Source of the DNA: a plasmid | Sequence record: NZ_CP102531.1 | Direction: 5' to 3' (one strand) | Length of the DNA stretch: 64,000 nucleotides | Part shown: one piece after another, positions 1 to 64,000 of the stretch | Numbering within the stretch: the stretch's first letter is position 1 | How the letters are laid out: every line of letters begins with the position of its first letter | The notes under the pieces: model-generated | The model's database searches: none | What the model was told of the DNA's origin: nothing | What the model saw: the letters and a program-made list of their open reading frames with translations, nothing else | Position numbers and translations under genes: made by a program

Positions 1-235
1 TCAGCAAGTTTTTGCTTGGGTGGTAGTGAATGGCTGGAAAGGTCGTCAGCATATGCCTAGAGCTGTCAATCGAGCGTCATAGACGCTGAGGTTTAGCGAG
101 TTTCATGCCTAGAAAACTCGAGAATTTCACGCAATAAAAACGTTTATTAGCTTTTTAAGAAACCATGAGGTCAGACCTCACCTATGCTTCATGCGTAGGC
201 ATCATATTGTTAGTTGAACCAAAAGGAGTAGTGCC

Positions 236-472
236 ATGCAACAGCGAAAAAAGCTACAGCAACATGAAGTTGTGACTGAGTTTGTCAACATGACTAAACT
301 TGGCAAGATCACGACGGTTGAAGACTATTTTAAATATCGCCGCGCTCATATGCATGACTTGAGTCTGCAAGAACGCCACTTGTTAATGGCCTGGCTCAAT
401 CGCAGTAAGACCGTCAGGTTAAAGGGGAAACGTCACCAAAACGCTGTTCATTCAGAAATTGAAATGAGGTAA
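236..472 (+). CDS. hypothetical small protein (78 aa), first of four overlapping small ORFs
   Basis: ORF track; GGAG-like RBS upstream (aaaaggagtag, 7 nt before ATG); no recognisable family. Confidence 0.35.
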   Translation: MQQRKKLQQHEVVTEFVNMTKLGKITTVEDYFKYRRAHMHDLSLQERHLLMAWLNRSKTVRLKGKRHQNAVHSEIEMR

Positions 473-479
473 TCTAGAG

Positions 480-698
480 ATGAAAGCAATCGACCAGTTA
501 CTTGTGTTTATGCAACAACATCGGCTGACGAGTATTTATTACGCAACTTATGATCGGGCGCGACGGTTATATGACCACGATCTGGTACGACAACGTGAAT
601 GGATTGAGATCTTAGCAGAAAGCAAGACCGATCAACGAATCGTCGTACGACATGGGGTATTAGGATCAAGTGTGAAGGCGGTGAGTTTGGGTGCTTAA
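480..698 (+). CDS. hypothetical small protein (72 aa)
   Basis: ORF track; starts 8 nt after the previous ORF; no recognisable motif. Confidence 0.35.
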   Translation: MKAIDQLLVFMQQHRLTSIYYATYDRARRLYDHDLVRQREWIEILAESKTDQRIVVRHGVLGSSVKAVSLGA

Positions 699-921
699 AC
701 AGACAAAAGTGCCTTTTGTTAATGGTGTGGGGAAGACTCTACCACATTTGGAAAAGGGCGTGCGTTATACTTTTGTTGATCATGGGTATTACATGACGGC
801 TTTAAGACCAGGAGAAACTGAGGAGCTTAAACCGGAATTACCAGAGCAGGAATGGGCGTATCACCAACAACATCCAGTTAAGGAATGGCGAATAGGAGGC
901 AATCATCATGCGATTCTATGA
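691..921 (+). CDS. hypothetical small protein (76 aa)
   Basis: ORF track; overlaps the upstream ORF by 8 nt and the downstream ORF by 14 nt, suggesting translational coupling. Confidence 0.35.
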   Translation: MLKQTKVPFVNGVGKTLPHLEKGVRYTFVDHGYYMTALRPGETEELKPELPEQEWAYHQQHPVKEWRIGGNHHAIL

Positions 922-1183
922 GTTTAGAACTGAAGATCATGATTATTATGCATTGATTTCAGCTAATAGCCCAGAAGAAGCCATTGTAATTTACAAAGGG
1001 GAAATTGACAACGCTTTTGATGAATTAAATCCTCATGAAGTTTCTCTGACGCGTGCAGCCGATATAACGCTTGAAGCGCATGACTTAGCAGACTTTCGTG
1101 ATGCTTTAATTGAAAAAGAAAAGCAAACCTTACAACAGGAAGTAGCGCCAAGAGTCCTTGTCATTGATAGCAATTTGCTATAA
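908..1183 (+). CDS. hypothetical acidic small protein (91 aa)
   Basis: ORF track; acidic composition; last gene of the 4-ORF array. Confidence 0.35.
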   Translation: MRFYEFRTEDHDYYALISANSPEEAIVIYKGEIDNAFDELNPHEVSLTRAADITLEAHDLADFRDALIEKEKQTLQQEVAPRVLVIDSNLL

Positions 1184-1221
1184 CCACGCATAAGAAGAGG
1201 CCAAATAGGAGGCTGAAACAA

Positions 1222-1320
1222 ATGAAAATGATGGTAAAAACGGGTGGGATCATTTTAGTGTCAGGGTTACTTTTAGCCGGATGTGGGTGTCAAACGTTTA
1301 CCATCTCCAAAGAGCCCTGA
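1222..1320 (+). CDS. putative small lipoprotein-like peptide (32 aa, MKMMVKTGGIILVSGLLLAGCGCQ...)
   Basis: AGGAGG RBS at 1207-1212 with 9-nt spacing to ATG; hydrophobic signal ending in an LLAGC lipobox-like motif; not in the ORF track (<60 aa). Confidence 0.3.
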   Translation: MKMMVKTGGIILVSGLLLAGCGCQTFTISKEP

Positions 1321-1401
1321 CTGCTACCTAACTCGGTCGGGGTTTTTATGTTGCTGTAAAGGCACAAACGGCTTTAATATGATTAAAAGGAGGCGTGTAC
1401 C

Positions 1402-1650
1402 ATGCTTGTAGCAGTTTGGAATTTACTAACGATCGTTTTGATATTGGTCATCATTTGGTTAACTCGCAAGAAAAAAATCACCACGCAAGAGGGACGGTAC
1501 AATCGAGATTTTATGATCATTGTTGCGGTGATCCAAATCATTCTGATCATTGCGGGAATGCTGGTTACCAGACACTCGCTTTCGCTGCAAGCAGCCTCAT
1601 TCACTTGTAGCATCGTACTACTGATAAGGGATCTGGTGCAAACAGTCTAA
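1402..1650 (+). pseudogene. small membrane protein ORF whose 3' end runs into the IS6 terminal repeat (C-terminus replaced by IS sequence)
   Basis: Two hydrophobic segments; the ORF continues past the IS boundary at 1629, so the last ~7 codons are IS-derived. Confidence 0.3.
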
Positions 1651-2446
1651 GAGATGGACATCTACCCAGCTATTGATACTATGTTAAAGGTTAAGCAGCT
1701 AACAATGCTTCTAATTCGTCCACGACTGAGAACCCGATGAGACTTAACTCTCGTCGGGTTCTTTTGCGTATTGCGTGAACAATTTCCACACCGCTCAACG
1801 TTGCACTAGCGGTTCGAATGCTTTGAAAGCTTGCTGAGCGGACACGATGACGTTTAATGAATCGGTGGTCCTGTTCAATCAAATTATTTCGATATTTGGA
1901 ACATTGGTGGGCTGATTTGCTCAAATAGTCTTGCTTTATCAGGTGCTTCACTGCTTTCAGTGTTGCCCGATATTGATCAGTGACTAATCGATCAGGCCGA
2001 CCATTGGTCGTCAAGAGACGCTTCAAAAAGTGATAGGATGCGGTATAATCGCGGTGTTTTCGTAGCTCAAAATCCATGGTCAAACCGTTACTGTCAATAG
2101 CGCGATACAAATAGGCCCAACGGCCTTTAACTCGAATATAGGTCTCATCGATTCGCCAACTTTTAGCGTGAGCTGTTTGATGCCGACGCCATAGAGCCTT
2201 AAAGATGGGGCCATAGTGATGAACCCAACGCATGACCGTGGTGTGATGAACAGTGATACCCCGATCCCGAAGCAATTCAACGATGTCACGATAGCTGAGA
2301 CTGAATCTGAAATAGTAGCCAACGGCTACTAAGATGATGTCCTTTTGAAAGTGGCGTCCCTTAAAGTGATTCATGCGCGCAATCCCTCGTTTCTTGGCAC
2401 CCAGTATACTAAAATCAAGTCAGCGAGGAAAATTTGCACCAGAACC
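1629..2446 (-). mobile_element. IS6-family insertion sequence, copy 1 (about 818 bp, IS1216/IS257-like)
   Basis: Terminal inverted repeats GGTTCTGGTGCAAA / GGATCTGGTGCAAA at both ends; single 227-aa transposase; identical to the copies at 22216-23033 and 26930-27747. Confidence 0.85.
1691..2374 (-). CDS. tnp: IS6-family DDE transposase (227 aa)
   Basis: MNHFKGRHFQKD... N-terminus and length typical of IS6 (IS26/IS257/IS1216) transposases; three protein-identical copies in the window. Confidence 0.9.
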   Translation of the reverse strand: MNHFKGRHFQKDIILVAVGYYFRFSLSYRDIVELLRDRGITVHHTTVMRWVHHYGPIFKALWRRHQTAHAKSWRIDETYIRVKGRWAYLYRAIDSNGLTMDFELRKHRDYTASYHFLKRLLTTNGRPDRLVTDQYRATLKAVKHLIKQDYLSKSAHQCSKYRNNLIEQDHRFIKRHRVRSASFQSIRTASATLSGVEIVHAIRKRTRRELSLIGFSVVDELEALLAA

Positions 2447-2626
2447 CTTGAAACCAGTCTCAAGGCACAAAAAAGCCGCCCACTGGCGGTACAGCAGACG
2501 GCGTAGCACTTAGCCACTCACATGTTAAGTGTACCGTATCTTGATGAGAATGCAACCAGTTAAACGAGCACTGTGGATAAGCTCTATCAGTGTTGATGGA
2601 CAGGGCTTTCCCGTGCTATAATATAG

Positions 2627-2755
2627 ACACAAACAGGGAGCACCCCCGAAAGAGTGCTCCCCTAGCAGAGCCGTTAAAGACGGCTGGCATTTCAACTTAC
2701 AATCAAAAGACCGTCAGCCTTCAGCCACGAAGTTTAATGACGGTCTTTTTGATTG
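2627..2755 (+). ncRNA. candidate antitoxin sRNA of an Fst/Lpt-like type I TA, convergent with the toxin and ending in a shared bidirectional terminator
   Basis: Sigma70-like promoter TTGATG-18nt-TATAAT at 2591-2626; strong internal hairpin gggagcaccccc/gaaagagtgctcccc; terminator hairpin aaagaccgtcag...tgacggtcttttt at 2706-2755 overlaps the 3' end of the toxin gene. Confidence 0.35.
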
Positions 2756-2853
2756 TCTTGCATTGCTTTTACAAGGGTCACAAAGGTGTTCACAAGTGAC
2801 AGTACGAAACTGCCAAATGCTAACATCAACGTGATTGCCTCAGCAACGGACAA
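2734..2853 (-). CDS. candidate type I toxin, Fst/Lpt-like hydrophobic peptide (39 aa from TTG, 30 aa from ATG at 2826)
   Basis: Peptide (L)SVAEAITLMLAFGSFVLSLVNTFVTLVKAMQDNQKDRH has a single TM helix plus charged C-tail like Fst-family toxins; AAGGAGG RBS 7 nt upstream of the TTG; the 5'UTR motif ttaatgacggt is complementary to the 3' end accgtcattaa. Confidence 0.5.
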   Translation of the reverse strand: MSVAEAITLMLAFGSFVLSLVNTFVTLVKAMQDNQKDRH

Positions 2854-3013
2854 ACAGGCACCTCCTTTCACTTAGATTTTGGACGTCTTTCATAGGCGAC
2901 CACCTCTTTGTGATTGGATTTGCCAACCGTCATTAACTTTTCTGCTAATAATATTATAGCATATAAACGGCTATATCCATAGAGCCACAAGGGATATGGC
3001 CGTTTTGGTGTCC

Positions 3014-3212
3014 GCGGGTCTGCGAGCTTTTTGGCTTAACGTTAGTCGGCCAAGGCCGAGGAGCGTGGGCGTCTGCCCCGCCCACGCGCTCCAGGCAACG
3101 TACTACGTCGTCTCATATAGCCAATCAAGTTTCTGTTAGGTAACGGACGAGGGAAACCACCTCGTCTTGTTACGTCGAGACAAGGGACGCCAAAAAGCTC
3201 GCAGACCCGGTA
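3014..3212. repeat. highly structured element: 20-bp perfect inverted repeat (gggtctgcgagctttttggc / gccaaaaagctcgcagaccc) flanking about 155 bp containing three further GC-rich hairpins
   Basis: Read directly from the sequence; lies immediately 3' of the last tra gene (stop at 3221). Confidence 0.4.
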
Positions 3213-3220
3213 ATAGAAAA

Positions 3221-4612
3221 CTATCGCTCCAGCGCTTGATCATGATGCTTGGGTGCAATTCTAAGATTGGCCGTCACTGCCCGTTCTTTTGCTGCTGCTA
3301 TTTTTTTATCCAAGGTCAAACCTTTGCTCTTTGAACGCTCATGGATTTGTAGTCGGTCATTCCAATCCTTTGGAACGTCCTGAACCACCTGAAAATCTCC
3401 GTTTTGGTATTGCCGCGCAACTCCTTTGATTCGGCCGACTAGGTTGTTACGATCCGTTGATGTTAAATCAGGGGCATGTTGCTTAAAGTAGGCTTGCCAA
3501 TCGATACCGTTCGATTGTAGATACGGCTTGAGCTGTGTGGCAATTTCAGGTAAGTCTGCAAAAGAGCCTTTGGTAAGGGTATCCTGATAATGATAGCCGT
3601 TTGCTATACCGTGACCGGGCTGTAAATTGACGGCGACTTTCAGATACGCCATCAAAGCGACGGTAGGAATGGCTGCCTGCTTTGCAGCACTGACAACTGG
3701 TGCTAGACACTCGTGTGGAATTGCTTGGTCAGCTGGGATTAGACTCGTATACGGCACACTCGCTAAAGCATGTTCAGCCCTCATCTGGTCATAAAAGACA
3801 TGACCACTCGGGTCATTGTCGACCCCAAAAGCAATCTCTGATGGCGCATGACCAGTTTTCTCGCAGAAATAAATCAGCCCTTGTTTGACCGTATTTGACT
3901 TCAAGCCGTCCATCGACATTAACGTGACGTGATTCAAGCCACGATGCAGTGACCAATAACTCAGGGCATCAATCGGCGCCTCAAACATTAAAAGTCGTTC
4001 AGGCTTGCCTAGTGACAAATTGAAGCCAAAGTTTTCTTGTGAGTTTTTGGCAATTTGCTTGAAGGTACCCCGTTTACCCAAATGCTCATGGTCAATTCTC
4101 GTGCCTTGTACCGTTGCCCCTACGATTTTGTCATTCCTTGACCAGACAAAGATGGCATTGCTATGCTCGTCTTGTTGGATAAAACCTTTGCGATGCAGTA
4201 AGTCCACAATCTGTGGATCAAGTTTCCGAACCGTCGTTAGATACTTAGTTGCCTGCTCAAAGTTAGGACTATTTTTAAAGTTGTATTGAAACGGCTCACG
4301 AACCTTATGCGTGATAGTTTCAGCTCGCTCTAAAGCTGCATGATTCAGATACGCAACTGCCTCGCGAAAACTGCTGATGCCTAAATAATGCTGCACAAAA
4401 TCTAATGCACCGCCACCAACATCACGACTATTCCAACGGAAGAGATTCTTCTTGTCATTAATGACTAATGAGTCATGTTCGACCCCACGCCAATAGCCAT
4501 TGGACTGTTGCACTAGGGCAATGCCATTCGCTTCGGCAATCGCCACAATGGCAACGTGATTCGCGTGGTCAATCGTTGCTTTACTGAGTCGTTTCTGTTT
4601 GTTTGTGACCAT
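3221..4612 (-). CDS. DUF3991/Toprim-domain protein (putative conjugative primase-like protein), 463 aa
   Basis: N-terminal WRGVEHDSLVIN...GGGALDFVQHYLG pattern typical of DUF3991-Toprim proteins of Gram-positive conjugative elements; last gene of the tra operon. Confidence 0.55.
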   Translation of the reverse strand: MVTNKQKRLSKATIDHANHVAIVAIAEANGIALVQQSNGYWRGVEHDSLVINDKKNLFRWNSRDVGGGALDFVQHYLGISSFREAVAYLNHAALERAETITHKVREPFQYNFKNSPNFEQATKYLTTVRKLDPQIVDLLHRKGFIQQDEHSNAIFVWSRNDKIVGATVQGTRIDHEHLGKRGTFKQIAKNSQENFGFNLSLGKPERLLMFEAPIDALSYWSLHRGLNHVTLMSMDGLKSNTVKQGLIYFCEKTGHAPSEIAFGVDNDPSGHVFYDQMRAEHALASVPYTSLIPADQAIPHECLAPVVSAAKQAAIPTVALMAYLKVAVNLQPGHGIANGYHYQDTLTKGSFADLPEIATQLKPYLQSNGIDWQAYFKQHAPDLTSTDRNNLVGRIKGVARQYQNGDFQVVQDVPKDWNDRLQIHERSKSKGLTLDKKIAAAKERAVTANLRIAPKHHDQALER

Positions 4613-4656
4613 CTCGGTTAACTCCTTTCTGCATCAAAAAAGGACGCCTAGGCGTC

Positions 4657-6864
4657 CTATCGTTCAATATCATGATGATGTTGCTGTTCTTGCTCTTCCT
4701 GGGGCGGTTCACCTTGTAAATCGTCCATTAAGTCAGCAATGTCCTCCCACTTGTTGACCATGATGGTTTGCTGCTTGAGACTTTGTTCTAATGACCGTAG
4801 GGTCTTTTCTTGGTCTGTGATGACACTCGCCATTTCTTCGTTAGTCAGTAGTGGGTTAAAGTCTTGGTTTTGCAAATGTAGCACGGCGGTTTGATACATA
4901 TTAATTTCATGTTGGTACTTCCTAGTGAGCCGGTGTTGCTCATTTGGTGAAACGTCCTCTAATTTGTCAATAATTGGTTGATATTGGTTGCGGGTAAAGA
5001 TGAACTTTGCTAAGTCGTTGTAGGTGGTAATCTTATCGTGAAGCATTTCAATTTTCTGCTGCACGTCATGGAGCTGCGCTTTGACCGTTGTTACCTGCCG
5101 GCCTAATGACTGACGGTCAGTGATATGGTTGGCTCTCAATTCACCAAGCGTGGTTGACAAGCGCTTCACGTCAGCTTGCTGAGCTTGCATATATTGACGT
5201 TGCCGATTGGCTATTAACCAACGTCCTAACACCGGCTGCGTTGACTTTAATGCAGGTTTCAACGCGGCTCCTGTCAAACTAACTGATTTTGGTTCTGGAT
5301 CGTTCAACGTAGCAAAGGGCGTTGCATTGTAGTGCCAGTGATTGCCAATTTGCACTGTGTACTGTTGATGCAACCGGTCATAATTTACGGCGTCATTAGG
5401 GATAAAGACTCGTTCATAACCGGCATCAGGTAGCGTAATCGTTAGTCCCTTGTCAGAGTGACCAAAGACAGCTTGAGGAGGAACTTTTACCAGTTCAGGA
5501 TTCAATCCTTGATCAAGATCAATCGCATGTATCAATGCTTCACCACGGATTGAAACAGCGCGTGGCCGTTTTCCTGATTGATCCGTTAATGTGTAGTAAT
5601 AATTGGCTTGTAGCGCAACTTGCAAATGATCAGAATCACCGCGCAATTCGTAACGATTCAAGTGAACTGTTAGCTGTCCTTCATTAGGCACTTCTAGTTG
5701 AACCAAAGCCCCCTTTTCATCAACACTTAGTACCTGATCCTCAGACAAGTCCATCAAGGTTTCGGTGTTGGTCATCTTCGACTTGGTTTGTTCCTGATAC
5801 TCGGCTAAAACATCAGGAGCTGTCACCTTTGCTTTGAGAGCATTGGGGTCATGCCAATGCTCATTCATATAGTTTAGTTGGTAGGCAGGGGGTAGAAGTT
5901 CCGCGGGCACTTTAGTACCATCATGAAATGTGAATTGATAGCTACCATTGCGCTGCCGTTTGAGGGTAACATCATGTTCCTGTTGCAGCATGAAAATTAA
6001 ATCATCAAGGCTGTCACACATACCATACACATCATCAATTAAGGCCATCAATCGTTGTTGATTGTCAGCATTCTCAGCAGTGGTTGTTTTAATACCTTCC
6101 GACGTGTATGAACCAATATCAGATAGACTTTTGTCGCGAATATTGCGCTGCTGGTCAGGCAACCGATACCCCCTATCTTGACCACGCTTCGTTGTCGTGA
6201 TTTCTAGCTGTTCACATAGCTGGTCAAACATTTCCGGTGATGTTGCACGAGACGCAACAAATCGCAGTCGGCGACGCAACTCCGCGCGGAATGATTGGTG
6301 AACATCCTTCTCGTGAACAAAGCCATTTTTTTCGAGTTGTTCATCACGTCTCAAGGACACTGATAAACCATGTTCTGCCGTCAAACGATTACTGATTTCC
6401 TTGATGCGATTAGCTGTGATATAAGGCTGGCTACGAAACTTTTTCAAAGTCGTCATGGAGTAAGCATTAAAGACAATGTGATTATGGATATGATCCTTAT
6501 CAACGTGAGTTGCAATGACAAATTGATAGTCATTGCCAAGTAGCTCGCGCATGAGTTGAACCCCTATCGCATGAGCCTCTTCTGGGGTAACATGATCGTC
6601 TGGTGAAAAGGACTGAATCAGGTGGTAGCTCTTTGCTGATTGATGCCTTCGGATGCCATCGACATCGCGACCACCAACACGTTCATAATTACCATTGTAG
6701 CGATGTGACATATCAGCCAGCATCTCAAACTCAAATGATGCCGTGGGCACGTCACAATGAATGCCTTCTACGAGTTCTCCGTTTCGAGTTTTTAGCGGAT
6801 CAATAATGTACTTGATGGCGGCCTTGGTCGAGCGATTAATCGCGTGTATTTTCGTGATTGCCAT
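4657..6864 (-). CDS. conjugative relaxase (MobA/VirD2, MOBP-like), 735 aa
   Basis: 3-His motif HVDKDHIHNHIVFN; N-terminal Tyr (KAAIKYIID); long coiled-coil C-terminal domain; preceded by mobC. Confidence 0.8.
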   Translation of the reverse strand: MAITKIHAINRSTKAAIKYIIDPLKTRNGELVEGIHCDVPTASFEFEMLADMSHRYNGNYERVGGRDVDGIRRHQSAKSYHLIQSFSPDDHVTPEEAHAIGVQLMRELLGNDYQFVIATHVDKDHIHNHIVFNAYSMTTLKKFRSQPYITANRIKEISNRLTAEHGLSVSLRRDEQLEKNGFVHEKDVHQSFRAELRRRLRFVASRATSPEMFDQLCEQLEITTTKRGQDRGYRLPDQQRNIRDKSLSDIGSYTSEGIKTTTAENADNQQRLMALIDDVYGMCDSLDDLIFMLQQEHDVTLKRQRNGSYQFTFHDGTKVPAELLPPAYQLNYMNEHWHDPNALKAKVTAPDVLAEYQEQTKSKMTNTETLMDLSEDQVLSVDEKGALVQLEVPNEGQLTVHLNRYELRGDSDHLQVALQANYYYTLTDQSGKRPRAVSIRGEALIHAIDLDQGLNPELVKVPPQAVFGHSDKGLTITLPDAGYERVFIPNDAVNYDRLHQQYTVQIGNHWHYNATPFATLNDPEPKSVSLTGAALKPALKSTQPVLGRWLIANRQRQYMQAQQADVKRLSTTLGELRANHITDRQSLGRQVTTVKAQLHDVQQKIEMLHDKITTYNDLAKFIFTRNQYQPIIDKLEDVSPNEQHRLTRKYQHEINMYQTAVLHLQNQDFNPLLTNEEMASVITDQEKTLRSLEQSLKQQTIMVNKWEDIADLMDDLQGEPPQEEQEQQHHHDIER

Positions 6865-7237
6865 TTAAGACCACCCGCTCATAATGTTTGACGACATCGA
6901 GACGATGCAGCAAGTGGTCGTTGACCGCCCAGAACAGGTCATCAACTTCACTTTTAACCATGTTCATTTGTTCCTGCGTTAGCACTTCATTTTCGTTAGC
7001 AACGTGCGCAAGTTGATTCAGGTTATTCCCGATTCTAGCCATCTGTCTAATTAACTCTTTTGTGTCTGTAAAATCCACGTGAATGATCTTACTTGTTAAG
7101 AGCGCGCGGCAAGCATAGGCATTAAACTTGGGGTTCCCCGCAGTTGCTATTCTGAAATTGACCCATTCACGTTCCTCTGGGGTCATACGCACGGTGCTTC
7201 TTGAAGATCGAGTGCGATGCTCATCTGACTGCTTCAC
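6836..7237 (-). CDS. mobC: MobC-like relaxosome accessory protein, 133 aa
   Basis: Small basic protein immediately upstream of and overlapping the relaxase gene; family assignment by position and size. Confidence 0.55.
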   Translation of the reverse strand: MKQSDEHRTRSSRSTVRMTPEEREWVNFRIATAGNPKFNAYACRALLTSKIIHVDFTDTKELIRQMARIGNNLNQLAHVANENEVLTQEQMNMVKSEVDDLFWAVNDHLLHRLDVVKHYERVVLNGNHENTRD

Positions 7238-7329
7238 ATGTTTCCCTCCATTGTTATTTTTAGTGAACTTAAGGCTGACGTTGCACTTGAACCAAACTCG
7301 TTGTCACGAATTTCAAGATTTTGCTTTTT

Positions 7330-7470
7330 TGAAGTTTTTCTACTGTCGCGAGATTTGCAAGTGGACGTCCACTTGCGATAAATTGACTCATTATCAGCTT
7401 CGCTGATAGTCAATTTTGTTTTGGGGGCACGCCCCCAATCCCCCGTTATTTTGAAGGGGTCTGCGACACC
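7330..7470. promoter_or_regulatory. candidate oriT / relaxosome binding region upstream of mobC
   Basis: 20-bp perfect palindrome gcaagtggacgtccacttgc (7357-7376); inverted repeat ttgactcattatcagc/gctgatagtcaa (7383-7413); GC palindrome gggggcacgccccc (7423-7436). Confidence 0.4.
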
Positions 7471-7478
7471 CTCCAAAA

Positions 7479-7754
7479 TCAAAGTTCAAACCCTTCTAAG
7501 CTCTCATTTTGGCTCAGCCATTTCTGATAATCTTCGACCGAAAGGTCGCTTAATTTTCGGATCGTTTCGTCGTAACATTCGAGGGTAAATTCTTTCTCAA
7601 TTGGATCTGTGATACCCGTCAGGTCATTAGCAATATCATCACGTACTGCTTTAACCTTTTGTAGAATTGCCGGCGGTGTATCTTCGCTCACAGACTTGCG
7701 GTGAAGTAAGATAATGTCACGATCGAATTCGTTCATTTCGTCAATGGTTTTCAT
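7479..7754 (-). CDS. hypothetical protein (91 aa) within the tra operon
   Basis: ORF track; no motif recognised. Confidence 0.4.
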   Translation of the reverse strand: MKTIDEMNEFDRDIILLHRKSVSEDTPPAILQKVKAVRDDIANDLTGITDPIEKEFTLECYDETIRKLSDLSVEDYQKWLSQNESLEGFEL

Positions 7755-7841
7755 GTTGGTAATTCCTTTCTTGGGTGATCAAGGGCTGGAGAAAAGCAAG
7801 GGCTGGAGTGTCCTCTTGAGTCAGAGTATTCAACAAATGGG

Positions 7842-8825
7842 TTAGCGTGTTTTCTCCTGCGTTGCTTGCACCAGCCCTTGCTCTTTTTTTGCGATGTTTT
7901 CCGTTGTCGCAATGGTTTTAGCGCGTTCTATTTTTTGATCAAGCGTCAACGGTTTCTCACGAATCTTTTCGAGGTTTTGATCGACGGTTTTATTGAACTT
8001 TTCGGCGGTGGATTGGATACGCGTTAAGCTTTTGGAGAGCTGGGAAAGATCCTTATCTTTCGACCAAACAGCAAGGTAAGGGAACGTATAATCACTCGTG
8101 TCAATTCCCAGATGTTGGCAAACGATAAACGCGGTACTTTCAGCTTCCAATTCCATGGTTGAACGATCCAATTTTAACTTCGGATCACAGTGTAATTCAC
8201 TGTGCGCGAGTTCATGAATCAGCGTCTTAATGGTTTGCTTCTCGCTCATACCGGAACGCAATTGGATTTCTTTTTTGAGTGGGCGAGTAACACCCTTGGT
8301 TTCGCTGCTCGGCATCTCATGGCTAAAGCCCACATGAAAGTCAGTTGCTTGAACAAGTTTGCTATAAATAGTGGCATAATTTGGTACTTCACCAGTCAGC
8401 TCATGTGTGAACATTTTGATAGGCTCACCACTGGTCTGAGAGTAATCAAACACAGCTGCAGGTCGGCAGAATACTTTGCTCTCTTTTACGCGTTTAATGG
8501 TGCCATCAGGTTGCCGAACTCTCTTTTCGTACTTGTGTTCACCACCCGCCAATATCCTGATACCTTTTTCGTGTTGATTAACTTGTCGATGGTACTGATT
8601 TTTCCATGTGTGATACCCCGCAACAAAAGTGGCATGTGGGTTCTGTAAATAGATGAGTAACTGGTTTCTGACACTGTATTGATGAAACCCGCTGATGAAC
8701 TTTAAATACTCTCGATACTCGTCAGTAGAGAAGACCTTTTTGGCGCCATCTTGCGCCAACGCCAGTAACTCTTTGGTACTCTTTGGTGGTTGCTTTTCTT
8801 GGCTTGATGTTGGCATCTTTATCAC
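7842..8825 (-). CDS. ardC: ArdC-like antirestriction protein (N-terminal ssDNA-binding domain plus zincin-like metalloprotease), 327 aa
   Basis: N-terminal YLKFISGFHQYSVRNQLLIYLQ pattern (DUF1738/ArdC-N); C-terminal HELAHSELH HEXXH zinc motif. Confidence 0.7.
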   Translation of the reverse strand: MIKMPTSSQEKQPPKSTKELLALAQDGAKKVFSTDEYREYLKFISGFHQYSVRNQLLIYLQNPHATFVAGYHTWKNQYHRQVNQHEKGIRILAGGEHKYEKRVRQPDGTIKRVKESKVFCRPAAVFDYSQTSGEPIKMFTHELTGEVPNYATIYSKLVQATDFHVGFSHEMPSSETKGVTRPLKKEIQLRSGMSEKQTIKTLIHELAHSELHCDPKLKLDRSTMELEAESTAFIVCQHLGIDTSDYTFPYLAVWSKDKDLSQLSKSLTRIQSTAEKFNKTVDQNLEKIREKPLTLDQKIERAKTIATTENIAKKEQGLVQATQEKTR

Positions 8826-8833
8826 GCTTTCCT

Positions 8834-9979
8834 TTACGAATTTGGGTTGTTACTTTCCCCTAATGTACTCAGGGCATGTTCAAATGTTTTAACGGTTTGC
8901 TTAGCTTGCTGACGCTTGTCTGCAGGTTGTTTCGGATCGCTTGCAATCTTGTTAAAAGCATCAATACCAGCCGCATACTTTTTCCCGACTTCAATCGCTT
9001 GGCTAATGGTTGAGTCCTTTAGTTTGTCGTTGATTTTTTGAGCTTTGTCGAAGTCCTTTTGCCGCACATACCCCAGCGCAATCACCTCTGATAGTGTTTT
9101 GCTCTTGAGCTGCTCGTTAATCAGCTCAGCGGCATCGAATTGCTTAGTGTGAACATAGGCAATGGCGAGTTTGGCTTGGCGCTCCTGAGATAGCGTCACA
9201 CGATTACTCATCGCGATGACCTTTGAATAATCGTGTTGCAGGTAAGCAAGATCAAACAGTGTCTCAGCTTTTGGGTAGATACGTTGAAACTTAGCGAGTT
9301 GCTTCACGTTACTTTGATCTGTGAGGGTTTTACGCACATCGTCCCGTCGATTCGGATACAACTTACCTGCTTGAAGATAGTCCCCCTTCTTAATCAGGGA
9401 GGTGTAGCTTGGGGCTGCGTTGTACGCATCAACGACTAGTTTTGTTCCAAACAAAAAACCGCCTGCTATTATCAGCAAAACGGCAATGGTTATCAGGTGT
9501 TTGAGAAACGATCGACTAACTTTTGGTAATGAAATTGAAGGTAATTTGATAGCAGTTCGTTTCGGTTTTTTGGCAACGGTTCTACGTGATCGGTTACGTG
9601 TCCTTTTTGGGGTTGTATCAGCCGCCAACGAGTCAGTAAAAACAGGTTCGGATGCAGAATCCGGTTCAGTTTCATTTGCTACTGAAACGTCTGTTGCTGG
9701 TGGTGAAATTACCTCTTGCCGCTGAGAAATTAAGTCTGTGATCAGATCTTCAATTTTCCCTTCAATCGGTAGCTTAATCTTGACGGAAAAGGCAACTTGG
9801 TCACGGTGATAGGCCGTGATTTGGCAGCTACCATGTTGCGCTAAATCAAACAGGTGATCACTAGCCGCTTGTAACTGTGCTAGCCCATCATCAAACGGTT
9901 GCGGGTCGGTTGCTAACGCGATCCCCTCTTGATTGGTAATCTTGATGGTGTCAGTCTCTTTATCTTTTTTCCGACCCAC
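8834..9979 (-). CDS. conjugation-associated membrane protein (381 aa), single TM plus repeat-rich C-terminal domain
   Basis: Central TM helix ITIAVLLIIAGGFLFG; C-terminal repeated K/D-FDKAQ helices; position inside the T4SS operon. Confidence 0.4.
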   Translation of the reverse strand: MGRKKDKETDTIKITNQEGIALATDPQPFDDGLAQLQAASDHLFDLAQHGSCQITAYHRDQVAFSVKIKLPIEGKIEDLITDLISQRQEVISPPATDVSVANETEPDSASEPVFTDSLAADTTPKRTRNRSRRTVAKKPKRTAIKLPSISLPKVSRSFLKHLITIAVLLIIAGGFLFGTKLVVDAYNAAPSYTSLIKKGDYLQAGKLYPNRRDDVRKTLTDQSNVKQLAKFQRIYPKAETLFDLAYLQHDYSKVIAMSNRVTLSQERQAKLAIAYVHTKQFDAAELINEQLKSKTLSEVIALGYVRQKDFDKAQKINDKLKDSTISQAIEVGKKYAAGIDAFNKIASDPKQPADKRQQAKQTVKTFEHALSTLGESNNPNS

Positions 9980-10014
9980 ATCAGTCCCTCCTTTCCATGT
10001 CTTTTACATCATCA

Positions 10015-10245
10015 TTAATGAAACCCAGGGGCTTCATCATGTCCTTCTTTTTTAAGTAGCTTCGCAATGTCTTCATAAGTTAGATGGCTCTCAGATAACA
10101 ACGCGTCAACCTTATCGGCTTTTAAGACTTTGAGATCACGCCTAGCGGCCGTCAGTTGTTGCTGCACCTTTTTTTGCTGCTCTTCTAGTTCTTTGATCCG
10201 GTTCTCTTTACTCTTGATTCGCTTTTCCAGACTCGTACTTGCCAT
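10015..10245 (-). CDS. small coiled-coil protein (76 aa)
   Basis: ORF track; heptad-rich sequence; no family assigned. Confidence 0.35.
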   Translation of the reverse strand: MASTSLEKRIKSKENRIKELEEQQKKVQQQLTAARRDLKVLKADKVDALLSESHLTYEDIAKLLKKEGHDEAPGFH

Positions 10246-10262
10246 TATTGATCGCTCCTTTA

Positions 10263-10787
10263 TTAGTCATGACTTGCCTGTGATTGATTGAGACGATATA
10301 GCGTGCACCCAATTATCTTTTGCTGCTTCATCGGCAAGCGCAGCACTATATCGTTTTTAATCCTGTTGCCGTCGCTGGTGATAGTGTATTCTAACCGCGC
10401 CATTGCGATTGTTTCGGAACCTACTTGTGTATAAGTAACCTCGCGATGCTGGTACGTCACCTTATAAGACAGATCCGGACCAACACCCGCTTTACCAATA
10501 TTAGCCGGTGGTACGATTTGAGAAGCTATCGCTTTGGTCGATAGCTTCTCAAGCTGATCGTGTCGTTTTTGTTGATCCGCACGATATCCAAAAACTAAAT
10601 CCGCAAAAACAAGGACTCTTTTATCTACCTTTTTTGATTCACCGCCTGTTATTGCGTTCAGATGCGTTTTTGTTTCTTGTAAGACGCTTTGACTGTCCGA
10701 CCAACGATACCAGCCTACGACCATCAAAACCGTTATTAGCACGGCATACAGCGGTAATAGCCAGTGGCGCCATCTGTGTCCTTCCAT
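10263..10787 (-). CDS. VirB8-like T4SS protein (PrgL/TraH-like), 174 aa
   Basis: Single N-terminal TM helix then a soluble domain; lies directly downstream of the PrgK-like hydrolase, as prgL does in pCF10-type systems. Confidence 0.45.
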   Translation of the reverse strand: MEGHRWRHWLLPLYAVLITVLMVVGWYRWSDSQSVLQETKTHLNAITGGESKKVDKRVLVFADLVFGYRADQQKRHDQLEKLSTKAIASQIVPPANIGKAGVGPDLSYKVTYQHREVTYTQVGSETIAMARLEYTITSDGNRIKNDIVLRLPMKQQKIIGCTLYRLNQSQASHD

Positions 10788-10800
10788 CGTCTTCCTCCTT

Positions 10801-13278
10801 TTACCGTGGGTGAATATAGGTGTAAGCTCCCACGTTTCCTAACGTTTGCAAATTTGGCCCTGGTTGCTGCTTGAAGCCCGTTCCTCCCTGAGAGATGGTA
10901 ATCGTCCCTTTATCCGAATCCACTGATTCCACATACGCCACATGCCCGTATACCGGGTCTGCCTGCCAATTACCAACCATTTGGCCTGCGGCAAAACTGA
11001 CCAATGCCCCTTGTTGAGGGGTATGATCGACGCTGAATCCTGCGGCGGCTGCTGAGCTACCCCAGTCAGCACCATTGCCCCAGTTATTAGCAGCCCATCC
11101 GGATCTGGCTTTTGCCCACCACGTACACTGACCTACAGGATAAGAATTACCACCATTATGCAGCGTGATATTACCGATTGAGTTACCACTCTTGAATCCA
11201 AAAATGGCTAAAAGTTTGTTGACGTTGGGTACCCAGTTAAGATTCAGATTGTTAGGGTCATTAATGGCGCCAATAGGTGCATAGGCGGCGCCTAACTTCT
11301 GGACAGTATTCAAACCACGGGTAACAACTAAGTTATGCAACGTGTTCCCGGTGGCATCAATTCCGCCTTCTAAGGATGGATAGGCAATAATGGTTCCCCC
11401 GCTCATCTGACCACTAGGATTATTAGCACCACGTACTGCTGCACTGGTTCCCCAAGAGGACTCAGTTCCCATGATAGCGGCAATTAGAGCGGGATTGACG
11501 CCCGCTTTCTTAGCAGCATCAATTGAGTAGCTTTCTTTGTCTGCTAAAACGCCATTAGAAAAATACTTAACCCAGGCAGCGTGAAATTTATTAGCATCGA
11601 AATCCTGACCAGTTAAATCGCCTCCACTTGTAACTAGTCCATAGGTAGTCGCATACGTGTATTTCACATTTGGTAAAGCAAAGGCAGGATTTAATTCTTC
11701 CTCAACTGGTGGCAAAGGTGCTGAACTTGCCGCAACGGTTGAACTGAAAGCGGAGGAAGAGTTTTCTGAAGATAAACCTGGTGCCTGAGAGACGCTTTCT
11801 GAGGTGCTTGACAATGATGACGTTGATGAAGACTCGTCAGGAGCGCTCTGCTGCGTGATTTTGATAAGCTGAAGAGTGATGTTCTTTTCGCTAATTCCGA
11901 TTTGATCTCCTTTCTTGATTTCCTGGTTTGGTTTGACCGTCACGGCTTTGAGCCCACCGGTCACGGTTTGTTTACCATCAGTTGCGATCGTCACACTACT
12001 ATTTCCAACTGCTGTGACGGTTCCTGACATGACAGCGACAATCTTTTTCCCAGTTTCGCTTGAAATCCGGATGTGATTGGACATATTCTTTTGTCCGCCA
12101 CGCATTCGCCAGGCGTACCGATCGTTGACCATGATTGTTGCATTCTGATCTTCAAAGGGCGACCCTAAAATTTCTTGCGTTCGATATTGACCCACTTGGC
12201 CCATTGCATCTAGCCGGTCTTTATCATCTTGTGAGAGTGCTTTAGGATGGTTCTTCTCCCACTCATCAAAGCTAGACAAATTGACGGTCACAGTTTTTGA
12301 ATCAACTGTGACCGACATCATTTGATCATGTAATTTTTTTATCTTTTGTTTGAACGCATCGTCGACTGTAAAGTCATCATATTTAATCGACAAGTAGGCC
12401 AACTCACGGTCAAAGTCAGAGATTAATTCAATCCCGTCTGTTGTTGCTTCCTGACCATTGATAATCAGTGAACGTCCGTTTCCGTCCGTGTTAGCCATAC
12501 TGTCAATGACCTTCTTAGTGGCATCAGTGTCCAACTCCGTAATGTAACTGTAGGCATCAGTTAAGGGCTTAGAATCGGCTGTGGTCGACATCGTAGGCAC
12601 CAACCAGCCAAACATGGAACTCATCAAGGCGATCAGACCAAACACAAGTCCCACTAATAGGAGAATAGCCATCGACTTGATCACGACTGGTAGCATCAGA
12701 ATGGCCTTTAACAGATGCCTGATTGAACTAATAGGATGACGCCACGAGAAGGTAGCACCCTTTAAAGCACGCTGCTTCATCATTTTTCTGACGGATTTAC
12801 GGCTGTATGAAGTTTGAACTGGCTTACCTAACTTTTTTGCTAGTCGCTTGCCTTTACGATTCCTATGGCGCTTCAACCGGGCTTTTAAGCGGCTCCCTCC
12901 TTGCGTTGTCTTTGACAACGTTTGGTAGGTTGGATCGTTTTGCTCTTCATTTTGCTGACCATTGGTAGCTGCCAGTACCGTACTCTTCTTAGCCGTTTCA
13001 ATCGCGCCATGTTGAAGCGCTTCTCTACTACGGTGCCGAAAGCGTTTGACCCAACTAGCCTGTTTCTTTTTATGCTTAGCGTTTTGTGCTAAAAGGCCAC
13101 GCCTAAACTGCCCTTTTTTTCGGACAAAAGGTTTGCCACCAAAGCCGCCAACGCCTTGTATGCGATATTTGTTACCGCGCAAGGCTTTCTTAAACCGGCT
13201 CGGATCACTACTGACTAAAGTGTCTTTAGGGTCATGATGCTGCTTATTAAGCAGCATGTCTTTCCAATTATTCGCCAC
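10801..13278 (-). CDS. T4SS cell-wall hydrolase (PrgK/TraG-like) with transglycosylase-like and C-terminal CHAP domains, 825 aa
   Basis: Basic N-terminus, TM helix, GTESSWG glycosidase-like segment, C-terminal CHAP motif (QCTWWAKARSGW ... GHVAYVES). Confidence 0.75.
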   Translation of the reverse strand: MANNWKDMLLNKQHHDPKDTLVSSDPSRFKKALRGNKYRIQGVGGFGGKPFVRKKGQFRRGLLAQNAKHKKKQASWVKRFRHRSREALQHGAIETAKKSTVLAATNGQQNEEQNDPTYQTLSKTTQGGSRLKARLKRHRNRKGKRLAKKLGKPVQTSYSRKSVRKMMKQRALKGATFSWRHPISSIRHLLKAILMLPVVIKSMAILLLVGLVFGLIALMSSMFGWLVPTMSTTADSKPLTDAYSYITELDTDATKKVIDSMANTDGNGRSLIINGQEATTDGIELISDFDRELAYLSIKYDDFTVDDAFKQKIKKLHDQMMSVTVDSKTVTVNLSSFDEWEKNHPKALSQDDKDRLDAMGQVGQYRTQEILGSPFEDQNATIMVNDRYAWRMRGGQKNMSNHIRISSETGKKIVAVMSGTVTAVGNSSVTIATDGKQTVTGGLKAVTVKPNQEIKKGDQIGISEKNITLQLIKITQQSAPDESSSTSSLSSTSESVSQAPGLSSENSSSAFSSTVAASSAPLPPVEEELNPAFALPNVKYTYATTYGLVTSGGDLTGQDFDANKFHAAWVKYFSNGVLADKESYSIDAAKKAGVNPALIAAIMGTESSWGTSAAVRGANNPSGQMSGGTIIAYPSLEGGIDATGNTLHNLVVTRGLNTVQKLGAAYAPIGAINDPNNLNLNWVPNVNKLLAIFGFKSGNSIGNITLHNGGNSYPVGQCTWWAKARSGWAANNWGNGADWGSSAAAAGFSVDHTPQQGALVSFAAGQMVGNWQADPVYGHVAYVESVDSDKGTITISQGGTGFKQQPGPNLQTLGNVGAYTYIHPR

Positions 13279-15751
13279 TCACCTCGCCCCCATCCTCATG
13301 CAGTTTCTTGCGGGAAATATATTGCTCCATGTCCTCTGGTTTCGTGGACATAATCTTATAAAGCTTGGTCTTTTTCGGAAAGTCATTCTCAAATGGAATG
13401 ACGGCGTCACCCGCAATCATCAAGCCATGGCCGGAGTCGGCATTGGTGATATAGCCTTCCTCCTGTTCAGACAGATGCAGCATTTCTGTGAGCTGATCAC
13501 GGTCATTGGCAGCTTGGTCAAGCAAAAGCACAAATTCACTGTTAGACAACATGCGGCGGGCATTATCACTCAGTAGCAAGGTTTCAACGTTTTGCGTAAT
13601 CCCAGTAGGCAACGCGCCCCATTTACGGGCACGCGACCACAATTCAAAGAAGTAGTTAGATGCAAATTCATTGCTCAAGAGCAGCTGCATTTCATCAACG
13701 TAAATCCACGTCCGTTTGCCTGAGTTCCGGTTCTTTGTAATCCGGTTCCAGATTTGGTCAAGCACAATCAACATACCCATTGACCGCAGGTTCTTACCTA
13801 AATCCTTGACGTCATAGACAACCACTGAATTGTCGTTGTCTACGTTCGTTTGATGCGCAAAAACAGACAACGACCCTTCAATATATGGCTCAAGCTCAAG
13901 CGCAATTTGCTTTCCCTCTTCTTCGGGCTGTTGTTTAAGGGTATTTGATAGATCAACCATCGTTGGCATCGCTGTATGCTGCTCAAAATAGCGTTGATAT
14001 GTTAACCGACAAGCACGATCAATCAAAGTCCGGCGTTCGGCTGACAGCCCGTTTTTACCACCGAGTAACATGTCGCACATAGACAAAATGAAGTCTGTTT
14101 TGAAAATGACAGGGTCTTCATCGTCACCATAATCTTCATTGATTTCCATTGGATTGATATGCGCTGCGGCACCTTGAGAGATCGGTATGACTTCGCCACC
14201 CAGCGCTTGTGTAACAGCTGAATACTCACGCTCTGGATCAATAATCAACACTTCGGAGTCAGCATCACGTAACCGTACAGACAGCATTTCCTGCTTGCTG
14301 GCAAATGACTTACCAGCACCGGGACGACCTAAAATCATGCCGTTACCAGCTTTCAAGTTCCGACGATCCGCAGTCACTAGGTTTTGAGTAACTTGATTGA
14401 CGCCATAAACTAGACCGCTACTGTCACTTAGCTCTTGAGCAGTAAATGGTATAAAAATCGCGGCCGCTGAGGTTGTCAGTGTCCGCGATACTGGCACATA
14501 ATTTTGTCCCCACATGAGCACAGAATTAAGGGCTTGTTCTTGGAGATAATCGAGATTTGCAAATTCGCAGCTATGTCTACGACCGGCCGCTTTAACTTGC
14601 TCGATAATCTCATCAAGCTGTTGATCGGTCTTTCCCTGTGCCATGACGAGGAATGTCACGTCAAAGAGTTGCTGGTTATCGTCTTGCATCTGTTGGAGCA
14701 AGTCCTCAGCTTCATCAAGGCTGTGCGTCAGGTTCTCCGGTAGAATATCAGGATCATACCCCGCTTTCATCGCCTTCTGCTGCTCATCAGCTTTCTGCTT
14801 CTGCATAAAGCCTTTCTTCGTCTGCACCATCTTCATGCCTTTTACTGGATCGATAGGGTGAATTTGAATGGCAATCTCCAAGTCCGCCATAATATCCGTT
14901 AAATCAGTAATCAGACGATCGCTGATTTCGGGTGGATAATCTCGCAAGTACAACACTTGTGCAACTTGGTCCCCCATTGTAAAACGGTTCTTTGCGTGTT
15001 TGAAATTGAAGCTGGTTGGTGCAATTACTGAGTGTGTCGTCAAGCCACTATATTTGAGATCGTCATAGTCAAAATGCAACACACTGCCAGGCCTCAATGT
15101 GGCATTAGCAAGTTGGAGTCGGCGCAAACCATTCAACGGACGCGCTGTTGATCCCATTTGATGAAAACTGGTAACCACATTCGCCTGTAGTTGATTCAAA
15201 CTGGTTTTAGCACGTTGTCGATCATCAGCATGTTGCGTAAAGGTTACGTACTTCTCCTTTAGGAGACTCGTATTGCCGCTTTCAACTCTTTCTCGCATGA
15301 TGTGGTTCATCTCATCACGGAGCGCGTTGAGATCATCAGGTCGATGCTTGAAGGACGTCTCCTGCATGAACTGGCGAATGTCCTTTCGCCTATTGATGAT
15401 GTTAATCTGAACAGTCGATTCACTGTCAAAGCCATTAAGAAACTCTGCATATTTGCTAAAGATGTCACTTTGATGATCGCGATCGCTAATTTGATAGTTA
15501 ATATCGGAGATCGCAACACTCTTAGAAAAAACACCTGGTGCCACTTCACAGAGGCCGTCTTCATACATGGCACGATAAGCTAAACTGTCTTGAGTTGCTC
15601 TTGATGGTGCATTTTTCCGCTCTTGCTTGCCACGTTCCTTTTTGTGGCGTTGTAACAACTTCAAGGCTTTACTATGGCCTGTCTTCTTTGTATTCTTTGA
15701 TCTTTCCTCGGTTCTTGTGAACATGAAGGCTAACCTCCCTTCGATTTTCAT
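13268..15751 (-). CDS. VirB4-family T4SS ATPase (PrgJ/TraE-like), 827 aa
   Basis: Walker A GRPGAGKS; size and position. Confidence 0.85.
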   Translation of the reverse strand: MKIEGRLAFMFTRTEERSKNTKKTGHSKALKLLQRHKKERGKQERKNAPSRATQDSLAYRAMYEDGLCEVAPGVFSKSVAISDINYQISDRDHQSDIFSKYAEFLNGFDSESTVQINIINRRKDIRQFMQETSFKHRPDDLNALRDEMNHIMRERVESGNTSLLKEKYVTFTQHADDRQRAKTSLNQLQANVVTSFHQMGSTARPLNGLRRLQLANATLRPGSVLHFDYDDLKYSGLTTHSVIAPTSFNFKHAKNRFTMGDQVAQVLYLRDYPPEISDRLITDLTDIMADLEIAIQIHPIDPVKGMKMVQTKKGFMQKQKADEQQKAMKAGYDPDILPENLTHSLDEAEDLLQQMQDDNQQLFDVTFLVMAQGKTDQQLDEIIEQVKAAGRRHSCEFANLDYLQEQALNSVLMWGQNYVPVSRTLTTSAAAIFIPFTAQELSDSSGLVYGVNQVTQNLVTADRRNLKAGNGMILGRPGAGKSFASKQEMLSVRLRDADSEVLIIDPEREYSAVTQALGGEVIPISQGAAAHINPMEINEDYGDDEDPVIFKTDFILSMCDMLLGGKNGLSAERRTLIDRACRLTYQRYFEQHTAMPTMVDLSNTLKQQPEEEGKQIALELEPYIEGSLSVFAHQTNVDNDNSVVVYDVKDLGKNLRSMGMLIVLDQIWNRITKNRNSGKRTWIYVDEMQLLLSNEFASNYFFELWSRARKWGALPTGITQNVETLLLSDNARRMLSNSEFVLLLDQAANDRDQLTEMLHLSEQEEGYITNADSGHGLMIAGDAVIPFENDFPKKTKLYKIMSTKPEDMEQYISRKKLHEDGGEVSGE

Positions 15752-16043
15752 AAATTCTTAGCCCGTTCATTTGTTGGTAATGCAAGATGATGCCGATATA
15801 CTTTTCTAATGGCATTCCTTTTGGCCTGATCCAGCCAAATGCCAACACTGGCATATCCAATGGGATTAGCACATTACCGGCACTATCCATTGACCAGTGC
15901 AACTTCCAGACCAGGAAATAGATAATGCCCGCTGAATAGATGAATGCGATCGTGGCACAGATTAGTTGCCGCAAATCCATTGTGCCTATGATACGTTCTT
16001 TGTAGGTCTTGATTTCTTTGGGTACTCTCACGCGTAAAGCCAC
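15672..16043 (-). CDS. VirB3-like small membrane protein (PrgI-like), 123 aa
   Basis: Hydrophobic hairpin; directly upstream of and overlapping the VirB4 gene, as prgI does in pCF10. Confidence 0.5.
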   Translation of the reverse strand: MALRVRVPKEIKTYKERIIGTMDLRQLICATIAFIYSAGIIYFLVWKLHWSMDSAGNVLIPLDMPVLAFGWIRPKGMPLEKYIGIILHYQQMNGLRIYENRREVSLHVHKNRGKIKEYKEDRP

Positions 16044-16060
16044 TGTTACTCACTCCTTTC

Positions 16061-16912
16061 CTACATTGCTGTTGTCAGCGACTTCGCCCATGAGTTTGTT
16101 TGGAAGACCGCAAAAATTAGTAGAATTGAAAATCCCATCAATGATGCTATCAATGGAAGGACGCCACTTTTATCGACATTCGCAAATGCTGTTTTCATGA
16201 GGAATGGATAGAACAGCTGCACCATATAAATGAGGGTTCCTTGTATGGATACTGCCATGAAGCTCTTGAAGAAGTTTTTAGCAATCCCTGAAAACTCATG
16301 ATGGGGCATGGTTGCAATTGGAATAGGTGACACAGCCAAAAACACATACATCTGTAAAAACCGGCCGGTGACAACAACATTAACTAAGACTGTGGCAAGC
16401 ATGGTAATGAGCATGACAAAAAGAAGAAGCACCATGATCATCAGCTTCGTCCAAAAACCTTCTTTTACTAAGGGACTATAAATATCATCAACGCTAATAA
16501 CGGTGCCCATATGTCCAGAATTCACTAACTTACCGATACCCTGTGATAGCGTGATACTCACTTGCATAATGGCATTCATGAATAAATTCATGCTATCCAT
16601 TGCAATCTTACAAAAAGCCACCTTCACTAAGGCGGCTGAAATCAGCCTGACCCCTGCATCTGATCCACCTCCCATAGCTTCTACTTGTTCCGAAATTCGA
16701 TATAGTTCTAGCAACGCAAACAACGCCAGAATCATATATCCGACCGGCATCATCACATTAGTCTGGATCGTTGTTGCGAATCCGTATAAGTCCTTGCTCC
16801 ACCCTGCCAACGTTTCGGTAATGCCGTTAGCCTTTGCGGAACCAGAAACGGAGTTCAAGATAAACTTAATAAATCCCTTGATCGTGTTATCCACGCGGTT
16901 CCGCCTCCTCAC
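16061..16912 (-). CDS. VirB6-like polytopic membrane protein (PrgH/TraL-like), 283 aa
   Basis: Multiple TM segments; position. Confidence 0.55.
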   Translation of the reverse strand: MRRRNRVDNTIKGFIKFILNSVSGSAKANGITETLAGWSKDLYGFATTIQTNVMMPVGYMILALFALLELYRISEQVEAMGGGSDAGVRLISAALVKVAFCKIAMDSMNLFMNAIMQVSITLSQGIGKLVNSGHMGTVISVDDIYSPLVKEGFWTKLMIMVLLLFVMLITMLATVLVNVVVTGRFLQMYVFLAVSPIPIATMPHHEFSGIAKNFFKSFMAVSIQGTLIYMVQLFYPFLMKTAFANVDKSGVLPLIASLMGFSILLIFAVFQTNSWAKSLTTAM

Positions 16913-16913
16913 A

Positions 16914-17120
16914 TCACGTTAGTGAAATAGAGTTGAACAATGCTCCAGCAGCAATGATTAAACCGCCACCTGCAATTGTCCAGATACCACTTTGAATACC
17001 AGGCCCATTGTGATCCTTCAAAGCACCACCAAGACCAACCAAGCCCCAAGCGGCGTAAATAGAACCACCTGCAATAGCAAATTTTGACATTAAAGAAATC
17101 GCTTGAGATAAAACGTTCAT
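16914..17120 (-). CDS. small two-TM membrane protein of the T4SS (68 aa)
   Basis: Gly/Ala-rich double TM; position. Confidence 0.4.
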   Translation of the reverse strand: MNVLSQAISLMSKFAIAGGSIYAAWGLVGLGGALKDHNGPGIQSGIWTIAGGGLIIAAGALFNSISLT

Positions 17121-17137
17121 GTGTTGTTCCTCCTTAT

Positions 17138-19033
17138 TTATCGATATGTGTCTAATAGATTGACATCAGTCAGGATATCCGAACCCTGTTCGTTCTCCTT
17201 GACGTCATCATCCTTGGTTTCCTCTTGACTGACATTAGCCAGGAAATCTGACTCTGATTTGGATTCTTCTGTTTCTACCTCACCACCTTTGTTGTTCTCG
17301 CTTTTAAGTTGAGGCTGATATACATAGTCTGAGTGATCCGTTTGAAGCTCCTTGTACCGTGGATGTTTTTCCAACGAATATTTTTGCGACAAAAATGGCG
17401 GCACACCTCTGAGCATGTAAATACTCTGGTCGCCGCCAATTCGATCGACTTCATCAGGCGCTAACAAATCACGCGCGATTTTGTCGTAGTTTTGGTTGAA
17501 TGAGCCATTATTGCCTTTGGATTCACCATAACGCTGAACGTCTATCGTTCCTTTGCCAAGAATCTTGGAAATGTACTGAGCGGTTTCACTGTCGTGTCCG
17601 CCAAGGTACAGCAGTGAATCCGAGGCACCGAGAATCGCCTGGTATGACTTTGGATAACGTTCTTTGAGCTGGCTGAGTTCCTGCACAATTGGCACACAGA
17701 AAATGCCCCGTGAACGCAAGGTATTGATACGCTTGTCAAATTGTGGAATCTGTCCACTGTTTGCAAACTCGTCCTGCCAACAAACGACTGTTTCATTAAG
17801 CCGGCCGTTGGCCTGATGGTCAGCACGTTCTACCAAAGTAGTAAACAATGTTTGGTAAACCAAGCTGACCAAGAAATTAAACGTTTCACTTTGATCAGGT
17901 AGGATCAAAAATAGAATCCGTTTCTCTTCTCCCAATTTTTCAAGTTCTAATGTATCGTCACTGGTAATATCAATAATGCTAGGCACATCAAACGGTGCTA
18001 AACGAACACCAAGGGAAATGACGATACTCATGGCTGTTTTGGCTGGTGCGAGTTTGAAGATACCATATTGTTTAAGCCCAAACGCATCCGGGAAGTCCTT
18101 TTTGAATTCTTCAAATATTAAGTCAAGTGGCGTTGTGTTCCCACCAGCGTCCTCCTCAATTGTTGCTGCTCTGACTAAGTCCAAAACATTGGGTACGTTG
18201 GCAACAACACGGTTGTCAGGATTGCCAGACTCTAAACGTAAATAATCAAACAAGGCTTGCATGAGCGCTTTTTCGCCTTTATCAAAGAACGGATCGCTTT
18301 TACTTTGCGGTGAGGTTGTGTTTTGCATGATAGCATTCACAACTTCAATGACATCATCCTCATTGTTGATATAAGCGAATACATTGAAATGATCAGTGTG
18401 TTTGCGAGTCACCAAATCAAAGACCTTAATCTTATAGCCAGACTTCTCAAAAAAGTTACCCACCCATCTAAGCGTCTGTCCTTTGGTATCAGTAACAACA
18501 TAGGAGCTGGAACGCTGCAATAGATTAGGTACGACAACGGTTCTGGTTTTACCAGAACCAGCACCCCCGATGACCGTCACAAATTGATTTCGCTGCAGTT
18601 TCATTGGCCGTTTATGATCCAAGTCATTCAAATACAGCTTTTCCGTGGCCGTCATAATCAGGTTGTTATCTGGGTTTTTGGTATCCTCAAATGGGAGAAT
18701 ATCCTTATGAGTCCCCCATTTTGCGCTCCCGTGTTCCTCACCTGGTCGATAATTTTTCTTATTGGTCAAGGCATATAAAACTACCAGCGCTACAACTGCC
18801 AGTAGAATAAGACCACCTAGGAATGGTTTGCCATTGAAAGTCGGCGGCCACCAAGAAACCTTGCCAAGATTGTTAGACACGTACAGTATTTTGTCGAGTA
18901 TAGACTTAGCGTCTTTGTCCTGGACGTTATAGGCGGCTCGCGTTAAACCACTGCCAACGATATATACCGCAGAACTACCAATAGCCACAAGGCCGAAATT
19001 CCAGACTAGGTTTTTCGCTTTTTCTTTGTCCAT
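17138..19033 (-). CDS. type IV coupling protein (VirD4/TraG/PcfC family), 631 aa
   Basis: N-terminal TM helices; Walker A VIGGAGSGKT. Confidence 0.85.
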   Translation of the reverse strand: MDKEKAKNLVWNFGLVAIGSSAVYIVGSGLTRAAYNVQDKDAKSILDKILYVSNNLGKVSWWPPTFNGKPFLGGLILLAVVALVVLYALTNKKNYRPGEEHGSAKWGTHKDILPFEDTKNPDNNLIMTATEKLYLNDLDHKRPMKLQRNQFVTVIGGAGSGKTRTVVVPNLLQRSSSYVVTDTKGQTLRWVGNFFEKSGYKIKVFDLVTRKHTDHFNVFAYINNEDDVIEVVNAIMQNTTSPQSKSDPFFDKGEKALMQALFDYLRLESGNPDNRVVANVPNVLDLVRAATIEEDAGGNTTPLDLIFEEFKKDFPDAFGLKQYGIFKLAPAKTAMSIVISLGVRLAPFDVPSIIDITSDDTLELEKLGEEKRILFLILPDQSETFNFLVSLVYQTLFTTLVERADHQANGRLNETVVCWQDEFANSGQIPQFDKRINTLRSRGIFCVPIVQELSQLKERYPKSYQAILGASDSLLYLGGHDSETAQYISKILGKGTIDVQRYGESKGNNGSFNQNYDKIARDLLAPDEVDRIGGDQSIYMLRGVPPFLSQKYSLEKHPRYKELQTDHSDYVYQPQLKSENNKGGEVETEESKSESDFLANVSQEETKDDDVKENEQGSDILTDVNLLDTYR

Positions 19034-19518
19034 CAGCGCTCACGTTCCTTGCTACGCTGTCGCGGCTTTTTCTCTTTTTGATTGCGTTCCTTTGCGGTCA
19101 CTTTAGCCTTTTCAATCTTTTCTTGAAGCGTTTGGCCGTGTTCGGGTGTTTTGTCAAAGTCCTTAACAACCTTCTGCAAAACAAGTTGAACTCGGTCTAC
19201 ATCAGCACCCTTAAAAAAGACATGGTACATGCCCGTTTCCTTGTCTCGGCGGATAGAAAAGTCAACGTGATACTTTTTAAACTTCTTTCCGAGCGCGCGC
19301 AGATCGGTTTTACTAATATCCACGTGTTCTAGCGCACCCCTTTTTTGCAATTCCGCAATGTTTTGTTTACCAGTCGTCCGCTGATGATGGATTGCTTGTT
19401 TGCTCATATCCATTGCTTTACTTGGCAACTTGACGGCCAGTGCTTTAAGGAGCGCTTGCGCGGACAAGGTGCTTAACCGTAGAACATACTCTGCTGCTTG
19501 GTTGTCCATTTGATTCAC
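19033..19518 (-). CDS. PcfB-like DUF3801 protein, 161 aa
   Basis: Pattern and position immediately upstream of the T4CP, as pcfB-pcfC in pCF10. Confidence 0.5.
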   Translation of the reverse strand: MNQMDNQAAEYVLRLSTLSAQALLKALAVKLPSKAMDMSKQAIHHQRTTGKQNIAELQKRGALEHVDISKTDLRALGKKFKKYHVDFSIRRDKETGMYHVFFKGADVDRVQLVLQKVVKDFDKTPEHGQTLQEKIEKAKVTAKERNQKEKKPRQRSKERER

Positions 19519-19527
19519 CTACCCTTT

Positions 19528-21075
19528 TTAGACCGTTTCACTGACTGTTACGGTCAAATTTTGCGTTGTTGTTTGGCCGAATTTATCCGTCACGGTATAA
19601 GTCAGCACATAGCTGCCAGGTTTACTGGTATCAACCGAACCTTCGACATCAACAGTGACATCGCCATAAGAACTGGTAGCCGTAACACTAGCCTTTGGAT
19701 CAAAGTGATCGCCAACTTTGAGTTTTGTCGGTACTTTAGACAGATCAAGGGTTGGCTTGTCAGCCACAACGTTGATAGTTACTTCCTTGACGGTCTTCTG
19801 TCCAAACTTGTCAGTGGCTGTATAAGCAAGCTCATAGCTACCAGGCTTGCTGGTGTCAACTGATCCATCTACAGCCACAATCACATCGCCATAAGGACTA
19901 ACCGCTGTGACATTGGCCTTCGGGTTAAACTGGTCTCCCACCTTGAGTTCCGTTGGAACCTTCGACACATCAAGTGTCGGTGCCGTGGCAAACACCGTAA
20001 CCGAACGTTTCAGCGTTGTCACAGCACCATTCTTATCAGTGACGGTATAAATTAGTTCGTAATCACCAAGTTTGCTGGTATCAACGTCTCCTGCAACCTT
20101 GATTTCCGTTGTGAGGTCACCATCTTGATAATCATCAGCCGTAACACCTTGTAACGGATCAAAGGCATGACCAACCTCAGTTTGATTGTTCCCCGAGACA
20201 TGAATAACGGGAGCGTCATTAGTCACGACAACATCACGCGTAGCACTCGTTTTGTGCCCTGCGCTGTCTGTCACTTGGTAGGTCACTTGATAAGTCCCCT
20301 CCGTGTTAACGTCCACAGTGCTGCATAACACAACCTTGTTGGTCAAATCACCATCTTTTACATCATGAGCACTTACACCGTCCATTAAATTGAAGGATTT
20401 TTGACCTAAATGCAGATGCAGGTCATCAGCAAAGGATATGGTCGGGGCTTGGTCAACTGGTGCTGGTGTTGGATTCGGATCTGGCGTTGGGTTTGGCTCT
20501 GGTGTTGGCGTTGGATTCGGATCTGGCGTCGGGTTTGGCTCTGGTATTGGTTCCGGCGCTGGATTTGGTGTTGAACTAGGTTCCACCGATGGCGTCGTCT
20601 TGGTATCAGTCGTCTGTTTATCTGTTAACGGTTTAGGTTCAGGCGTTGTTCCTGTATTGTCTGCCGCTTTTGGCGTGTTCTGTTCCGCTGTTGCCTGATC
20701 TGCCAACGAAATAAGGCTTTGACTATTACTCGACTCAAGCTGTTTGCTCAAATCATTTTTACTGAAAGGAAAGGCGACTACTGTTTGATCACTTTTATCG
20801 CTATTCGGCAGATCCGGAGCCAGGGCATCTTTTATGGTCTGATCGGCTTTGTTAGAGGAAGGCTTTGTGTTCTTCTGTTTTTGCTCGACCTTTTTTGACG
20901 GCGTCCGCCATTGCTTAGATGGAGTGCTACTTTTCTTGACTGATTGCGAAGCGGGGGCAGCGTTTAACTGATAAGCCGTATAGCCGCCGCCTCCCAAGAC
21001 AATCGCACTTATCAGCAAGATTGCTGCTGTTTTCTTTTTGTTGTTTGCCATGAATGAATCCTCCTTTTTCCGCAT
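19528..21075 (-). CDS. secreted surface protein with Pro-rich PxPxP linker and three to four Ig-like repeats, 515 aa, no LPXTG
   Basis: Signal peptide MANNKKKTAAILLISAIVLGGGG; PEPIPEPNPTPDPNPTPTPEPNPTPDPNPTPAP linker; repeated units of about 80 aa (...DGD..T..V....D....G.Y...Y.V.D..G...). Confidence 0.6.
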   Translation of the reverse strand: MRKKEDSFMANNKKKTAAILLISAIVLGGGGYTAYQLNAAPASQSVKKSSTPSKQWRTPSKKVEQKQKNTKPSSNKADQTIKDALAPDLPNSDKSDQTVVAFPFSKNDLSKQLESSNSQSLISLADQATAEQNTPKAADNTGTTPEPKPLTDKQTTDTKTTPSVEPSSTPNPAPEPIPEPNPTPDPNPTPTPEPNPTPDPNPTPAPVDQAPTISFADDLHLHLGQKSFNLMDGVSAHDVKDGDLTNKVVLCSTVDVNTEGTYQVTYQVTDSAGHKTSATRDVVVTNDAPVIHVSGNNQTEVGHAFDPLQGVTADDYQDGDLTTEIKVAGDVDTSKLGDYELIYTVTDKNGAVTTLKRSVTVFATAPTLDVSKVPTELKVGDQFNPKANVTAVSPYGDVIVAVDGSVDTSKPGSYELAYTATDKFGQKTVKEVTINVVADKPTLDLSKVPTKLKVGDHFDPKASVTATSSYGDVTVDVEGSVDTSKPGSYVLTYTVTDKFGQTTTQNLTVTVSETV

Positions 21076-21341
21076 TAATATGCTTCAACAAATCGCTTAA
21101 ACTCGTTCTGAGGGCGAACATAAGCCACGATCACGCGCTCTTTGCTTGGTAACACCCGCACGATCTCACCAATACAAGTTGTATCTGGCAGAATAGGCCA
21201 ACCGGTTTCGATACTTAACACGGCATGACGCAACTTCAACATCAATGCCTTCTCCTTTGGGGGTGGGAATCTGATTTCAAGAAGACCATTGTGCCGCTTA
21301 GCTTCCTTGATGTCTTTTGTTTGAAGAACCAAATTGAACAT
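21075..21341 (-). CDS. hypothetical protein (88 aa), second gene of the tra operon
   Basis: ORF track. Confidence 0.4.
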   Translation of the reverse strand: MFNLVLQTKDIKEAKRHNGLLEIRFPPPKEKALMLKLRHAVLSIETGWPILPDTTCIGEIVRVLPSKERVIVAYVRPQNEFKRFVEAY

Positions 21342-21352
21342 ATGATCACCTC

Positions 21353-21631
21353 TTATATCAAGTTTTTTGGGACGGACTTAATGCGTTCTCCGCTAATCAC
21401 TAGACTGCCGTCTTTTTTTAATTCAGCTGACACCACCTTTAGAACCAAAACATTTTTCAGCTGGTTAGGCGGCTTAATATTGCCAATCACCACCGTCATA
21501 CCAGGCTTAATTGGATAATCAGCATGATCCTTAACCCATGAAGCTCGGACTCGATAAGAAAGAGCATCATGATCTTTCGAAATCAACTTCAAATTGCGAT
21601 CATGTAACCAAATACCTACAGGTTCAGCCAT
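21353..21631 (-). CDS. hypothetical protein (92 aa from internal Met MAEPVG...), first gene of the tra operon
   Basis: AAAGGAGA RBS 6 nt upstream of the Met at 21631; the longer 132-aa ORF (to 21751) lacks an RBS. Confidence 0.4.
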   Translation of the reverse strand: MAEPVGIWLHDRNLKLISKDHDALSYRVRASWVKDHADYPIKPGMTVVIGNIKPPNQLKNVLVLKVVSAELKKDGSLVISGERIKSVPKNLI

Positions 21632-21828
21632 GTTCAGTCTCCTTTCTTTAACGCAAAAAACACCTGCAATTAGCTGGCATTTGGCGTTCATTATTTTGGC
21701 ATTAGCCAAGGCCGCTTCGTGGAATCGAACCACGTTTCCCAGTAGCGGCATTTGTTGTCCAGTGACACACCATTAAATTGCGTAGCAGAGCACAACTTTG
21801 GTAAAATGGAGGTACGTTAATACCTAAT

Positions 21829-21856
21829 AAAAACGCGCCCTAGGGCGCGCTTTTTG
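21829..21856. terminator. bidirectional rho-independent terminator (aaaaacgcgccctagggcgcgcttttt)
   Basis: Perfect GC palindrome flanked by A-run and T-run. Confidence 0.6.
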
Positions 21857-22013
21857 CTTGTTGACGATGTTTTTCAAGAGCTTCCTGTCGTTCCTCTTCA
21901 CGAGAACACAATCCGCTAATCCGAATAGTTGCAAGCTCACACAAAAGGATAAAGCCTAGTAATACCCAAAAACTGCATTTGAAAATCAGCCACAACATCT
22001 TAATCTCTCCTCA

Positions 22014-22199
22014 CTTTTCAGTTTTTGAATTGTAGGACGGTAAAAAGCCTGAATCATAAAGTCTTTTCTCAGTAGCAATCAACCGACACACCAATGTTGA
22101 GGGTCGTTCCTTAGTAACCTGACAAAGAGCTTTAAGCTGCTGCTTCTCTTCTGGCGTCAAGGTGATTTGGTAACGTTGATTATTTTTGTTGGCTGTCAT
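22014..22199 (-). CDS. small ribbon-helix-helix-like protein (62 aa, MTANKNNQRYQITLTPEEKQQLKAL...)
   Basis: GGAGGA RBS upstream; the beta-strand-then-helix start (YQITLTPEEKQQL) is RHH-like; the IS6 copy abuts its promoter region at 22216. Confidence 0.35.
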
Positions 22200-22215
22200 C
22201 TTTCCTCCATTCAAA

Positions 22216-23033
22216 GGTTCTGGTGCAAATTTTCCTCGCTGACTTGATTTTAGTATACTGGGTGCCAAGAAACGAGGGATTGCGCGCATGAATCACTTTA
22301 AGGGACGCCACTTTCAAAAGGACATCATCTTAGTAGCCGTTGGCTACTATTTCAGATTCAGTCTCAGCTATCGTGACATCGTTGAATTGCTTCGGGATCG
22401 GGGTATCACTGTTCATCACACCACGGTCATGCGTTGGGTTCATCACTATGGCCCCATCTTTAAGGCTCTATGGCGTCGGCATCAAACAGCTCACGCTAAA
22501 AGTTGGCGAATCGATGAGACCTATATTCGAGTTAAAGGCCGTTGGGCCTATTTGTATCGCGCTATTGACAGTAACGGTTTGACCATGGATTTTGAGCTAC
22601 GAAAACACCGCGATTATACCGCATCCTATCACTTTTTGAAGCGTCTCTTGACGACCAATGGTCGGCCTGATCGATTAGTCACTGATCAATATCGGGCAAC
22701 ACTGAAAGCAGTGAAGCACCTGATAAAGCAAGACTATTTGAGCAAATCAGCCCACCAATGTTCCAAATATCGAAATAATTTGATTGAACAGGACCACCGA
22801 TTCATTAAACGTCATCGTGTCCGCTCAGCAAGCTTTCAAAGCATTCGAACCGCTAGTGCAACGTTGAGCGGTGTGGAAATTGTTCACGCAATACGCAAAA
22901 GAACCCGACGAGAGTTAAGTCTCATCGGGTTCTCAGTCGTGGACGAATTAGAAGCATTGTTAGCTGCTTAACCTTTAACATAGTATCAATAGCTGGGTAG
23001 ATGTCCATCTCTTAGACTGTTTGCACCAGATCC
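22216..23033 (+). mobile_element. IS6-family insertion sequence, copy 2
   Basis: Same terminal inverted repeats and protein-identical transposase as copy 1; inverted relative to copies 1 and 3. Confidence 0.85.
22288..22971 (+). CDS. tnp: IS6-family transposase (227 aa)
   Basis: Protein-identical to the 1691-2374 product. Confidence 0.9.
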   Translation: MNHFKGRHFQKDIILVAVGYYFRFSLSYRDIVELLRDRGITVHHTTVMRWVHHYGPIFKALWRRHQTAHAKSWRIDETYIRVKGRWAYLYRAIDSNGLTMDFELRKHRDYTASYHFLKRLLTTNGRPDRLVTDQYRATLKAVKHLIKQDYLSKSAHQCSKYRNNLIEQDHRFIKRHRVRSASFQSIRTASATLSGVEIVHAIRKRTRRELSLIGFSVVDELEALLAA

Positions 23034-23045
23034 TTGTGAAGTAGT

Positions 23046-23786
23046 ATGGCAACCACAGCAGAAATATTGCAACAAGTGGCGGCAGGGCAATTAAGTCCGA
23101 CGGTGGCTGCCCAACAGTTAGAAGCAGGCAAAACAGCGGCATTAGGTTTTGCCAATGTCGATTTAGATCGTCAACGCCGCAATGGCTTTCCTGAGGTCAT
23201 CTACGGTGCTGGTAAGACGGCAACCCAAATTGTGGGTATCGTGCAAGCCTTGTCCCAACAGACGTTGCCGATTTTAACGACCCGGTTATCCGCAGAAAAA
23301 TTCGCGGCACTCCAACCGGCGTTACCAACGGCTGTCTATCATGCCACTGCGCAGTGTATGACGGTCGGAGAACAACCGGCACCGAAAACACCAGGGTACA
23401 TTGCCGTGGTGACGGCGGGGACCTCCGATCAACCGGTCGCTGAAGAAGCAGCAGTAACCGCGGAAACTTTTGGCAATCATGTTGAACGGGTCTATGACGT
23501 GGGTGTTGCAGGAATCCACCGACTGTTTGCCAAGTTGGATGTGATTCGTGGTGCCCGGGTGGTCATTGTGATCGCGGGCATGGAAGGTGCGCTGGCCAGT
23601 GTCGTTGGTGGACTAGTTGATAAGCCCGTGATTGCAGTGCCGACCAGCGTTGGTTATGGTACTAGTTTTCAAGGTATGACCGCGCTATTGACCATGCTCA
23701 ATAGCTGTGCGTCGGGGATTACCGTTGTCAACATTGATAACGGCTTTGGTGCCGCCTACTCAGCTAGTATGATCAATCAAATGTAA
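23046..23786 (+). CDS. larB: LarB, PurE-like carboxylase/hydrolase of nickel-pincer nucleotide cofactor biosynthesis (246 aa)
   Basis: PurE-like C-terminal half [34 protein letters not shown]; followed by larC, larD, larE. Confidence 0.8.
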
Positions 23787-23816
23787 GATTCAGTTAACTG
23801 AACAAGGAGAAGATAA

Positions 23817-25079
23817 ATGCAAACACTTTATTTAGACGCTTTTTCGGGGATTAGCGGTGATATGTTTCTGGGCGCGTTACTCGATTTAGGACTTGATTTT
23901 GAGCAATTAAAAACCGAATTGGCTAAGTTACACGTGCACGGTTATGAATTAACGCAGCAACGGGAAGCCCAGAGTAGCATCTATGGCACGAGCTTTGATG
24001 TTCAGGTTGCGGGTGGTAAGGACCATGGTTTTGTGGAACATCACCATCATCAGCATGAAGCTGGGCATCATCATGATCATGAAGCGCGTCATTTAGCTGA
24101 TATTGAGGCGTTAATTGACGGCAGTGACTTATCAGATACCGTGAAACACCACGCGAAAGCGATCTTTATGGAAATTGCGCAAGCGGAAGCAGCGGTTCAT
24201 CACATGCCACTAGCTGAAGTTCATTTCCATGAAGTGGGCGCGTTGGATTCGATTGTTGATATTGTGGGCTGCTGTATTGGGTTGGAATTGATGCAGATTG
24301 ATACCATCATGGCTTCACCGTTAAGTGATGGTAGTGGTTTTATTAACGTTGCCCATGGTCAGATGCCAGTTCCCGTCCCAGCCGTGATGCAGATGCGAGT
24401 TGGTAGTGCCATTCCGATTCAACAACGGTTGGATGTGCATACTGAATTGATTACCCCCACTGGGATGGGCTTGGTCAAGACGCTCGTACGTGAATTCGGA
24501 CCGTTACCGGAAAATGCCGTGCCAACTAAAGTTGGTTATGGGTTTGGTAAACGGGACACGGGCGGTTTCAATGCACTGCGAGCCGTATTATTCGAAAAAA
24601 AAAAACTAAGTCAGCAAATCGTTAACCGGACGGCTGATGCTGTCTTAATGATTGAAGCTAATCTAGATGATCAGACGGGTGAAGGACTGGGGTACGTGAT
24701 GAACCAGTTATTAACGGCGGGCGCATACGATGTGTTCTTCACGCCCATTCAGATGAAGAAAGATCGGCCGGCGACAAAGTTAACGGTTTTGGGAAACGTT
24801 AACGATAAGGACTTACTGACTAAGTTGATTTTACAAGAAACGACGACGATTGGTGTACGTTACCAGACGTGGCAACGTACTATTATGCAACGGCACTTCC
24901 TGACGGTCGCAACGCCGTACGGTGACGTTCAAGTTAAAGTGGCGACATATCAAGATATTGAGAAGAAGATGCCGGAATATGCGGATTGTGCCCAGCTGGC
25001 GCAGCAATTTCATATTCCGTTTAGAACGGTCTACCAGGCAGCCTTAGTGGCGGTAGATCAATTAGATGAGGAGGCGTAA
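23817..25079 (+). CDS. larC: LarC, CTP-dependent nickel insertase (DUF111), full-length 420 aa
   Basis: N-terminal MQTLYLDAFSGISGDMFLGALLDLG typical of the LarC/DUF111 family; His-rich stretch HHHHQHEAGHHHDHEARH. Confidence 0.8.
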   Translation: MQTLYLDAFSGISGDMFLGALLDLGLDFEQLKTELAKLHVHGYELTQQREAQSSIYGTSFDVQVAGGKDHGFVEHHHHQHEAGHHHDHEARHLADIEALIDGSDLSDTVKHHAKAIFMEIAQAEAAVHHMPLAEVHFHEVGALDSIVDIVGCCIGLELMQIDTIMASPLSDGSGFINVAHGQMPVPVPAVMQMRVGSAIPIQQRLDVHTELITPTGMGLVKTLVREFGPLPENAVPTKVGYGFGKRDTGGFNALRAVLFEKKKLSQQIVNRTADAVLMIEANLDDQTGEGLGYVMNQLLTAGAYDVFFTPIQMKKDRPATKLTVLGNVNDKDLLTKLILQETTTIGVRYQTWQRTIMQRHFLTVATPYGDVQVKVATYQDIEKKMPEYADCAQLAQQFHIPFRTVYQAALVAVDQLDEEA

Positions 25080-25800
25080 TTTTTTGGTACATCAGTTGAT
25101 TGCTGAATTTATGGGCACAGCCCTAATGATTATTTTTGGGGTGGGTGTTCATTGTAGTTCCGTATTAAAGGGAACCAAGTATCGGGGTTCCGGTCATATT
25201 TTTGCCATTACAACTTGGGGTTTTGGGATTAGCGTTGCCTTATTCATTTTTGGCAATGTTTGCATTAACCCGGCAATGGTTTTGGCGCAGTGTCTATTAG
25301 GAAACATCGCATGGTCCTTATTTATTCCGTATTCCGTTGCGGAAGTGCTTGGTGGGGTCGTGGGCTCAGTGATCGTTTGGATCATGTATGCTGATCATTT
25401 TAAAGCCTCAACAGATGAGATTTCACCCATTACAATTCGGAACTTATTCTGTACGGCACCAGCCGTTCGTAACTTGCCGCGGAATTTCTTTGTGGAATTA
25501 TTTGATACATTTATTTTTATTTCGGGTATTTTAGCGATTTCTGAGATTAAAACGCCGGGAATCGTGCCAATTGGCGTTGGCCTACTTGTATGGGCCATTG
25601 GGATGGGACTTGGTGGTCCAACCGGATTCGCAATGAACTTAGCCCGAGATATGGGGCCCCGGATTGCCCACGCCATCTTACCAATTGCCAATAAAGCCGA
25701 TAGTGATTGGCAATACGGTATCATTGTGCCAGGAATTGCGCCCTTTGTCGGGGCAGCAATTGCCGCTTGGTTTATGCATGGCTTTTTTGGAATTAATTAA
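25066..25800 (+). CDS. larD: LarD, MIP-family aquaglyceroporin (lactic acid channel), about 240 aa
   Basis: MIP-channel hydrophobic repeats with IAEFMGTALMIIFGVG start; the annotated ATG overlaps larC by 14 nt, so the true start may be a downstream TTG/ATG. Confidence 0.7.
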   Translation: MRRRNFLVHQLIAEFMGTALMIIFGVGVHCSSVLKGTKYRGSGHIFAITTWGFGISVALFIFGNVCINPAMVLAQCLLGNIAWSLFIPYSVAEVLGGVVGSVIVWIMYADHFKASTDEISPITIRNLFCTAPAVRNLPRNFFVELFDTFIFISGILAISEIKTPGIVPIGVGLLVWAIGMGLGGPTGFAMNLARDMGPRIAHAILPIANKADSDWQYGIIVPGIAPFVGAAIAAWFMHGFFGIN

Positions 25801-25824
25801 ATTAAATAGAAGAAGGGTTTTATT

Positions 25825-26655
25825 ATGGCAACATTAGCAACAAAAAAAGCAACGTTAGTAGCAGCATTAAAGGATTTACAACGGGTCACCGTGGCCTTTT
25901 CTGGTGGAATCGACAGTACCTTAGTTTTGAAGATGGCCCTCGATGTTTTAGGCCGTGACAATGTGACCGCTGTGGTTGCGAACTCTGAATTATTTATGGA
26001 TGAAGAATTCGATAAAGCGATGAGTTTAGCCGAAGAACTAGGTGCTAACGTTCAAGGAACTACGCTAGACTACTTGAGCGATGACCACATCAAGAACAAC
26101 ACGCCTGATAGCTGGTACTATGCGAAGAAGATGTTCTACAGCCGGTTGAATGACATTGCGGCTAATAACGGTAGTGCCGCTGTCCTAGACGGTATGATCA
26201 AGAATGATGAAAATGATTATCGTCCTGGTTTGAAGGCCCGTAGTGAAGCGGGGGCCCGGAGCTTGTTACAAGAAGCTGATTTCTTCAAGACTGACGTTCG
26301 GGCCTTGGCACAAGAACTCGGTTTGACGAACTGGAATAAAGTGGCGTCATGCTCTGTATCTTCACGGTTCCCATACGGGACGACGTTGACACATGACAAT
26401 ATTGCTCAAGTAATGGCCGCCGAAAAATATTTGCGTAGTTTAGGTTTTCCAACGGTCCGGGTTCGTTTCCACGATGATATTGCGCGGATCGAATTACCAG
26501 AAGCACGGATTGGTGATTTCTTAGTCTTTAACGACCGCGTTAACCGTCAATTGCAATCACTTGGATTCCGCTACGTTACCCTTGACTTAGGTGGCTTCCG
26601 TAGTGGCCGAATGAATGATACGTTGACCAAGGCACAATTGGCCACTTTCGCCTAG
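25825..26655 (+). CDS. larE: LarE, PP-loop ATP-dependent sulfur transferase (276 aa)
   Basis: PP-loop SGGIDS motif (VAFSGGIDSTLVL). Confidence 0.8.
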   Translation: MATLATKKATLVAALKDLQRVTVAFSGGIDSTLVLKMALDVLGRDNVTAVVANSELFMDEEFDKAMSLAEELGANVQGTTLDYLSDDHIKNNTPDSWYYAKKMFYSRLNDIAANNGSAAVLDGMIKNDENDYRPGLKARSEAGARSLLQEADFFKTDVRALAQELGLTNWNKVASCSVSSRFPYGTTLTHDNIAQVMAAEKYLRSLGFPTVRVRFHDDIARIELPEARIGDFLVFNDRVNRQLQSLGFRYVTLDLGGFRSGRMNDTLTKAQLATFA

Positions 26656-26797
26656 GTCTAATCAAATTAATGATAGTGGTGTCGGGATTAATCGGAGATG
26701 GGCGGCTGAACGGCGGTGATCATGGTTCATTCGCCTATCCGATGATAATCGTAACCCCAGCCGATACGCACATGTTGCGATTATCGCCTGACACCCC

Positions 26798-26838
26798 AAA
26801 AAGCGCAGTTCAAGGCCGTCCTTGAACTGCGTTTTTCG
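26798..26838 (+). terminator. rho-independent terminator downstream of larE
   Basis: gcgcagttcaagg-ccgtc-cttgaactgcg then TTTTT. Confidence 0.6.
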
Positions 26839-26929
26839 TATCTTCATTTTTAGATCAACAGGCGTCAAAAGTCACGACGAGTTTACCAACGACTTGACCA
26901 GCTTGGAGTTGTTGTAAACCAGTTACAAG

Positions 26930-27747
26930 GGATCTGGTGCAAACAGTCTAAGAGATGGACATCTACCCAGCTATTGATACTATGTTAAAGGTTAAGCAGC
27001 TAACAATGCTTCTAATTCGTCCACGACTGAGAACCCGATGAGACTTAACTCTCGTCGGGTTCTTTTGCGTATTGCGTGAACAATTTCCACACCGCTCAAC
27101 GTTGCACTAGCGGTTCGAATGCTTTGAAAGCTTGCTGAGCGGACACGATGACGTTTAATGAATCGGTGGTCCTGTTCAATCAAATTATTTCGATATTTGG
27201 AACATTGGTGGGCTGATTTGCTCAAATAGTCTTGCTTTATCAGGTGCTTCACTGCTTTCAGTGTTGCCCGATATTGATCAGTGACTAATCGATCAGGCCG
27301 ACCATTGGTCGTCAAGAGACGCTTCAAAAAGTGATAGGATGCGGTATAATCGCGGTGTTTTCGTAGCTCAAAATCCATGGTCAAACCGTTACTGTCAATA
27401 GCGCGATACAAATAGGCCCAACGGCCTTTAACTCGAATATAGGTCTCATCGATTCGCCAACTTTTAGCGTGAGCTGTTTGATGCCGACGCCATAGAGCCT
27501 TAAAGATGGGGCCATAGTGATGAACCCAACGCATGACCGTGGTGTGATGAACAGTGATACCCCGATCCCGAAGCAATTCAACGATGTCACGATAGCTGAG
27601 ACTGAATCTGAAATAGTAGCCAACGGCTACTAAGATGATGTCCTTTTGAAAGTGGCGTCCCTTAAAGTGATTCATGCGCGCAATCCCTCGTTTCTTGGCA
27701 CCCAGTATACTAAAATCAAGTCAGCGAGGAAAATTTGCACCAGAACC
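26930..27747 (-). mobile_element. IS6-family insertion sequence, copy 3
   Basis: Identical to copies 1 and 2; same orientation as copy 1. Confidence 0.85.
26992..27675 (-). CDS. tnp: IS6-family transposase (227 aa)
   Basis: Protein-identical to the other two copies. Confidence 0.9.
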   Translation of the reverse strand: MNHFKGRHFQKDIILVAVGYYFRFSLSYRDIVELLRDRGITVHHTTVMRWVHHYGPIFKALWRRHQTAHAKSWRIDETYIRVKGRWAYLYRAIDSNGLTMDFELRKHRDYTASYHFLKRLLTTNGRPDRLVTDQYRATLKAVKHLIKQDYLSKSAHQCSKYRNNLIEQDHRFIKRHRVRSASFQSIRTASATLSGVEIVHAIRKRTRRELSLIGFSVVDELEALLAA

Positions 27748-27764
27748 TCAGAAAGGACTTCAAT

Positions 27765-28658
27765 ATGAAATTAACAACAAAATGGTTTTTAGCCCTCAGT
27801 ACAGTATTAGCAATTAGTATCAGTGGTTGTTCAGCCGTTCAAGGATCGAACACAAGTCAATCAAGTACAACCAAATCCGCTGCTTCCTCTGCTACATCGA
27901 CGAGGACTACTGAGACTGCGCAGACAAACAGTGATCTTGCCAACTTGCCATTTGATCTGACAAAGTACCCGCAAAACTACACAACGCTTAATCAAAACGT
28001 TCCAATCTTCGTAAATGGTTTTAAGCAAACAGTAGCTGCCGCCCAGAAAGCGAAAACCACACGCGCTCAAACTTACTTTGAAGGCTTGGATGATCTAGGA
28101 AGAACGCAAAGTGTTTCTGCCATTGTGACCTACAGTATAATGCACAGTCACGCAAGCTCTGTACGCAAGCGACCAGCCTTTCCTAAAACCACGAAGGTTG
28201 CCGGTGAGTACGCTGATGGCGTGTATAACAAAAACCTGCAACAATGGTTTGGCCGCAGCAACAATAACCGAATGGTCCAACTTAACGGTTATCGAGGTTA
28301 TCTGTATAATAAAAGCCACCTGTTAGCGTGGTCGCTAGGTGGCGATATGCAGACTCATAATGTGATTCTTGGCACTCGTGCTCAAAATGTTGGTACCAAT
28401 GACCAACGAAATCCCGGTGGTATGGCTTACACAGAAACTCTGACGCGCAATTATCTTAGCTCACACCAAGACGATGCGGTCGCTTATCAGGTTATTCCCG
28501 TGTACGTTGGCCAAGAACTGGTACCGCGTGGCACACACGTTTTGGTGCAGTCGATTAACAATCCATCACAGTTTCAAGCTAATGTCTGGGTCTTCAATAC
28601 GCAATCAGGGGTAACTATTAACTACAATAACGGCTCATTTCAACTGAATGGAGAGTGA
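27765..28658 (+). CDS. lipoprotein DNA/RNA non-specific endonuclease (DNA-entry-nuclease-like), about 297 aa from Met-11
   Basis: Signal peptide with ISGCS lipobox; Ser/Thr-rich linker; C-terminal nuclease-like block YNKSHLLAWSLGG...GTRAQNVGTNDQRNPGG; RBS before ATG 27765 (the ORF track starts earlier at 27735). Confidence 0.55.
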   Translation: MKLTTKWFLALSTVLAISISGCSAVQGSNTSQSSTTKSAASSATSTRTTETAQTNSDLANLPFDLTKYPQNYTTLNQNVPIFVNGFKQTVAAAQKAKTTRAQTYFEGLDDLGRTQSVSAIVTYSIMHSHASSVRKRPAFPKTTKVAGEYADGVYNKNLQQWFGRSNNNRMVQLNGYRGYLYNKSHLLAWSLGGDMQTHNVILGTRAQNVGTNDQRNPGGMAYTETLTRNYLSSHQDDAVAYQVIPVYVGQELVPRGTHVLVQSINNPSQFQANVWVFNTQSGVTINYNNGSFQLNGE

Positions 28659-29023
28659 TCGAATTGAATCGTGAAGTGGTTCGTAAACTAGTCCAAGTCT
28701 ATATCGACAGGAACAAGCTTAGCAATCCAGAATTTGCCAAACAAGCCAAGATCAATGATCGGACTGTACGTCGCTTGCTAAACTCTGAGGACAGTATTTC
28801 TGACCAAACCTTAGAGAAAATGGCGGCTGTTTGCGAAAAACGTAAATTTGCCGTCATCGGCTTTAGCACGGGGAAGATTTATTTTCGGGGTGAACATCAC
28901 GCTGACTGCACCCGGTGGATCAATGAACAAGCAGTCCAGATAAAAAAAGCCCACAGCCATAAGAAAATCGCACTTAATATGAAAGAACCAATGATCATTC
29001 AGCGCTTGCCATTTGCATCTTAG
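28655..29023 (+). CDS. HTH-containing small protein (122 aa) overlapping the nuclease gene stop by 4 nt
   Basis: ATGA overlap with the upstream stop, suggesting translational coupling; HTH-like segment LSNPEFAKQAKINDRTVRRLLN. Confidence 0.45.
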   Translation: MIELNREVVRKLVQVYIDRNKLSNPEFAKQAKINDRTVRRLLNSEDSISDQTLEKMAAVCEKRKFAVIGFSTGKIYFRGEHHADCTRWINEQAVQIKKAHSHKKIALNMKEPMIIQRLPFAS

Positions 29024-29030
29024 GGCCTGT

Positions 29031-29501
29031 CTAGTATCTTTTAAGAACTATCTTCAGGAAGGCCAATACAACCATTTGAAGACTGCTGTTAAGGGCGCGT
29101 TCACAGTTTTTCCAAAGTCGCCGACATTTCTCTAGCCAACTCCATGAACGTTCAATGATCCATCGTTGCGGTAACACCGTGAACATATGCAACTCGTTGC
29201 GTTTAGCTACCGTCGTCTTAGCATTCAAAATGAGCTTCACCTGATCCGCAAAGTCATTGCCAGTGTAGCCACCATCAACCATGACATGCTGAACCAGCTC
29301 TAAATTTTGGCTAGCCAAACTAAACATAGCCAATGCACCTGAACGATCTAATACATTAGCTCGTATCACGAGAATGGCTTGTGGTAAACCGTTAATATCA
29401 ACCGCCATATGACGCTTAATCCCTGAAATCTTTTTGGCGCCATCGTAGCCACTATTTTTCGTTAAATCAGTGGTTTTAACACTTTGAGCATCAACAATCA
29501 C
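29031..29501 (-). CDS. IS5-family transposase OrfB (DDE domain, 156 aa)
   Basis: [21 protein letters not shown]... typical IS5/IS427 catalytic part. Confidence 0.8.
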
Positions 29502-29818
29502 AAACGACGTTCGGGCCGATCGGCCCTGTGCAAAGCGATAGGAAGCAACAGTTTTTTTAAAAGCCTTTCTAATAGCGAATCAGCTGTCGGGTCTGGTTTA
29601 TCTCGCCACATATCGTAATAGCGGTAGACAGTGTGCCATTCCGGGAAATCGTGCGGTAATTCACGCCATTGACACCCTGTAGTAAGCGAGTAAAGAATGG
29701 CATTGAATACGTCATAAAGATCATAACGACGCGGTCTTGTATGCTTGCGGAAGTTTTCTAAATCAGGTTGTATTAACGCAAATTGCGCTCGAGAAATATT
29801 GCTTGGATAATCTGGCAT
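29498..29818 (-). CDS. IS5-family transposase OrfA (106 aa)
   Basis: [25 protein letters not shown]... conserved across three copies. Confidence 0.8.
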
Positions 29819-29885
29819 GACAAACTCCTCAGTCGGTTTTCCACAATTCTACCAGATTCAGCAGATACTAGACAGGTTCTAAGAA

Positions 29886-30512
29886 TCAGCAAAACATCTT
29901 TTGTAGATACCCTTTTTTAAGTTCTTGGAGTTTTTCAAGCTTACGCTGATGAAGAGCGATAGTGTCGTCTAACTGTTTGAAAAATGAGCCGATTTTTTGT
30001 TGTTCATCTACTATCTTAGGAACAACTAGTAGAGTATTAAAAAAATCAGTAGGTGCAATATTTAGTAACCCATGATTACGAGCCCCTTCTGCCGCATTCT
30101 TAGAAACCTCCCGGTACCATCTAGTGGTATCGTAATATGAAACTAGAAACTGAGAATTGATTTTCGTAGGTCTAAAGACTATATAAAGTGTCGATAGAAC
30201 GCCCATATCATACTTATCTAAACGCTTAATAGCGCCCCATGGATATCCATTTGAATAACTTTTATTATATGCAAACTCACCATTTTTAACTAAAAAATAT
30301 CCAGTAACATCACGACTCGCTACTTGCTTATTGAAAAAATCATTTTGATCTACCAAACCATCTTGTGCAGATATTGTTAGCGGAAGAGTCGACTCATTAT
30401 TTTTGTTTTTTCTAGTAACACGCTCTGAGATGCTAGATAACTTACGCTCTTCCCAAGGATCAGTAAACCCTTTAAATCTTAACTGCGGGTAACTAGCTTG
30501 TTGATCTTTCAT
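29886..30512 (-). CDS. hsdS: type I restriction-modification specificity subunit, half-size HsdS (single TRD, 208 aa)
   Basis: N-terminal conserved PQLRFKGFTDPWEERKL; one variable TRD; conserved central repeat LEKLQELKKGYLQKMF then a stop 6 nt from the IS5-family copy. Confidence 0.75.
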   Translation of the reverse strand: MKDQQASYPQLRFKGFTDPWEERKLSSISERVTRKNKNNESTLPLTISAQDGLVDQNDFFNKQVASRDVTGYFLVKNGEFAYNKSYSNGYPWGAIKRLDKYDMGVLSTLYIVFRPTKINSQFLVSYYDTTRWYREVSKNAAEGARNHGLLNIAPTDFFNTLLVVPKIVDEQQKIGSFFKQLDDTIALHQRKLEKLQELKKGYLQKMFC

Positions 30513-32125
30513 TTGTGGGCCTCCGGTTTTGACTGGTCATTAACCTGGGTGGTCACTAACTGGCTAGCTAATTCATTAAAGGCTTGCTCATTCTGACTGA
30601 TTTCCTCGTCCAGTTGCTTCAGATCAGCTTTAACTTGGTTCAGATCAATCTCGGGTTCCGGTTCAAACGTATCAACGTAGCGCGGAATATTTAAATTATA
30701 ATCATTTTCCTTGATTTCCGCCGGTGAGGCCACATGAGCATATTTATCAACATCTTGCCGGTTTTGATAAGTGGTCACAATTTTTTGAATATTCGCTGCC
30801 GTTAGCTTATTTTGATTCTTGTCCTTTTCAAATTCCCGGGACGCATCAATAAACAAGACGTCGTCAGTGGTTTTGTGTTTCTTTAAAATCATGATTAACG
30901 TTGGAATACCAGTGGAATGAAAAATATTGGCAGGTAGCCCAATAATGGCATCAATCCGGTTATCCATTAATAGTTTTTGCCGGATTTTGCCCTCCTTAGC
31001 CCCCCGAAATAGCACGCCATGGGGTAAGACAATGCCCATAGTCCCGTGTTCCTGCAAATGATAAAAGCCGTGTAGCAGAAAGGCAAAGTCGGCTTTAGAT
31101 TTAGGTGGTAAGACGCCATAGTCGCGGAAACGGGGATCAGACAAGCGTTTATCACTGTTATCCCAGTGTGCCGAGTAGGGCGGGTTCATGACGACCGCAT
31201 CAAATAAGTAAGGTTCGTCAACCGGCCAATCTTTACTTAACGTGTCACCATTGCGTAAGTGCATATCGTCATACGAGACTCCATGTAACATTAGGTTCAT
31301 ACGGGCCAGGTTATAGGTCGTGGTGTTCAATTCTTGGCCGTGATAACTCACTAAATTGGGGTCTTGCACGTGCTGTCCGACATTTAATAGCAGTGAACCG
31401 GAACCAACCGCTGGATCATAGATAGTCCGCACTTGGTTGTCACCTGCATTGCGCTGATAAGTCACAATCTGGGCAATAATGTCGGACACCTGCCGTGGAG
31501 TATAAAATTCACCCGCCTTCTTACCAGAATCACTGGCAAATTGCGCGATTAAGTATTCATAGGCGTCACCTAAGACGTCGCCTTGATGATGGACGAGATC
31601 AATCGCATTTAAAGCTAACATGGTATCACTGATAGTTTGATTCCGTTGTTGTAAAGAACTGCCTAATTTATTACTACTTAAATCCACATCGGCAAACAAG
31701 CCCGAAAAGTCTTGCGCTGAAGATAGATTTTGTGTCGACTGTTCCAGATCATGAAGTGCTTGAGATAAATCGTCTAACGCAAAAGTATGGGCTTGAATCT
31801 TGCCAATCAGGGTGGTGTACAACGCTTGTGGTTGAATTAAATAGCCGAGCGTGTTTTGCAAATACTCCACTAAACTGGGCTGCACCGAGACGCCTTCCAA
31901 TTCAAACTGAGGATCCATATACTGAGCATATTTCCGGGTGACATTTTCGGTTTCGCCTGCCCAATCACTAAAGGTCGTTAAGGTTTTCTCAGATAGAAAC
32001 CGATAAAAAATTAACCCCAATAAATAATTTTTATATTCAGAAGCGTCCATTTTCCCGCGTAAGACATCGGCCGCATTCCATAGGGCGCTTTCAAGTTGAC
32101 TAGCTTGCGTTGTTTTTTCTGACAT
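30509..32125 (-). CDS. hsdM: type I R-M N6-adenine DNA methyltransferase HsdM (538 aa)
   Basis: NPPY catalytic motif (VVMNPPYSAHW); HsdM N-terminal domain; overlaps hsdS by 4 nt. Confidence 0.9.
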   Translation of the reverse strand: MSEKTTQASQLESALWNAADVLRGKMDASEYKNYLLGLIFYRFLSEKTLTTFSDWAGETENVTRKYAQYMDPQFELEGVSVQPSLVEYLQNTLGYLIQPQALYTTLIGKIQAHTFALDDLSQALHDLEQSTQNLSSAQDFSGLFADVDLSSNKLGSSLQQRNQTISDTMLALNAIDLVHHQGDVLGDAYEYLIAQFASDSGKKAGEFYTPRQVSDIIAQIVTYQRNAGDNQVRTIYDPAVGSGSLLLNVGQHVQDPNLVSYHGQELNTTTYNLARMNLMLHGVSYDDMHLRNGDTLSKDWPVDEPYLFDAVVMNPPYSAHWDNSDKRLSDPRFRDYGVLPPKSKADFAFLLHGFYHLQEHGTMGIVLPHGVLFRGAKEGKIRQKLLMDNRIDAIIGLPANIFHSTGIPTLIMILKKHKTTDDVLFIDASREFEKDKNQNKLTAANIQKIVTTYQNRQDVDKYAHVASPAEIKENDYNLNIPRYVDTFEPEPEIDLNQVKADLKQLDEEISQNEQAFNELASQLVTTQVNDQSKPEAHK

Positions 32126-32138
32126 TGTTTAACCTCAC

Positions 32139-35100
32139 TTATTTTTGTAGATAAATTGCTAAATCGTGTTCAATAAACTGCCGCCAAGCGGCCTGGGACT
32201 TAATCCGGTATAGTGGCAAAATAGCTGGAATCTTCGGCCCAGCGGCAGTTTGAGCTTGTAAGGCCGCTGCTAAATTCGCTGACTGCGTTAATTCTTGTTC
32301 ATGATGCCATTCATCGGTACCCACGGTGTGTTCACGCGCCACCCGCAATAGGGCTGTTTGATCTAAGCCCCACGTATGGGCGAATACCGACGTTTTTTTG
32401 ACCAATTGTCTCTGGGCATAATCAGCCACCAACTCCCGAGCATTCAACGCTACTGGCACTTGATTTGGGGTGCTCTGTTGCTGAGACTGTTGCATTTGTT
32501 GCTCAATATAAGGCATGGCTTCGCGAATTAACTGGGCCTGTTGCGGTTGCGTTTCCGCTAATTTATTCAAACTAGCCTGTACTTTGGCACTATTTTGCAG
32601 GTAATCGATCATATGGGCTTGGGCTTGATCAGGTGTCGTGTACTGTTGCTGTTCATCAATCCAATCTTGAATTAATTGCGTCAAATAATCATAATCCACC
32701 AAGACGACTGAACCAACGGCTAGGGAAAAGTCTAAGGCAGCTAATTCTTCAGGGACTTTCTCAGGCTCTTGGTTAGTAACCGCCGCTTTAATCCGCAGAT
32801 ATTTACCCGTATAGGATTCTACTTCGGGCTGAGCGATACCAAAGGCCTTTTCACTGTTTTCCCAAGTGAAATCGTTGTACATGGATAAGGAATTCAATTG
32901 CTGATTCACTTGGCGAAAGGCTTTCACAAACTGTACCTTAGCAGTGGTTCCTTTCAGGTCATCGGCCGCCGTCGGCGTCGGGGCAATGGCTTTTAAATCC
33001 ACCACAGCCTTTTGAAATTTTAAGACGGCCTGCTGATAAGTGGGACGAATGATGACATTAAAGGAGCCTTCGCCACTATATAACTTGTAAGCTTCACGTT
33101 CATTAGCTTCCATGATTGCCGGCACCCGAAAGGTCACAATTTGACCCTCTTGTTTTAATTCCCGGTTTTGGAGCCGGTTGGTGCGTGAGTAGGCTTGAAT
33201 GAGTTCTTGATAAGCTAAGGTGCGGTCAACAAAGAGCGTGTTTAGCCGAGGGGCATCAAAGCCTGTTAATAACCGCCGCACCACAATCACTAAATTAATT
33301 TCCTGATCCGGTTTCAAATGAGCAAAGACCGCCTCACGCCGGGCAGCCCGTTTTGCGACATCTTCGTTATAGAGATTCAAATCGGCTAAATCAAAATTAG
33401 TGTGATACTGCTGATTATAATCTTTTAAAATGGTGGCCATTTGGTCATGCTTTTGCGCACTCTGATCTTCGTTTTCACTTAATGAATAAGTAATCGCAAT
33501 TCGGGGCCAATTAGGATCCAGCTGATTGTGAGTAGTCTTTTTAGCGGCTTTAAAGGCTTGATAATAGCGTTGCGCCATTTCAATGGAACTGGTGGTCAAA
33601 ATAGCATTATAGTTGCCATGACCCAAACTCGTTTTACGTGGGCCTTTTTGTAAAATATATTGAACAACTTGGTTAATATGTTCATCGGTCTCAAAGTCAG
33701 CCGGAGTTAAATATGTTTCTTCCAAGTCCTTGACTGACATCGCTTGAATCTTGGCTTGAATTTTTGCTTCATCAGCTGTACTCAGCAGGCGGCCTTGCTT
33801 ATCGCGACGTGCTTTGACGCGCTGAGTTTCTTTTTCGAGGGCCCGGGTTATTAACGTGTCTTTTCCAATCGTCGTTACGTGTTCCACATTAAACGGTAAC
33901 ACGGCTTGGTCCTCTAAGGCGTCTCGCAAGTTATAAACATGACAGACTTTACCAAATAGCTCCTCCGTCGTAACTGCTAGATCACCTTTGAGCTGTTTCT
34001 TATTTTCATTAAAAATGGGGGTGCCAGTGTAACCATACCAGTTACTATTGATAAACGCTGCTCGAATTTCCTTTTGCATCTTACCAAACTGCGACCGGTG
34101 GGCTTCGTCAACAAAGAAGATCACTCGTTGCTTTAAAGTCTTACTAAAGCGGGATTGCTTACCGGTTGCCAGCTGGGCTTGCGTTTTTTTGACCGCCCGA
34201 TGAAGTTTTTGAATCGAGGTGACCAAGACCTTACCGTCATTTTGTTGCAATTTACGCATTAAATCACCGGTGTTTTGGGCTTCGTTAATGGCAATATCAT
34301 CATTGGCGGCATAGGCACTAAAGTTGCTGGTTGTCTGTTCGTCTAAATCCCGCCGGTCAACTAAGAAGATGACCTTATCGACACCGGGATCTTGCGCAGC
34401 TAATTTAGCGGTTTTATATGAGGTGAGTGTTTTACCAGAACCCGTGGTATGCCAAACAAAACCATCTTGATGGTCGTGAATCCGGTGCATCACGGCTTCA
34501 ATCGCATAAATCTGGTAAGGCCGTAAGAGAATTAGGCTTTGCCGCTCTTGGTCGATGACTGTATATTCACTGACCATTTTGTGAGCCATGGGAATATTAA
34601 GAACTTGGCGCGTGAACGCTAAGCCGTTTTCCACGGGGTGATTATCCCGCGTCCGCCAATTAAACAAAAAAGCTTTATTGAAATGATCCGGTTCGGCATT
34701 CGCAAAATACGCCGTACTATCCGGCGTCATAATCACAAACATTTGCAACAGCGAGTAAATCCCCGTATATTTACCTTCCTGCGCGTATTTTTCAATTTGA
34801 TTAAAAGCCTGGTTAAGTTCGACCGTGGCTTTTTTTAGTTCCAATTGAATTAAGGGTAACCCATTAATCAATAGGGTTACGTCAAACCGGCGATCAGGAT
34901 CGACATCTTGAGTACCAGCTAACCGTGGTCGCACTGCTTGCCGGACCACTTCATAACTAGATTTACCACCAGCGACGTCCGCTTTCCAAAACAACTCAAG
35001 CGTCACCGTGCCCAGCTTAGCATCATCACGTTCAACTTCCACTTTGCCAATGCCATTTTCGGCGGCTAGTAACTTAGCTGCTTCGTAAGGTGTCCGGACC

Positions 35101-35306
35101 TCAATCGCCCGTTTAACTTGATTAAATTCGGTATCAGTTAAAGGGTATCCCTGCAATTTAGCATAGTTATTGTTATTTAATTTATCACGAAAATTAGCCC
35201 ATAATTGATCCGGCGTCGCACCATATAGGTCTTTTCGTTCCACCCATTGATTGCTTCCAGTCGTTAAGGTTTTAACAACTTCTTTTTCAAACGACAGTTC
35301 CAACAT
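32139..35306 (-). CDS. hsdR: type I R-M restriction endonuclease/helicase HsdR (1055 aa)
   Basis: Walker A TTGSGKT; DEAH-like FVDEAHRSQ; size. Confidence 0.9.
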   Translation of the reverse strand: MLELSFEKEVVKTLTTGSNQWVERKDLYGATPDQLWANFRDKLNNNNYAKLQGYPLTDTEFNQVKRAIEVRTPYEAAKLLAAENGIGKVEVERDDAKLGTVTLELFWKADVAGGKSSYEVVRQAVRPRLAGTQDVDPDRRFDVTLLINGLPLIQLELKKATVELNQAFNQIEKYAQEGKYTGIYSLLQMFVIMTPDSTAYFANAEPDHFNKAFLFNWRTRDNHPVENGLAFTRQVLNIPMAHKMVSEYTVIDQERQSLILLRPYQIYAIEAVMHRIHDHQDGFVWHTTGSGKTLTSYKTAKLAAQDPGVDKVIFLVDRRDLDEQTTSNFSAYAANDDIAINEAQNTGDLMRKLQQNDGKVLVTSIQKLHRAVKKTQAQLATGKQSRFSKTLKQRVIFFVDEAHRSQFGKMQKEIRAAFINSNWYGYTGTPIFNENKKQLKGDLAVTTEELFGKVCHVYNLRDALEDQAVLPFNVEHVTTIGKDTLITRALEKETQRVKARRDKQGRLLSTADEAKIQAKIQAMSVKDLEETYLTPADFETDEHINQVVQYILQKGPRKTSLGHGNYNAILTTSSIEMAQRYYQAFKAAKKTTHNQLDPNWPRIAITYSLSENEDQSAQKHDQMATILKDYNQQYHTNFDLADLNLYNEDVAKRAARREAVFAHLKPDQEINLVIVVRRLLTGFDAPRLNTLFVDRTLAYQELIQAYSRTNRLQNRELKQEGQIVTFRVPAIMEANEREAYKLYSGEGSFNVIIRPTYQQAVLKFQKAVVDLKAIAPTPTAADDLKGTTAKVQFVKAFRQVNQQLNSLSMYNDFTWENSEKAFGIAQPEVESYTGKYLRIKAAVTNQEPEKVPEELAALDFSLAVGSVVLVDYDYLTQLIQDWIDEQQQYTTPDQAQAHMIDYLQNSAKVQASLNKLAETQPQQAQLIREAMPYIEQQMQQSQQQSTPNQVPVALNARELVADYAQRQLVKKTSVFAHTWGLDQTALLRVAREHTVGTDEWHHEQELTQSANLAAALQAQTAAGPKIPAILPLYRIKSQAAWRQFIEHDLAIYLQK

Positions 35307-35731
35307 AAAAACAGTCCTTCCCCCACTTTTAAATTACTCACTAGTTTATTATACGCGAACCGCTTGGCGTTTAGGCTTCATAATTTAATATAGCTGGGAT
35401 AGAATAAAGCTGAAAAAGATAAACAACTAAAAAATAGAAAACTAATATTGAGCTAACCATTAAATTCGAAACCTCTGTTCCAATAAATTTAATATGAACC
35501 TCATAATGTAAATTAAAAAAATATATCGCAATGTTCTTGCTTGCAGTATGTCTCGCTCTTATCTGAATAAGATGACATTCAATCTTATCAACAATATAAC
35601 TAATATAACAAAAGCAAATTAAAACATTCACGAAACAGAATTTGAAAATAACACCAGAGAAAAAATATTTTCAAGCTACTAGAAATTTCAACTATTTATC
35701 ATGACTTTTTTATTTTTTAGCTCAAAAATGA

Positions 35732-35760
35732 TTGACAGATGTCTCGAAATTGTGTACATT
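35732..35760 (+). promoter_or_regulatory. sigma70-type promoter for the cys leader/cysK operon (TTGACA-17nt-TACATT)
   Basis: Consensus -35 and near-consensus -10 with 17-nt spacer, read from the sequence. Confidence 0.55.
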
Positions 35761-35787
35761 AATCACAATAAAAATTTCGGAGGTGTC

Positions 35788-35865
35788 ATGATGAGTCAAT
35801 CAATGTTTAATGCGATTAATTGTTGCTGTCGAACAACGCGTTTTTGGCGATGTTCGGCCTGTTAG
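35788..35865 (+). CDS. Cys-codon-rich leader peptide (25 aa: MMSQSMFNAINCCCRTTRFWRCSAC)
   Basis: GGAGGTG RBS 3 nt upstream; five Cys codons including a tandem TGT-TGC-TGT triplet; followed by an intrinsic terminator and then cysK. Confidence 0.5.
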   Translation: MMSQSMFNAINCCCRTTRFWRCSAC

Positions 35866-35933
35866 CATTGACGTTTTTTGGGAAATCATGACCTAAAAAG
35901 AGTTCAATGTCCACTTGGCTGGAGTTGAACTAA

Positions 35934-35975
35934 GGGCGCGAAAATTCTGGATTTCAGAATTTCGCGCCCTTTTTC
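35934..35975 (+). terminator. intrinsic terminator/attenuator between the leader peptide and cysK
   Basis: gggcgcgaaaattctg-gatttc-cagaatttcgcgccc followed by TTTTT. Confidence 0.65.
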
Positions 35976-36049
35976 TATCTATTGCGGCCATTTCCCCTAG
36001 CATCCCGCCAGCTAAACACTGCTCCAAATGATTAGAAAGGATCTTATTT

Positions 36050-36961
36050 ATGCTTATTCATTCCATTTCAGAACTGATCGGTCATACGCCACTGATTGAT
36101 CTGCAAATCAACATTCCAAATCACAGTCACATTTACGCCAAACTGGAGATGTTTAATCCAGGAGGCAGCATCAAAGACCGCCTGGGCCAATACATGATTC
36201 AAGATGCGATTAATCGTGGTCAGGTAACTGAAGGTGTAACAACAATTATCGAACCTACTGCCGGCAATACCGGAATTGGGGTTGCCCTTGCCGCTCAACA
36301 ACACCATTTGCCAACCATTCTGGTCGTACCGGAAAAGTTCAGTTTTGAAAAACAACAATTGATGAAAGCCTTAGGGGCAAAATTAATCAACACCCCCAGT
36401 GATCAGGGCATCAAGGGCGCCATTGAAAAAGCAGAAGCGCTTCACGATCAAACTCCTAACAGTTTCGTTCCAATGCAATTCAAAAATCCGGCCAACCCTG
36501 ATACTTATTATCACACTCTGGCACCAGAGTTGCTTGACGACCTCAATGACCCAATTGACGCCTTTGTTGCCGGTGCGGGCAGTGGTGGGACATTTGCAGG
36601 CGTCGCTCGTTACTTAAAGGAGCAGAATCCGGCGACTCAAACCATCGTTGTGGAACCTGAAGGCTCAATTCTAAATGGTGGGCCTGCCCATCCCCATCGG
36701 ACTGAAGGCATCGGTGTTGAATTTGTCCCACCATTTTTTAAAGATGTTCAAATCGACAAAACGTTAACAATTGCCGATGCCGACGCCTTTCATCAAGTTA
36801 AGGAGCTTGCCAAGAAGCAGGGATTATTCATTGGCAGTTCAAGCGGGGCTGCTTTGGCTGCCAGCTTAAAGGTTGCCAAGGCACTTCCCGAGAATAGTAC
36901 CATTGTCACAATTTTTCCAGATAGCAGTGAACGTTACATGAGTGAAAATATTTATGATTAA
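36050..36961 (+). CDS. cysK: cysteine synthase / O-acetylserine sulfhydrylase (PLP-dependent, 303 aa)
   Basis: PLP-fold cysK/cbs family motifs (K in SIKDR; GNTGIG; GSSSGAA). Confidence 0.85.
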
Positions 36962-36982
36962 AAATAAAGTGAGGTTATTAAA

Positions 36983-46541: not shown

Positions 46542-47192
46542 TTACCTCTCACTACGAGGAACATTTGCTAGATCTTCTGCCTGATACTTTTCGATGCGAT
46601 ATAAGGTTACTGGTGCAATACCTAACATGCGGGCAATTTGTCGCTTGGTCAGAGTTTCATCTCCGTCTTTCTTCCTATTTAAAAGGCGACAGGCTTCTTT
46701 ATAAATATAGCGTTTTTGACGATTAGGTGAATGAGGACCATATTCGCGAATTTTGCCTTTATATTTGCCCTGGCGTTTGGCAATTTCTATGCCTTGTTGT
46801 TGCCGTATCTTAATAGTTTCGCGCTCTTCTTGAGCAATATACTTATATAGTTCGACAATAATTGTCGTAATCAAGTTACGAAGGTTAGGATCTTCAATAC
46901 TTGCAAAGCTAGGTAGATTTAGAACGTTCAATTGAGCTCCACGATGCCGAATGGTTTCGATGATGTCAGTCAAATCATGAGAATTGCGACCAAGTCGATC
47001 AAGGCTCAGTACCACTACTTCATCATCATCACGAATATAGTCTAACATTGCTTTCAGTTGAGGACGATCGGCATTTTTACCTGAAAGCTTCTCTTGAAAG
47101 ATTTTATTAACACCGGCATCATGTAGCTGTTCAATTTGACGCGCCAGATTTTGATCACGCGTACTAACACGCGCATAACCGATTTTAGACAA
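46542..47192 (-). CDS. serine recombinase (resolvase/invertase family), 216 aa
   Basis: N-terminal catalytic YARVSTRDQ motif; C-terminal HTH. Confidence 0.85.
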   Translation of the reverse strand: MSKIGYARVSTRDQNLARQIEQLHDAGVNKIFQEKLSGKNADRPQLKAMLDYIRDDDEVVVLSLDRLGRNSHDLTDIIETIRHRGAQLNVLNLPSFASIEDPNLRNLITTIIVELYKYIAQEERETIKIRQQQGIEIAKRQGKYKGKIREYGPHSPNRQKRYIYKEACRLLNRKKDGDETLTKRQIARMLGIAPVTLYRIEKYQAEDLANVPRSER

Positions 47193-47460
47193 TTCTAGAT
47201 CACCTCCGGGTCACTTATATGTAACTAATAATACTCCCTTCTCTCTTTAGTTACAATAGGGTACACTTCACTGAACTCTTTCTAAAATAAAACGTATTTA
47301 TAAACCCTCTTTTTGGATTTATAAATATATATATATAAATAAAGCCGTTTTTTAATAAACACTTGATTCTGTGACTTTATAATTATACACTTGTTAAGTG
47401 CCGTATTTAAGACAATGCTAGATCATCAGAAAGTATGTCACAAGAAATAAAAAGGCGGTG
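47193..47460. promoter_or_regulatory. AT-rich region upstream of the resolvase, candidate res site/promoter
   Basis: Very AT-rich (tatatatatata, imperfect palindrome tcacttatatgtaact) directly 5' of the recombinase gene; subsite structure not resolved. Confidence 0.3.
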
Positions 47461-47465
47461 TTTTA

Positions 47466-47933
47466 ATGATTTTTATCACCCTGTCAGCTCAACGAGCGGC
47501 ACTTCTAAATTACCCTAATGAACCTTCAGTAAAATGGGTTGGTTATTCGTTCAATGCAACTGATTCGGAACTCTGGGATCATAATAAAGGAGTTTGGCGT
47601 TTAGGCGCGAGAGTCAATTCTGAGGAATATGTTGCGCTTTGTTTTGAAGGAGAGGTAAAACTAGTCGCACACTTTTCTGGCGTGGCTCTTTATCCTAATT
47701 CATCAAGATACTTCTTTGTAGGCGGTCGCCCCTTAACTAAAGGCGAAGCTCCATACGACAAATGGATTGGACAGCGTGTTAAAGGTACTAGAAATCCGAT
47801 TCGTTATGAATATGATCCAGACATTGACGGGTGGAAATGGAAAACAGATAAGGGTGTTGCAAAAGTTTTGGATGACTTACAAGCCAAATACCCAAGAAGA
47901 GATGAGTTCCTTTATCATTTAAAGAATATTTAG
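47466..47933 (+). CDS. hypothetical protein (155 aa), no family recognised
   Basis: Clean ORF followed by a strong terminator; Trp/Tyr-rich. Confidence 0.45.
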   Translation: MIFITLSAQRAALLNYPNEPSVKWVGYSFNATDSELWDHNKGVWRLGARVNSEEYVALCFEGEVKLVAHFSGVALYPNSSRYFFVGGRPLTKGEAPYDKWIGQRVKGTRNPIRYEYDPDIDGWKWKTDKGVAKVLDDLQAKYPRRDEFLYHLKNI

Positions 47934-47969
47934 CATGCTTTGCAGGTCAAAGTTAAACGATCATTTTGA

Positions 47970-48002
47970 GGCAGTTACCGAATGGGTAACTGCCTTTTTT
48001 GG
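47970..48002 (+). terminator. rho-independent terminator (ggcagttacc-gaatg-ggtaactgcc-TTTTTT)
   Basis: Perfect 10-bp stem plus T6. Confidence 0.7.
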
Positions 48003-48130
48003 GGGGAGTTTAAGAAAGGTTCTATACTTCCCTCCTAGAGCTTGATTTTGGGAATTTACTCTTGATTATCCTGATTTTTGCTAGATACCAAACAGACTCT
48101 AAGAAGTTGTTTGATGTCTTCAATGCAGTA

Positions 48131-48310
48131 CTTTACGATTGGCTAATATGCTGATCAATGATTTCATTCATTAAGTCAGAGATATCTGTTTCTAAAGCAA
48201 TAGATAATTTATACAGAGTTTCTAGGCTAGGCAGATTATGACCGTTCTCAATATTTGTTAAAGTTTTTTCGGATATCCATTCTGCAGGAAGTAATCCCTT
48301 ATTGACGCAA
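48131..48310 (-). pseudogene. XRE-family HTH regulator fragment (N-terminally truncated)
   Basis: Translation ...SEKTLTNIENGHNLPSLETLYKLSIALETDISDLMNEIIDQHIS is helices 2-5 of a Cro/C1-type HTH; no start codon; abuts the transposase remnant. Confidence 0.5.
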
Positions 48311-48329
48311 CTATCTAGTGGCTGGTGAA

Positions 48330-48660
48330 TTAGGCAACATTCCGGCTACCTGAAACGTGAATTTGATAGTGAATTAAGATGGATTCCTGCTTATATTTTA
48401 CAAAAATCAAAATTGATCCATTAAAAAGCCTTAATAGCATCTTTAGGTTGGCTAGATTGATCGCAATATCAATCGTCACTGCGATGCTGGCTACCGTTTT
48501 AGTCCGCACCAATGAAAGGCCCAAAGGGCCTTTCATGAAGGCAAAACCGCGTTCAATTTTCCCGCGCCGCTTCTCTGCGTCACGATCAACTTGCCGCTGC
48601 TTAGCATCCATCTTTTTAGACTTACGTCCTAAACGTGGTCCCGACAACCTAATGCCTAGT
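48330..48660 (-). pseudogene. C-terminal remnant of a DDE transposase (IS1182/IS5-like) fused in-frame to the truncated 3' end of the IS3 OrfB
   Basis: ...KRRGKIERGFAFMKGPLGLSLVRTKTVASIAVTIDIAINLANLKMLL resembles transposase C-termini; it continues an IS3 OrfB tail (MESFHASLKKECVY...RIHSSLGY). Confidence 0.4.
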
Positions 48661-49830
48661 CGTTGACAGTGGTAGCCCAGTGAACTATGAATTCTCTTCC
48701 TATTGTAGAAAGCATGCACATATTCAAAAAGGACGGCAGCGGCAGTTTCATAATCTTCAAAGACCGGCACTGGATAAACACATTCCTTTTTGAGGGAAGC
48801 GTGAAAGGATTCCATTGGCGCATTATCATACGGACAACCCTTACGGCTGTATGAGTGCGGATATGTAGTTCAGTTAAACGTTGATTGTAATTATCGCTGG
48901 TATACTGTGATCCTAAATCCGTATGGATAATCAGGTCCCCAGTAATGGTTCGATTTTTAACCGCGCTTTCAAGGGTCTTTAAGACTAAATCAGTAGCCAT
49001 CTTTTTTGAGAACGAATAGCCGATAATCCGTCGTGAGTGCAGGTCCATGATGGTTGATAAGTAACACCAGCCATTACGCTTCGTTTGAATATAGGTCATA
49101 TCAGCGGTCCATTTTTGATTTAAACCAGTGGTCGAGAAATCCTGCTTAAGCAAGTTGGGACGCTGTTCAACCTTGGTTTTGGAAGCCGAAGCCGCTTTCC
49201 ACTTATTGACGGTACCGGAGTGGATATCCAGTTCCTTCATGAGCCGGGAAATCCGTCGTGGACTGCACCGAAGCTGCAGTGGTTGAAGTTCCAGATTCAA
49301 TTCATGGTGGCTCTTCATAACACCGTATCGCTGCTTAAATTCCGCAAAGATCCGCAGAATCAGTTGTTTCAAGTCCGCATCTTCGGCCCGTCGTTTTCAA
49401 GGTTTGGGGGATCGATAACGATAATACTGAGCTCTGGAAACACCGAGGATTCGGCACATCTTGGTTACCTGGTGGTGATGGCTTTCTTGGTGAATGTAAT
49501 CAAAGATATTGGTTACTTCTGCGCAAGGAAGTGCAGGGCTTTTTTTAGGATTTCGTTCTCCTCAGACAGCGAAGCCAGTCGCTTTTCCATCGCTTTTATT
49601 CCGTCTGGCGATTTACCGGATTGATTTTTGGCCTGGCCCTGGATCCACTTATGAACTGTTGAATAGCCAATGCCATATTCTCTGGCTAGTTGGGCAGCTG
49701 ATTCGCCTTGCTTATATAGGTTGATAATGTTTTGTTTGAATTCTTTGTCGTAACGAGTTGGCATGTAAAAATTCCTTCCTTTTGAGAGACGATTTATTCA
49801 TTATACCCTCTCTTAAAAGTTGTCTCAGGA
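48660..49830 (-). mobile_element. degenerate IS3-family element (orfA 49513-49764 intact; orfB carries an in-frame TGA and a 1-nt frameshift; 3' end truncated)
   Basis: OrfA HTH protein; OrfB integrase core (HTDLGSQYTS...); the expected Ser codon in PSKRRAEDA is replaced by TGA; frame change after ...LTELHIR; boundaries approximate. Confidence 0.6.
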
Positions 49831-49971
49831 ATCAGCTTACATCCAGGAAGTACGTCGAATTCTTAAGAAACCCATAGTTTACTGTTAACGCCATTACTTC
49901 AAGCGTGTCGACTTTTGACACGCTTTTTTTATGCTATTGGATACAAATCATTCAATAAAAATGAAGTATCA

Positions 49972-50005
49972 AAAAAGACGGCTTCCACTATGGAAAGTCG
50001 TCTCC
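49972..50005 (-). terminator. terminator downstream of the giant adhesin gene
   Basis: gacgactttcc-atagtgg-aagccgtc hairpin followed by a U-run on the minus strand. Confidence 0.45.
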
Positions 50006-50088
50006 GATGAACCTGGTTTTCTAATAATCATTCATGTCGCATCGTCTCGCTACAAAAGTATTCAGTATCGAAATTTGTGACATATACC

Positions 50089-53000
50089 TTATTGACGTTC
50101 TCGTCTGTAAGGTTTGAAAAAGCTATAAACGAATAAGCCAAGAACCGAAAGTATCCCAATCAGTGTCATGCCAACGTTATTGACATCTCCTGTATTTGGC
50201 ATTTTTTGACCATTGCCGTGATTGTCATTGGTGTTTGGTGGTGTACTCTTCTTAAAGTTCTTCGCCACAACCACAGCCGATTCATTATTGAGTTGAAGCT
50301 TGACCGTAAACGATATTTTTTCGTTACTCAGTTTATAACCAGCTGGTGCTGCTGTTTCAACAAAGTAGTAGTCGCCTGGCTTCAAATCATTGACTTGGAT
50401 CTGGCCTTTAGCATCTGTCGTCAAACCGCTAGCGATCTTAGTGCCATTCTTCTTGTACAGATCGAACACTGCACCAGCAAGAGTTTTACCAGTATCGCCG
50501 TCTGTCTTGTTCAAAACAACTGAACCCGTCTTCTCGGCATTTGTTGCAGAAACGGTCGCAACTTTGGTTGTGGTTTGTAATTCAACCGTGAAGTTCAGCT
50601 TACTATCATTTAGTTCATAGCCAGCTGGCGCTGCTGTTTCGACAAAGTAGTAGTCGCCTGGCTTCAAATCATTGACCTTGATTTGACCCTTAGCATCTGT
50701 CGTTAAACCGCTAGCGATCTTAGTGCCATTCTTCTTATACAGATCAAATACTGCACCAGCAAGAGTTTTACCAGTATCACTATCCGTCTTGTTCAAAACA
50801 ACTGAACCCGTCTTCTCGGCATTTGTTGCAGAAACGGTCGCAACCTTGGTTGTGGTTTGTAACTCGACCGTGAAGTTCAGCTTACTATCATTTAGTTCAT
50901 AGCCAGCTGGTGCTGCTGTTTCGACAAAGTAGTAGTCGCCTGGCTTCAAGTCATTGACCTGGATTTGACCCTTAGCATCTGTGGTCAAACCACTAGCAAG
51001 CTTTGTGCCGTCCTTCTTATACAGATCAAATACTGCACCAGCAAGAGTTTTACCAGTATCACTATCCGTCTTGTTCAAGACAACTGAGCCAGTCTTCTCA
51101 GCATTTGTTGCAGAAACGGTCGCAACTTTGGCTGTGGTTTGTAATTCAACCGTGAAGTTCAGCTTACTGTCATTTAGTTCATAGCCAGCTGGCGCTGCTG
51201 TTTCGACAAAGTAGTAGTCGCTTGGCTTCAAATCATTGACCTTGATTTGACCCTTAGCATCTGTGGTCAAACCACTAGCAACCTTAGTCCCATCCTTCTT
51301 ATACAGATCAAATACTGCACCAGCAAGAGTTTTACCAGTATCACTATCCGTCTTGTTCAAGACAACTGAGCCAGTCTTCTCAGCATTTGTTGCAGAAACG
51401 GTCGCAACTTTGGCTGTGGTTTGTAATTCAACCGTGAAGTTCAGCTTACTGTCATTTAGTTCATAGCCAGCTGGCGCTGCTGTTTCGACAAAGTAGTAGT
51501 CGCCTGGCTTCAAATCATTGACCTTGATTTGACCCTTAGCATCTGTCATCAAACCGCTAGCGATCTTAGTACCGTCCTTCTTATAAAGATCGAACACGGC
51601 ACCGGAAAGAGCTTTACCAGTATCACTATCCGTCTTGTTCAAAACAACTGAGCCAGTCTTCTCAGCATTTGTTGCAGAAACGGTCGCAACTTTGGCTGTG
51701 GTTTGTAATTCAACCGTGAAGTTCAGCTTACTGTCATTTAGTTCATAGCCAGCTGGCGCTGCTGTTTCGACAAAGTAGTAGTCGCCTGGCTTCAAATCAT
51801 TGACCTTGATTTGACCCTTAGCATCTGTCGTCAAACCGCTAGCGATCTTAGTACCGTCTTTCTTATAAAGATCGAATACTGCACCAGCAAGAGTTTTACC
51901 AGTATCGCCGTCGGTCTTGTTCAAAACAACTGAACCAGTCTTCTCAGCATTCGTTGCCGAGACGGTCGCAACCTTGGTTGTTTCCTGAAATTCAACCGTG
52001 AAGTTCAGCTTACTGTTGTTCAATTGATAACCAGCTGGCGCTGTTGTTTCGATAAAGTAGTAGTCACCTGGCTTCAAGTCATTGACCTTGATTTGACCCT
52101 TAGCATCTGTGGTCAAACCACTAGCAACCTTAGTCCCATCCTTCTTATACAGATCAAATACTGCACCAGAAAGAGTTTTACCAGTATCACTATCCGTCTT
52201 GTTCAAGACACCTGAGCCAGTCTTCTCAGCATTTGTTGCAGAAACGGTCGCAACTTTGGCTGTGGTTTGTAATTCAACCGTGAAGTTCAGCTTACTGTCA
52301 TTTAGTTCATAGCCAGCTGGCGCTGCTGTTTCGACAAAGTAGTAGTCGCCTGGCTTCAAGTCATTGACCTGGATTTGACCCTTAGCATCTGTGGTCAAAC
52401 CGCTAGCGATCTTAGTACCGTCTTTCTTATAAAGATCGAATACTGCACCAGCAAGAGTTTTACCAGTATCGCCGTCGGTCTTGTTCAAAACAACTGAACC
52501 AGTCTTCTCAGCATTCGTTGCCGAGACGGTCGCAACCTTGGTTGTTTCCTGAAATTCAACCGTGAAGTTCAGCTTACTGTTGTTCAATTGATAACCAGCT
52601 GGCGCTGTTGTTTCGATAAAGTAGTAGTCACCTGGCTTCAAGTCATTGACCTTGATTTGACCCTTAGCATCTGTGGTCAAACCACTAGCAACCTTAGTCC
52701 CATCCTTCTTATACAGATCAAATACTGCACCAGAAAGAGTTTTACCAGTATCACTATCCGTCTTGTTCAAGACAACTGAGCCAGTCTTCTCAGCATTTGT
52801 TGCAGAAACGGTCGCAACTTTGGCTGTGGTTTGTAATTCAACCGTGAAGTTCAATTTACTGTCGTTTAGTTCATAACCAGCTGGTGCTGCTGTTTCGACA
52901 AAGTAGTAGTCGCTTGGCTTCAAATCATTGACCTTGATTTGACCCTTAGCATCTGTGGTCAAACCACTAGCAACCTTAGTCCCATCCTTCTTATACAGAT

Positions 53001-56000
53001 CAAATACTGCACCAGCAAGAGTTTTACCAGTATCACTATCCGTCTTGTTCAAGACAACTGAGCCAGTCTTCTCAGCATTTGTTGCAGAAACGGTCGCAAC
53101 TTTGGCTGTGGTTTGTAATTCAACCGTGAAGTTCAGCTTACTGTCATTTAGTTCATAGCCAGCTGGCGCTGCTGTTTCGACAAAGTAGTAGTCGCCTGGC
53201 TTCAAATCATTGACCTTGATTTGACCCTTAGCATCTGTCATCAAACCGCTAGCGATCTTAGTACCGTCCTTCTTATAAAGATCGAACACGGCACCGGAAA
53301 GAGCTTTACCAGTATCACTATCCGTCTTGTTCAAAACAACTGAGCCAGTCTTCTCAGCATTTGTTGCAGAAACGGTCGCAACTTTGGCTGTGGTTTGTAA
53401 TTCAACCGTGAAGTTCAGCTTACTGTCATTTAGTTCATAGCCAGCTGGCGCTGCTGTTTCGACAAAGTAGTAGTCGCCTGGCTTCAAATCATTGACCTTG
53501 ATTTGACCCTTAGCATCTGTCATCAAACCGCTAGCGATCTTAGTACCGTCCTTCTTATAAAGATCGAACACGGCACCGGAAAGAGCTTTACCAGTATCAC
53601 TATCCGTCTTGTTCAAAACAACTGAGCCAGTCTTCTCAGCATTTGTTGCAGAAACGGTCGCAACTTTGGCTGTGGTTTGTAATTCAACCGTGAAGTTCAG
53701 CTTACTGTCATTTAGTTCATAGCCAGCTGGCGCTGCTGTTTCGACAAAGTAGTAGTCGCCTGGCTTCAAATCATTGACCTTGATTTGACCCTTAGCATCT
53801 GTCGTCAAACCGCTAGCGATCTTAGTACCGTCTTTCTTATAAAGATCGAATACTGCACCAGCAAGAGTTTTACCAGTATCGCCGTCGGTCTTGTTCAAAA
53901 CAACTGAACCAGTCTTCTCAGCATTCGTTGCCGAGACGGTCGCAACCTTGGTTGTTTCCTGAAATTCAACCGTGAAGTTCAGCTTACTGTTGTTCAATTG
54001 ATAACCAGCTGGCGCTGTTGTTTCGATAAAGTAGTAGTCACCTGGCTTCAAGTCATTGACCTTGATTTGACCTTTAGCATCTGTCGTCAAACCACTAGCA
54101 AGCTTTGTGCCGTCCTTCTTATACAGATCGAACACGGCACCGGAAAGAACTTTACCAGTATCACCATCTGTCTTTGTTAGAAGAACGCTCCCTAATGCTT
54201 TATCATTTGTGACTGGAACTTTTAATTGAATACTATCGCTATTAATTGTAAAGGCATGCTGAATATCATCTAGCTTATATCCATCAGGTGCCTTTGTTTC
54301 GATAATATAATAGTCTCCAGCATTAAGACCGGTATAACTTACAGTGCCATCTAATCCCGTCTTAAGATTCGAAGCAACCTTAGTCCCGTCTTTCTTATAA
54401 AGATCAAATATTGCTCCAGCTAAAGGACTTGAGTTATCAGCATCAGACTTTTCAATCGTGACCTTACCTTTTTGATTAGTGGCAGAAACCAAGACATTAT
54501 TATCAGCATTTGCTTCTTTATACTGAAGATTGATTTCTTTTCCATTTGTCAAACTGGTAGAAATCACATAGCCATCTGGGGCCTTTGTTTCAACTAAAAT
54601 GTATTTTCCAGATTTAAGATTATTCCATGTGATACTGCCTGCAGCATCCGTTGTCCCTGTACGAAGCTTCTGCCCTTTTTGTCCGGAAACATCCGACCAA
54701 AGTTCAAAAGAAGCTCCAGCAATTGACTTTTTGGTGTCAGCATCACTCTTGGTAAGAACGATATTGGTGTTCTTACCCGTTGCCGATCCGTAGTTGTTTA
54801 CTACTTGTGTCGATCCGTTGGTATTGTTATCAACATCCTTTTCGCCCTTGCCTGATATCGATGCTGTGTTTGTCAACGTATCATTAATTTTTGACGAATT
54901 GATCAGTGAACGATAATGAATCGAGTAAGCCGAACTAATTTCCTTTGCAAAGGAAATCTTCATCGTTTGCTTACCAGTTACATTATCAGTTTGCAGATCC
55001 ACAGAGTAATCCTTACCAAGTACTAATGGATTACTCGTATCTTCAGTAAAGTCACCATTAGCAGCGACCTTCCCTGGATAGATCACAATAGAGCTTTCGC
55101 CAATAATTTGATTGTCAGAAGGCTCATCGGTAACAACTGCATCGCTGAAAGTTGACTGTGCTTTATTGACCCATATCGTCCACAATGCATAAGCAGAGTT
55201 CGTTGGGTCTTGTTTGCCACTTTTATCCAGAACATTGCCACTGTATGGCACTGTCACCTTAGCCGTCAAATCACTAGATTTTTTGTTATTTGTATAGGTC
55301 GCTGTATTGTCATACGACTTTTGATCAATGACCTTACCAGAGAGACTAGTTTGGTAAGTCAAGACATAAGCCTTAGAACTATCATTTGGTAATTTAGCAG
55401 TAAGCTGTTTCTTAGTACTGTCAAAGGAAATATTAGCGGAAGCAACTTGTGTTCCCAAAATATATGAGCCATTTGTGTTAATAGAAGCTTCATACAACTT
55501 GGCGCTACCTGCTACATAGTCTTGGTCACCAATAATTGGATCAGTAATAGAGGCATTGCTAAGTTTACGTTGATTATAGTTAGCAACCACGGTCCAAGTA
55601 ATTTGTTTAGAAACAGCATTATAACTCCCCGACTTGCTGCCATCATTTTTAAACTCAGTCTTAGGGGTGAAGTCTGCCTGTCCCTTATTTGTATGATCTT
55701 GGCCGTCTTTATCAGTCCAAGTTGCCGTAGCAGTGTTAGTCCACTTACCCCCATTCGGAAGGCTATTCGTTTCAAAGTCAGTTTTATAACTCAGAGTATA
55801 CCAACTTGTAGCATGCTTTTTTAAAGCATTAGCGAAGGATATGGTAAAACCGTTCCCTTGCTTGCTAATCACATAGTCCGTTCCTTCAGTGAGGGTTGTA
55901 TTATGATCTTTATCTTTCAGAACAAAGGAATCATAATCTACAGTCAGCCCATCCGGGACTGGATCGGTCATTGACCAATTGCTCATATTTTGGCGGGCCA

Positions 56001-57954
56001 TATTGATATCAAAGTTCCATGTAACAGTCTTAGCATTATAGTCAACGCTACCGAGGGACTTAGTTAGTCCCTGCTGTCCGACTGAATTATTTTCAGAATT
56101 AGAGGTTTGGCCGTTGCTATCTACCCTGTTACTAATCTTTTGGCCTTTATCACCAATTGGGTCTGTTACTTGTGACTGATATGAAATTTTGACTCCCTTG
56201 TTCAGCCCATTGGGGAAAACAATAGTCATTTCAGTTCTATCAACATTGTAAGTTACTTTATAGTCATCAGTACTGATAGGCGTACCAGCCTCATCAACTA
56301 ATGAAAGCTTATTGTCCTCCGGGAATGTTTGGCCCGTTGATAACGTATCTACCAACTTAGTATTGGCAGAAAGTGTCTTTTCGCCATAATTGTAATAAAT
56401 ATGCCAATTATACTTTTGACTACCATTCTTATCCTGACCGTCAAAACTCTTGTTTAAAAGTTTCCCGTAGTTAGCCTTTACTGTCGCACTAGCTGGAGAG
56501 TCTTTATCACCGTTAGTTAAGGTAGCATTGTTCGTAAAGGTTAAGATTCCGCCATTATCTGGTAATTTACTCGAATCGATGTCGCTAGTGTATGCAATCT
56601 TAAAAGCCTGATAGGTATCTGCATATGCACCAACAAATGTGATTTTTCCATTTTCAACCTTGTAATCCGTACCTTCTTTAAGGGGATCGCCAGTTTTAGT
56701 CACATTCCCCTTCAGATTAACTGTCAAGGGATATACACTAACCGATTTCAGCGTGGTCGGCACAGTGTTGGTAGTATCACTTGGCATTGGATCAGAAATT
56801 GTTGCATTCTTTAGCTCTTTACCATTGGTATTAATTGTGACGTTCCACGTAATCCCTGTTGGGTTATTTCCAGATGTGTTAGCCCCGGTTAGTTGGCCAG
56901 TTTTAGCAATATCATTGCCACCTGATGGATGGACAACAATCGGTATTTCAACAGGACCGCTTGTCTTATCAATTTTAATTGTATCTTTGCCAGATGATGA
57001 ATCACTACTAATAGTAGCGGTGTACCCAAATGTTCCTTCAATATTGTTCACACTTTCAACATTGCTATTAAAGATGAACTTAACTGTGCCATCAGCAGCT
57101 ATGCTATAAGTTCCATAGTCATCAAGAGTTCCCGTACCTGGTTTATAGGTAATTCCTTCGGGTAACTTAAATGAGAAATAGTCACCATCTTTAAGCTGAT
57201 ACCCATCTTTCATATCATTCGGAATTGCCCACGTATATTGAAAATTAAGATTGGTATCTTTTGTCACTTGTGTGCGATCAACAGTATGACCATCGCTATC
57301 TGTGAATTCAATCTTTGCTCCAGTAATGATTGTCCCTTTGGAGTCATCTGGCAAATACTTTGAAATATCATTGCCCTCAGTACTCTTAGAAACTGCCTTT
57401 TCACCTTGGCTTGTCGCCGTAACACTAGGCGCAGCTTTGCTGCTAGCATTGGTCGAAGGCTTATCAGCTTTTGTTTTCTCAATAGAATCAGTCAGCTTTG
57501 CAACAACATTTTGACTATCCGTCGAAAAATTGACAGATCCTTCTAAGGATGAAGCCTCCGTGAGACTTAGTTGGATAGTTGCTGTGCCAGAAACATTACC
57601 TAAAACCTCTAACTCTAATTTGTTGGCCGAATAGGTATATTTCCCGACAACTTTTTGATTGGCATCAAGAATATTAGAATTGCTCGTATCTTTCAGTTGC
57701 TGATTGTTAGAAACAGATACTGAAACTTCCTTATGAATACTTTCATCTGTTGAATTATTTAATGAAAGCTTCAGGTCAATGTTCCGTGATCCAGCAGCTT
57801 CTTGAGTTGCCCCTAGAAGTTGAACCTCTGTCGAATGATCGGCCGCACTGGGGCTAGATGTAACGGCTCCTACAACTTGAGCTGATGATTGTAAGAACAG
57901 CAAAAAAATCAGAACCAAAGAATATATTTGCTGTCCTATTTTCTTCTTGTTCAT
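50089..57954 (-). CDS. giant cell-wall-anchored adhesin (2621 aa) with about 15 tandem Cna-B/SpaA-type 94-aa repeats and an MPNTG sorting signal
   Basis: Signal peptide; long Thr/Ser-rich N-terminal region; tandem repeats GSVVLNKTD.DTGK.L.GAVFDLYKKDGTK.ASGLTTDAKGQIKVNDLKPGDYYFVETAAPAGYELN; C-terminus QKMPNTGD + hydrophobic helix + KPYRRERQ. Confidence 0.85.
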   Translation of the reverse strand: MNKKKIGQQIYSLVLIFLLFLQSSAQVVGAVTSSPSAADHSTEVQLLGATQEAAGSRNIDLKLSLNNSTDESIHKEVSVSVSNNQQLKDTSNSNILDANQKVVGKYTYSANKLELEVLGNVSGTATIQLSLTEASSLEGSVNFSTDSQNVVAKLTDSIEKTKADKPSTNASSKAAPSVTATSQGEKAVSKSTEGNDISKYLPDDSKGTIITGAKIEFTDSDGHTVDRTQVTKDTNLNFQYTWAIPNDMKDGYQLKDGDYFSFKLPEGITYKPGTGTLDDYGTYSIAADGTVKFIFNSNVESVNNIEGTFGYTATISSDSSSGKDTIKIDKTSGPVEIPIVVHPSGGNDIAKTGQLTGANTSGNNPTGITWNVTINTNGKELKNATISDPMPSDTTNTVPTTLKSVSVYPLTVNLKGNVTKTGDPLKEGTDYKVENGKITFVGAYADTYQAFKIAYTSDIDSSKLPDNGGILTFTNNATLTNGDKDSPASATVKANYGKLLNKSFDGQDKNGSQKYNWHIYYNYGEKTLSANTKLVDTLSTGQTFPEDNKLSLVDEAGTPISTDDYKVTYNVDRTEMTIVFPNGLNKGVKISYQSQVTDPIGDKGQKISNRVDSNGQTSNSENNSVGQQGLTKSLGSVDYNAKTVTWNFDINMARQNMSNWSMTDPVPDGLTVDYDSFVLKDKDHNTTLTEGTDYVISKQGNGFTISFANALKKHATSWYTLSYKTDFETNSLPNGGKWTNTATATWTDKDGQDHTNKGQADFTPKTEFKNDGSKSGSYNAVSKQITWTVVANYNQRKLSNASITDPIIGDQDYVAGSAKLYEASINTNGSYILGTQVASANISFDSTKKQLTAKLPNDSSKAYVLTYQTSLSGKVIDQKSYDNTATYTNNKKSSDLTAKVTVPYSGNVLDKSGKQDPTNSAYALWTIWVNKAQSTFSDAVVTDEPSDNQIIGESSIVIYPGKVAANGDFTEDTSNPLVLGKDYSVDLQTDNVTGKQTMKISFAKEISSAYSIHYRSLINSSKINDTLTNTASISGKGEKDVDNNTNGSTQVVNNYGSATGKNTNIVLTKSDADTKKSIAGASFELWSDVSGQKGQKLRTGTTDAAGSITWNNLKSGKYILVETKAPDGYVISTSLTNGKEINLQYKEANADNNVLVSATNQKGKVTIEKSDADNSSPLAGAIFDLYKKDGTKVASNLKTGLDGTVSYTGLNAGDYYIIETKAPDGYKLDDIQHAFTINSDSIQLKVPVTNDKALGSVLLTKTDGDTGKVLSGAVFDLYKKDGTKLASGLTTDAKGQIKVNDLKPGDYYFIETTAPAGYQLNNSKLNFTVEFQETTKVATVSATNAEKTGSVVLNKTDGDTGKTLAGAVFDLYKKDGTKIASGLTTDAKGQIKVNDLKPGDYYFVETAAPAGYELNDSKLNFTVELQTTAKVATVSATNAEKTGSVVLNKTDSDTGKALSGAVFDLYKKDGTKIASGLMTDAKGQIKVNDLKPGDYYFVETAAPAGYELNDSKLNFTVELQTTAKVATVSATNAEKTGSVVLNKTDSDTGKALSGAVFDLYKKDGTKIASGLMTDAKGQIKVNDLKPGDYYFVETAAPAGYELNDSKLNFTVELQTTAKVATVSATNAEKTGSVVLNKTDSDTGKTLAGAVFDLYKKDGTKVASGLTTDAKGQIKVNDLKPSDYYFVETAAPAGYELNDSKLNFTVELQTTAKVATVSATNAEKTGSVVLNKTDSDTGKTLSGAVFDLYKKDGTKVASGLTTDAKGQIKVNDLKPGDYYFIETTAPAGYQLNNSKLNFTVEFQETTKVATVSATNAEKTGSVVLNKTDGDTGKTLAGAVFDLYKKDGTKIASGLTTDAKGQIQVNDLKPGDYYFVETAAPAGYELNDSKLNFTVELQTTAKVATVSATNAEKTGSGVLNKTDSDTGKTLSGAVFDLYKKDGTKVASGLTTDAKGQIKVNDLKPGDYYFIETTAPAGYQLNNSKLNFTVEFQETTKVATVSATNAEKTGSVVLNKTDGDTGKTLAGAVFDLYKKDGTKIASGLTTDAKGQIKVNDLKPGDYYFVETAAPAGYELNDSKLNFTVELQTTAKVATVSATNAEKTGSVVLNKTDSDTGKALSGAVFDLYKKDGTKIASGLMTDAKGQIKVNDLKPGDYYFVETAAPAGYELNDSKLNFTVELQTTAKVATVSATNAEKTGSVVLNKTDSDTGKTLAGAVFDLYKKDGTKVASGLTTDAKGQIKVNDLKPSDYYFVETAAPAGYELNDSKLNFTVELQTTAKVATVSATNAEKTGSVVLNKTDSDTGKTLAGAVFDLYKKDGTKLASGLTTDAKGQIQVNDLKPGDYYFVETAAPAGYELNDSKLNFTVELQTTTKVATVSATNAEKTGSVVLNKTDSDTGKTLAGAVFDLYKKNGTKIASGLTTDAKGQIKVNDLKPGDYYFVETAAPAGYELNDSKLNFTVELQTTTKVATVSATNAEKTGSVVLNKTDGDTGKTLAGAVFDLYKKNGTKIASGLTTDAKGQIQVNDLKPGDYYFVETAAPAGYKLSNEKISFTVKLQLNNESAVVVAKNFKKSTPPNTNDNHGNGQKMPNTGDVNNVGMTLIGILSVLGLFVYSFFKPYRRERQ
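50300..54500. repeat. about 15 near-identical 282-bp tandem DNA repeats inside the adhesin gene
   Basis: Repeated blocks visible directly in the sequence (e.g. ...gtcgcaactttggctgtggtttgtaattcaaccgtgaagttcagcttact... recurring every 282 bp); boundaries approximate. Confidence 0.8.
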
Positions 57955-58404
57955 AGTTTACCTCTATTTCGAAATAGTCAATTTTTATTTTTTGAACCCA
58001 ATTTTAACAAATAAAGTTTGCCCCTCTCCTTTCTAAAAAAACATATATATGTATCCTATAAGTCGTGGATTCAGTCACAACTCGAAAGATTTAAGCTATA
58101 GGTTACACATGTTAAATATACAACAATTTTGCTTATACTAATAGTTATTATCGGGTCTAGAATTTTTGGTGTTGGAAAGTATTTCCATTCCAAAAGTACT
58201 AGGCCCTTTTTGATAACAAAAAAAGGCATCTAAGCCTCCCTAGTGCTATGATTTAAGCGGGGTAGGAATAGATGTCTCAACTAGATAATACACTTAAATT
58301 ACTGCCTCAATTTTCAAGTCAAGTGCAACGATGATAACGAATTCTTGATAGTGGTCTAGGCTGTTAGGGTCTGTACTAGAATTTCGGACAGAAACATAAG
58401 AGAA

Positions 58405-58713
58405 TTGATTTATCCGAAAGGAGTCCTCAAAATGACCTATTCACGCAATCGCTACGACCAAGATTTTAAGAAAAATGCGGTACATTTGAGTTTTAACTCT
58501 TCCAAACCAGTTAAAATCATTGCCTCCGAACTTGGTGTTCCTGAAAGTGCCCTGTATCGTTGGCGGAAGCTATATACCGAAGATGGAAAGCAAACACCGT
58601 TTGCTTCTTTAGAAGCTGAGAACCGTGCCTTAAAACGTGAAAATGCCGAATTAGCATTGGAGCGTGATATGTTAAAAAAAGCCGCCGCCTACTTTGCCAG
58701 TCTCCAGAAGTAA
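58405..58713 (+). CDS. IS3-family transposase OrfA (102 aa)
   Basis: HTH plus coiled-coil; ends just after the A7G slippery motif. Confidence 0.8.
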   Translation: MIYPKGVLKMTYSRNRYDQDFKKNAVHLSFNSSKPVKIIASELGVPESALYRWRKLYTEDGKQTPFASLEAENRALKRENAELALERDMLKKAAAYFASLQK

Positions 58714-58736
58714 CCCCCAGCGATAAGTATGCTTTT

Positions 58737-59594
58737 ATGTTGAGGGAAACCTCTGTTTCTGTGGTAAGGTGGGCGCGTTTGTTAGACGTATCAACGAGTG
58801 GTTATTATGCTTGGCGGAGAGCTTTGCCAAAGCGAAACGCCAAAGAAAGGCAATATCGTCAACGAATCAAACACTTTTTTGATCAAGGACAGGGCACTTA
58901 CGGGCCCAAACGCATCTGCGGTTTATTGCGTAAAAATGGTAATAAAGCTTCCTATCACCGAGTTGCCCGTCTGATGGCTGATGCCGGTCTGTATTCAACG
59001 CTACGTTGTCGTCATCCGAAGAGTTTGACCGATAGCCGCCTTGCTCGTCAAGGTGATTATCCCAATCTAGTGAAACACCAATCTTTTAAGCCGTTTGAAG
59101 CCTTATCAAGTGACATTACACAGACGACAACATCAGAAGGAAAAGCTTACATTTGCCAAATAAGGGATTTGAACAGCAACCTAGTGTTAGCTCATCAAAT
59201 ATCCAATCATATGGACACGGATTTAGTCTTAGCGACACTTAAACAAGCCCACCAAAGGTGGGCTTTGCCAGAAACGTGTATTTTTCATAGTGACCGTGGT
59301 AGCCAATACACGGCCAAAGAAGTGACAAAGTTGGTCAACCAATATCATTGGCAACGTAGCTTCTCAGCATTGGGAAAACCGGGTGATAACGCTTGGAGCG
59401 AAAGCTTCTTTGCCATCATGAAGAAAGAGCTCATTTATCAGATACAATTTAAAGATATCAATGAACTGAGAGCGCAAGTCTTCGCTTACATCGAGACCTT
59501 TTACAACCGCGTAAGGGTACAAGCACGCTTAGACTATCTTGCACCAGTAGCATGGCTTTCCTTGTATGACCAAGCTTCACAAAAAGTCGCTTAG
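58737..59594 (+). CDS. IS3-family transposase OrfB (285 aa, DDE integrase core)
   Basis: rve-domain motifs. Confidence 0.8.
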   Translation: MLRETSVSVVRWARLLDVSTSGYYAWRRALPKRNAKERQYRQRIKHFFDQGQGTYGPKRICGLLRKNGNKASYHRVARLMADAGLYSTLRCRHPKSLTDSRLARQGDYPNLVKHQSFKPFEALSSDITQTTTSEGKAYICQIRDLNSNLVLAHQISNHMDTDLVLATLKQAHQRWALPETCIFHSDRGSQYTAKEVTKLVNQYHWQRSFSALGKPGDNAWSESFFAIMKKELIYQIQFKDINELRAQVFAYIETFYNRVRVQARLDYLAPVAWLSLYDQASQKVA

Positions 59595-59660
59595 CAAACT
59601 GTCCGAAAAAGTGTTGACTTCCCTGTCGTCAGGGTGTTGCACTTGAATTGTAAACTGGGG

Positions 59661-59750
59661 AGAAATATTGCTTGGATAATCTGGCATGACAAACTCCTCA
59701 GTCGGTTTTCCACAATTCTACCAGATTCAGCAGATACTAGACAGGTTCTA
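59661..59750 (-). mobile_element. 90-bp terminal remnant of the IS5-family (IS427-group) element, orfA-proximal end only
   Basis: Identical to 29791-29880 of copy B1, including the terminal repeat ...gatactagacaggttct; remainder apparently displaced by the IS3 element. Confidence 0.7.
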
Positions 59751-59829
59751 AGATTCAACAACATAACCAAGTTTGAACTATCAAACATAGGGGGAAAAAC
59801 AAATGGATTAAGTCGAAGAATGGCTGGCT

Positions 59830-60147
59830 TTACTCTTCGTCAAATTCAATTTCCGACACCGTTTCTTCTAAATTATCTAACACTTCGTTACCTTCAATAA
59901 AGTTAACCCAACTGTCATAAGGCTGAAACTTATTTTCTTTAATGTTAGTTTTGAGCTTATCGTATACGTTGTCAATAAACTGACTGACCATTTTATCGAC
60001 AGCACTTGTTACAGCTGTTTCACTCCATCGCTTTGATGCAGAACGCTGACGATTTCTACTATGTTGGTAAGTCAAAGCCTGGCTGCGGAAAATAGCAACC
60101 ACACGACTATTAGCATTCAAATACGTTTCAAATTCTTCACAATCCAT
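59830..60147 (-). CDS. hypothetical acidic protein (105 aa), divergent from the yolD/umuC pair
   Basis: ORF track; acidic C-terminus; no family assigned. Confidence 0.35.
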   Translation of the reverse strand: MDCEEFETYLNANSRVVAIFRSQALTYQHSRNRQRSASKRWSETAVTSAVDKMVSQFIDNVYDKLKTNIKENKFQPYDSWVNFIEGNEVLDNLEETVSEIEFDEE

Positions 60148-60261
60148 TGTGCTTCCTCCTCAAAACAAGATTCAATTCATAGCAAGGCTTCAGCAAAAGG
60201 CATGTCATCCTACATGCCTTTTTTACTGTTGTCTTTCAATTTCAGTATAAAACGTCCTGCG

Positions 60262-60310
60262 GTTTTAGGCAAACGTATGTTTGCAATCGAGAACGTGTGT
60301 TTGTATAATA
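60262..60310 (+). promoter_or_regulatory. promoter (-35 TTGCAA 60281-60286, -10 TATAAT 60304-60309) overlapped by two Cheo/LexA-box-like sites (AAACGTATGTTT 60271-60282; GAACGTGTGTTT 60291-60302)
   Basis: Matches the Gram-positive SOS box consensus GAAC-N4-GTTC at 7/8 and 6/8 positions; 17-nt spacer promoter. Confidence 0.45.
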
Positions 60311-60340
60311 ACTATAAAATACATAAAGGAGGTCAGTATT

Positions 60341-60724
60341 ATGGAAAACAATGTGCCGCAAGAAAAGTGGCTTTATCCTGATCGGTGCATGAAGAAATGG
60401 CTCGGTTGGATTCTCAGTGATCATTCTGCCTATATGGAGAAAGCTTCCATTTCTGAACGTCCTGTCGAACCAAAGCCAGAACAGTCTCAAGAAACCATTA
60501 GCGACATCCTTGAAGATGCCTGGCAAAATGCAAAAATCGTAGCCGTTCAAATTGGCACACCCTACGATGATCGGTTGCTACCAGATATTGAGGGCGCCGT
60601 CATTGGTCATTGGGACGATCAGGTTTATTTACAACTCAAGAACGGCGACACCCAATCAGTCAATGCAGCTGATATTCGTAACGTAGCTTTGCTCAATCCT
60701 GATCGGTGGTGGGCATTAGCATGA
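60341..60724 (+). CDS. YolD-like protein (127 aa from MENNVPQ...)
   Basis: YolD-family signature DRCMKKWLGWILSDHSAYM; AAAGGAGG RBS before ATG 60341; directly upstream of and overlapping the umuC-like gene. Confidence 0.55.
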   Translation: MENNVPQEKWLYPDRCMKKWLGWILSDHSAYMEKASISERPVEPKPEQSQETISDILEDAWQNAKIVAVQIGTPYDDRLLPDIEGAVIGHWDDQVYLQLKNGDTQSVNAADIRNVALLNPDRWWALA

Positions 60725-62013
60725 CCACGCCACTAGATGATCCAACGAGACTACCGGTACACGACATCATGTGTATTGACTGCAAGTCCTTTTACGCATC
60801 AGTTGAGGCCATTCGACGCGGCATTCACCCGCTGGCAGCTGATATTGCCGTGCTTAGCAAAGGCGATTCTCCTGGCGGCCTGGTGTTAGCTGCTAGTCCC
60901 AACTGCAAGAAACGTTACCATGTTGGCTTGAGCACGCGCCGCTTTCAATTACGGGACGACATGCAGATTGAACTGGCCGAACCACGGATGGCGGATTACA
61001 TTCGCAAGAATTACGGGATTAATCGTATTTATCGCCAGTTTACTGACGATGCTTATTGGTACCCCTATTCCATTGATGAATCCTTTATTGACGTCACCCA
61101 CTCACACAATCTCTTCGGTACCAATCAAGAAATTGCAACGCAAATTCAAAGAAAGGTGTTTGATCAGTTTGGCATTATCACGACCGTTGGGATTGGTCAG
61201 AATCCTCTACTGGCAAAACTGGCTCTCGATAACGAAGCCAAGAAGGCCGCTCCGTGGCAAGCCACTTGGACTTACGACCGGGTTCCCGAAACCATATGGC
61301 AACTACATGACTTAGCCGATTTCTGGTCAATTGGCAGCCGTACCGCAAAAAAGCTTAACGCAATAGGCATTCACAACCTCTATGATCTTGCACACACCGA
61401 TCGGCTTTTATTACATCAACGCTTCGGCGTTCTCGGCGATGCCTTGTATTTCCATTCATGGGGTATTGATTACTCGGATTTGACTCGTCGCTATTTGCCA
61501 CGCGCCGAGAACAAAGGCTATGGCAATAGTCAGGTACTCATGCGTGATTACACGCAGGCAAGGGAGATTGAAGTCGTGCTCAGTGAGATCGCCGATCAAG
61601 TGGCGGGCCGACTTCGTCACCATCAAGTACAAGGTGAAGTGATTAGCGTTGGGATTGGTTATGCTGATGCAGAAGAGGCGGGCACCTCCGGTTTCGGTGC
61701 GCAAATGAAGATTGATCCCACAAACCGCACTGACGATTTGATTCGCGCCGCTCGCTTTCTCTTCCATAGTAAGTGGAACGGCCATGCCGTCAGAAATGTT
61801 TCAGTTCGTGTTAATCGCATCAGTCAAGCAAGCTCGATGCAGCTTAGTCTATTTGAGTCAGCAGAGAAGGAGGAAGCAAACGTTTTGTTAGATCAAACAA
61901 TTGACAAGATTCGTCAACTATATGGCTACAAAGCAATTGTGCGGGGTTACTCCAAAGAAAAAGGCGCGACCGCAATTGATCGTGCCGGATTGGTTGGTGG
62001 GCATCATGGATAA
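60706..62013 (+). CDS. Y-family translesion DNA polymerase (UmuC/ImpB-like), 435 aa
   Basis: N-terminal IMCIDCKSFYASVE with catalytic Asp pair; ImpB/MucB/SamB family architecture. Confidence 0.8.
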   Translation: MVGISMTTPLDDPTRLPVHDIMCIDCKSFYASVEAIRRGIHPLAADIAVLSKGDSPGGLVLAASPNCKKRYHVGLSTRRFQLRDDMQIELAEPRMADYIRKNYGINRIYRQFTDDAYWYPYSIDESFIDVTHSHNLFGTNQEIATQIQRKVFDQFGIITTVGIGQNPLLAKLALDNEAKKAAPWQATWTYDRVPETIWQLHDLADFWSIGSRTAKKLNAIGIHNLYDLAHTDRLLLHQRFGVLGDALYFHSWGIDYSDLTRRYLPRAENKGYGNSQVLMRDYTQAREIEVVLSEIADQVAGRLRHHQVQGEVISVGIGYADAEEAGTSGFGAQMKIDPTNRTDDLIRAARFLFHSKWNGHAVRNVSVRVNRISQASSMQLSLFESAEKEEANVLLDQTIDKIRQLYGYKAIVRGYSKEKGATAIDRAGLVGGHHG

Positions 62014-62347
62014 GGAAACCGAACTGCGGCTTGGCATCCAATCCATGCTGTCACAGTACGATCATTACTTCACCCGTGCGCCGCACACTCGTTATTGGTT
62101 GGTGGTGGTCGATAACCACTTTGAAGACTGCTACTCATTCTTCATCTACATGCAGCGGTTCAAAGCAAAGTTGATCAAAAGCTATGAGATTGCCTGCTTT
62201 AAACGTGATAAAGGCCAATATGAGCATTTTCTTTCCTCTTTGAAGCAGCATTCTAACCTAAACATTGAATATCGCAACACACGGCATTTAATTCACCCTG
62301 ATTCTGATATTCTTGAAGATTTAATTCACGGACATAATCGTCTGTAA
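62010..62347 (+). CDS. hypothetical protein (112 aa from MDKETELRL), start overlapping the umuC-like stop (ATGGATAA)
   Basis: ATG overlaps the upstream stop codon, suggesting translational coupling; no family recognised. Confidence 0.4.
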
Positions 62348-62391
62348 CTTTTAATTGCACTTAATGTACTGTGCTCAAACACGTATGGTGC

Positions 62392-62781
62392 TTATTTTTG
62401 TTTAGGTTTCAACATACTGAGCTGTAACCCAAACATTTGGTTGTACGCATTTGCCTGCCGTGCAGTCAGATTTTTTCCAATATAACTTTCAATCAAAACA
62501 TTTATTAAGTCATTCATTGTATCTGAACGATCACTAGACTTTTGCTCATTTATAAATGGCTTTAAAGTCTGCAACTTCAAGTTTGTTACTGGTGATATTT
62601 TCATTGTTGTAGTCGCTTTGTATCGAGAATCATCCGCTGGCGAGTTATTATTCACAACCTTCTTATCAATAGTAGCCGAAAAATCATTTGTCCCTGCAAT
62701 TGAGACTTGCTTCCGCTCTAATCCGCTTGATTGCTTTCTTTTATGATGGTCAATAATCGGTTGAATGCTCTCGTCACTCAT
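62392..62781 (-). CDS. putative partition centromere-binding protein (ParB/ParG functional analogue), 129 aa
   Basis: Small basic protein; start overlaps the parA stop by 8 nt. Confidence 0.4.
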   Translation of the reverse strand: MSDESIQPIIDHHKRKQSSGLERKQVSIAGTNDFSATIDKKVVNNNSPADDSRYKATTTMKISPVTNLKLQTLKPFINEQKSSDRSDTMNDLINVLIESYIGKNLTARQANAYNQMFGLQLSMLKPKQK

Positions 62782-63610
62782 TTAGCTCACCTTCTCGGTA
62801 TTTATCAAGTTTCTTTTGATTTTCATCTAGTTCGTCTAGAACACTTTCAAAAACTTTATGTGCTCTAATATCCCAACTATCTTCGTAGCCTAGTGTGGTT
62901 TTGTTGATATGGATTCCTTCAGCATCATATGCCTTTAGTCGTTCCTGATATTTTACAACGGTGTGTAAAACGTTGTTCCCATAAAGATCCCGAGCCGCAT
63001 GTAGAACATCTTCATCTACCCTACCACCAGGTCGCAACATACATGGAATTATTCCAAGAACATCTAAATCAGAATTATAGTTATTTGCTAAATATTGCAT
63101 GTAGGAAATATAAGTCTTTGCGCCATCAAGAGAGAGTTCTTGTGTTTGAAGAACAATAATGCAGTAATCAGCAGCCATCATTGCATTGTCTGAGAAATCC
63201 GAGATAGTCGGCGGAACATCAAGGTAAATACTGTCATATTGATCCTTTAAGGGTTCCAGCAGTGTCTTCAAATACAGCATTTGCTGATCTTCGTCCTCCG
63301 GAAATTTTGACATTAACAACTTTGGTAACGTTCTAAAGCTCGTACTTGCACCAATAATATCCAAGCGGGGTATCACTTTTGTTATTTGGTTCCGTAAGTT
63401 TCCGCTGATAAACCCATCTGTTACATTCTTAGTAATGGCACTCAAGCCGCCTGTTCGTCCAAGAACGCTTGTTGCATTACCTTGAGGATCTAGGTCAATT
63501 ACCAAAGTCTTTCTTCTCTTTTTTACTGCACTCTCATAAGCTAGCATCGTAACGGTTTTTGTTTTACCAACACCGCCCTTGAAGTTCCCAACAACGTAAG
63601 TTTTAGCCAT
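62774..63610 (-). CDS. parA: ParA-family partition ATPase (278 aa)
   Basis: Deviant Walker A KGGVGKTKT; size typical of plasmid ParA. Confidence 0.85.
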   Translation of the reverse strand: MAKTYVVGNFKGGVGKTKTVTMLAYESAVKKRRKTLVIDLDPQGNATSVLGRTGGLSAITKNVTDGFISGNLRNQITKVIPRLDIIGASTSFRTLPKLLMSKFPEDEDQQMLYLKTLLEPLKDQYDSIYLDVPPTISDFSDNAMMAADYCIIVLQTQELSLDGAKTYISYMQYLANNYNSDLDVLGIIPCMLRPGGRVDEDVLHAARDLYGNNVLHTVVKYQERLKAYDAEGIHINKTTLGYEDSWDIRAHKVFESVLDELDENQKKLDKYREGELNE

Positions 63611-63660
63611 ATAAATACCGCCTTCCTACAAACATTATAGCACCTATGAATACCTTTGTA

Positions 63661-63876
63661 AAAGTATACCGGTATACTTTTTGACGATATAAGGGAGAAT
63701 TCAAGGTATACAGGTATACCTGTATACCTTGAATTCTTTTTATATATCGCCTTAAGCGCTATTTTTTTAAGCTTTTTTGATCAAAAATAGTTTATGCAAA
63801 AAAGGTCGTGTATACCAGTATACCAGTATACTGGTATACACATCTACTGAGTATACGGGTATACTGGTATACCAGA
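63661..63876. repeat. arrays of GTATAC-based palindromic repeats (20-bp and 42-bp perfect palindromes plus a tandem TATACCAGTATACCAGTATACTGGTATACA block), candidate parS centromere or iterons
   Basis: aaagtataccggtatacttt (63661-63680); agaattcaaggtatacaggtatacctgtataccttgaattct (63696-63737); GTATAC hexamers at 7-8 bp spacing at 63808-63876; directly upstream of parA. Confidence 0.6.
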
Positions 63877-64000
63877 ATTATTATTTTAACTATAGTCCTT
63901 TACAGGACGTTATCACTAGTATACAGTCGTGTTGTTATATGGAATTATCAAATGTTTGTTTGCTCTACCATAAATAGATGAACCACAAGGAGTTTTTAAA

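Follow-up and report, generated by a model that had tools for sequence, protein, structure and literature searches.

In the type I toxin-antitoxin systems of Bacillus subtilis that are closest to the locus described here, the toxin mRNA overlaps the antitoxin RNA by 100-140 nt at the 3' end, and decay is RNase III-dependent (PMC6562991, PMC7430163). In bsrG RNA, which contains the helix P1, the order of antitoxin binding runs from the terminator loop to the 3' strand of P1 and then to the terminator loop (PMC6562991, PMC7430163). TxpA shows no toxicity in E. coli, and BsrE is only a weak toxin (PMC2887945, PMC6562991, PMC7430163), so that toxicity of the peptide considered below should not be assumed. 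Homologs in L. casei were assigned to the TxpA family (Fozo et al. 2010; PMC2887945), and Lactobacillus and Enterococcus carry bsrE/bsrH-like systems according to review (PMC6562991, PMC7430163). EF3263 of E. faecalis, whose 3'UTR faces an antisense sRNA of about 110 nt, was toxic in E. coli upon overexpression (PMC2887945), and the rli28/RatA pair was found on Listeria plasmids (PMC9484302). Lpt modules are also present on Lacticaseibacillus plasmids (PMC5608710); the Lpt and Lpt-like toxins in the literature have 29 aa, share the core AIIAPLLVGVFLLL and match Fst in HHpred, and the Lpt antitoxin is 74 nt long and pairs over the start codon (PMC5608710, PMC11352940).

Here we analyzed a stretch of 64,000 nt (sequence record NZ_CP102531.1; the whole stretch is called the window below), which belongs to a conjugative plasmid of the pBD-II/pW56 type from Lacticaseibacillus paracasei. 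The original prediction of a type I toxin-antitoxin locus on a lactobacillus plasmid, pairing a small hydrophobic toxin with a convergent antisense sRNA, is borne out by matches to Pfam PF16935 and Rfam rli28 and, at the margin of its cut-off, Rfam RatA. Its placement of the locus in the Fst/Lpt family fared differently, and we regard it as highly probable that the module is of the TxpA/BsrG/BsrE/BsrH-RatA/SR4/SR5 type (Pfam Hol_Tox; Rfam RatA and rli28) and would serve in plasmid addiction. The locus, an ordinary member of the known TxpA/BsrE-RatA ("holin-like toxin") family, offers little that is new: RefSeq already annotates its CDS, and a list of 2010 included L. casei homologs.

The toxin gene and the predicted RatA-like sRNA

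The toxin ORF lies on the minus strand at 2734-2853, from a TTG start (2853-2851) to a TAA stop (2736-2734), and its product, MSVAEAITLMLAFGSFVLSLVNTFVTLVKAMQDNQKDRH, is a 39-aa single-helix membrane peptide of the Hol_Tox / TxpA-BsrE type. The peptide matched PF16935 (Hol_Tox) with 41.5 bits (cut-off 23.3, E 1.2e-10), which was the sole Pfam match at E<=10 both for it and for all nine aligned homologs. NCBIfam gave weak matches to ComI and PepG1, and the nearest structure in a PDB sequence search at E<=10 was the single chain returned, 7NS1. An identical CDS on pBD-II is annotated as "putative holin-like toxin" (WP_003568776.1). The Shine-Dalgarno (SD) sequence AAGGAGG, which had already been pointed out ahead of the ORF, is read on the minus strand at 2861-2867, 7 nt upstream of the TTG. 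The peptide had been put at 30-39 aa; the ORF and the length of 39 aa stand, and the 30-aa form falls to the conserved MSV.. N-terminus. Judged from the sequences, the 39-aa start is supported by an N-terminus, MSV[AS][DE]A, that is kept in homologs starting with ATG, GTG or TTG, and on this ground both a 45-aa form from a GTG and a 30-aa form from an internal ATG were rejected. Invariant residues in the homolog alignment are M1, S2, V3, A6, L9, M10, F13, G14, F16 and L20.

On the plus strand, the convergent promoter TTGATG-18-TATAAT is present as originally described, but it spans 2593-2622 rather than 2591-2626. It consists of the -35 hexamer TTGATG (2593-2598), an 18-nt spacer and the extended -10 TGCTATAAT (2614-2622) with the hexamer TATAAT, and scored 10/12 with the TG extension in the promoter scan. 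This promoter would drive a RatA-like antitoxin sRNA of about 128 nt at 2629-2756 (plus strand), whose ends are inferred and whose identification draws on Rfam RatA, the predicted fold and covariation of the first hairpin. Three hairpins were recognized: H1 at 2636-2661, which is the GC hairpin noted earlier in the sRNA, H2, which occupies 2665-2688 and has its core at 2669-2685, and the terminator hairpin T1' (2699-2756), after which comes UUUUUGAUUG. For the predicted sRNA of 128 nt, the fold energy is -53.3 kcal/mol (z = -8.0). Its end at about 2756 falls within the toxin ORF (stop 2734-2736), which gives the geometry of a convergent antitoxin at the sequence level.

The Rfam model RatA (RF01776) matched 2619-2708 of the plus strand over its full length (model positions 1-91) with 48.8 bits and E 1.2e-5, a marginal score beside the gathering cut-off of 49 and the up to 90 bits of L. 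plantarum homologs. The RatA alignment contains an invariant CCGTT...GACGG hairpin common to the homologs. H1 covaries in 16 homologs, with a score that none of 500 shuffles reached, and double changes were seen in 8 of 8 H1/T2 pairs (T2 is described below). MAFFT left the terminator arm of the sRNA unaligned, so the RNAalifold result covers H1 and H2.

The predicted toxin mRNA and its closing helix

The toxin promoter lies at 2951-2961 on the minus strand and comprises the extended -10 TGCTATAATAT (hexamer 2958-2953) and a poor -35 (TATGGA), with an inferred start site at about 2946. It was not listed in the promoter scan owing to the weak -35. Its 11-nt TGCTATAATAT is an inverted recurrence of the same sequence in the sRNA promoter (inverted repeat I3). 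The predicted full-length toxin mRNA, about 320 nt at 2626-2946 (minus strand), extends from this start site to T2 and is suggested by the rli28 match and by the folds. The Rfam model rli28 (RF01492) matched 2783-2968 of the minus strand with 69.1 bits (cut-off 45; model positions 1-186). Because the model, which starts at 2968, covers the promoter, the leader and the first half of the toxin ORF, "rli28" at this locus is the toxin mRNA. The leader also contains an upstream ORF of 17 codons (2840-2906, minus strand) with a pseudo-SD GAGGUGG (2906-2900) and an AUG (2893-2891), which overlaps the toxin SD and start. The leader motif GGUGGU..CUUAUG is kept in most homologs, and the encoded upstream peptide is not conserved.

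Terminator-like sites numbered 7, against 1.6 expected in shuffles. Hairpin T1/T1' (2699-2756, both strands) pairs perfectly over 12 bp (2705-2716 / 2738-2749), can be prolonged to 2699-2756 and has U-runs on both strands; it is the sRNA terminator on the plus strand, and on the minus strand it overlaps and directly follows the last toxin codons and is possibly a partial terminator. Among the homologs, the U-tract of T1 is consistently found on the RatA strand and is often missing on the toxin strand (for example in L014). The terminator scan found a second hairpin, T2, on the minus strand at 2625-2662 (hairpin 2662-2635), with 12 bp (7 GC) and the tail GUUUGUGUCU, which is the predicted terminator of the toxin mRNA. 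T2 is the complement of H1, and in the homologs examined the hairpin is followed by a U-rich tract, on which we base the toxin mRNA's 3' end. The U-runs on both strands would suit the original idea of a shared bidirectional terminator, but this hairpin is probably not the sole end of the toxin mRNA, and perhaps not the main one, because of T2. On the other side, the U-tract GUUUGUGUCU of T2 is weaker in the window than in L. plantarum homologs and T1 carries UUUUGAUUG on the toxin strand, so that a stop at T1 is possible. A substantial share of the toxin mRNA may therefore stop there, overlapping the sRNA by about 55 nt and being devoid of the closing helix. This possible short mRNA of about 245 nt (end at about 2700) and the long form have predicted folds with z of -5.3 and -7.2, respectively.

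The long form is predicted to be closed by a helix formed by the 40-nt inverted repeat I1 (2663-2702 / 2908-2947). Its P1-like 5' strand (2908-2947, minus strand), the 40 nt with which the toxin mRNA begins, includes the core GACGGUUGGCA and, at 2936-2926, the 11-mer of the original prediction, which is a fragment of this much longer repeat; its 3' strand (2663-2702, minus strand), the 3'UTR spacer between T1 and T2, is exactly complementary to RatA hairpin 2 with its flanks. The leader-spacer duplex has 27 bp and -39.7 kcal/mol and is present in the MFE fold. Read in the same sense, 30 of the 40 nt of the 5' strand agree with RatA nt 35-74. All 13 lineages tested contain the closing helix in the global MFE structure (16-27 bp), and the outer part of the helix is altered on both strands between lineages. 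Across 12 lineages, the cognate leader-spacer energy (mean -26.3 kcal/mol) was better than the non-cognate one (-19.2 kcal/mol), none of 100,000 permutations being as good. In these covariation tests the sequences were related and duplexes were predicted from energies, in place of a curated structural alignment, and the T1-T2 spacer segments of the homologs were checked by hand. In the predicted MFE fold, the GGA of the toxin SD pairs with UCC of the leader (2918-2916); the folds predicted for the lineages sequester the SD only in part and to differing degrees. As modeled, the toxin mRNA has the architecture of P1, namely a long-range helix with its 3' strand in the antitoxin-complementary 3'UTR and a partial sequestration of the SD.

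The 11-mer TTAATGACGGT forms an inverted repeat (2734-2744 / 2926-2936), and the original prediction had taken this leader element as complementary both to the toxin mRNA's 3' end and to the sRNA. Complementarity to the 3' part of the mRNA is real, but the 11-mer occurs in the same sense in the sRNA, of which only the 8 nt GACCGUCA (2710-2717) can pair with the leader. The 11-mer and the T1 5' arm were dropped as the main partner of the leader because pairing with the T1-T2 spacer is longer and much stronger, and we keep the T1 5' arm as an alternative partner (12-14 bp, -17.6 kcal/mol in the window). The two pairings are mutually exclusive, and both are kept in diverged lineages with different sequences. 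One may speculate about a co-transcriptional switch, in which the leader paired with the T1 5' arm would block termination at T1 to give the long, closed and RatA-sensitive form, while in transcripts stopped at T1 the leader would pair with the start codon (GACGG:UUGUC), leaving them translationally inert; mok-like coupling via the pseudo-SD and AUG would also be conceivable. We consider such a scheme rather unlikely, and neither the leader switch nor the mok-like coupling is described for the TxpA/RatA family in the literature that we found.

Proposed mechanism and alternative readings

The sequence shows a weak promoter with only an extended -10 for the toxin mRNA of the 39-aa membrane peptide, and a stronger convergent promoter for the RatA-like sRNA, which would end at T1' inside the last six to seven toxin codons. 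By comparison with the homologs, the toxin mRNA would mostly pass T1 and end at T2 opposite the start of the sRNA; the entire sRNA would therefore be antisense to the toxin 3'UTR, with an overlap of about 125 nt. On the same comparative basis, the first 40 nt and the T1-T2 spacer would close the molecule, hide its 5' end and set an anti-SD (UCC) against the SD. The subsequent steps are modeled on B. subtilis. The first contact would be made between the terminator loop of the sRNA and the T1 loop of the mRNA, and pairing would extend through the spacer, ousting the mRNA's own 5' strand, which RatA mimics. Cleavage of the long duplex by RNase III would then lead to decay of the toxin mRNA. Once the plasmid is lost, the sRNA, as the less stable of the two RNAs, would be the first to vanish, and the peptide would be made and damage the membrane, which amounts to plasmid addiction.

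The Fst/Lpt reading assumes a par-pAD1-like module, where RNA II pairs by direct repeats with RNA I, at its 5' region and start codon, and one common bidirectional terminator serves both RNAs. It would suit the convergent RNAs, the hairpin usable on both strands, the peptide with one hydrophobic helix and a charged tail, and the occurrence of Lpt modules on Lacticaseibacillus plasmids (PMC5608710). However, comparison with the Lpt toxin and with Fst-family profiles, as the original prediction had proposed, revealed no likeness of the peptide to either. Fst_toxin gave no Pfam match at E<=10 with the window peptide or the nine aligned homologs, and no Fst-type structure appeared in the PDB sequence search (E<=10). 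The Lpt core AIIAPLLVGVFLLL is absent from the peptide, and a motif scan found no ORF with it in six frames of the whole 64-kb window. Likewise, the Rfam scan contained no Fst or RNAII family and found RatA and rli28 instead. The best duplexes of the sRNA with the toxin leader and with the translation initiation region (-42.4 and -23.7 kcal/mol) do not surpass the shuffle means (-43.0 and -23.8 kcal/mol), and 157 of 300 shuffled sRNAs paired at least as well with the toxin 5'UTR and 146 of 300 with the start region. Since complementarity to the toxin start region is not above chance, the RNA I/RNA II logic of par-pAD1, which had been suggested for this locus, is inapplicable. Moreover, the 74-nt Lpt antitoxin has a 24-nt repeat over the start codon, whereas the sRNA here has about 128 nt and overlaps the 3' end of the ORF. 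Membership in the Fst/Lpt family was rejected on these grounds and seems hardly credible.

Another reading retains the RNA architecture but makes the peptide a physiological one, acting in the stress response or in competence like ComI, with the sRNA tuning its expression, and no addiction toxin. The weak NCBIfam match to the competence inhibitor ComI is consistent with it, and so are the weak toxicity of BsrE, the lack of toxicity of TxpA in E. coli and the existence of chromosomal copies, a transposon at the promoter of the chromosomal LSEI_0550 causing a heat-stress phenotype (PMC5890138). In addition, stress strongly regulates rli28 on Listeria plasmids (PMC9484302). Nevertheless, this reading is improbable in view of the strong plasmid association of the locus across all mobility classes, its retention on a 3.25-kb plasmid with otherwise only rep annotated, and the killing or arrest of cells by the de-repressed relatives TxpA, BsrG and EF3263. 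It is very improbable that the locus is a decaying or silent relic, in which the ORF is unexpressed (TTG start, weak promoter) and the sRNA alone is functional. Non-ATG starts and weak toxin promoters, which together with the poor -35 might suggest decay, are normally seen in type I toxins, and many homologs with conserved peptides also start with TTG or GTG. At least one homolog (L007) lacks the toxin leader yet retains a high-scoring RatA, but in the window the -10, leader, SD, ORF, closing helix and both terminators are intact, and the locus is identical on several independent plasmids. As for the preferred addiction module of the TxpA/BsrE-RatA type, support for the addiction role is circumstantial, comprising the presence of the locus at >=90% identity on 29 Lacticaseibacillus plasmids and on the 3.25-kb pRCEID3.2, whose annotated genes are rep and the toxin CDS only.

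Distribution and comparison with known systems

A convergent RatA just beyond the toxin stop was found in every one of the eight distant plasmid loci and also in pRCEID3.2, scoring 39.6-90.2 bits, and most of these loci had rli28 as well. RatA recurred so placed in 3 of 10 genome loci. The rli28/RatA pairing occurs in most of the homologous loci examined, on Lactobacillaceae and Enterococcus plasmids and on some Listeria chromosomes. The scan of the genome collection gave 10 loci and the viral scan 6 loci with strict peptide patterns, and tblastn against phage genomes gave one marginal match. Peptide identity to the window toxin is 50-56% in Listeria and 55% in the Enterococcus plasmid copies. 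One homolog (L018) matched Rfam BsrG above the cut-off (57.3 bits).

Type I toxin-antitoxin modules on Lacticaseibacillus plasmids fall into at least two unrelated families, the experimentally studied Lpt (Fst-type) and the TxpA/BsrE-RatA type, the latter being unmentioned in the surveys of the Lpt group; experiments on such a module in Lacticaseibacillus were not found in the literature. The module is of interest for dairy and probiotic strains of L. paracasei and L. rhamnosus, where it bears on the stability of plasmids, and for the design of stable or curable vectors. The 5'-3' closing helix of bsrG RNA is kept and covaries across the copies of Lactobacillaceae, Enterococcus, Listeria and Weissella, which speaks for reading Listeria "rli28" as the mRNA of a toxin and not as a non-coding sRNA. 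Our analysis thus corrects the family assignment and opens no new kind of biology.

Compared with Lpt/RNA II of Lacticaseibacillus plasmids and par of pAD1, the window module shares the host genus, the plasmid location, the convergent type I RNAs and a presumed role in plasmid maintenance. Those systems differ in their 29-aa Fst_toxin with the core AIIAPLLVGVFLLL, in the 74-nt antitoxin and in direct repeats over the start codon in place of a 3' overlap. In hok/Sok of plasmid R1 and aapA1/IsoA1 of H. pylori, the toxin mRNA is also closed by pairing of its 5' end with a 3' element, but their peptides and RNAs are unrelated and their antisense RNA hits the 5' part, whereas here it would target the closing helix on its 3' strand. 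Listeria plasmids (pLM80) carry rli28/RatA loci with the same Rfam pair, the convergent geometry and the plasmid location, although rli28 is catalogued there as a non-coding sRNA and a toxin-antitoxin relationship is only proposed. The window sRNA is near in size to the antisense RNA of EF3263 of E. faecalis.

The likeness is closest to the B. subtilis systems. With txpA/RatA of the skin element, the window module shares a full-length though marginal match to the RatA model and the 3'-end overlap, and by analogy RNase III-dependent decay would be expected, while TxpA (59 aa) and RatA (222 nt) are different in length. With the prophage-borne bsrE/SR5, bsrH/as-bsrH and bsrG/SR4, it shares a short single-TM-helix peptide whose N-terminus bears the signature M-S/T-V-x-E/D-A-L-x-L-M-x-x-F-G (Hol_Tox) as well as a convergent antitoxin with three stem-loops, the likeness to BsrE and BsrH being drawn from descriptions rather than from direct sequence comparison. 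It differs from them in being plasmid-borne in Lactobacillaceae, in the 39-aa peptide with a QDNQKDRH tail (29-38 aa in B. subtilis) and in the predicted sRNA of about 128 nt (163-200 nt). The order of elements in the toxin RNA is the same as in bsrE, bsrH and bsrG, with the ORF followed by a stem-loop, the 3' strand of the long-range helix P1 and the terminator, and with the SD partly sequestered, and the closing helix, likened via the review description, corresponds to helix P1 of bsrG RNA (PMC6562991, PMC7430163).

Putative toxin peptide and family assignment

The minus-strand ORF at 2734-2853 starts with TTG and encodes MSVAEAITLMLAFGSFVLSLVNTFVTLVKAMQDNQKDRH; as originally predicted, it is preceded by a Shine-Dalgarno sequence AAGGAGG (2867-2861, minus strand), 7 nt 5' of the TTG. 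The peptide scores 41.5 bits with Pfam PF16935 (Hol_Tox, 'putative holin-like toxin'; cut-off 23.3), the only family found in the Pfam search at E<=10, and RefSeq also names the CDS 'putative holin-like toxin' (WP_003568776.1). Sub-threshold NCBIfam matches were ComI and the S. aureus type I toxin PepG1, and the PDB sequence search returned a 31-aa peptide, 7NS1, as the sole resembling chain. With regard to the RNAs, Rfam rli28 (RF01492, Listeria) matches the minus strand at 2783-2968 (69.1 bits; gathering score 45), running from the toxin promoter through the leader to the middle of the ORF, and RatA (RF01776) matches the plus strand at 2619-2708 over its full length (48.8 bits; gathering score 49). 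Scanning the 64-kb window with Rfam gave neither match outside this module.

The original prediction assigned the toxin to the Fst/Lpt group, with the RNA I/RNA II logic of par-pAD1. Lpt and Lpt-like toxins are 29 aa long, share the core AIIAPLLVGVFLLL and are tied to Fst by HHpred, and the Lpt antitoxin is a 74-nt RNA with a 24-nt repeat across the start codon (PMC5608710, PMC11352940). This core is absent from our peptide, and no ORF carrying it was found in any frame of the 64-kb window. Moreover, even in its best duplex the sRNA paired with the leader or start region of the toxin no better than shuffled controls did. Because of the family matches (PF16935, RatA and rli28), the missing core and this shuffle-level duplex, both the Fst/Lpt membership and the par-pAD1 logic were rejected, while the broader reading of the sequence as a type I toxin-antitoxin locus stands.

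Predicted convergent sRNA, promoters and terminators

The predicted plus-strand promoter was recovered by the promoter scan at 2593-2622 (sigma-70-type, TTGATG-18 nt-TATAAT, with TG before the -10). The predicted sRNA of 128 nt, its start placed about 7 nt past the promoter, would run from 2629 to the U-run at 2751-2756 and fold (-53.3 kcal/mol, z = -8.0) into hairpins H1 (2636-2661), H2 (2665-2688) and T1' (2699-2756). An extended -10 of 11 nt, TGCTATAATAT, is identical at the sRNA promoter (2614-2624) and, on the minus strand, the toxin promoter (2951-2961). The two copies are inverted relative to each other and the -35 differs (TTGATG for the antitoxin, a poor TATGGA for the toxin); the toxin promoter was absent from the scan's list. 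In type I systems, the antitoxin promoter is usually the stronger and the toxin promoter the weaker.

T1, the toxin-strand counterpart of T1', has a perfect 12-bp stem (2705-2716/2738-2749). On the toxin strand, the terminator scan found a second terminator-like hairpin, T2 (2662-2635, minus strand; 12 bp, tail GUUUGUGUCU), which is the complement of H1. The homologs examined carry a U-rich tract after T2 (e.g. ...CUUCCCUUUUUUUGG in locus L008), and their T1 U-tract is often confined to the RatA strand, the T1 tails of locus L014 being CAACAAAAU (toxin strand) and UUUUUUGUC (RatA strand). These tails suggest that, family-wide, the sRNA stops at T1' and the toxin mRNA at T2. With these ends, the whole sRNA would be antisense to the toxin 3'UTR and last codons, with a predicted overlap of about 125 nt in the window. 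Since T1 of the window has UUUUGAUUG on the toxin strand, some toxin mRNA may end there as a short form.

Predicted closing helix of the toxin mRNA

An 11-mer in the toxin leader, predicted to be complementary to both the 3' end of its own mRNA and the sRNA, is indeed an inverted repeat (2734-2744/2926-2936), part of a 40-nt one (2663-2702/2908-2947, 75% complementary); it is not complementary to the sRNA, whose copy has the sense of the leader. Toxin mRNA nt 1-40 would form a duplex of -39.7 kcal/mol with the T1-T2 spacer and of -17.6 kcal/mol with the T1 5' arm. The predicted minimum-energy fold of the 319-nt mRNA (-124 kcal/mol, z = -7.2) includes this closing helix and pairs GGA of the Shine-Dalgarno sequence with leader UCC.

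Among 12 lineages, leader/spacer duplexes averaged -26.3 kcal/mol for cognate and -19.2 for non-cognate pairs, and none of 100,000 permutations was as good. Global minimum-energy folds of the full-length mRNA paired the 5' 45 nt with the spacer over 16-27 bp in all 13 lineages tested. Both strands of the outer helix differ from lineage to lineage: leader UAGCAGA/spacer UCUGCUA in the window, GACAAG/CUUGUC in L003, GUAGAG/CUCUAC in L005 and L012, GGUUAU/AUAACC in L017 and GUGACAAU/AUUGUCA in L022. H1 (T2) covaries, with double changes in 8/8 pairs (0/500 shuffles reach the score). H2 is invariant in sequence, as would be expected if it had to mimic the leader strand; RatA nt 35-74 match toxin mRNA nt 1-40 in the same sense at 30/40 positions.

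The leader also carries a pseudo-Shine-Dalgarno GAGGUGG (2906-2900) and AUG (2893-2891, minus strand), opening a 17-codon upstream ORF (2840-2906 including the pseudo-SD, minus strand) that runs across the SD and start of the toxin. Most leaders keep the nucleotide motif; the peptide and its length (2-17 codons) are not conserved, and in L013 this ORF is in frame with the toxin. In the BsrG-like loci L022 and L023, the motif serves as the toxin's own SD and start.

Distribution, proposed mechanism and known systems

The L. paracasei plasmids pBD-II, pW56 and one from an Actimel strain are 100% identical over the module region and also match the 2.5 kb upstream; at >=90% identity the region occurs in 29 Lacticaseibacillus plasmids. 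The toxin CDS neighbours an IS6 transposase, a DUF3991 protein, a relaxase and MobC; directly beside the module are the IS6-family transposase gene, at 1691-2374 on the minus strand, and, at 2502-2475 on that strand, a strong terminator-like hairpin with the tail TTTTTTGTGC. The pBD-II record begins at window position ~2440. Between the module and the DUF3991/primase-like gene with the relaxase operon, a perfect 21-bp inverted repeat (3015-3035/3189-3209) closes a GC-rich multi-hairpin element of ~200 nt (3008-3216; -56.4 kcal/mol as ssDNA, z = -7.2), which has no Rfam match and may be of oriT or ssi type. On pRCEID3.2, a plasmid of 3.25 kb, the toxin and a rep gene are the only annotated CDS, which fits a maintenance function.

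Homologs at 44-59% identity (tblastn) lie on plasmids of Latilactobacillus, Enterococcus, Lactiplantibacillus, Levilactobacillus and Pediococcus, and collection scans added loci in Listeria, Weissella, Defluviitaleaceae, Alicyclobacillus and viral contigs. RatA lies convergent just 3' of the toxin stop in 9/9 plasmid loci examined (39.6-90.2 bits), most of them with rli28 over the toxin 5' part; of ten genome loci, three have RatA and seven rli28. L018 exceeds the cut-off for Rfam BsrG. Some loci are atypical. L007 (L. plantarum HOM3201 plasmid p2, 560-930) has the top RatA score (90.2 bits), and its toxin ORF is intact, with unrelated sequence replacing the toxin promoter and closing-helix 5' strand; the toxin there may have been silenced and the antitoxin kept. 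L010 (L. plantarum pMK01) carries tandem complete rli28/RatA modules (35-376 and 580-915, ~545 bp apart), whose toxins are 34 and 45 aa long. In L013 and L015 (Listeria newyorkensis/L. rustica, 695-1204), rli28 was matched by the toxin mRNA (76-79 bits), RatA gave no hit downstream of the toxin, leader and spacer pair less strongly (-20.7 kcal/mol) and a purine riboswitch on the same strand follows after ~300 nt; their antitoxin may have diverged or been replaced.

The family is already known: Fozo et al. (2010) listed four TxpA-family genes in L. casei ATCC 334 (PMC2887945), T1TAdb includes the TxpA/RatA and BsrE-G-H families, and rli28/RatA was described on Listeria plasmids (Anast et al., 2022; PMC9484302). 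Our literature search found no experimental work on the module in Lacticaseibacillus, and it goes unmentioned in the surveys that the Lpt group made of type I systems in this genus. The present module is a new, uncharacterised example.

Sequence and comparison point to a Hol_Tox ORF whose 3' end is overlapped by a convergent RatA-type sRNA, to a toxin promoter weaker than that of the sRNA and to a toxin mRNA that is closed. By analogy, T1/T1' loop-loop contact would start the pairing, the sRNA would then displace the mRNA's own 5' end from the spacer, and RNase III would cut the duplex, after which the toxin mRNA would decay. Once the plasmid was lost, the sRNA would be the first to decay, allowing synthesis of the peptide and, through it, membrane damage. 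More speculatively, a leader freed from the spacer (missing in the short form, or RatA-bound) might pair with the start codon (GACGG:UUGUC) and with UGCC beside the SD, a poorly conserved pairing that would parallel the second function of SR4.

The predicted sRNA is close in size to the antisense RNA of E. faecalis EF3263 (roughly 110 nt; PMC2887945), and the overlap of ~125 nt fits the 100-140 nt reported for B. subtilis systems (PMC6562991). In the experimentally probed bsrG/SR4 and bsrE/SR5, the antitoxin terminator loop first meets toxin loop L3, pairing next reaches 'the 3' part of helix P1' and then the toxin terminator loop; the RNA layout of our module agrees with these review accounts (PMC7430163).

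Follow-up and report, generated by a model that had tools for sequence, protein, structure and literature searches.

A larA-less larBCDE segment between inverted IS6 copies on a Lacticaseibacillus plasmid, very probably a deletion derivative of a captured Lactiplantibacillus plantarum lar locus

Described lar loci and the gene content of the window

The lactate racemase locus of Lactiplantibacillus plantarum is reportedly organized as larR(MN)QO-larABCDE and corresponds to lp_0100-lp_0109 (Goffin 2005, Desguin 2014). A partial, transposase-flanked lar operon has been described on plasmid pBD-II of Lactobacillus casei BD-II, where it was attributed to horizontal transfer from L. plantarum; of 17 strains, BD-II was the only one listed with the lar cluster (Broadbent et al. 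2012, BMC Genomics 13:533). In another set of 34 L. paracasei strains, just 2 had the full 11-gene L. plantarum insert (Smokvina 2013). In this study, a 64-kb stretch of plasmid DNA, hereafter the window, was analysed over its whole length; it represents ~96% of a plasmid of ~66.8 kb and wraps nearly all of it, so that only ~2.8 kb, the repA region as in pLC2W, lies outside. The larA-less structure found in it is the one already published as the partial lar operon of pBD-II (NC_017476.1), which is the same DNA: window positions 21000-29500 match at 100.0% with a single 1-nt gap, and the two agree in gene set (five lar ORFs out of the six counted at the time), in being flanked left and right by transposase genes and in their L. 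plantarum origin. They differ in larC, with an A10 tract in pBD-II and A11 (one ORF) in the window, and in size, the window plasmid being larger: it has a lacTEGF segment, and its pilin-like gene contains more repeats. The structure of pBD-II recurs in pW56, pACT and pYAK, the larA-less form was found only in pBD-II-type backbones (four PLSDB records and about a dozen further contigs), and in a 16.7-kb comparison the 66,793-bp plasmid CP192308.1 differs from the window by a single A.

All four remaining lar genes lie on the plus strand and exceed their NCBIfam equivalog cut-offs. They are larB (23046-23786; pyridinium-3,5-biscarboxylic acid mononucleotide synthase, 308.7 bits against a cut-off of 175), larC (23817-25079; a single in-frame ORF of 420 aa matched by both the LarC1 and the LarC2 model), larD (25084-25800, with an open frame from the ATG at 25066; lactic acid channel of the MIP family, 427.6 bits against 390 for the equivalog 'D/L-lactic acid transporter LarD') and larE (25825-26655; ATP-dependent sacrificial sulfur transferase, 353 bits). 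Comparison with PDB entries showed 0-3 residue differences from the crystallised L. plantarum proteins: LarB differs from 7MJ0 at three residues, the LarC2 domain is 100% identical to 6BWO, and LarE differs from 5UDQ at two residues, the ASCSVSS stretch with the active-site cysteine being unchanged. The original prediction that larB, larC, larD and larE are intact thus holds. The poly-A tract of larC (24595-24605) is A11 in the window and A10, a frameshift site, in L. plantarum, and larC is consequently one ORF encoding a fused LarC. Relative to the L. plantarum locus, the four proteins share 99-100% identity, order and spacing are the same, and the same terminator and the same start of lp_0111 follow downstream; however, the window locus sits between IS6 elements on a plasmid in another genus, and it lacks larA (except 11 nt), the larA promoter, larR and larMNQO. 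The exact LarB protein is also encoded in five loci where it adjoins larA and thiM/D/E in the order lar-lp_0111-thiMDE, which is the gene order described for L. plantarum.

The lack of larA, larR and larMNQO, likewise read from the sequence beforehand, was confirmed by tblastn of the whole 64-kb window, in which LarA, LarR, LarMN, LarQ, LarO and NixA gave no match (best E 0.38-9). For LarA itself (PF09861/PF21113 lactate racemase) the best E was 7.6, and only the last 11 nt of the gene are left. A larA just outside the IS6-bracketed segment, which the original prediction had named as evidence against it, is absent from the 64-kb window as well. The divergent larR(MN)QO unit, comprising a Crp/Fnr activator and a Ni ECF transporter, is missing from the window together with the larA promoter, whereas larR, larMN, larQ and larO are present in plasmid pFAM18149.23 and in L. 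plantarum-type loci.

Junctions of the segment and the complete locus on pFAM18149.23

At the left edge, IS6 copy 2 (22216-23033, plus strand; tnp 22288-22971) has its IRR end toward larB and stops, as anticipated, 12 bp before the larB ATG at 23046. Of these 12 bp, 11 (23034-23044, plus strand) are the 3' end of larA with its TAG stop codon, and 1 nt follows: the right end of the IS abuts TTGTGAAGTAG, and homology with pFAM18149.23 and L. plantarum CXG9 begins exactly at 23034, inside the larA end, with ...GGCGTTAT before the junction and TGTGAAGTAG T ATG after it. Comparison with intact lar loci, as had been proposed, therefore placed the IS breakpoint 11 nt before the end of larA. At the right edge, a terminator scan and reading of the sequence located a GC-rich hairpin with T-runs (26804-26831, no strand assigned) between larE and the convergent ADH gene; this terminator is inherited from L. 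plantarum. It is followed by a 75-nt remnant of an lp_0111-type Zn-dependent oxidoreductase gene (Zn-ADH; 26855-26929, minus strand), consisting of the last 24 codons and the stop; in tblastn it matches chromosomal ADH residues 302-325 at 100% identity. Homology to the chromosome stops at 26929 in the window and in pFAM18149.23 alike, and IS6 copy 3 (26930-27747, minus strand; tnp 26992-27675) follows with its IRR end toward larE. Both edges of the segment thus cut through genes, of which 11 nt (larA) and 75 nt (Zn-ADH) are left, and this supports its reading as a remnant.

The complete locus is found in pFAM18149.23 (NZ_CP017264.1) of L. paracasei FAM18149 as IS6-hyp-larO-Q-MN-R-larABCDE-IS6, which has 5,031 bp more than the window (hyp, larO, larQ, larMN, larR and larA). 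Both share the fused A11 larC, and a single nucleotide differs in the 3896 nt of lar DNA (23034-26929). As pFAM18149.23 carries the whole locus with the same position of the larE-IS6 junction, and its left IS6 is 100% identical to copy 2 and in the same orientation, the window appears as a 5.0-kb deletion derivative, and of the two alternatives raised by the original prediction, the evidence supports the loss of larA by way of the IS. The segment between the IS6 copies of pFAM18149.23 is collinear with Lactiplantibacillus chromosomes, over 8,927 bp at 98.2% (L007) and over 8,929 bp at 99.35% (L089). In L089 coordinates the captures are nested: 2206-11901 in a JGI plasmid (L091), 2956-11880 in pFAM18149.23 and 7989-11880 in the window.

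We consider it very probable that the region is a decayed passenger segment, an IS6-anchored deletion derivative and not a purpose-built cassette. An 8.9-kb piece of L. plantarum chromosome (hyp-larO-larQ-larMN-larR-larA-larB-larC-larD-larE plus 75 nt of the next gene) would have been bracketed by two inverted IS6 on a Lacticaseibacillus plasmid, a state putatively kept in pFAM18149.23. Then 5,031 bp, from the exact IRR end of the left IS6 to 11 nt before the larA end, would have been deleted in the pBD-II/pW56/pACT/pYAK lineage, window included, either through intramolecular (cis) replicative transposition of the left IS6, or through a new IS6 insertion in larA and subsequent recombination between two direct copies; an IS6 cis-deletion mechanism has been described (Varani 2021, PMC7986276). 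Such a deletion would have removed the racemase, the lactate-responsive activator LarR with the larA promoter, and the nickel importer, leaving larB, larC, larD and larE untouched. With 1 substitution in 3,896 bp relative to pFAM18149.23 it is likely to be very recent, and the surviving genes may have had no time to decay.

Two observations weigh against this deletion account. The left flank of IS6 copy 2 is the conjugation module in the window and a repB fragment in pFAM18149.23, so that a one-step cis deletion cannot be traced on one backbone, and further IS6-mediated exchanges have to be assumed. In addition, the right-hand IS6 of pFAM18149.23 differs from copy 3 at 9 positions while occupying the same junction, which suggests that the IS body was exchanged or converted. 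The reading as a remnant also has to accommodate four intact ORFs, including an in-frame A11 larC that would give full-length LarC without frameshifting; judged from sequence, both would fit continued use. However, at a 1-nt difference from pFAM18149.23, intact ORFs are uninformative on selection.

IS6 copies and the reshuffling of the plasmid

The window holds three IS6 copies, each 818 bp and mutually 100% identical in sequence comparison, and copy 1 (1629-2446, minus strand) is direct relative to copy 3 and inverted relative to copy 2. Assignment to the IS6 family follows from a DDE transposase of IS6 type (NCBIfam IS6 equivalog NF033587, 227 bits against a cut-off of 125; PF13610 also matched), an element length of ~800 bp and 14-bp terminal inverted repeats (GGTTCTGGTGCAAA and GGATCTGGTGCAAA). 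Comparison of the 8-bp flanks showed no direct target duplication at any of the three copies, the pairs being GTTTCAAG/CTTATCAG, CATTCAAA/TTGTGAAG and CTTTCTGA/CTTGTAAC, with no match within a copy or across copies. Absence of target duplications is expected after cointegration, recombination or intramolecular events (Varani 2021, PMC7986276). The signatures of simple insertion, cis deletion and trans inversion, in which the right flank of one copy equals the left flank of another, were all searched for and none matched, thus no single transposition step can be reconstructed from these flanks.

Two identical inverted IS6 copies, one on each strand, do bracket the lar genes as originally predicted, but the further proposal of a mobilised cofactor-maturation cassette, i.e. 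a pseudo-compound transposon, is not sustained. Copies in functional IS6 pseudo-compound transposons are always direct repeats (Varani 2021, PMC7986276), whereas copies 2 (plus) and 3 (minus) around larBCDE are inverted; copies 1 and 3 are direct, but bracket 25.3 kb. The window lineage resembles IS26/IS257-type pseudo-compound transposons and translocatable units in belonging to the same IS family, in its identical copies without target duplications, in the deletion by recombination of direct copies (pLC2W) and in inversion between inverted copies, and differs from them in that a larBCDE unit with inverted copies is not a functional architecture. That the 5.5-kb IS6-larBCDE-IS6 unit was built without larA as a composite transposon moving between replicons is suggested by the identical IS6 copies around the genes and by known passenger-carrying structures of IS6 elements (PMC7986276), yet it is hardly credible, as cointegrate resolution requires direct copies (PMC7986276), the outer ends lack an 8-bp duplication in the present as well as the flipped arrangement, and the inner junctions cut larA and lp_0111. 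Moreover, no larA-less unit was found in a differing sequence context, every occurrence lying in the single pBD-II-type backbone, and the formal transposon-like span is the 26.1 kb from copy 1 to copy 3, the loss of which leads to pLC2W.

The three identical copies would keep reshuffling the plasmid through homologous recombination. The conjugation module (2447-22215, minus strand), identified from the pBD-II annotation as type IV secretion genes and a relaxase, is flanked by the IRL ends of copies 1 and 2 and runs the other way round than in uninterrupted backbones: the equivalents of window positions 22215 and 1628 are separated by 86 bp in pWX2 and pLPCN-1 and have the opposite relative orientation there. 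Recombination between copies 1 and 2 would invert this module. Apart from lacking 2447-27747, pLC2W matches the window at 100% identity, a layout expected of recombination between copies 1 and 3, which would delete 25.3 kb; this plasmid has likewise been termed a deletion form (Douillard 2013). A metagenome contig (L095) with the order relaxase end-IS6-larB may be a flipped isomer of the segment, but is only suggestive because it comes from a 3.9x short-read assembly spanning the 818-bp repeat.

Expression, possible uses of the remaining genes and significance

The outward IS promoter suggested in the original prediction was not confirmed: in a relaxed scan, the larB side of the IS6 offered only 8-of-12 matches to the consensus, and from a hybrid candidate formed by IRR and flank transcription would begin only past the larB ATG. 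Within the IS6, the best promoter-like match (10/12) points out of the opposite, IRL end, and the consensus scan gave 9 matches against 9.5 expected from shuffled sequence. Any larBCDE transcripts would have to start in the IS6 transposase gene, which has the same orientation, and read through into larB, and larB would no longer be coupled in translation to the stop codon of larA. The larA-less locus is predicted to yield no lactate racemase, and the LarD lactic-acid channel would be the only product with a plausible stand-alone role. As far as sequence allows, the four intact helper genes are probably idle.

The genes might still be kept for a use other than lactate racemization. One possibility is that they supply the nickel-pincer cofactor to another enzyme of the host chromosome, either a distant LarA-superfamily racemase/epimerase or a cofactor user other than LarA, for instance an NphT-type aldo-keto reductase (AKR). 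LarB, LarC and LarE are intact and near-identical to L. plantarum enzymes of biochemically proven function, larC is present as the fused A11 allele, non-LarA NPN enzymes were discovered via larBCE clusters without larA (PMC13524815), and LarA homologues acting on other substrates are known (PMC7583248). We nevertheless regard this use as very unlikely: a visible breakpoint inside larA explains the absence of the gene, the near-zero divergence deprives the intact ORFs of weight as a sign of selection, regulator and promoter are gone, the segment is lost in the sibling strain LC2W, the lar cluster was listed for a single strain among 17 (Broadbent 2012), and lar genes are rare in L. paracasei (2 of 34 strains; Smokvina 2013). 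Genes for a nickel transporter, an AKR, an ornithine cyclodeaminase or a LarA-like protein are absent from the plasmid, and no candidate gene for an NPN-using enzyme of the NphT/AKR or ornithine cyclodeaminase type was found beside larBCE, whose neighbours (with larD) are IS6 transposase, a DNA/RNA endonuclease, type IV secretion genes and a type I restriction-modification system. A LarA scan of genome contigs returned only orthologues of at least 80% identity among the 80 matches listed, from Lactiplantibacillus, Loigolactobacillus, Latilactobacillus, Sporolactobacillus, Streptococcus and others, and no L. paracasei LarA locus was among those 80 close orthologues. We thus see a very slender chance that the BD-II/W56/Actimel/Yakult lineage still makes NPN via IS6-driven larBCE for an unrecognised NPN-dependent enzyme of the L. 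paracasei chromosome, in which case the fused, frameshift-independent larC allele of the window plasmid might help. Retention for LarD alone, with acid export or uptake independent of nickel and LarA and with larB, larC and larE as hitch-hikers, is just as doubtful. The channel requires no cofactor and LarD exceeds its equivalog cut-off, but the segment is dispensable in LC2W and the deletion is too recent for retention to be inferred.

Taken as a deletion remnant of a captured operon, the locus implies no new biology unless the cofactor is made and used, and its significance is mostly practical. Searches for larBCE clusters without larA, aimed at new nickel-pincer enzymes, would flag it, and in that setting it would be a false positive made by IS deletion. 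The deletion also explains why widely used probiotic L. paracasei strains can have lar genes and still be expected to lack a lactate racemase encoded on the plasmid, a point of relevance to D-lactate safety annotation. The plasmid also illustrates, in a clear-cut case, how IS6 elements erode and reshuffle an operon acquired by horizontal transfer.

The larBCDE segment and its plasmid

By its sequence the window belongs to a pBD-II-type plasmid of Lacticaseibacillus paracasei: positions 2441-39362 share 99.97% identity with pBD-II 1-36921, and pBD-II, pW56 and the Actimel-strain plasmid align end to end with window 21000-29500 at 99.8-100%. The window's two ends are connected by a repA region of ~2.8 kb, as arranged in pLC2W, and the 66,793-bp plasmid CP192308.1 equals the window but for one base over the 16.7 kb compared; the window therefore represents ~96% of the replicon. 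Four genes, larB (23046-23786), larC (23817-25079), larD (25084-25800) and larE (25825-26655), lie between IS6 copy 2 (22216-23033, plus strand) and copy 3 (26930-27747, minus strand). Together with copy 1 (1629-2446, minus strand), these 818-bp elements are 100% identical to one another and encode a transposase that matches the IS6 equivalog. All four Lar products exceed their NCBIfam equivalog cut-offs and differ by 0-3 residues from the structure-solved L. plantarum counterparts. Only 12 bp separate the end of copy 2 from the larB ATG, and tblastn with LarA, LarR, LarMN, LarQ, LarO and NixA as queries gave no match across the whole window. The original prediction had described identical inverted IS6 copies around larBCDE, a 12-bp gap and no larA, larR or larMNQO, and coordinates, NCBIfam and tblastn agree that this was accurate in every detail.

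A partial plasmid-borne lar operon is already known. Broadbent et al. described five of the six lar genes, 98-99% identical to those of L. plantarum and flanked at either end by transposase genes. Their conclusion was that the genes had been acquired by horizontal transfer; they assigned no role to them. Of the 34 L. paracasei strains studied by Smokvina et al. 2013 (PMC3716772), 2 had the full 11-gene L. plantarum insert, which includes larABCE and a Ni/Co transporter. What is added here is the exact breakpoints, an intact plasmid-borne progenitor-like form, the bookkeeping of IS6 orientation and target duplications, the relation to pLC2W and the variation in a larC tract.

Origin of the lar DNA and loss of larA

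Sequence comparison identifies Lactiplantibacillus plantarum as the evident source of the lar DNA. Five loci (L089, a Lactiplantibacillus chromosomal lar locus, L090 and L092-L094) encode a LarB identical to that of the window, and all have the order larO-larQ-larMN-larR-larA...larE-lp_0111-thiM/D/E, the same lar-lp_0111-thiM/D/E order as given for L. plantarum in Figure S2B of Broadbent et al., and the lar segment of the window is 99.7% identical to one of the five. Chromosomal homology begins at 23034, within the last codons of larA, the 12-base "spacer" before larB being TTGTGAAGTAG, the larA end including its stop codon, plus T. It ends at 26929, within a convergent lp_0111-type Zn-ADH gene, of which the last 24 codons and stop remain (26855-26929). 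Both edges are thus breakpoints that fall inside genes, and neither bounds a designed unit. A mosaic lar locus is found on L. plantarum plasmids. The one at 7737-12621 and 16233-17243 of the CXG9 plasmid NZ_CP069169.1 matches the window at 99% identity from the larA end, through larB, to near the larC end. Past larC it has larE and then a MIP channel gene; megablast gives no match there to larD-larE of the window, and the Ni transporter close by is of the NixA type and takes the place of larMNQO.

An intact relative is the plasmid pFAM18149.23 (NZ_CP017264.1) of L. paracasei FAM18149, with the order IS6(+)-hyp-larO-larQ-larMN-larR-larA-larB-larC-larD-larE-IS6(-) and inter-IS DNA collinear over 8.9 kb with a Lactiplantibacillus chromosome. 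Its larE-IS6 junction is that of the window base for base, the IS6 on its left shares 100% identity and orientation with the window's left-hand copy and is identical to the other copies too, and between the two plasmids the lar DNA shows 1 nt of difference in 3,896; therefore the window is a deletion derivative from which 5,031 bp are gone. The deletion ran from the exact IRR end of the left IS6 to a point 11 nt short of the end of larA. Such an IS-end-anchored deletion is a product of intramolecular cis replicative transposition by IS6, and the same product results when IS6 inserts and the direct copies then recombine (Varani et al. 2021, PMC7986276). The loss of larA through an IS, suggested in the original prediction, is thus borne out by the larA-end breakpoint at the IS6 IRR and by the intact form on pFAM18149.23, and the comparison with intact lar loci that it had proposed places the IS breakpoint 11 nt before the larA end. 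A JGI metagenome plasmid (L091) covers even more of this part of the chromosome. In L089 coordinates the captured segments are nested (L091, 2206-11901; pFAM18149.23, 2956-11880; window, 7989-11880), which fits progressive trimming. The deletion history that we infer would comprise one step; the outer flank of copy 2 is unlike that of the pFAM18149.23 IS6, and 9 positions of the right-hand IS6 are not the same in the two plasmids, therefore further IS6-mediated exchanges must have moved or converted the module.

The larC gene of the window has an A11 tract (24595-24605) at the larC1/larC2 programmed -1 frameshift site, giving a single in-frame LarC of 420 aa. A11 also occurs in pFAM18149.23 and two metagenome contigs; A10, with split ORFs, is found in L. 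plantarum-type loci, pBD-II, pW56 and the otherwise identical CP192308.1. Across the genomes compared, loci with larC split into the -1 frame at the tract number 18 of 19 in Lactiplantibacillus, 5 of 5 in Loigolactobacillus and 3 of 3 in Latilactobacillus, and LarC is encoded in a single frame in most loci of Sporolactobacillus and many of those of Streptococcus. The difference between A10 and A11 could stem from genuine slippage or from missequencing of the homopolymer.

IS6 and rearrangement of the plasmid

IS6-larBCDE-IS6 was considered as a mobile cassette. In functional IS6 pseudo-compound transposons the flanking copies are in direct orientation, because cointegrate resolution requires direct copies (Varani et al. 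2021, PMC7986276). Here copies 2 and 3 lie in inverted orientation, examination of the flanks revealed no 8-bp target duplication at any of the three IS6 copies, and the larA-less unit is confined to the pBD-II-type backbone (four PLSDB records plus about a dozen more contigs). The mobilised cofactor cassette of the original prediction is accordingly not supported. Copies 1 and 3 are in direct orientation and bracket 25.3 kb that hold the conjugation module, an IS6 and larBCDE. At 100% identity pLC2W corresponds to the window less exactly 2447-27747, which marks its deletion as the evident outcome of recombination between copies 1 and 3; Douillard et al. 2013 likewise termed pLC2W a deletion form. 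The 19.8-kb conjugation module between copies 1 and 2 (2447-22215) lies in the reverse orientation to that in pWX2 and pLPCN-1, whose backbones are uninterrupted, and its junction lacks 86 bp that they have. The opposite isomer is suggested by a metagenome contig (L095), a low-coverage short-read assembly that spans the repeat.

Elsewhere on the plasmid, a 2621-aa ORF (50089-57954, minus strand) for a SpaA/isopeptide pilin-like surface protein contains 14 tandem copies (50294-54288) of a unit of 282 bp (94 aa), which share 84-92% identity with the reference copy except for the last, at 67-69%. At 4,764 nt the pBD-II gene is far shorter, and sister plasmids therefore differ in repeat number. 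A complete lactose PTS operon (40170-44779; lacT antiterminator, lacE IICB, lacG phospho-beta-galactosidase, lacF IIA) is flanked by two inverted IS5-family copies (38786-39655 and 45383-46252; region 38784-46252). This operon is lacking in pBD-II, and Douillard 2013 described a lactose-PTS remnant in pACT, pYAK and pLC2W. Genes for cysK-like, cystathionine lyase-like and serine acetyltransferase proteins (36050-38690) adjoin type I restriction-modification genes. Beside an IS5 copy, an hsdS ORF (29886-30512, 208 aa) with one Methylase_S match only may be truncated.

Expression and present role of larBCDE

LarA, LarR, the larA promoter and a nickel importer are missing from the window. The co-oriented transposase stop codon lies 75 nt upstream of larB with no terminator-like hairpin found between them, therefore read-through from the transposase gene would be the likeliest source of any larB transcript, and most likely of any larBCDE transcript. 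Promoter-like matches toward larB are weak (8/12), and an IRR/flank hybrid would start transcription past the ATG. The strongest sigma-70-like match in the region, TTCAAA-16-TATAAT (10/12), lies inside IS6 antisense to the transposase, at 22613-22640 (minus strand) in copy 2 and 27323-27350 (plus strand) in copy 3, with an equivalent site in copy 1; it exits via the IRL end, toward the T4SS operon from copy 2 and toward an endonuclease gene from copy 3, not toward larB. Copy 2 sits 16 nt 5' of the first small conjugation-operon ORF, directly before the ribosome-binding sequence GGAGGAAAG, so it separates the conjugation operon from the sequence upstream of it.

The segment shows virtually no divergence from the intact version, so the four intact ORFs are uninformative on selection. 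NPN, the nickel-pincer cofactor made by LarB, LarC and LarE, might still be produced for some chromosomal enzyme not yet recognised, a possibility that we regard as very improbable; non-LarA users of NPN are on record (PMC13524815). Neither a nickel transporter nor any further candidate for an NPN-using enzyme (LarA-like, AKR or ornithine cyclodeaminase) is encoded on the plasmid, and the matches listed from a genome scan with LarA are close LarA orthologues, none of them from L. paracasei. Most likely, larBCDE is a recent and largely idle remnant, of which LarD, the lactic-acid channel, is the sole product with a plausible stand-alone role.

Follow-up and report, generated by a model that had tools for sequence, protein, structure and literature searches.

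How the cysK-ctl-cysE cluster responds to cysteine is the question raised by the plasmid locus described here. This cluster enables dairy lactobacilli growing in milk to obtain cysteine from methionine; it shapes the sulfur flavor of cheese and is mobile, being frequently borne on plasmids. RNA-seq of L. paracasei FAM18149 showed that expression of cysK2-ctl1-cysE2 is higher in cysteine-deficient medium, that reads from the 5' untranslated region (5'-UTR) of the operon are over-represented, "similar to S-box and T-box leaders," and that the operon has an antisense RNA (PMC6004538). Two studies, PMC6004538 and Liu et al. 2012, the latter as quoted in the former, described, in front of the cluster, a palindrome that is conserved and an accumulation of 5'-UTR reads. 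The authors of PMC6004538 recognized a rho-independent terminator there, did not find a T-box, and wrote that the mechanism "is yet to be discovered." We analyzed the corresponding region in a 64,000-nt stretch of plasmid record NZ_CP102531.1 (the window), for which an earlier note had proposed a cysteine attenuator composed of a Cys-codon-rich leader peptide and an intrinsic terminator. Conservation of this arrangement in 16 of 16 homologous loci, the lack of any Rfam match in the leader, and an antiterminator predicted at the level of the family all support that interpretation. We therefore assign a probability of about 80% to the reading that the leader acts as a ribosome-mediated (leader-peptide) transcription attenuator, sensing charged tRNA-Cys and thereby controlling cysK2-ctl1-cysE2. 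Such an attenuator would account for the cysteine regulation left open in PMC6004538.

Elements of the leader and the downstream operon

The elements of the leader and the genes that follow it are arranged as follows:

35732-35760, + strand: sigma-70-type promoter (TTGACA at 35732-35737, 17-nt spacer, TACATT at 35755-35760)
35779-35785, + strand: Shine-Dalgarno (SD) sequence GGAGGTG of the leader small ORF (sORF), read from the sequence
35788-35865, + strand: leader sORF, translated as MMSQSMFNAINCCCRTTRFWRCSAC, with its stop codon UAG at 35863-35865
35821-35829, + strand: three consecutive Cys codons (UGU UGC UGU), proposed to act as the sensing site and invariant in type-I leaders
35932-35976, + strand: intrinsic terminator AAGGGCGCGAAAAUUCUG-GAUUU-CAGAAUUUCGCGCCCUU followed by UUUUU, from folding (-26.0 kcal/mol)
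36050-36961, + strand: cysK2, cysteine synthase family, MccA type (O-acetylserine-dependent cystathionine beta-synthase), the first regulated gene
36983-38167, + strand: ctl1, cystathionine lyase (Cys_Met_Meta_PP), from annotation and the Pfam family of homologous neighbors
38133-38690, + strand: cysE2, serine O-acetyltransferase, with coordinates transferred from locus L002 (offset 29699) and Hexapep neighbors in homologous loci

The promoter lies at exactly the coordinates given in the earlier note; it matches the consensus at 10 of 12 positions and is the top + strand match of a promoter scan of 35300-39800. Relatives have TTGACA-type -35 boxes at the equivalent position. From the promoter sequence, transcription would start near 35767, about 20 nt before the ATG of the sORF. 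The GGAGG core of the SD sequence is invariant across six type-I leaders. The sORF and its ribosome-binding site are present as had been described, but the proposed length of 25 codons probably needs to be revised. There are ATG codons at both 35788 and 35791, of which only the second is kept in relatives, where the sequence reads ACTATG or ATTATG, and this second ATG, 7 nt from GGAGG, is at a better distance than the first. Because it alone is conserved and better spaced, the start codon is probably ATG 35791, yielding a peptide of 24 aa.

The Cys richness that had drawn attention to this sORF is borne out, with 5 Cys codons among the 25, namely, the three consecutive ones at 35821-35829 and two more at 35851-35853 and 35860-35862. 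As a DNA pattern, TGYTGYTGY is not rare in the window (20 matches versus 6.8 expected); only at 35821, however, does an ORF whose start is preceded by an SD sequence read the pattern as Cys-Cys-Cys. Among 329 other SD-led sORFs of 8 to 60 aa in the window, CC occurs in 6 and CCC in 1. The four substitutions found in the sORF among type-I alleles are all non-synonymous, a pattern that is compatible with an attenuator but provides no coding signature.

The terminator consists of a 17-pair stem (35932-35949 with 35955-35971) and a U tract at 35972-35976, within 2 nt of the boundaries (35934-35975) proposed earlier; it is missing from the output of a simple terminator scan. It corresponds to the palindromic motif of Liu et al. 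2012, as quoted in PMC6004538. The end of the U tract is separated from the cysK ATG (36050) by 73 nt, close to the approximately 75 nt previously estimated, and the SD sequence of cysK (approximately 36036-36041) is situated 55 to 60 nt past the terminator, outside the leader folds. In an identical plasmid record, cysK2 is annotated as a "cysteine synthase family protein." The start of cysE2 overlaps the end of ctl1 by 35 nt, and the three genes constitute an operon for methionine-to-cysteine conversion.

In agreement with the impression that no T-box or S-box core is present, Rfam searches at the gathering score retrieved no T-box (RF00230), S-box/SAM-I, SMK-related, or other family in the window leader, and none of 14 homologous loci matched any family, T-box and SAM classes included. 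Matches obtained at permissive thresholds (snoRNA, miRNA, and STnc320) were discarded as noise or as recognizing merely the terminator hairpin, and none of those in 35650-36100 was a T-box.

Conservation of the leader in homologous loci

A first protein search with the CysK of the window gave only relatives of at least 84% identity, which were uninformative because their leaders are nearly identical. Divergent queries taken from plasmid tblastn matches were used instead, and the cysteine synthase relatives thus compared share 61 to 87% identity. The resulting 16 loci span 11 genera of Lactobacillaceae (Limosilactobacillus, Ligilactobacillus, Loigolactobacillus, Lactiplantibacillus, Oenococcus, Paucilactobacillus, Secundilactobacillus, Companilactobacillus, Leuconostoc, Lentilactobacillus, and Pediococcus), two Enterococcus species, one Bacillales genome, and one metagenome contig. 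We found an SD-led sORF with two or three consecutive Cys codons, followed by a terminator, in all 16 examined loci that encode this type of cysteine synthase, so that the Cys-rich leader is indeed conserved upstream of homologous clusters. The sORFs are 24 to 45 codons long, with CC or CCC at codons 11 to 17, and the peptides are unrelated outside the Cys run. Their lengths and sequences differ by lineage, save for this run and for Arg codons that coincide with a CGCG stem. At the nucleotide level, only the Cys codons and CG-rich pieces of the stems are conserved across genera. The equivalent sORF of E. faecalis is annotated as a 45-aa hypothetical protein.

As a control, we used the loci from a metagenome scan with a CysK alignment, nearly all of which encode distant CysK proteins (37 to 48% identity) and among which a single true relative, L137, was recovered. 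An SD-led sORF with CC is found in just 3 of the 70 upstream regions of distant cysK genes (Fisher p = 1e-14). Between alleles, the leader core is 90 to 94% identical, versus 47 to 51% at third codon positions of cysK and 56 to 64% in the flanks, which points to selection on the leader. A genome scan for the terminator palindrome, AAGGGCGCGA-N(8-24)-TCGCGCCCTT, returned at least 80 loci; the matches listed represent generic GC-rich terminators of soil and marine bacteria, with no Lactobacillales among them.

Alternative folds of the leader

Folding of the window leader, with and without a masked ribosome, delineated the following segments:

35825-35862, + strand: hairpin A, the anti-antiterminator (segments 1:2), with a core in which 35828-35839 pairs with 35847-35858
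35782-35813, + strand: 5' strand of helix P1, comprising P1a (35782-35792, part of the SD sequence and the AUGs) and P1b (35796-35813, the first sORF codons)
35865-35894, + strand: 3' strand of helix P1, directly past the stop codon, of which 35865-35881 pairs with P1b and 35885-35894 with P1a
35901-35931, + strand: hairpin B, adjoining the terminator, in which 35901-35913 pairs with 35920-35931
35838-35882, + strand: predicted antiterminator, 5' strand, made up of the hairpin A top and 3' arm, the stop codon, and the post-stop CAUUGAC region
35892-35939, + strand: predicted antiterminator, 3' strand, made up of the two arms of hairpin B together with the initial 8 nt of the terminator 5' arm

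The leader is strongly structured (z = -4.7 versus dinucleotide shuffles), and its minimum-free-energy structure (-77.9 kcal/mol) is the terminating fold. This fold is maintained across six type-I leaders, with 92.7% of its cells paired, versus approximately 40% when slid. Within it, hairpin A (-15.8 kcal/mol, z -3.7) is paired in 97% of cells and its 5' arm begins at the second base of the last codon in the Cys run. P1a displays four pairs with compensatory changes on both sides among the same six leaders. In the ribosome-free fold, P1a buries the SD sequence and AUG of the sORF; P1 would block translation of the sORF if it formed first, although its partner strand is transcribed approximately 100 nt later. 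Hairpin B, noticed earlier at about 35902-35931, is real and is paired in 92% of cells in type-I leaders; L134 has a structural equivalent of it with a different sequence.

The earlier note could not derive a convincing antiterminator pairing by eye. Similarly, we did not find by eye a trp-like 2:3 pairing of the hairpin A 3' arm with the terminator in the window. A fold that excludes the terminator and recruits the leader coding region was obtained when the ribosome footprint at the Cys run, modeled as extending 12 nt past the A site and hence covering the hairpin A 5' arm, was masked and the terminator 3' arm was absent. The resulting 40 predicted pairs join the top of hairpin A and the post-stop region to hairpin B and the start of the terminator, with CUAAGGGCGCG (35930-35940) opposite CGCGUUUUUGG (35837-35847). 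The 5' strand of this fold is thus supplied by hairpin A, the 3' strand of P1 is reused, and hairpin B, present in the terminating fold, is opened. In the six type-I leaders, 91.9% of cells of this antiterminator are paired, versus 34 to 56% when the partner is slid; these leaders contain zero two-sided compensatory changes in it, and the window's duplex of hairpin A with the terminator 5' arm is G-U-rich and, with a z of -1.2 versus shuffled partners, not significant by itself. Because of this z value and the lack of compensatory changes, the case for the window's antiterminator comes from its conservation and from analogy to other lineages.

The geometry between the Cys run and hairpin A is fixed. 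In per-sequence folds of 13 leaders, nt +1 of the last Cys codon is in every case the start of a hairpin; these hairpins span 25 to 32 nt and have energies of -12 to -19 kcal/mol (mean z -3.7). Because the hairpin starts there, a ribosome waiting at the Cys run would unzip it. Alignment of the hairpin A region of 12 leaders with MAFFT and RNAalifold yielded a consensus of only six pairs, with three sequences misaligned by one codon. When the stalled footprint is masked, the hairpin A region pairs with the terminator 5' arm, as in GCGUCUUACG/CGUAAGACGC, ACACGUUUUCG/CGAAAGCGUGU, and GCACUUUAUGCGGU/AUCGUGUAGGGUGC. In 11 of 14 leaders, the hairpin A top is complementary to its own terminator 5' arm, through species-specific sequences, with a z of -2.3 or lower versus shuffled partners. 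Cognate duplexes average -20.6 kcal/mol versus -13.9 kcal/mol for non-cognate ones, and 0 of 20,000 permutations reach the cognate mean, indicating that the hairpin A region covaries with the terminator in lineages other than that of the window. Among the enterococcal-type leaders, L128 has a weaker complementarity (z -2.6) and none was found in L217 and L218 (z about 0). We conclude that the predicted pairing between hairpin A and the terminator is the antiterminator that had been missed by eye and that the window leader and the enterococcal type have the weakest versions of it. Five leaders form the antiterminator even as truncated, ribosome-free RNA, and placing a ribosome at the stop codon often does not prevent this. 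Because equilibrium folding does not cleanly separate the stalled and unstalled states, the choice between the folds would have to be kinetic.

Proposed mechanism and its relation to known systems

On the basis of these features, we infer that the sORF is translated, that ribosomes stall at its Cys codons, and that the two folds are selected kinetically. Transcription would start near 35767, and a ribosome would load at GGAGGTG/AUG 35791 while RNA polymerase advances. When cysteine is plentiful, this ribosome would pass UGU-UGC-UGU, reach UAG 35863-35865, and cover the antiterminator 5' strand (35838-35882); after its release, hairpin A and P1 would re-form, hairpin B and the terminator would fold, and the transcript would end approximately 210 nt from its start. 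When cysteine is scarce, the ribosome would stall with a Cys codon in the A site, its footprint occupying the P1b strand and the hairpin A 5' arm. The hairpin A top and 3' arm, together with the post-stop segment, would then be free to pair with 35892-35939 (hairpin B and the 5' start of the terminator), and the antiterminator so formed would block the terminator and let the polymerase read into cysK2. The published palindromic "motif" can accordingly be re-read as the terminator of an attenuator, the partner strand of which lies just past the Cys-codon run.

Regulation could instead be exerted at the promoter by a DNA-binding protein of the CmbR, CysR, or CymR type, with the terminator acting as a constitutive partial stop and the sORF having no sensing role. 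In streptococci, lactococci, and bacilli, sulfur amino acid genes are as a rule under LysR-type or CymR control (PMC6004538, PMC3766115), a divergent HTH or MarR gene is found upstream in L003 and L135, and the imperfect separation of the stalled and unstalled states in equilibrium folds also speaks for such a regulator. We nevertheless regard it as unlikely, given that the promoter regions are the least conserved parts (60 to 65% identical, against 90 to 94% for the leader) and that homologous neighborhoods contain no regulator gene conserved beside the cluster. It would also leave unexplained the Cys-codon run in 16 of 16 otherwise unrelated sORFs, the start of a hairpin at the last Cys codon in all 13 leaders, the way in which the hairpin region tracks the terminator sequence, and the excess of 5'-UTR reads, as in T-box leaders (PMC6004538). 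A transcription factor may additionally act at the promoter alongside the attenuator. The leader might also harbor an undescribed riboswitch, or a protein or tRNA site, that senses cysteine, O-acetylserine, sulfide, or uncharged tRNA-Cys, the sORF being incidental. This would fit the extreme conservation of the type-I leader over approximately 200 nt and its strong structure (z -4.7), the multihelix fold (P1, A, and B) reminiscent of an aptamer with a basal stem, the location of the sORF SD sequence and AUG inside P1a, and the expectation of an S-box-like or T-box-like mechanism expressed in PMC6004538. However, a ligand pocket should keep specific nucleotides, whereas only the Cys codons and CG-rich stem pieces are kept across genera; Rfam returned no match, T-box and SAM classes included; and a riboswitch has no need of the conserved SD sequence and ORF or of a Cys run kept at constant spacing to a hairpin. 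We therefore consider this option quite improbable.

Two further possibilities concern the products of the leader itself. A function for the sORF product as a Cys-rich micropeptide, in metal binding or redox chemistry, for instance, with a terminator that serves only to insulate the sORF from cysK, is very hard to credit. This reading could draw on the annotation of a hypothetical protein for the E. faecalis equivalent and on reports that some attenuator leader peptides are active in trans (PMC7298713), but the peptides vary in sequence and length by lineage save for the Cys run and the Arg codons over the CGCG stem, substitutions between close alleles are all non-synonymous, and the sORF always accompanies the same operon and terminator. 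In addition to its role in the attenuator favored here, the terminated transcript of approximately 210 nt might double as a trans-acting small RNA or a binding platform. We raise this doubtful idea because the transcript is abundant in published RNA-seq data and because type-I leaders are 90 to 94% identical, versus approximately 50% at synonymous sites. The trp attenuator RNA rnTrpL and the peptide peTrpL of Sinorhizobium are precedents for such a second function. If it were true, plasmids and IS-flanked islands would carry this second RNA role from genus to genus along with the mobile cysK-ctl-cysE cluster.

The enterobacterial trp, his, leu, thr, pheA, and ilv attenuators comprise an SD-led sORF of approximately 14 to 30 codons with tandem codons for the amino acid of the pathway, a terminator, and an antiterminator exclusive with it. 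The window leader has in common with them a promoter, an SD-led sORF, tandem codons, an intrinsic terminator, and a mutually exclusive antiterminator (here predicted). As in those attenuators, the anti-antiterminator hairpin overlaps the regulatory codons, and the position of the stop codon would let an unstalled ribosome cover the antiterminator strand. It differs from them in the use of cysteine and in a host clade, the Lactobacillales, in which T-boxes and protein regulators are the expected mechanisms; indeed, the proposed attenuator occurs in Firmicutes lineages whose tRNA sensing is normally by T-boxes. Sequence relation between the two is absent, with no match to the Trp, His, Leu, or Thr leaders of Rfam. 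The type-I leader further adds the SD-sequestering helix P1 and hairpin B, and its operon is often plasmid-borne. The principle has been kept while the sequence was not, over at least 11 Lactobacillaceae genera and Enterococcus, providing a natural series for the study of attenuator evolution, and the leader is a potential compact cysteine-responsive part for engineering lactic acid bacteria.

If the proposed reading is true, this leader would represent a cysteine attenuator of the leader-peptide type, complete with terminator and antiterminator. Literature searches outside subscription journals turned up no report of a leader peptide for cysteine in Lactobacillales or Enterococcus; previous cases for cysteine are translational (mycobacteria), lack a terminator (Actinobacteria), or are, like ours, predicted with one (the Rhodobacterales cysS motif). 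In mycobacteria, polycysteine sORFs are leaderless, lack an SD sequence, and act at the level of translation, the Cys tract pairing with a downstream SD sequence (Canestrari et al. 2020, bioRxiv 10.1101/834739). Like the window leader, they have at least two consecutive Cys codons before a cysteine-related operon that is upregulated when cysteine is low, and sensing is via charged tRNA-Cys, the same sensor that we propose here. In contrast, the window leader has an SD sequence, approximately 20 nt of RNA between the inferred transcription start and the ATG, a strong terminator, and a predicted antiterminator, and pairing of the Cys tract with a downstream SD sequence does not occur in its folds, where this tract either stays single-stranded or lies at the foot of hairpin A. 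The candidate Cys-rich leader peptides of Actinobacteria, found before cys operons and, in Bifidobacterium longum, before cbs (Seliverstov et al. 2005, PMC1262725), differ in that their Cys runs are near the stop codon and that terminator hairpins were not found, Rho-dependent termination being suggested instead.

In Rhodobacterales, uORFC-8-2, upstream of cysS, is a predicted attenuator with two tandem Cys codons at positions 14 and 15, stems, and a U run (Brewer et al. 2021, PMC8632094). It shares the tandem Cys codons, the stems, and the terminal U run with the window leader, both being predicted only; it is, however, alphaproteobacterial, regulates cysteinyl-tRNA synthetase, and has its Cys codons inside the first stem. 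Rfam 15 at threshold revealed no sequence relation between the two, with the proviso that the motif may not be in Rfam. The system closest in metabolic function is ubiG-mccB-mccA of Clostridium acetobutylicum, which is controlled by premature termination in the leader and by an antisense RNA at the 3' end (Andre et al. 2008, as cited in PMC6004538). Both operons specify the same methionine-to-cysteine pathway with MccA/MccB-type enzymes and an antisense RNA is reported for both, but the sensors of the clostridial operon are a Cys T-box and an S-box riboswitch. Neither of these is present in the window, where the proposed sensor is the translating ribosome.

Leader anatomy and constraint among close relatives

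Over 35700-36060 the sequence matches plasmid pLC1 of Lacticaseibacillus rhamnosus Lc 705, as well as several L. paracasei plasmids, at 100% identity. The annotated record places on the + strand, in order, genes for a cysteine synthase family protein, a PLP-dependent lyase of cystathionine type and a serine O-acetyltransferase, corresponding to the cluster published as cysK2-ctl1-cysE2; hsdR, coding for a type I restriction enzyme, lies upstream on the opposite strand. Every element listed in the earlier note, from the promoter, ribosome-binding site and small ORF (sORF) to the second hairpin (hairpin B), terminator and cysK, is present:

35732-35760, + strand: promoter, TTGACA-17-TACATT
35779-35785, + strand: Shine-Dalgarno (SD) sequence, GGAGGTG
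35788-35865, + strand: sORF encoding MMSQSMFNAINCCCRTTRFWRCSAC
35901-35931, + strand: hairpin B
35932-35971, + strand: intrinsic terminator, 17 pairs then UUUUU, -26 kcal/mol
36050, + strand: cysK ATG

Because the second ATG (35791) is the only start codon of the sORF retained in relatives, the peptide probably has 24 residues. The leader folds more stably than shuffled sequence does (z -4.7). The view that it holds neither a T-box nor an S-box stands, since an Rfam scan returned no family at threshold, including the T-box and SAM classes, and permissive mode gave nothing but noise. The sole Rfam match across this 64-kb Lacticaseibacillus plasmid sequence is a full-length rli28, a Listeria sRNA, at 2783-2968 on the - strand (69.1 bits versus a gathering score of 45). 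A promoter-like TAGACA-18-CACAAT (38768-38797, - strand) lies 3' of the cysE2 stop (38690) and is directed back into cysE2.

A second allele of the cluster, with CysK about 85% identical, occurs in L. casei ATCC 393 (pLBCZ-1), Pediococcus pentosaceus and Lentilactobacillus hilgardii.

Table. Identity of the second alleles to the window
Leader core (SD to terminator U tract): 90-94%
Promoter region: 60-65%
Spacer 3' of the terminator: 56-57%
cysK third codon positions: 47-51%

The contrast between the leader core and its flanks or third positions argues that purifying selection acts on the entire leader, some 200 nt in length. Within the sORF these alleles differ by few substitutions (S3 to T or N, N8S and R18L), each of them non-synonymous, and hence what is conserved is not the peptide sequence; the three Cys codons are invariant. 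The second allele is flanked by transposase genes, of the IS3 family on pLBCZ-1 (locus L001, 4176-4873) and of the DDE_Tnp_1 and ISL3 types in P. pentosaceus (locus L006, 62-837 and 4670-5153), which fits the reported mobility of the cluster.

The operon has been studied in L. paracasei FAM18149 (Wuthrich et al. 2018, PMC6004538), where its expression was higher in cysteine-deficient medium and read coverage over its 5'-UTR was very high, as over a T-box leader. Neither T-box nor S-box was detected; a rho-independent terminator was found to span the palindrome AAGGGCGCGAAA-N16-TTTCGCGCCCTT, a motif that Liu et al. 2012, as quoted there, placed upstream of cystathionine synthase and lyase genes of lactobacilli, and the regulatory mechanism "is yet to be discovered". 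The companion paper (PMC6200037) described induction of the operon as massive and the cluster as highly mobile. The small ORF is absent from both accounts.

A shared layout in distant relatives

A tblastn search of plasmid records retrieved two CysK relatives with 61-63% identity, from Limosilactobacillus fermentum and Enterococcus faecalis. Both loci have an SD-led sORF with three consecutive Cys codons upstream, followed by a terminator, and their leader peptides are unrelated to that of the window apart from the Cys run. With these two CysK proteins as queries we recovered ten further loci, and a metagenome scan added one more; the same sORF-terminator layout is found in every one. Representative sORF peptides are as follows:

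Ligilactobacillus salivarius: MRKFNSVELNTCCCEAYQLRFTFWYADNLF
Loigolactobacillus coryniformis: MFNLTFVNASVCCCVPRLSRYTDCATQK
Oenococcus oeni: MILAPAYLNSCCCEPRLTRFTGCCV
Leuconostoc rapi: MTPVHLTMQMTCCSTTRFRCCTAC
Enterococcus durans: MTISNHKELNRCCCMVLKSSILFVMSIDSPSYS

Conservation of a Cys-rich leader before homologous clusters was thereby borne out: all 16 loci possess an sORF of 24-45 codons with two or three consecutive Cys codons at codons 11-17, and a terminator 104-165 nt past the Cys run (16/16). As a control, the upstream regions of distant cysK genes have an SD-led sORF with two adjacent Cys codons in 3 of 70 cases and with three in none of 70 (Fisher p = 1e-14), and adjacent Cys codons occur in 6/329 of the window's other SD-led sORFs. 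TGYTGYTGY occurs 20 times in the window versus 6.8 expected, a number reached by no shuffle; nearly all matches lie in ORFs lacking an SD-preceded start in the Cys frame, and that at 35821 is the only one read as Cys-Cys-Cys in an ORF possessing one. None of the 14 homologous loci scanned matches any Rfam family.

Several other features were observed around these genes. On a short metagenome contig (L138), a Bacillaceae-1 RNA (RF01690, 54.6 bits) at 106-171 lies about 90 nt upstream of a 57%-identical CysK relative, and no Cys-run sORF was seen in the 256 nt present upstream of the gene. In E. durans (L217, 4267-4725) and a Bacillales genome (L218, 4076-4918), the attenuator-led operon extends into luxS, and in the latter also includes a methyltransferase gene; such linkage would couple cysteine sensing to S-adenosylmethionine recycling, in the manner of the clostridial ubiG-mccBA operon. 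In Helicobacter pylori and further gastric Helicobacter species, the O-acetylserine-dependent cystathionine beta-synthases (P0257, P0263, P0270 and others) are 64-67% identical to the E. faecalis protein, as close as those of other Enterococcus species, and this level of similarity suggests horizontal transfer between Firmicutes and Helicobacter.

Alternative folds of the leader

Folding the 38 nt from the last Cys codon, leader by leader, revealed in 13/13 leaders a hairpin of 25-32 nt (hairpin A, the predicted anti-antiterminator) that begins precisely at the second base of that codon (-12 to -19 kcal/mol; mean z -3.7). Its arms are lineage specific (GUGGAGCGCG/CGCGGCUCCAC, GUGAAGCG/CGCUUCAC and GCAGUACAACA/UGUUGUACUGC). 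A ribosome awaiting Cys-tRNA at the Cys run would keep the 5' arm in its mRNA channel, the position held by segment 1 in textbook attenuators.

To imitate the stalled ribosome, leaders were cut just 5' of the terminator 3' arm, 31 nt around the Cys run were masked, and the remainder was folded. Under these conditions the top of hairpin A is base-paired to the 5' arm of the terminator in most lineages, through lineage-specific sequences (hairpin-A region, then terminator 5' arm):

GCGUCUUACG with CGUAAGACGC
GCGUCUUAUGCGA with UCGUAUAAGACGC
GCACUUUAUGCGGU with AUCGUGUAGGGUGC
ACACGUUUUCG with CGAAAGCGUGU
GCGUCAAUUAC with GUAAUUGGCGC

Duplexes of hairpin A with its own terminator arm average -20.6 kcal/mol versus -13.9 with the arms of other species, a cognate mean reached by 0/20000 permutations, and z is at or below -2.3 against shuffled partners in 11 of 14 leaders. 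These values argue that the hairpin-A region and the terminator arm change together, the signature expected of an antiterminator. The earlier note's anticipated alternative between terminator and antiterminator, with the leader coding region taking part, was found in this pairing. Two enterococcal-type leaders have no such complementarity; their sORF is longer, with a candidate antiterminator strand close to its end, and in the fold without a ribosome that strand is paired to the SD region. For several leaders, equilibrium folding of the cut RNA gives the antiterminator even without a ribosome, which, on this folding model, means that the choice between the folds, and with it the termination decision, must be kinetic.

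For the window's leader (35774-35979), the minimum-free-energy fold, at -77.9 kcal/mol, represents the terminating state, with the terminator as its last element, preceded by the two parts of a long-range helix (P1) and the two hairpins:

35782-35792 with 35885-35894, + strand: P1a, including part of the SD and the AUGs
35796-35813 with 35865-35881, + strand: P1b
35825-35839 with 35847-35862, + strand: hairpin A
35901-35913 with 35920-35931, + strand: hairpin B

Across the six type-I leaders (the window's and its close relatives), 92.7% of cells in this fold are standard pairs versus about 40% with partners slid, and four P1a pairs are altered on both sides. When the ribosome footprint is masked and the 3' arm of the terminator is left out, the leader adopts a single long, imperfect helix (35838-35882 with 35892-35939). 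Into this helix go hairpin A's top and 3' arm, the stop codon, the 3' strand of P1, the whole of hairpin B and the terminator's first eight bases. The helix is 91.9% paired in the six leaders versus 34-56% when slid; no compensatory changes were seen among these too little varied sequences. The window's own hairpin-A:terminator pairing is G-U-rich and not significant alone (z -1.2). A ribosome at the UAG (35863-35865) would occupy the 5' strand of the long helix; in classical attenuation, unimpeded translation favors termination by just such a placement of the ribosome on the antiterminator strand.

Directly after the sORF stop codon, the 3' strand of P1b (35866-35882) is followed by GUUUUUUGGG, and this stem with its U run has the look of a weak terminator or a site of pausing; the equivalent site in one fetched locus (L134) was chosen as the terminator by our initial terminator-picking script. 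It could synchronize RNA polymerase and ribosome, by analogy to the trp 1:2 pause hairpin.

Comparison with known cysteine control

The earlier reading of the element as a leader-peptide cysteine attenuator is supported by the 16/16 layout, the 13/13 hairpin A and the cognate terminator pairing. On the basis of sequence and folding, we consider it likely (probability about 0.8) that the element is a classical ribosome-mediated transcription attenuator with cysteine specificity, a reading that would answer the regulatory question left open in PMC6004538. Across Lactobacillaceae and Enterococcus the principle of the proposed attenuator is conserved, and the element moves with the mobile operon. 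The equivalent pathway of Clostridium acetobutylicum, as cited in PMC6004538, is under T-box, S-box and antisense RNA control.

The literature covered, to which subscription journals do not belong, yielded no account of a Cys leader peptide from Lactobacillales or Enterococcus. There are three earlier cases of cysteine-sensing sORFs, described or predicted. In Actinobacteria, predicted ones have Cys runs close to the stop codon, and terminators were not found (PMC1262725); in Rhodobacterales, the uORFC-8-2 motif precedes cysS (PMC8632094). Those of mycobacteria are leaderless and act translationally without a terminator (10.1101/834739), whereas the window sORF has an SD and a strong terminator; the authors of that study stated that uORF-mediated attenuation for cysteine had no earlier description. 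With the enterobacterial trp, his and leu attenuators the window element shares the proposed mode of working but no sequence: the mechanism is that of the textbook, and its cysteine specificity, host clade and breadth of conservation are, as far as could be established, new.

Follow-up and report, generated by a model that had tools for sequence, protein, structure and literature searches.

A plasmid-borne adhesin gene with fourteen 282-bp repeat units and an MPNTG sorting motif is very probably an allele of L. paracasei aggLb

Introduction

AggLb of Lacticaseibacillus paracasei BGNJ1-64, encoded on plasmid pNJ1 (HG008907.2), is a surface protein for which auto-aggregation and binding of collagen and fibronectin have been shown experimentally, in the BGNJ1-64 allele only (PMC4425601, PMC5014864). 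Deletion, overexpression, heterologous expression and a domain-deletion series of aggLb have been published (PMC4425601, PMC5014864; Miljkovic 2015, 2016). The phenotype resides in the N-terminal domains and not in the repeats (PMC4425601, PMC5014864), and every CnaB domain past the first two is dispensable for aggregation (PMC5014864). An aggregation phenotype has also been described for AggL of Lactococcus lactis BGKP1 (PMC4425601), which is encoded on pKP1 (A0A143ZB70, "Aggregation promoting factor"); an AggL/AggLb hybrid is non-functional (PMC5014864).

Cna-type MSCRAMMs (Cna of S. aureus, Cnm of S. mutans, Ace and Acm of enterococci) have an A region of Ig-like Collagen_bind domains, a stalk of CnaB "B repeats" and a C-terminal sortase signal. 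PrgB, the aggregation substance of E. faecalis pCF10, is a wall-anchored aggregation protein encoded by a conjugative plasmid. CnbB, a collagen-binding surface protein of L. paracasei, is far smaller than the protein described here, at ~750 aa with three to four CnaB domains; an "MPQTG anchor" has been tabulated for it (PMC3716772).

Here we analyze an adhesin gene in a 64-kb stretch of plasmid DNA, referred to below as the window. Publications of 2015-2016 already covered this gene together with its function, plasmid location and repeat architecture, and it counts for little as a discovery.

Results

Relation of the gene to aggLb

The ORF and the Pfam, NCBIfam and PDB matches agree on a 2621-aa surface adhesin with a Cna-B/SpaA repeat stalk (Table 1). 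The initial annotation had recognized this adhesin from the DNA but not its correspondence to aggLb, a characterized gene whose main phenotype is auto-aggregation with collagen and fibronectin binding (PMC4425601, PMC5014864). The protein is already public (WP_240578199.1, an exact match). Over its 5' 3.75 kb the gene matches those of pBD-II, pW56 and pLC2W at 100% identity, a match that spans 4201 bp of the window, and those genes are 99% (nucleotide) and 98% (amino acid) identical to aggLb (PMC4425601). The comparison with AggLb (HG008907.2) was made indirectly, through these records, which are named in PMC4425601, and through the consensus printed there; by this route the N-terminal half is ~98-99% identical and the gene is the same.

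Table 1. Features of the adhesin gene and its surroundings, in window coordinates
Feature	Position	Strand	Basis or remark
IS3-family element, 3' bound of cassette	48670..49845	-	ORFs 49513-49764 and 48656-49372; Pfam HTH_Tnp_1, rve
Putative aggLb allele, complete CDS	50089..57954	-	ORF list and translation: 2621 aa plus stop, ATG start
Cell-wall sorting signal: MPNTG, hydrophobic segment, KPYRRERQ tail	50092..50202	-	Sequence, TIGR01167, PF00746
14 in-register 282-bp units U1-U14, aa 1257-2572 (predicted stalk)	50239..54186	-	TRF, unit table, mismatch matrix
Divergent CnaB/SpaA domains D1 (aa 1065-1164) and D2 (aa 1165-1256)	54187..54762	-	Precede U1-U14
A region, string of Ig-like/collagen-binding domains, aa 31-1064	54763..57864	-	Pfam, AlphaFold2, Foldseek; functional part per PMC5014864
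Signal peptide region, aa 1-30, MNKKKIGQQIYSLVLIFLLFLQSSAQVVGA	57865..57954	-	Sequence
Shine-Dalgarno-like AGAGG	57961..57965	-	6 nt 5' of ATG; sequence
ISL3/IS1165 end remnant, upstream of aggLb	58146..58304	.	97-98% match to IS1165 ends
ISL1 (IS3 family) transposase ORFs, upstream	58405..59594	+	pBD-II PGAP annotation; Pfam HTH_Tnp_1, rve

Several features of the two proteins coincide. The published 94-aa consensus (PMC4425601) is present exactly three times in the window protein, at aa 1443, 1537 and 2101, and the repeat run begins at aa 1255 in both (in the register counting GS, aa 1255-1256). In both genes nucleotide 3883 is the first of the large exact direct repeat (PMC4425601), and the Thr and Lys contents are 12.2% and 10.2%, compared with 12.5% and 10.2% in AggLb. 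Cleavage of the AggLb signal peptide has been predicted between residues 30 and 31 (PMC4425601). The two alleles differ in unit number (18 in AggLb and 14 in the window), in CnaB domains (20 and 16), in length (2998 and 2621 aa) and in the offset of the higher-order repeat, which is 5 units (1196 bp exact) in AggLb and 7 units (737 bp exact) in the window.

Both genes are plasmid-borne and flanked by transposases. Homology of the window to pMGB0625-1 breaks at 49845/49846, and on the upstream side the cassette homology to this plasmid ends at 58150; the IS1165-end remnant located there has matches on hundreds of plasmids of lactic acid bacteria. No strong sigma-70 consensus was found near the AGAGG and ATG of the gene, and a promoter scan 5' of it yielded at best a weak match of 9/12, a level that shuffled sequences also reached. 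Among L. paracasei plasmids, that of the window belongs to the conjugative pBD-II/pW56/pLC2W/pACT type. Taking these features with the sequence comparisons above, we regard the gene as very probably an aggLb allele, which encodes the L. paracasei aggregation and collagen-binding surface protein, lies in a cassette bounded by IS elements on this conjugative (pBD-II/pW56-type) plasmid and acts by the scheme set out in the Discussion.

AggL and AggE are related to the window protein. AggL (P0028) and the window A region are 42% identical over 100% coverage (E 6e-234). AggL is likewise plasmid-borne, with a signal peptide, collagen-binding domains, CnaB repeats and a sorting signal, but it has 7 CnaB domains and an LPKTS anchor.

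The N-terminal A region

Pfam assigned four Collagen_bind stretches and one Big_8 stretch to the A region. A sequence search of the PDB with this 1034-aa region returned nothing at E<=0.001, and therefore an AlphaFold2 model and Foldseek were used instead. The model of aa 345 to 760 contains three beta-sandwich domains (pLDDT 92.3), and Foldseek matched the A-region model to the Ig-like domains of PrgB, the C-domains of AgI/II, SdrE, SdrG, ClfA, Cnm (8jl8) and Cna (2f6a), with E-values of 1e-9 to 1e-12 for SdrE, SdrG, ClfA, Cnm and Cna. The TM-scores to the N1N2 domains of Cna are low, at 0.24 to 0.34. The Collagen_bind A region of Ig-like (DEv-IgG type) domains, the B-repeat stalk and the C-terminal sortase signal are common to the window protein and the Cna-type adhesins; however, the window protein has about six tandem binding-type domains in place of the N1-N2 pair and many more B repeats, and the main phenotype of AggLb is auto-aggregation. 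For AggLb domains II to IV, the fold search ranked the Ig-like domains of PrgB first (8beg, E 7e-18), a likeness that is confined to strings of Ig-like domains, with TM-scores of 0.2 to 0.3 and no sequence homology.

The repeat array and the CnaB stalk

Tandem Repeats Finder reported a single array at 50330-54174 (period 282, score 6234), in which 13.6 copies match at 92% and are free of indels. Laid out in register, the array comprises 3948 bp, each unit encoding 94 aa and one CnaB/SpaA domain, and with the two divergent domains D1 and D2 the total is 16 CnaB domains across 4.5 kb, in agreement with the 16 SpaA (PF17802) stretches found by Pfam. An array of near-identical 282-bp repeats had been proposed in the initial annotation and stands, with the count of about 15 units over 4.2 kb corrected to 14 units over 3.95 kb plus two divergent domains. 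The units do not differ by only a few nucleotides each, as had been proposed: in the mismatch matrix U2 is identical to U9, U3, U4 and U10 are identical to one another and U6 and U8 differ by 1 nt, whereas the remaining pairs among U1 to U13 are up to 44 of 282 nt apart (0 to 44 nt overall) and U14 differs from every other unit by 65 to 78 nt. A higher-order structure is also present: the longest exact internal repeat covers 737 bp, and its two copies are set 1974 bp, or 7 units, apart. Antisense ORFs predicted in the repeats, which had been called artifacts, are without support; only one of at least 100 aa lies in the array (50206-50523), and neither it nor the two others inside the gene have a Pfam match.

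The repeats matched the BcpA pilin (3kpt, the closest solved domain), 8bdw and FbaB CnaB2 in the PDB by sequence. The motifs of the isopeptide triad (Lys of the first strand, catalytic Glu, Asn of the last strand) are kept in 16 of 16 domains; in an alignment with SpyCatcher, the first-strand Lys falls on K31 and the Glu within YYFVET on E77. From these motifs, a Lys-Asn isopeptide bond is the probable lock of each CnaB domain.

The PGAP name in all records, "SpaA isopeptide-forming pilin-related protein," would make the protein a pilus subunit, in keeping with a match to the SpaH/EbpB major pilin model NF033902 (448.8 bits over 16 stretches) and with BcpA as the nearest solved repeat domain. 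However, the NF033902 score is high because 16 CnaB domains each match one part of the model. The YPK pilin motif is absent throughout the 2621 aa, which include an A region of the MSCRAMM type, and the 64-kb window contains neither a class C sortase nor any further pilin gene, the neighbors being IS elements. The homologue AggLb is, moreover, a single-gene aggregation factor (PMC4425601). We therefore dropped the pilin reading, for which the pilin motif and the class C sortase are both missing, and give it almost no credence.

Repeat number among public records

Unit number varies among public records, from 2 to 18, with counts of 2, 3, 7, 8, 9, 14 and 18. Allele lengths of 1493, 1587, 1963, 2057, 2151 and 2621 aa are spaced by multiples of 94 aa, and the published 2998-aa AggLb corresponds to the window allele plus 4 units and 1 residue. 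Records are broken or collapsed at the array, which bears out the earlier expectation that it is prone to misassembly.

A count of 14 units might itself be an assembly artifact, the true array being shorter, longer or reordered. Near-identical plasmids do disagree: pACT, pW56, pBD-II and pLC2W carry 2 or 3 units, the composition of which differs between records. In addition, the 737-bp exact repeat and the identical units (U2 and U9; U3, U4 and U10) mean that short reads cannot resolve the array. Against this, the window array is perfectly in frame and without indels; the 2621-aa protein has been filed under two GenBank protein accessions and one RefSeq WP accession; an independent plasmid, pFAM18149.25, likewise has 14 units; and complete alleles of 7, 8 and 9 units exist. 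The 18 units of BGNJ1-64 aggLb were confirmed by hybridization against the native plasmid (PMC4425601). Errors in the databases also run toward collapse and not expansion. An artifactual count of 14 is thus unlikely. The 2- and 3-unit versions in older assemblies correspond to in-register deletions of the 14-unit array, the junction unit of pBD-II being a clean hybrid of U1 and U12, and their sequences suggest that they are probably assembly collapses.

The sorting signal and its methionine

The C terminus reads ...GNGQK-MPNTG-DVNNVGMTLIGILSVLGLFVYSFF-KPYRRERQ, with MPNTG at aa 2585 to 2589 (window 50188-50202; codons ATG CCA AAT ACA GGA), so that leucine is absent from the first position of the pentapeptide. 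This arrangement of motif, transmembrane segment and charged tail had been read correctly in the initial annotation, and it passes TIGR01167. Over the whole protein TIGR01167 scores 19.8 (cutoff, 15.9) and PF00746 (Gram_pos_anchor) scores 18.2, just under its cutoff of 20; with the tail alone both pass, at 25.4 and 25.0, respectively. Sortase substrates vary at the first position of the motif, and a methionine there is thus compatible with membership of the LPXTG type.

The methionine is present in every aggLb allele examined, all of which read MPNTG. Of 11 distinct tails collected from orthologues in several species, 10 likewise have it in first position, following the pattern MP(N/A/S)TG with variation in the x residue and the tail; the tail-only protein-database survey added three M-first tails. 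Word-indexed searches with the 63-aa tail and with the last 143 aa returned 2 and 19 proteins, mostly fragments, numbers that give no broad frequency estimate. One orthologue (P0009) has LPATG and a tail nearly identical to that of the M-first P0008, indicating that L and M interchange. A sequencing error or point mutation as the source of the methionine was ruled out by its conservation in divergent alleles and species. On the evidence of these tails, the methionine is a conserved and apparently tolerated variant of the leucine of LPXTG within the clade. CnbB, to which the protein is likened by description, shares an M-first anchor. In a full-text literature search no paper spelled out MPNTG, and the one relevant match was the MPQTG of CnbB.

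It had been suggested that the unusual first residue might indicate a dedicated sortase or reduced anchoring. On this reading a dedicated or accessory sortase would act on the protein, or part of it would be released or stay in the membrane. The methionine does replace the most conserved residue of the motif: both curated models leave it outside their local alignments, and changing M to L raises their scores by 6.3 and 3.8 bits. The whole-protein Gram_pos_anchor score below its cutoff points the same way, and conservation of the residue across the clade could mean selection. However, no sortase gene (TLxTC-containing ORF), whether accessory or class C, and no second ORF with a sorting signal were found in the 64-kb window, and the cassette occurs on several different plasmid backbones, where again no sortase gene adjoins it. 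The LPATG orthologue, with its tail so close to an M-first one, and the MPQTG of CnbB (PMC3716772), another collagen-binding protein of the same species, argue likewise against a sortase specific to this protein. Furthermore, L. lactis and E. faecalis, both of which lack an L. paracasei-specific sortase, acquire proteinase-sensitive aggregation when given aggLb of BGNJ1-64 as the sole gene (PMC4425601), and a dedicated sortase is therefore unsupported. With the residue conserved, the model cutoffs passed and aggregation obtained in heterologous hosts, we consider the proposal improbable. The L. casei/paracasei group is known to encode four sortases on the chromosome, reported for L. casei BL23 as srtA1, srtA2, srtC1 and srtC2 (PMC5360332).

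Discussion

We propose that AggLb of the window would be exported by means of its N-terminal signal peptide, after which its C-terminal hydrophobic segment, with the charged tail, would keep it at the membrane. A chromosomal housekeeping sortase would then cut within MPNTG and link the protein to peptidoglycan, a step that we infer. The 16 CnaB/SpaA domains would form a rigid stalk projecting the binding region away from the wall, and the N-terminal region would mediate aggregation and the binding of collagen and fibronectin, activities shown by experiment for AggLb, which is 98-99% identical. The array of 14 near-identical 282-bp units would recombine in register, giving alleles whose lengths lie whole numbers of 94-aa units apart and leading to collapse or breakage in short-read assemblies.

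The reference plasmids pBD-II, pLC2W, pW56 and pACT (Actimel strain), which come from widely used strains, show 2 or 3 units where arrays of 14 to 18 units exist. Given these references and the "pilin-related" name from PGAP, comparative-genomic statements about the size or presence of this adhesin are unreliable unless they come from long reads. For function, the length polymorphism may matter little, as the AggLb deletion data suggest, in which units past the first two CnaB domains had no effect on aggregation.

A detail unaddressed in the AggLb papers is that the anchor they call "LPXTG," where anchoring is a predicted motif (PMC4425601, PMC5014864), reads MPNTG in every allele examined. 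In several species of Lacticaseibacillus and Lapidilactobacillus, members of the AggLb clade keep this residue, whereas their tails and x residues have drifted. Such a pattern could reflect selection on the methionine rather than a neutral L-to-M change. The residue might tune which housekeeping sortase (SrtA1 or SrtA2) processes this very large protein, or the rate of the reaction, and so how much of the protein is linked to the wall and how much is retained in the membrane or released, a suggestion that we hold improbable.

AggLb may raise the transfer frequency of its conjugative plasmid, as PrgB and CluA do. In contrast to PrgB, aggLb lies ~29 kb from the transfer genes, in its IS-bounded cassette, and it is also found on non-conjugative plasmids. 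Two ORFs of ~825 aa in the transfer region were considered as further adhesins and rejected; one encodes a CHAP/M23 cell-wall hydrolase, the other a VirB4/TraG-like ATPase.

The gene appears to be an allele of aggLb

The initial annotation described a repeat-containing adhesin, and this observation was confirmed: the ORF is intact, Tandem Repeats Finder recovered the tandem array, Pfam the SpaA domains, and the protein ends in an MPNTG tail. Pfam searches of the 2621-aa protein returned 16 SpaA/prealbumin-fold (CnaB-type) stretches, four Collagen_bind matches and one Big_8 match, and NCBIfam placed an LPXTG_anchor domain above cut-off. The C terminus reads ...GNGQK-MPNTG-DVNN-VGMTLIGILSVLGLFVYSFF-KPYRRERQ. 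None of the three antisense ORFs (>=100 aa) that lie within the gene had a Pfam match, in keeping with their earlier dismissal as artifacts.

The gene has already been characterized, and the identical protein is public as UMO96225.1 and UUY34847.1 (GenBank) and WP_240578199.1 (RefSeq), from a 66,795-bp plasmid contig. The aggLb gene was cloned from L. paracasei BGNJ1-64, where it lies on plasmid pNJ1. Its 2998-aa product was described as having six collagen-binding domains and 20 CnaB-like domains, with 18 nearly identical repeats of 94 aa from aa 1255 on (Miljkovic et al., PLoS One 2015, PMC4425601). Over its first 4523 bp, aggLb shares 99% identity with "hypothetical protein" genes of W56, LC2W and BD-II (PMC4425601); the corresponding genes of pW56, pLC2W and pBD-II were 100% identical to the window gene across the 4.2 kb queried. 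Exact copies of the published 94-aa consensus (PMC4425601) are found in the window protein at aa 1443, 1537 and 2101. Both proteins begin their repeat run at the same residue, a large exact direct repeat begins at nucleotide 3883 of both genes, and the Thr/Lys content agrees. Together, these indirect but tight lines of evidence identify the window gene as an aggLb allele.

The database name of WP_240578199.1, "SpaA isopeptide-forming pilin-related protein," and a match to NF033902 suggest a pilin, but both reflect only the repeated CnaB domains. The protein has no YPK pilin motif, and neither a class C sortase nor a partner pilin is encoded within the 64-kb window; therefore, we do not regard it as a pilin.

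Features of the window (positions in nucleotides unless marked aa)
Feature	Position	Strand	Remarks
aggLb-allele ORF	50089-57954	-	intact, 2621 codons, ATG start
Shine-Dalgarno-like AGAGG			6 nt upstream of ATG
Domains II-IV	55675-56922		aa 345-760
Two divergent CnaB domains	aa 1065-1164, 1165-1256		ahead of U1
Repeat units U1-U14	50239-54186	-	3948 bp; 14 in-register 94-aa/282-bp units
Tandem Repeats Finder array	50330-54174		single array; period 282, 13.6 copies, 92% matches, 0 indels, score 6234
MPNTG	50188-50202	-	aa 2585-2589, from translation
Segment in common with pMGB0625-1	49846-58150		unrelated backbone
IS3-family element	48670-49845		3' boundary of cassette
ISL3/IS1165 end remnant	58146-58304		~160 bp; ~190-350 bp 5' of aggLb start
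ISL1	58405-59594		5' side of cassette
IS6-family transposase ORF (227 aa)	1691-2374, 22288-22971, 26992-27675		3 copies; 2 minus, 1 plus
IS4/IS5-type element	29031-29818, 38848-39635, 45403-46190		3 copies; two ORFs (106 + 156 aa)
Ig-like protein (515 aa)	19528-21075	-	within conjugation gene cluster
~825-aa transfer-region ORFs	10801-13278, 13268-15751	-, -	CHAP + M23 hydrolase; VirB4/TraG-type ATPase

Repeat units form a mosaic whose number varies among alleles

About 15 almost identical repeats over ~4.2 kb had been proposed. The array stands, but the count is 14 units, which with the two divergent domains gives 16 CnaB domains. Nor do the units differ by only a few nucleotides throughout; they form a mosaic. 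Some are identical (U2 = U9; U3 = U4 = U10), and the pairs U6/U8, U2/U7 and U5/U11 differ by 1, 3 and 5 nt, but elsewhere within U1-U13 pairwise differences reach 44 of 282 nt, and U14 differs from every other unit by 65 to 78 nt. The longest stretch repeated exactly within the array spans 737 bp and recurs seven units further on. Summed over pairs of U1-U13, there were 1003 synonymous versus 509 nonsynonymous codon differences (~2:1).

Complete public aggLb alleles differ in length by whole units, bearing out the predicted strain-to-strain length variation.

Repeat-unit number in public aggLb alleles
Allele length	Units	Source
1493 aa	2	pACT
1587 aa	3	pBD-II, pLC2W, pW56
1963 aa	7	allele P0067
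2057 aa	8	alleles P0068, P0077
2151 aa	9	pMGB0625-1 (90% identical allele)
2621 aa	14	window
N-terminally truncated	14, different internal order	pFAM18149.25
2998 aa	18	BGNJ1-64 (PMC4425601)

The arrays of pW56, pACT, pBD-II and pLC2W are in-register subsets of the 14 units in the window: U1-U2-U14 in pW56, U1-U14 (those two units only) in pACT, a clean U1/U12 hybrid followed by U13-U14 in pBD-II, and a U1/U7-type hybrid followed by U13-U14 in pLC2W. Since pW56, pBD-II and pLC2W are nearly identical plasmids with equal array length but unequal unit content, their short arrays probably arose by assembler collapse rather than by three independent 11-unit deletions. Draft genomes also break at the array, yielding many 80- to 200-aa "partial" proteins on 300- to 600-bp contigs. 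These short subsets and fragments substantiate the suspicion that the array is prone to misassembly. The array is under-represented in several reference plasmids, and widely used records are probably collapsed. The count of 14 has some support, because two GenBank accessions carry the same protein and independent long arrays occur in pFAM18149.25 and BGNJ1-64, the latter's 18-unit array having been checked by hybridization (PMC4425601).

In pFAM18149.25, from a cheese isolate, homology to the gene (875-7935 of that plasmid) begins only at window position 57149; aggLb there lacks ~800 bp at its 5' end, and PGAP nonetheless annotates a 6963-bp CDS. A 162-aa partial protein (P0053) on a 488-bp contig labelled Campylobacter jejuni resembles U6/U7-type units, and its 70 displayed C-terminal residues are identical to aggLb repeat units; contamination of that assembly by L. 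paracasei is most likely.

Predicted folds agree with the published domain functions

For the BGNJ1-64 allele, auto-aggregation is lost on deletion, overexpression raises aggregation, hydrophobicity and collagen binding, and Proteinase K treatment eliminates the phenotype. On its own, this allele makes Lactococcus lactis and Enterococcus faecalis aggregate and bind collagen (PMC4425601). A deletion series of the BGNJ1-64 protein showed that domains II-IV are critical; truncated forms shifted the phenotype towards biofilm formation, and the CnaB repeats were read as an "antenna," or stalk (PMC5014864). Our model, fold and domain searches of the window protein agree with these findings. Domains II-IV gave a confident AlphaFold2 model (pLDDT 92.3) with three beta-sandwich domains, and the model's best Foldseek match was the Ig-like domain string of PrgB (8beg; E 7e-18, TM 0.2-0.3), the aggregation substance encoded by the enterococcal conjugative plasmid pCF10. 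Further matches were antigen I/II C-domains, SdrE/SdrG/ClfA/ClfB/Bbp, Cnm and Cna. TM-scores were low (0.2-0.35), as expected when inter-domain angles differ. A PDB sequence search with the N-terminal A region gave no sequence-level match. The PrgB match raises a possible role for AggLb in mating aggregation.

The repeat unit matched BcpA (3kpt, E 2e-20), 8bdw and FbaB CnaB2, the parent of SpyCatcher, in PDB sequence searches. The LNKTD Lys and the YYFVET Glu align with K31 and E77 of SpyCatcher, and the Lys/Glu/Asn positions are kept in 16/16 CnaB domains. These observations make it reasonable to infer that each domain would carry one intramolecular isopeptide bond.

MPNTG is probably served by no dedicated sortase

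The noncanonical motif first noted is real: MPNTG is encoded by ATG CCA AAT ACA GGA, and it recurs in every complete plasmid allele compared (six loci, among them the allele of 90% identity) as well as in each complete cluster member. Orthologues of 79 to 91% identity carry MPNTG or MPATG (L. nasuensis, L. yichunensis, L. porcinae, L. salsurivasis and Lapidilactobacillus luobeiensis), a metagenomic relative carries MPSTG, and the L. kribbianus orthologue carries LPATG although its tail is almost identical to that of L. luobeiensis. Distant homologues (<=67% identity) have LPxTG or LPKTS. Kept across alleles and orthologues, with L in its place in L. kribbianus, M is a variant found throughout the clade and exchanges with L. 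The remainder of the signal is canonical: the isolated tail scored above cut-offs (PF00746, 25.0 versus 20; TIGR01167, 25.4 versus 15.9), and an in silico M-to-L swap added 6.3 and 3.8 bits, respectively. The AggLb papers call the putative sortase-anchoring motif simply LPXTG (PMC4425601, PMC5014864); on sequence grounds, this "LPXTG" is actually MPNTG.

The unusual first residue had suggested a dedicated sortase. However, the 64-kb window contains neither a sortase-like ORF (TLxTC) nor a second ORF with a sorting signal, and the cassette is found between IS elements on several plasmid backbones. The L. casei/paracasei chromosome encodes SrtA1, SrtA2, SrtC1 and SrtC2 (PMC5360332, PMC3716772), an "MPQTG anchor" is already listed for CnbB, a collagen-binding protein of L. 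paracasei, by Smokvina et al. (PMC3716772), and BGNJ1-64 aggLb functions in Lactococcus and Enterococcus (PMC4425601). Taken together, these points make a dedicated sortase unlikely; this speculation apart, the initial interpretation was largely right.

Plasmid and cassette context

The window is conjugative plasmid DNA of Lacticaseibacillus paracasei, 99.9 to 100% identical over most of its length to pBD-II, pW56, pLC2W and the Actimel-strain plasmid pACT. Encoded on it are a MOBP relaxase, a VirD4-like coupling protein, a VirB4/TraG-like ATPase and a CHAP/M23 hydrolase, together with a type I restriction-modification system, lactose and cysteine genes and many IS copies. Two ~825-aa transfer-region ORFs were considered as adhesins and rejected on their domains; the hydrolase has an additional weak glucosaminidase match. 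The 515-aa protein has four Bact_surface_Ig-like domains, lacks a C-terminal sorting signal and may be a mating-pair surface component.

The IS elements flanking the gene mirror the situation in pNJ1, where aggLb is surrounded by three transposase genes (PMC4425601). The ISL3/IS1165 remnant is 97 to 98% identical to sequences on hundreds of plasmids from lactic acid bacteria and could be a source or disruptor of the aggLb promoter; no good sigma-70 consensus was found near it. The first IS6-family copy, the only one scanned, matches DDE_Tnp_IS240; because copies lie on both strands, they could mediate inversions or cointegrates. The IS4/IS5-type copies, one of which was scanned and matches DUF4096 and DDE_Tnp_1, flank the restriction-modification, lactose and cysteine regions.
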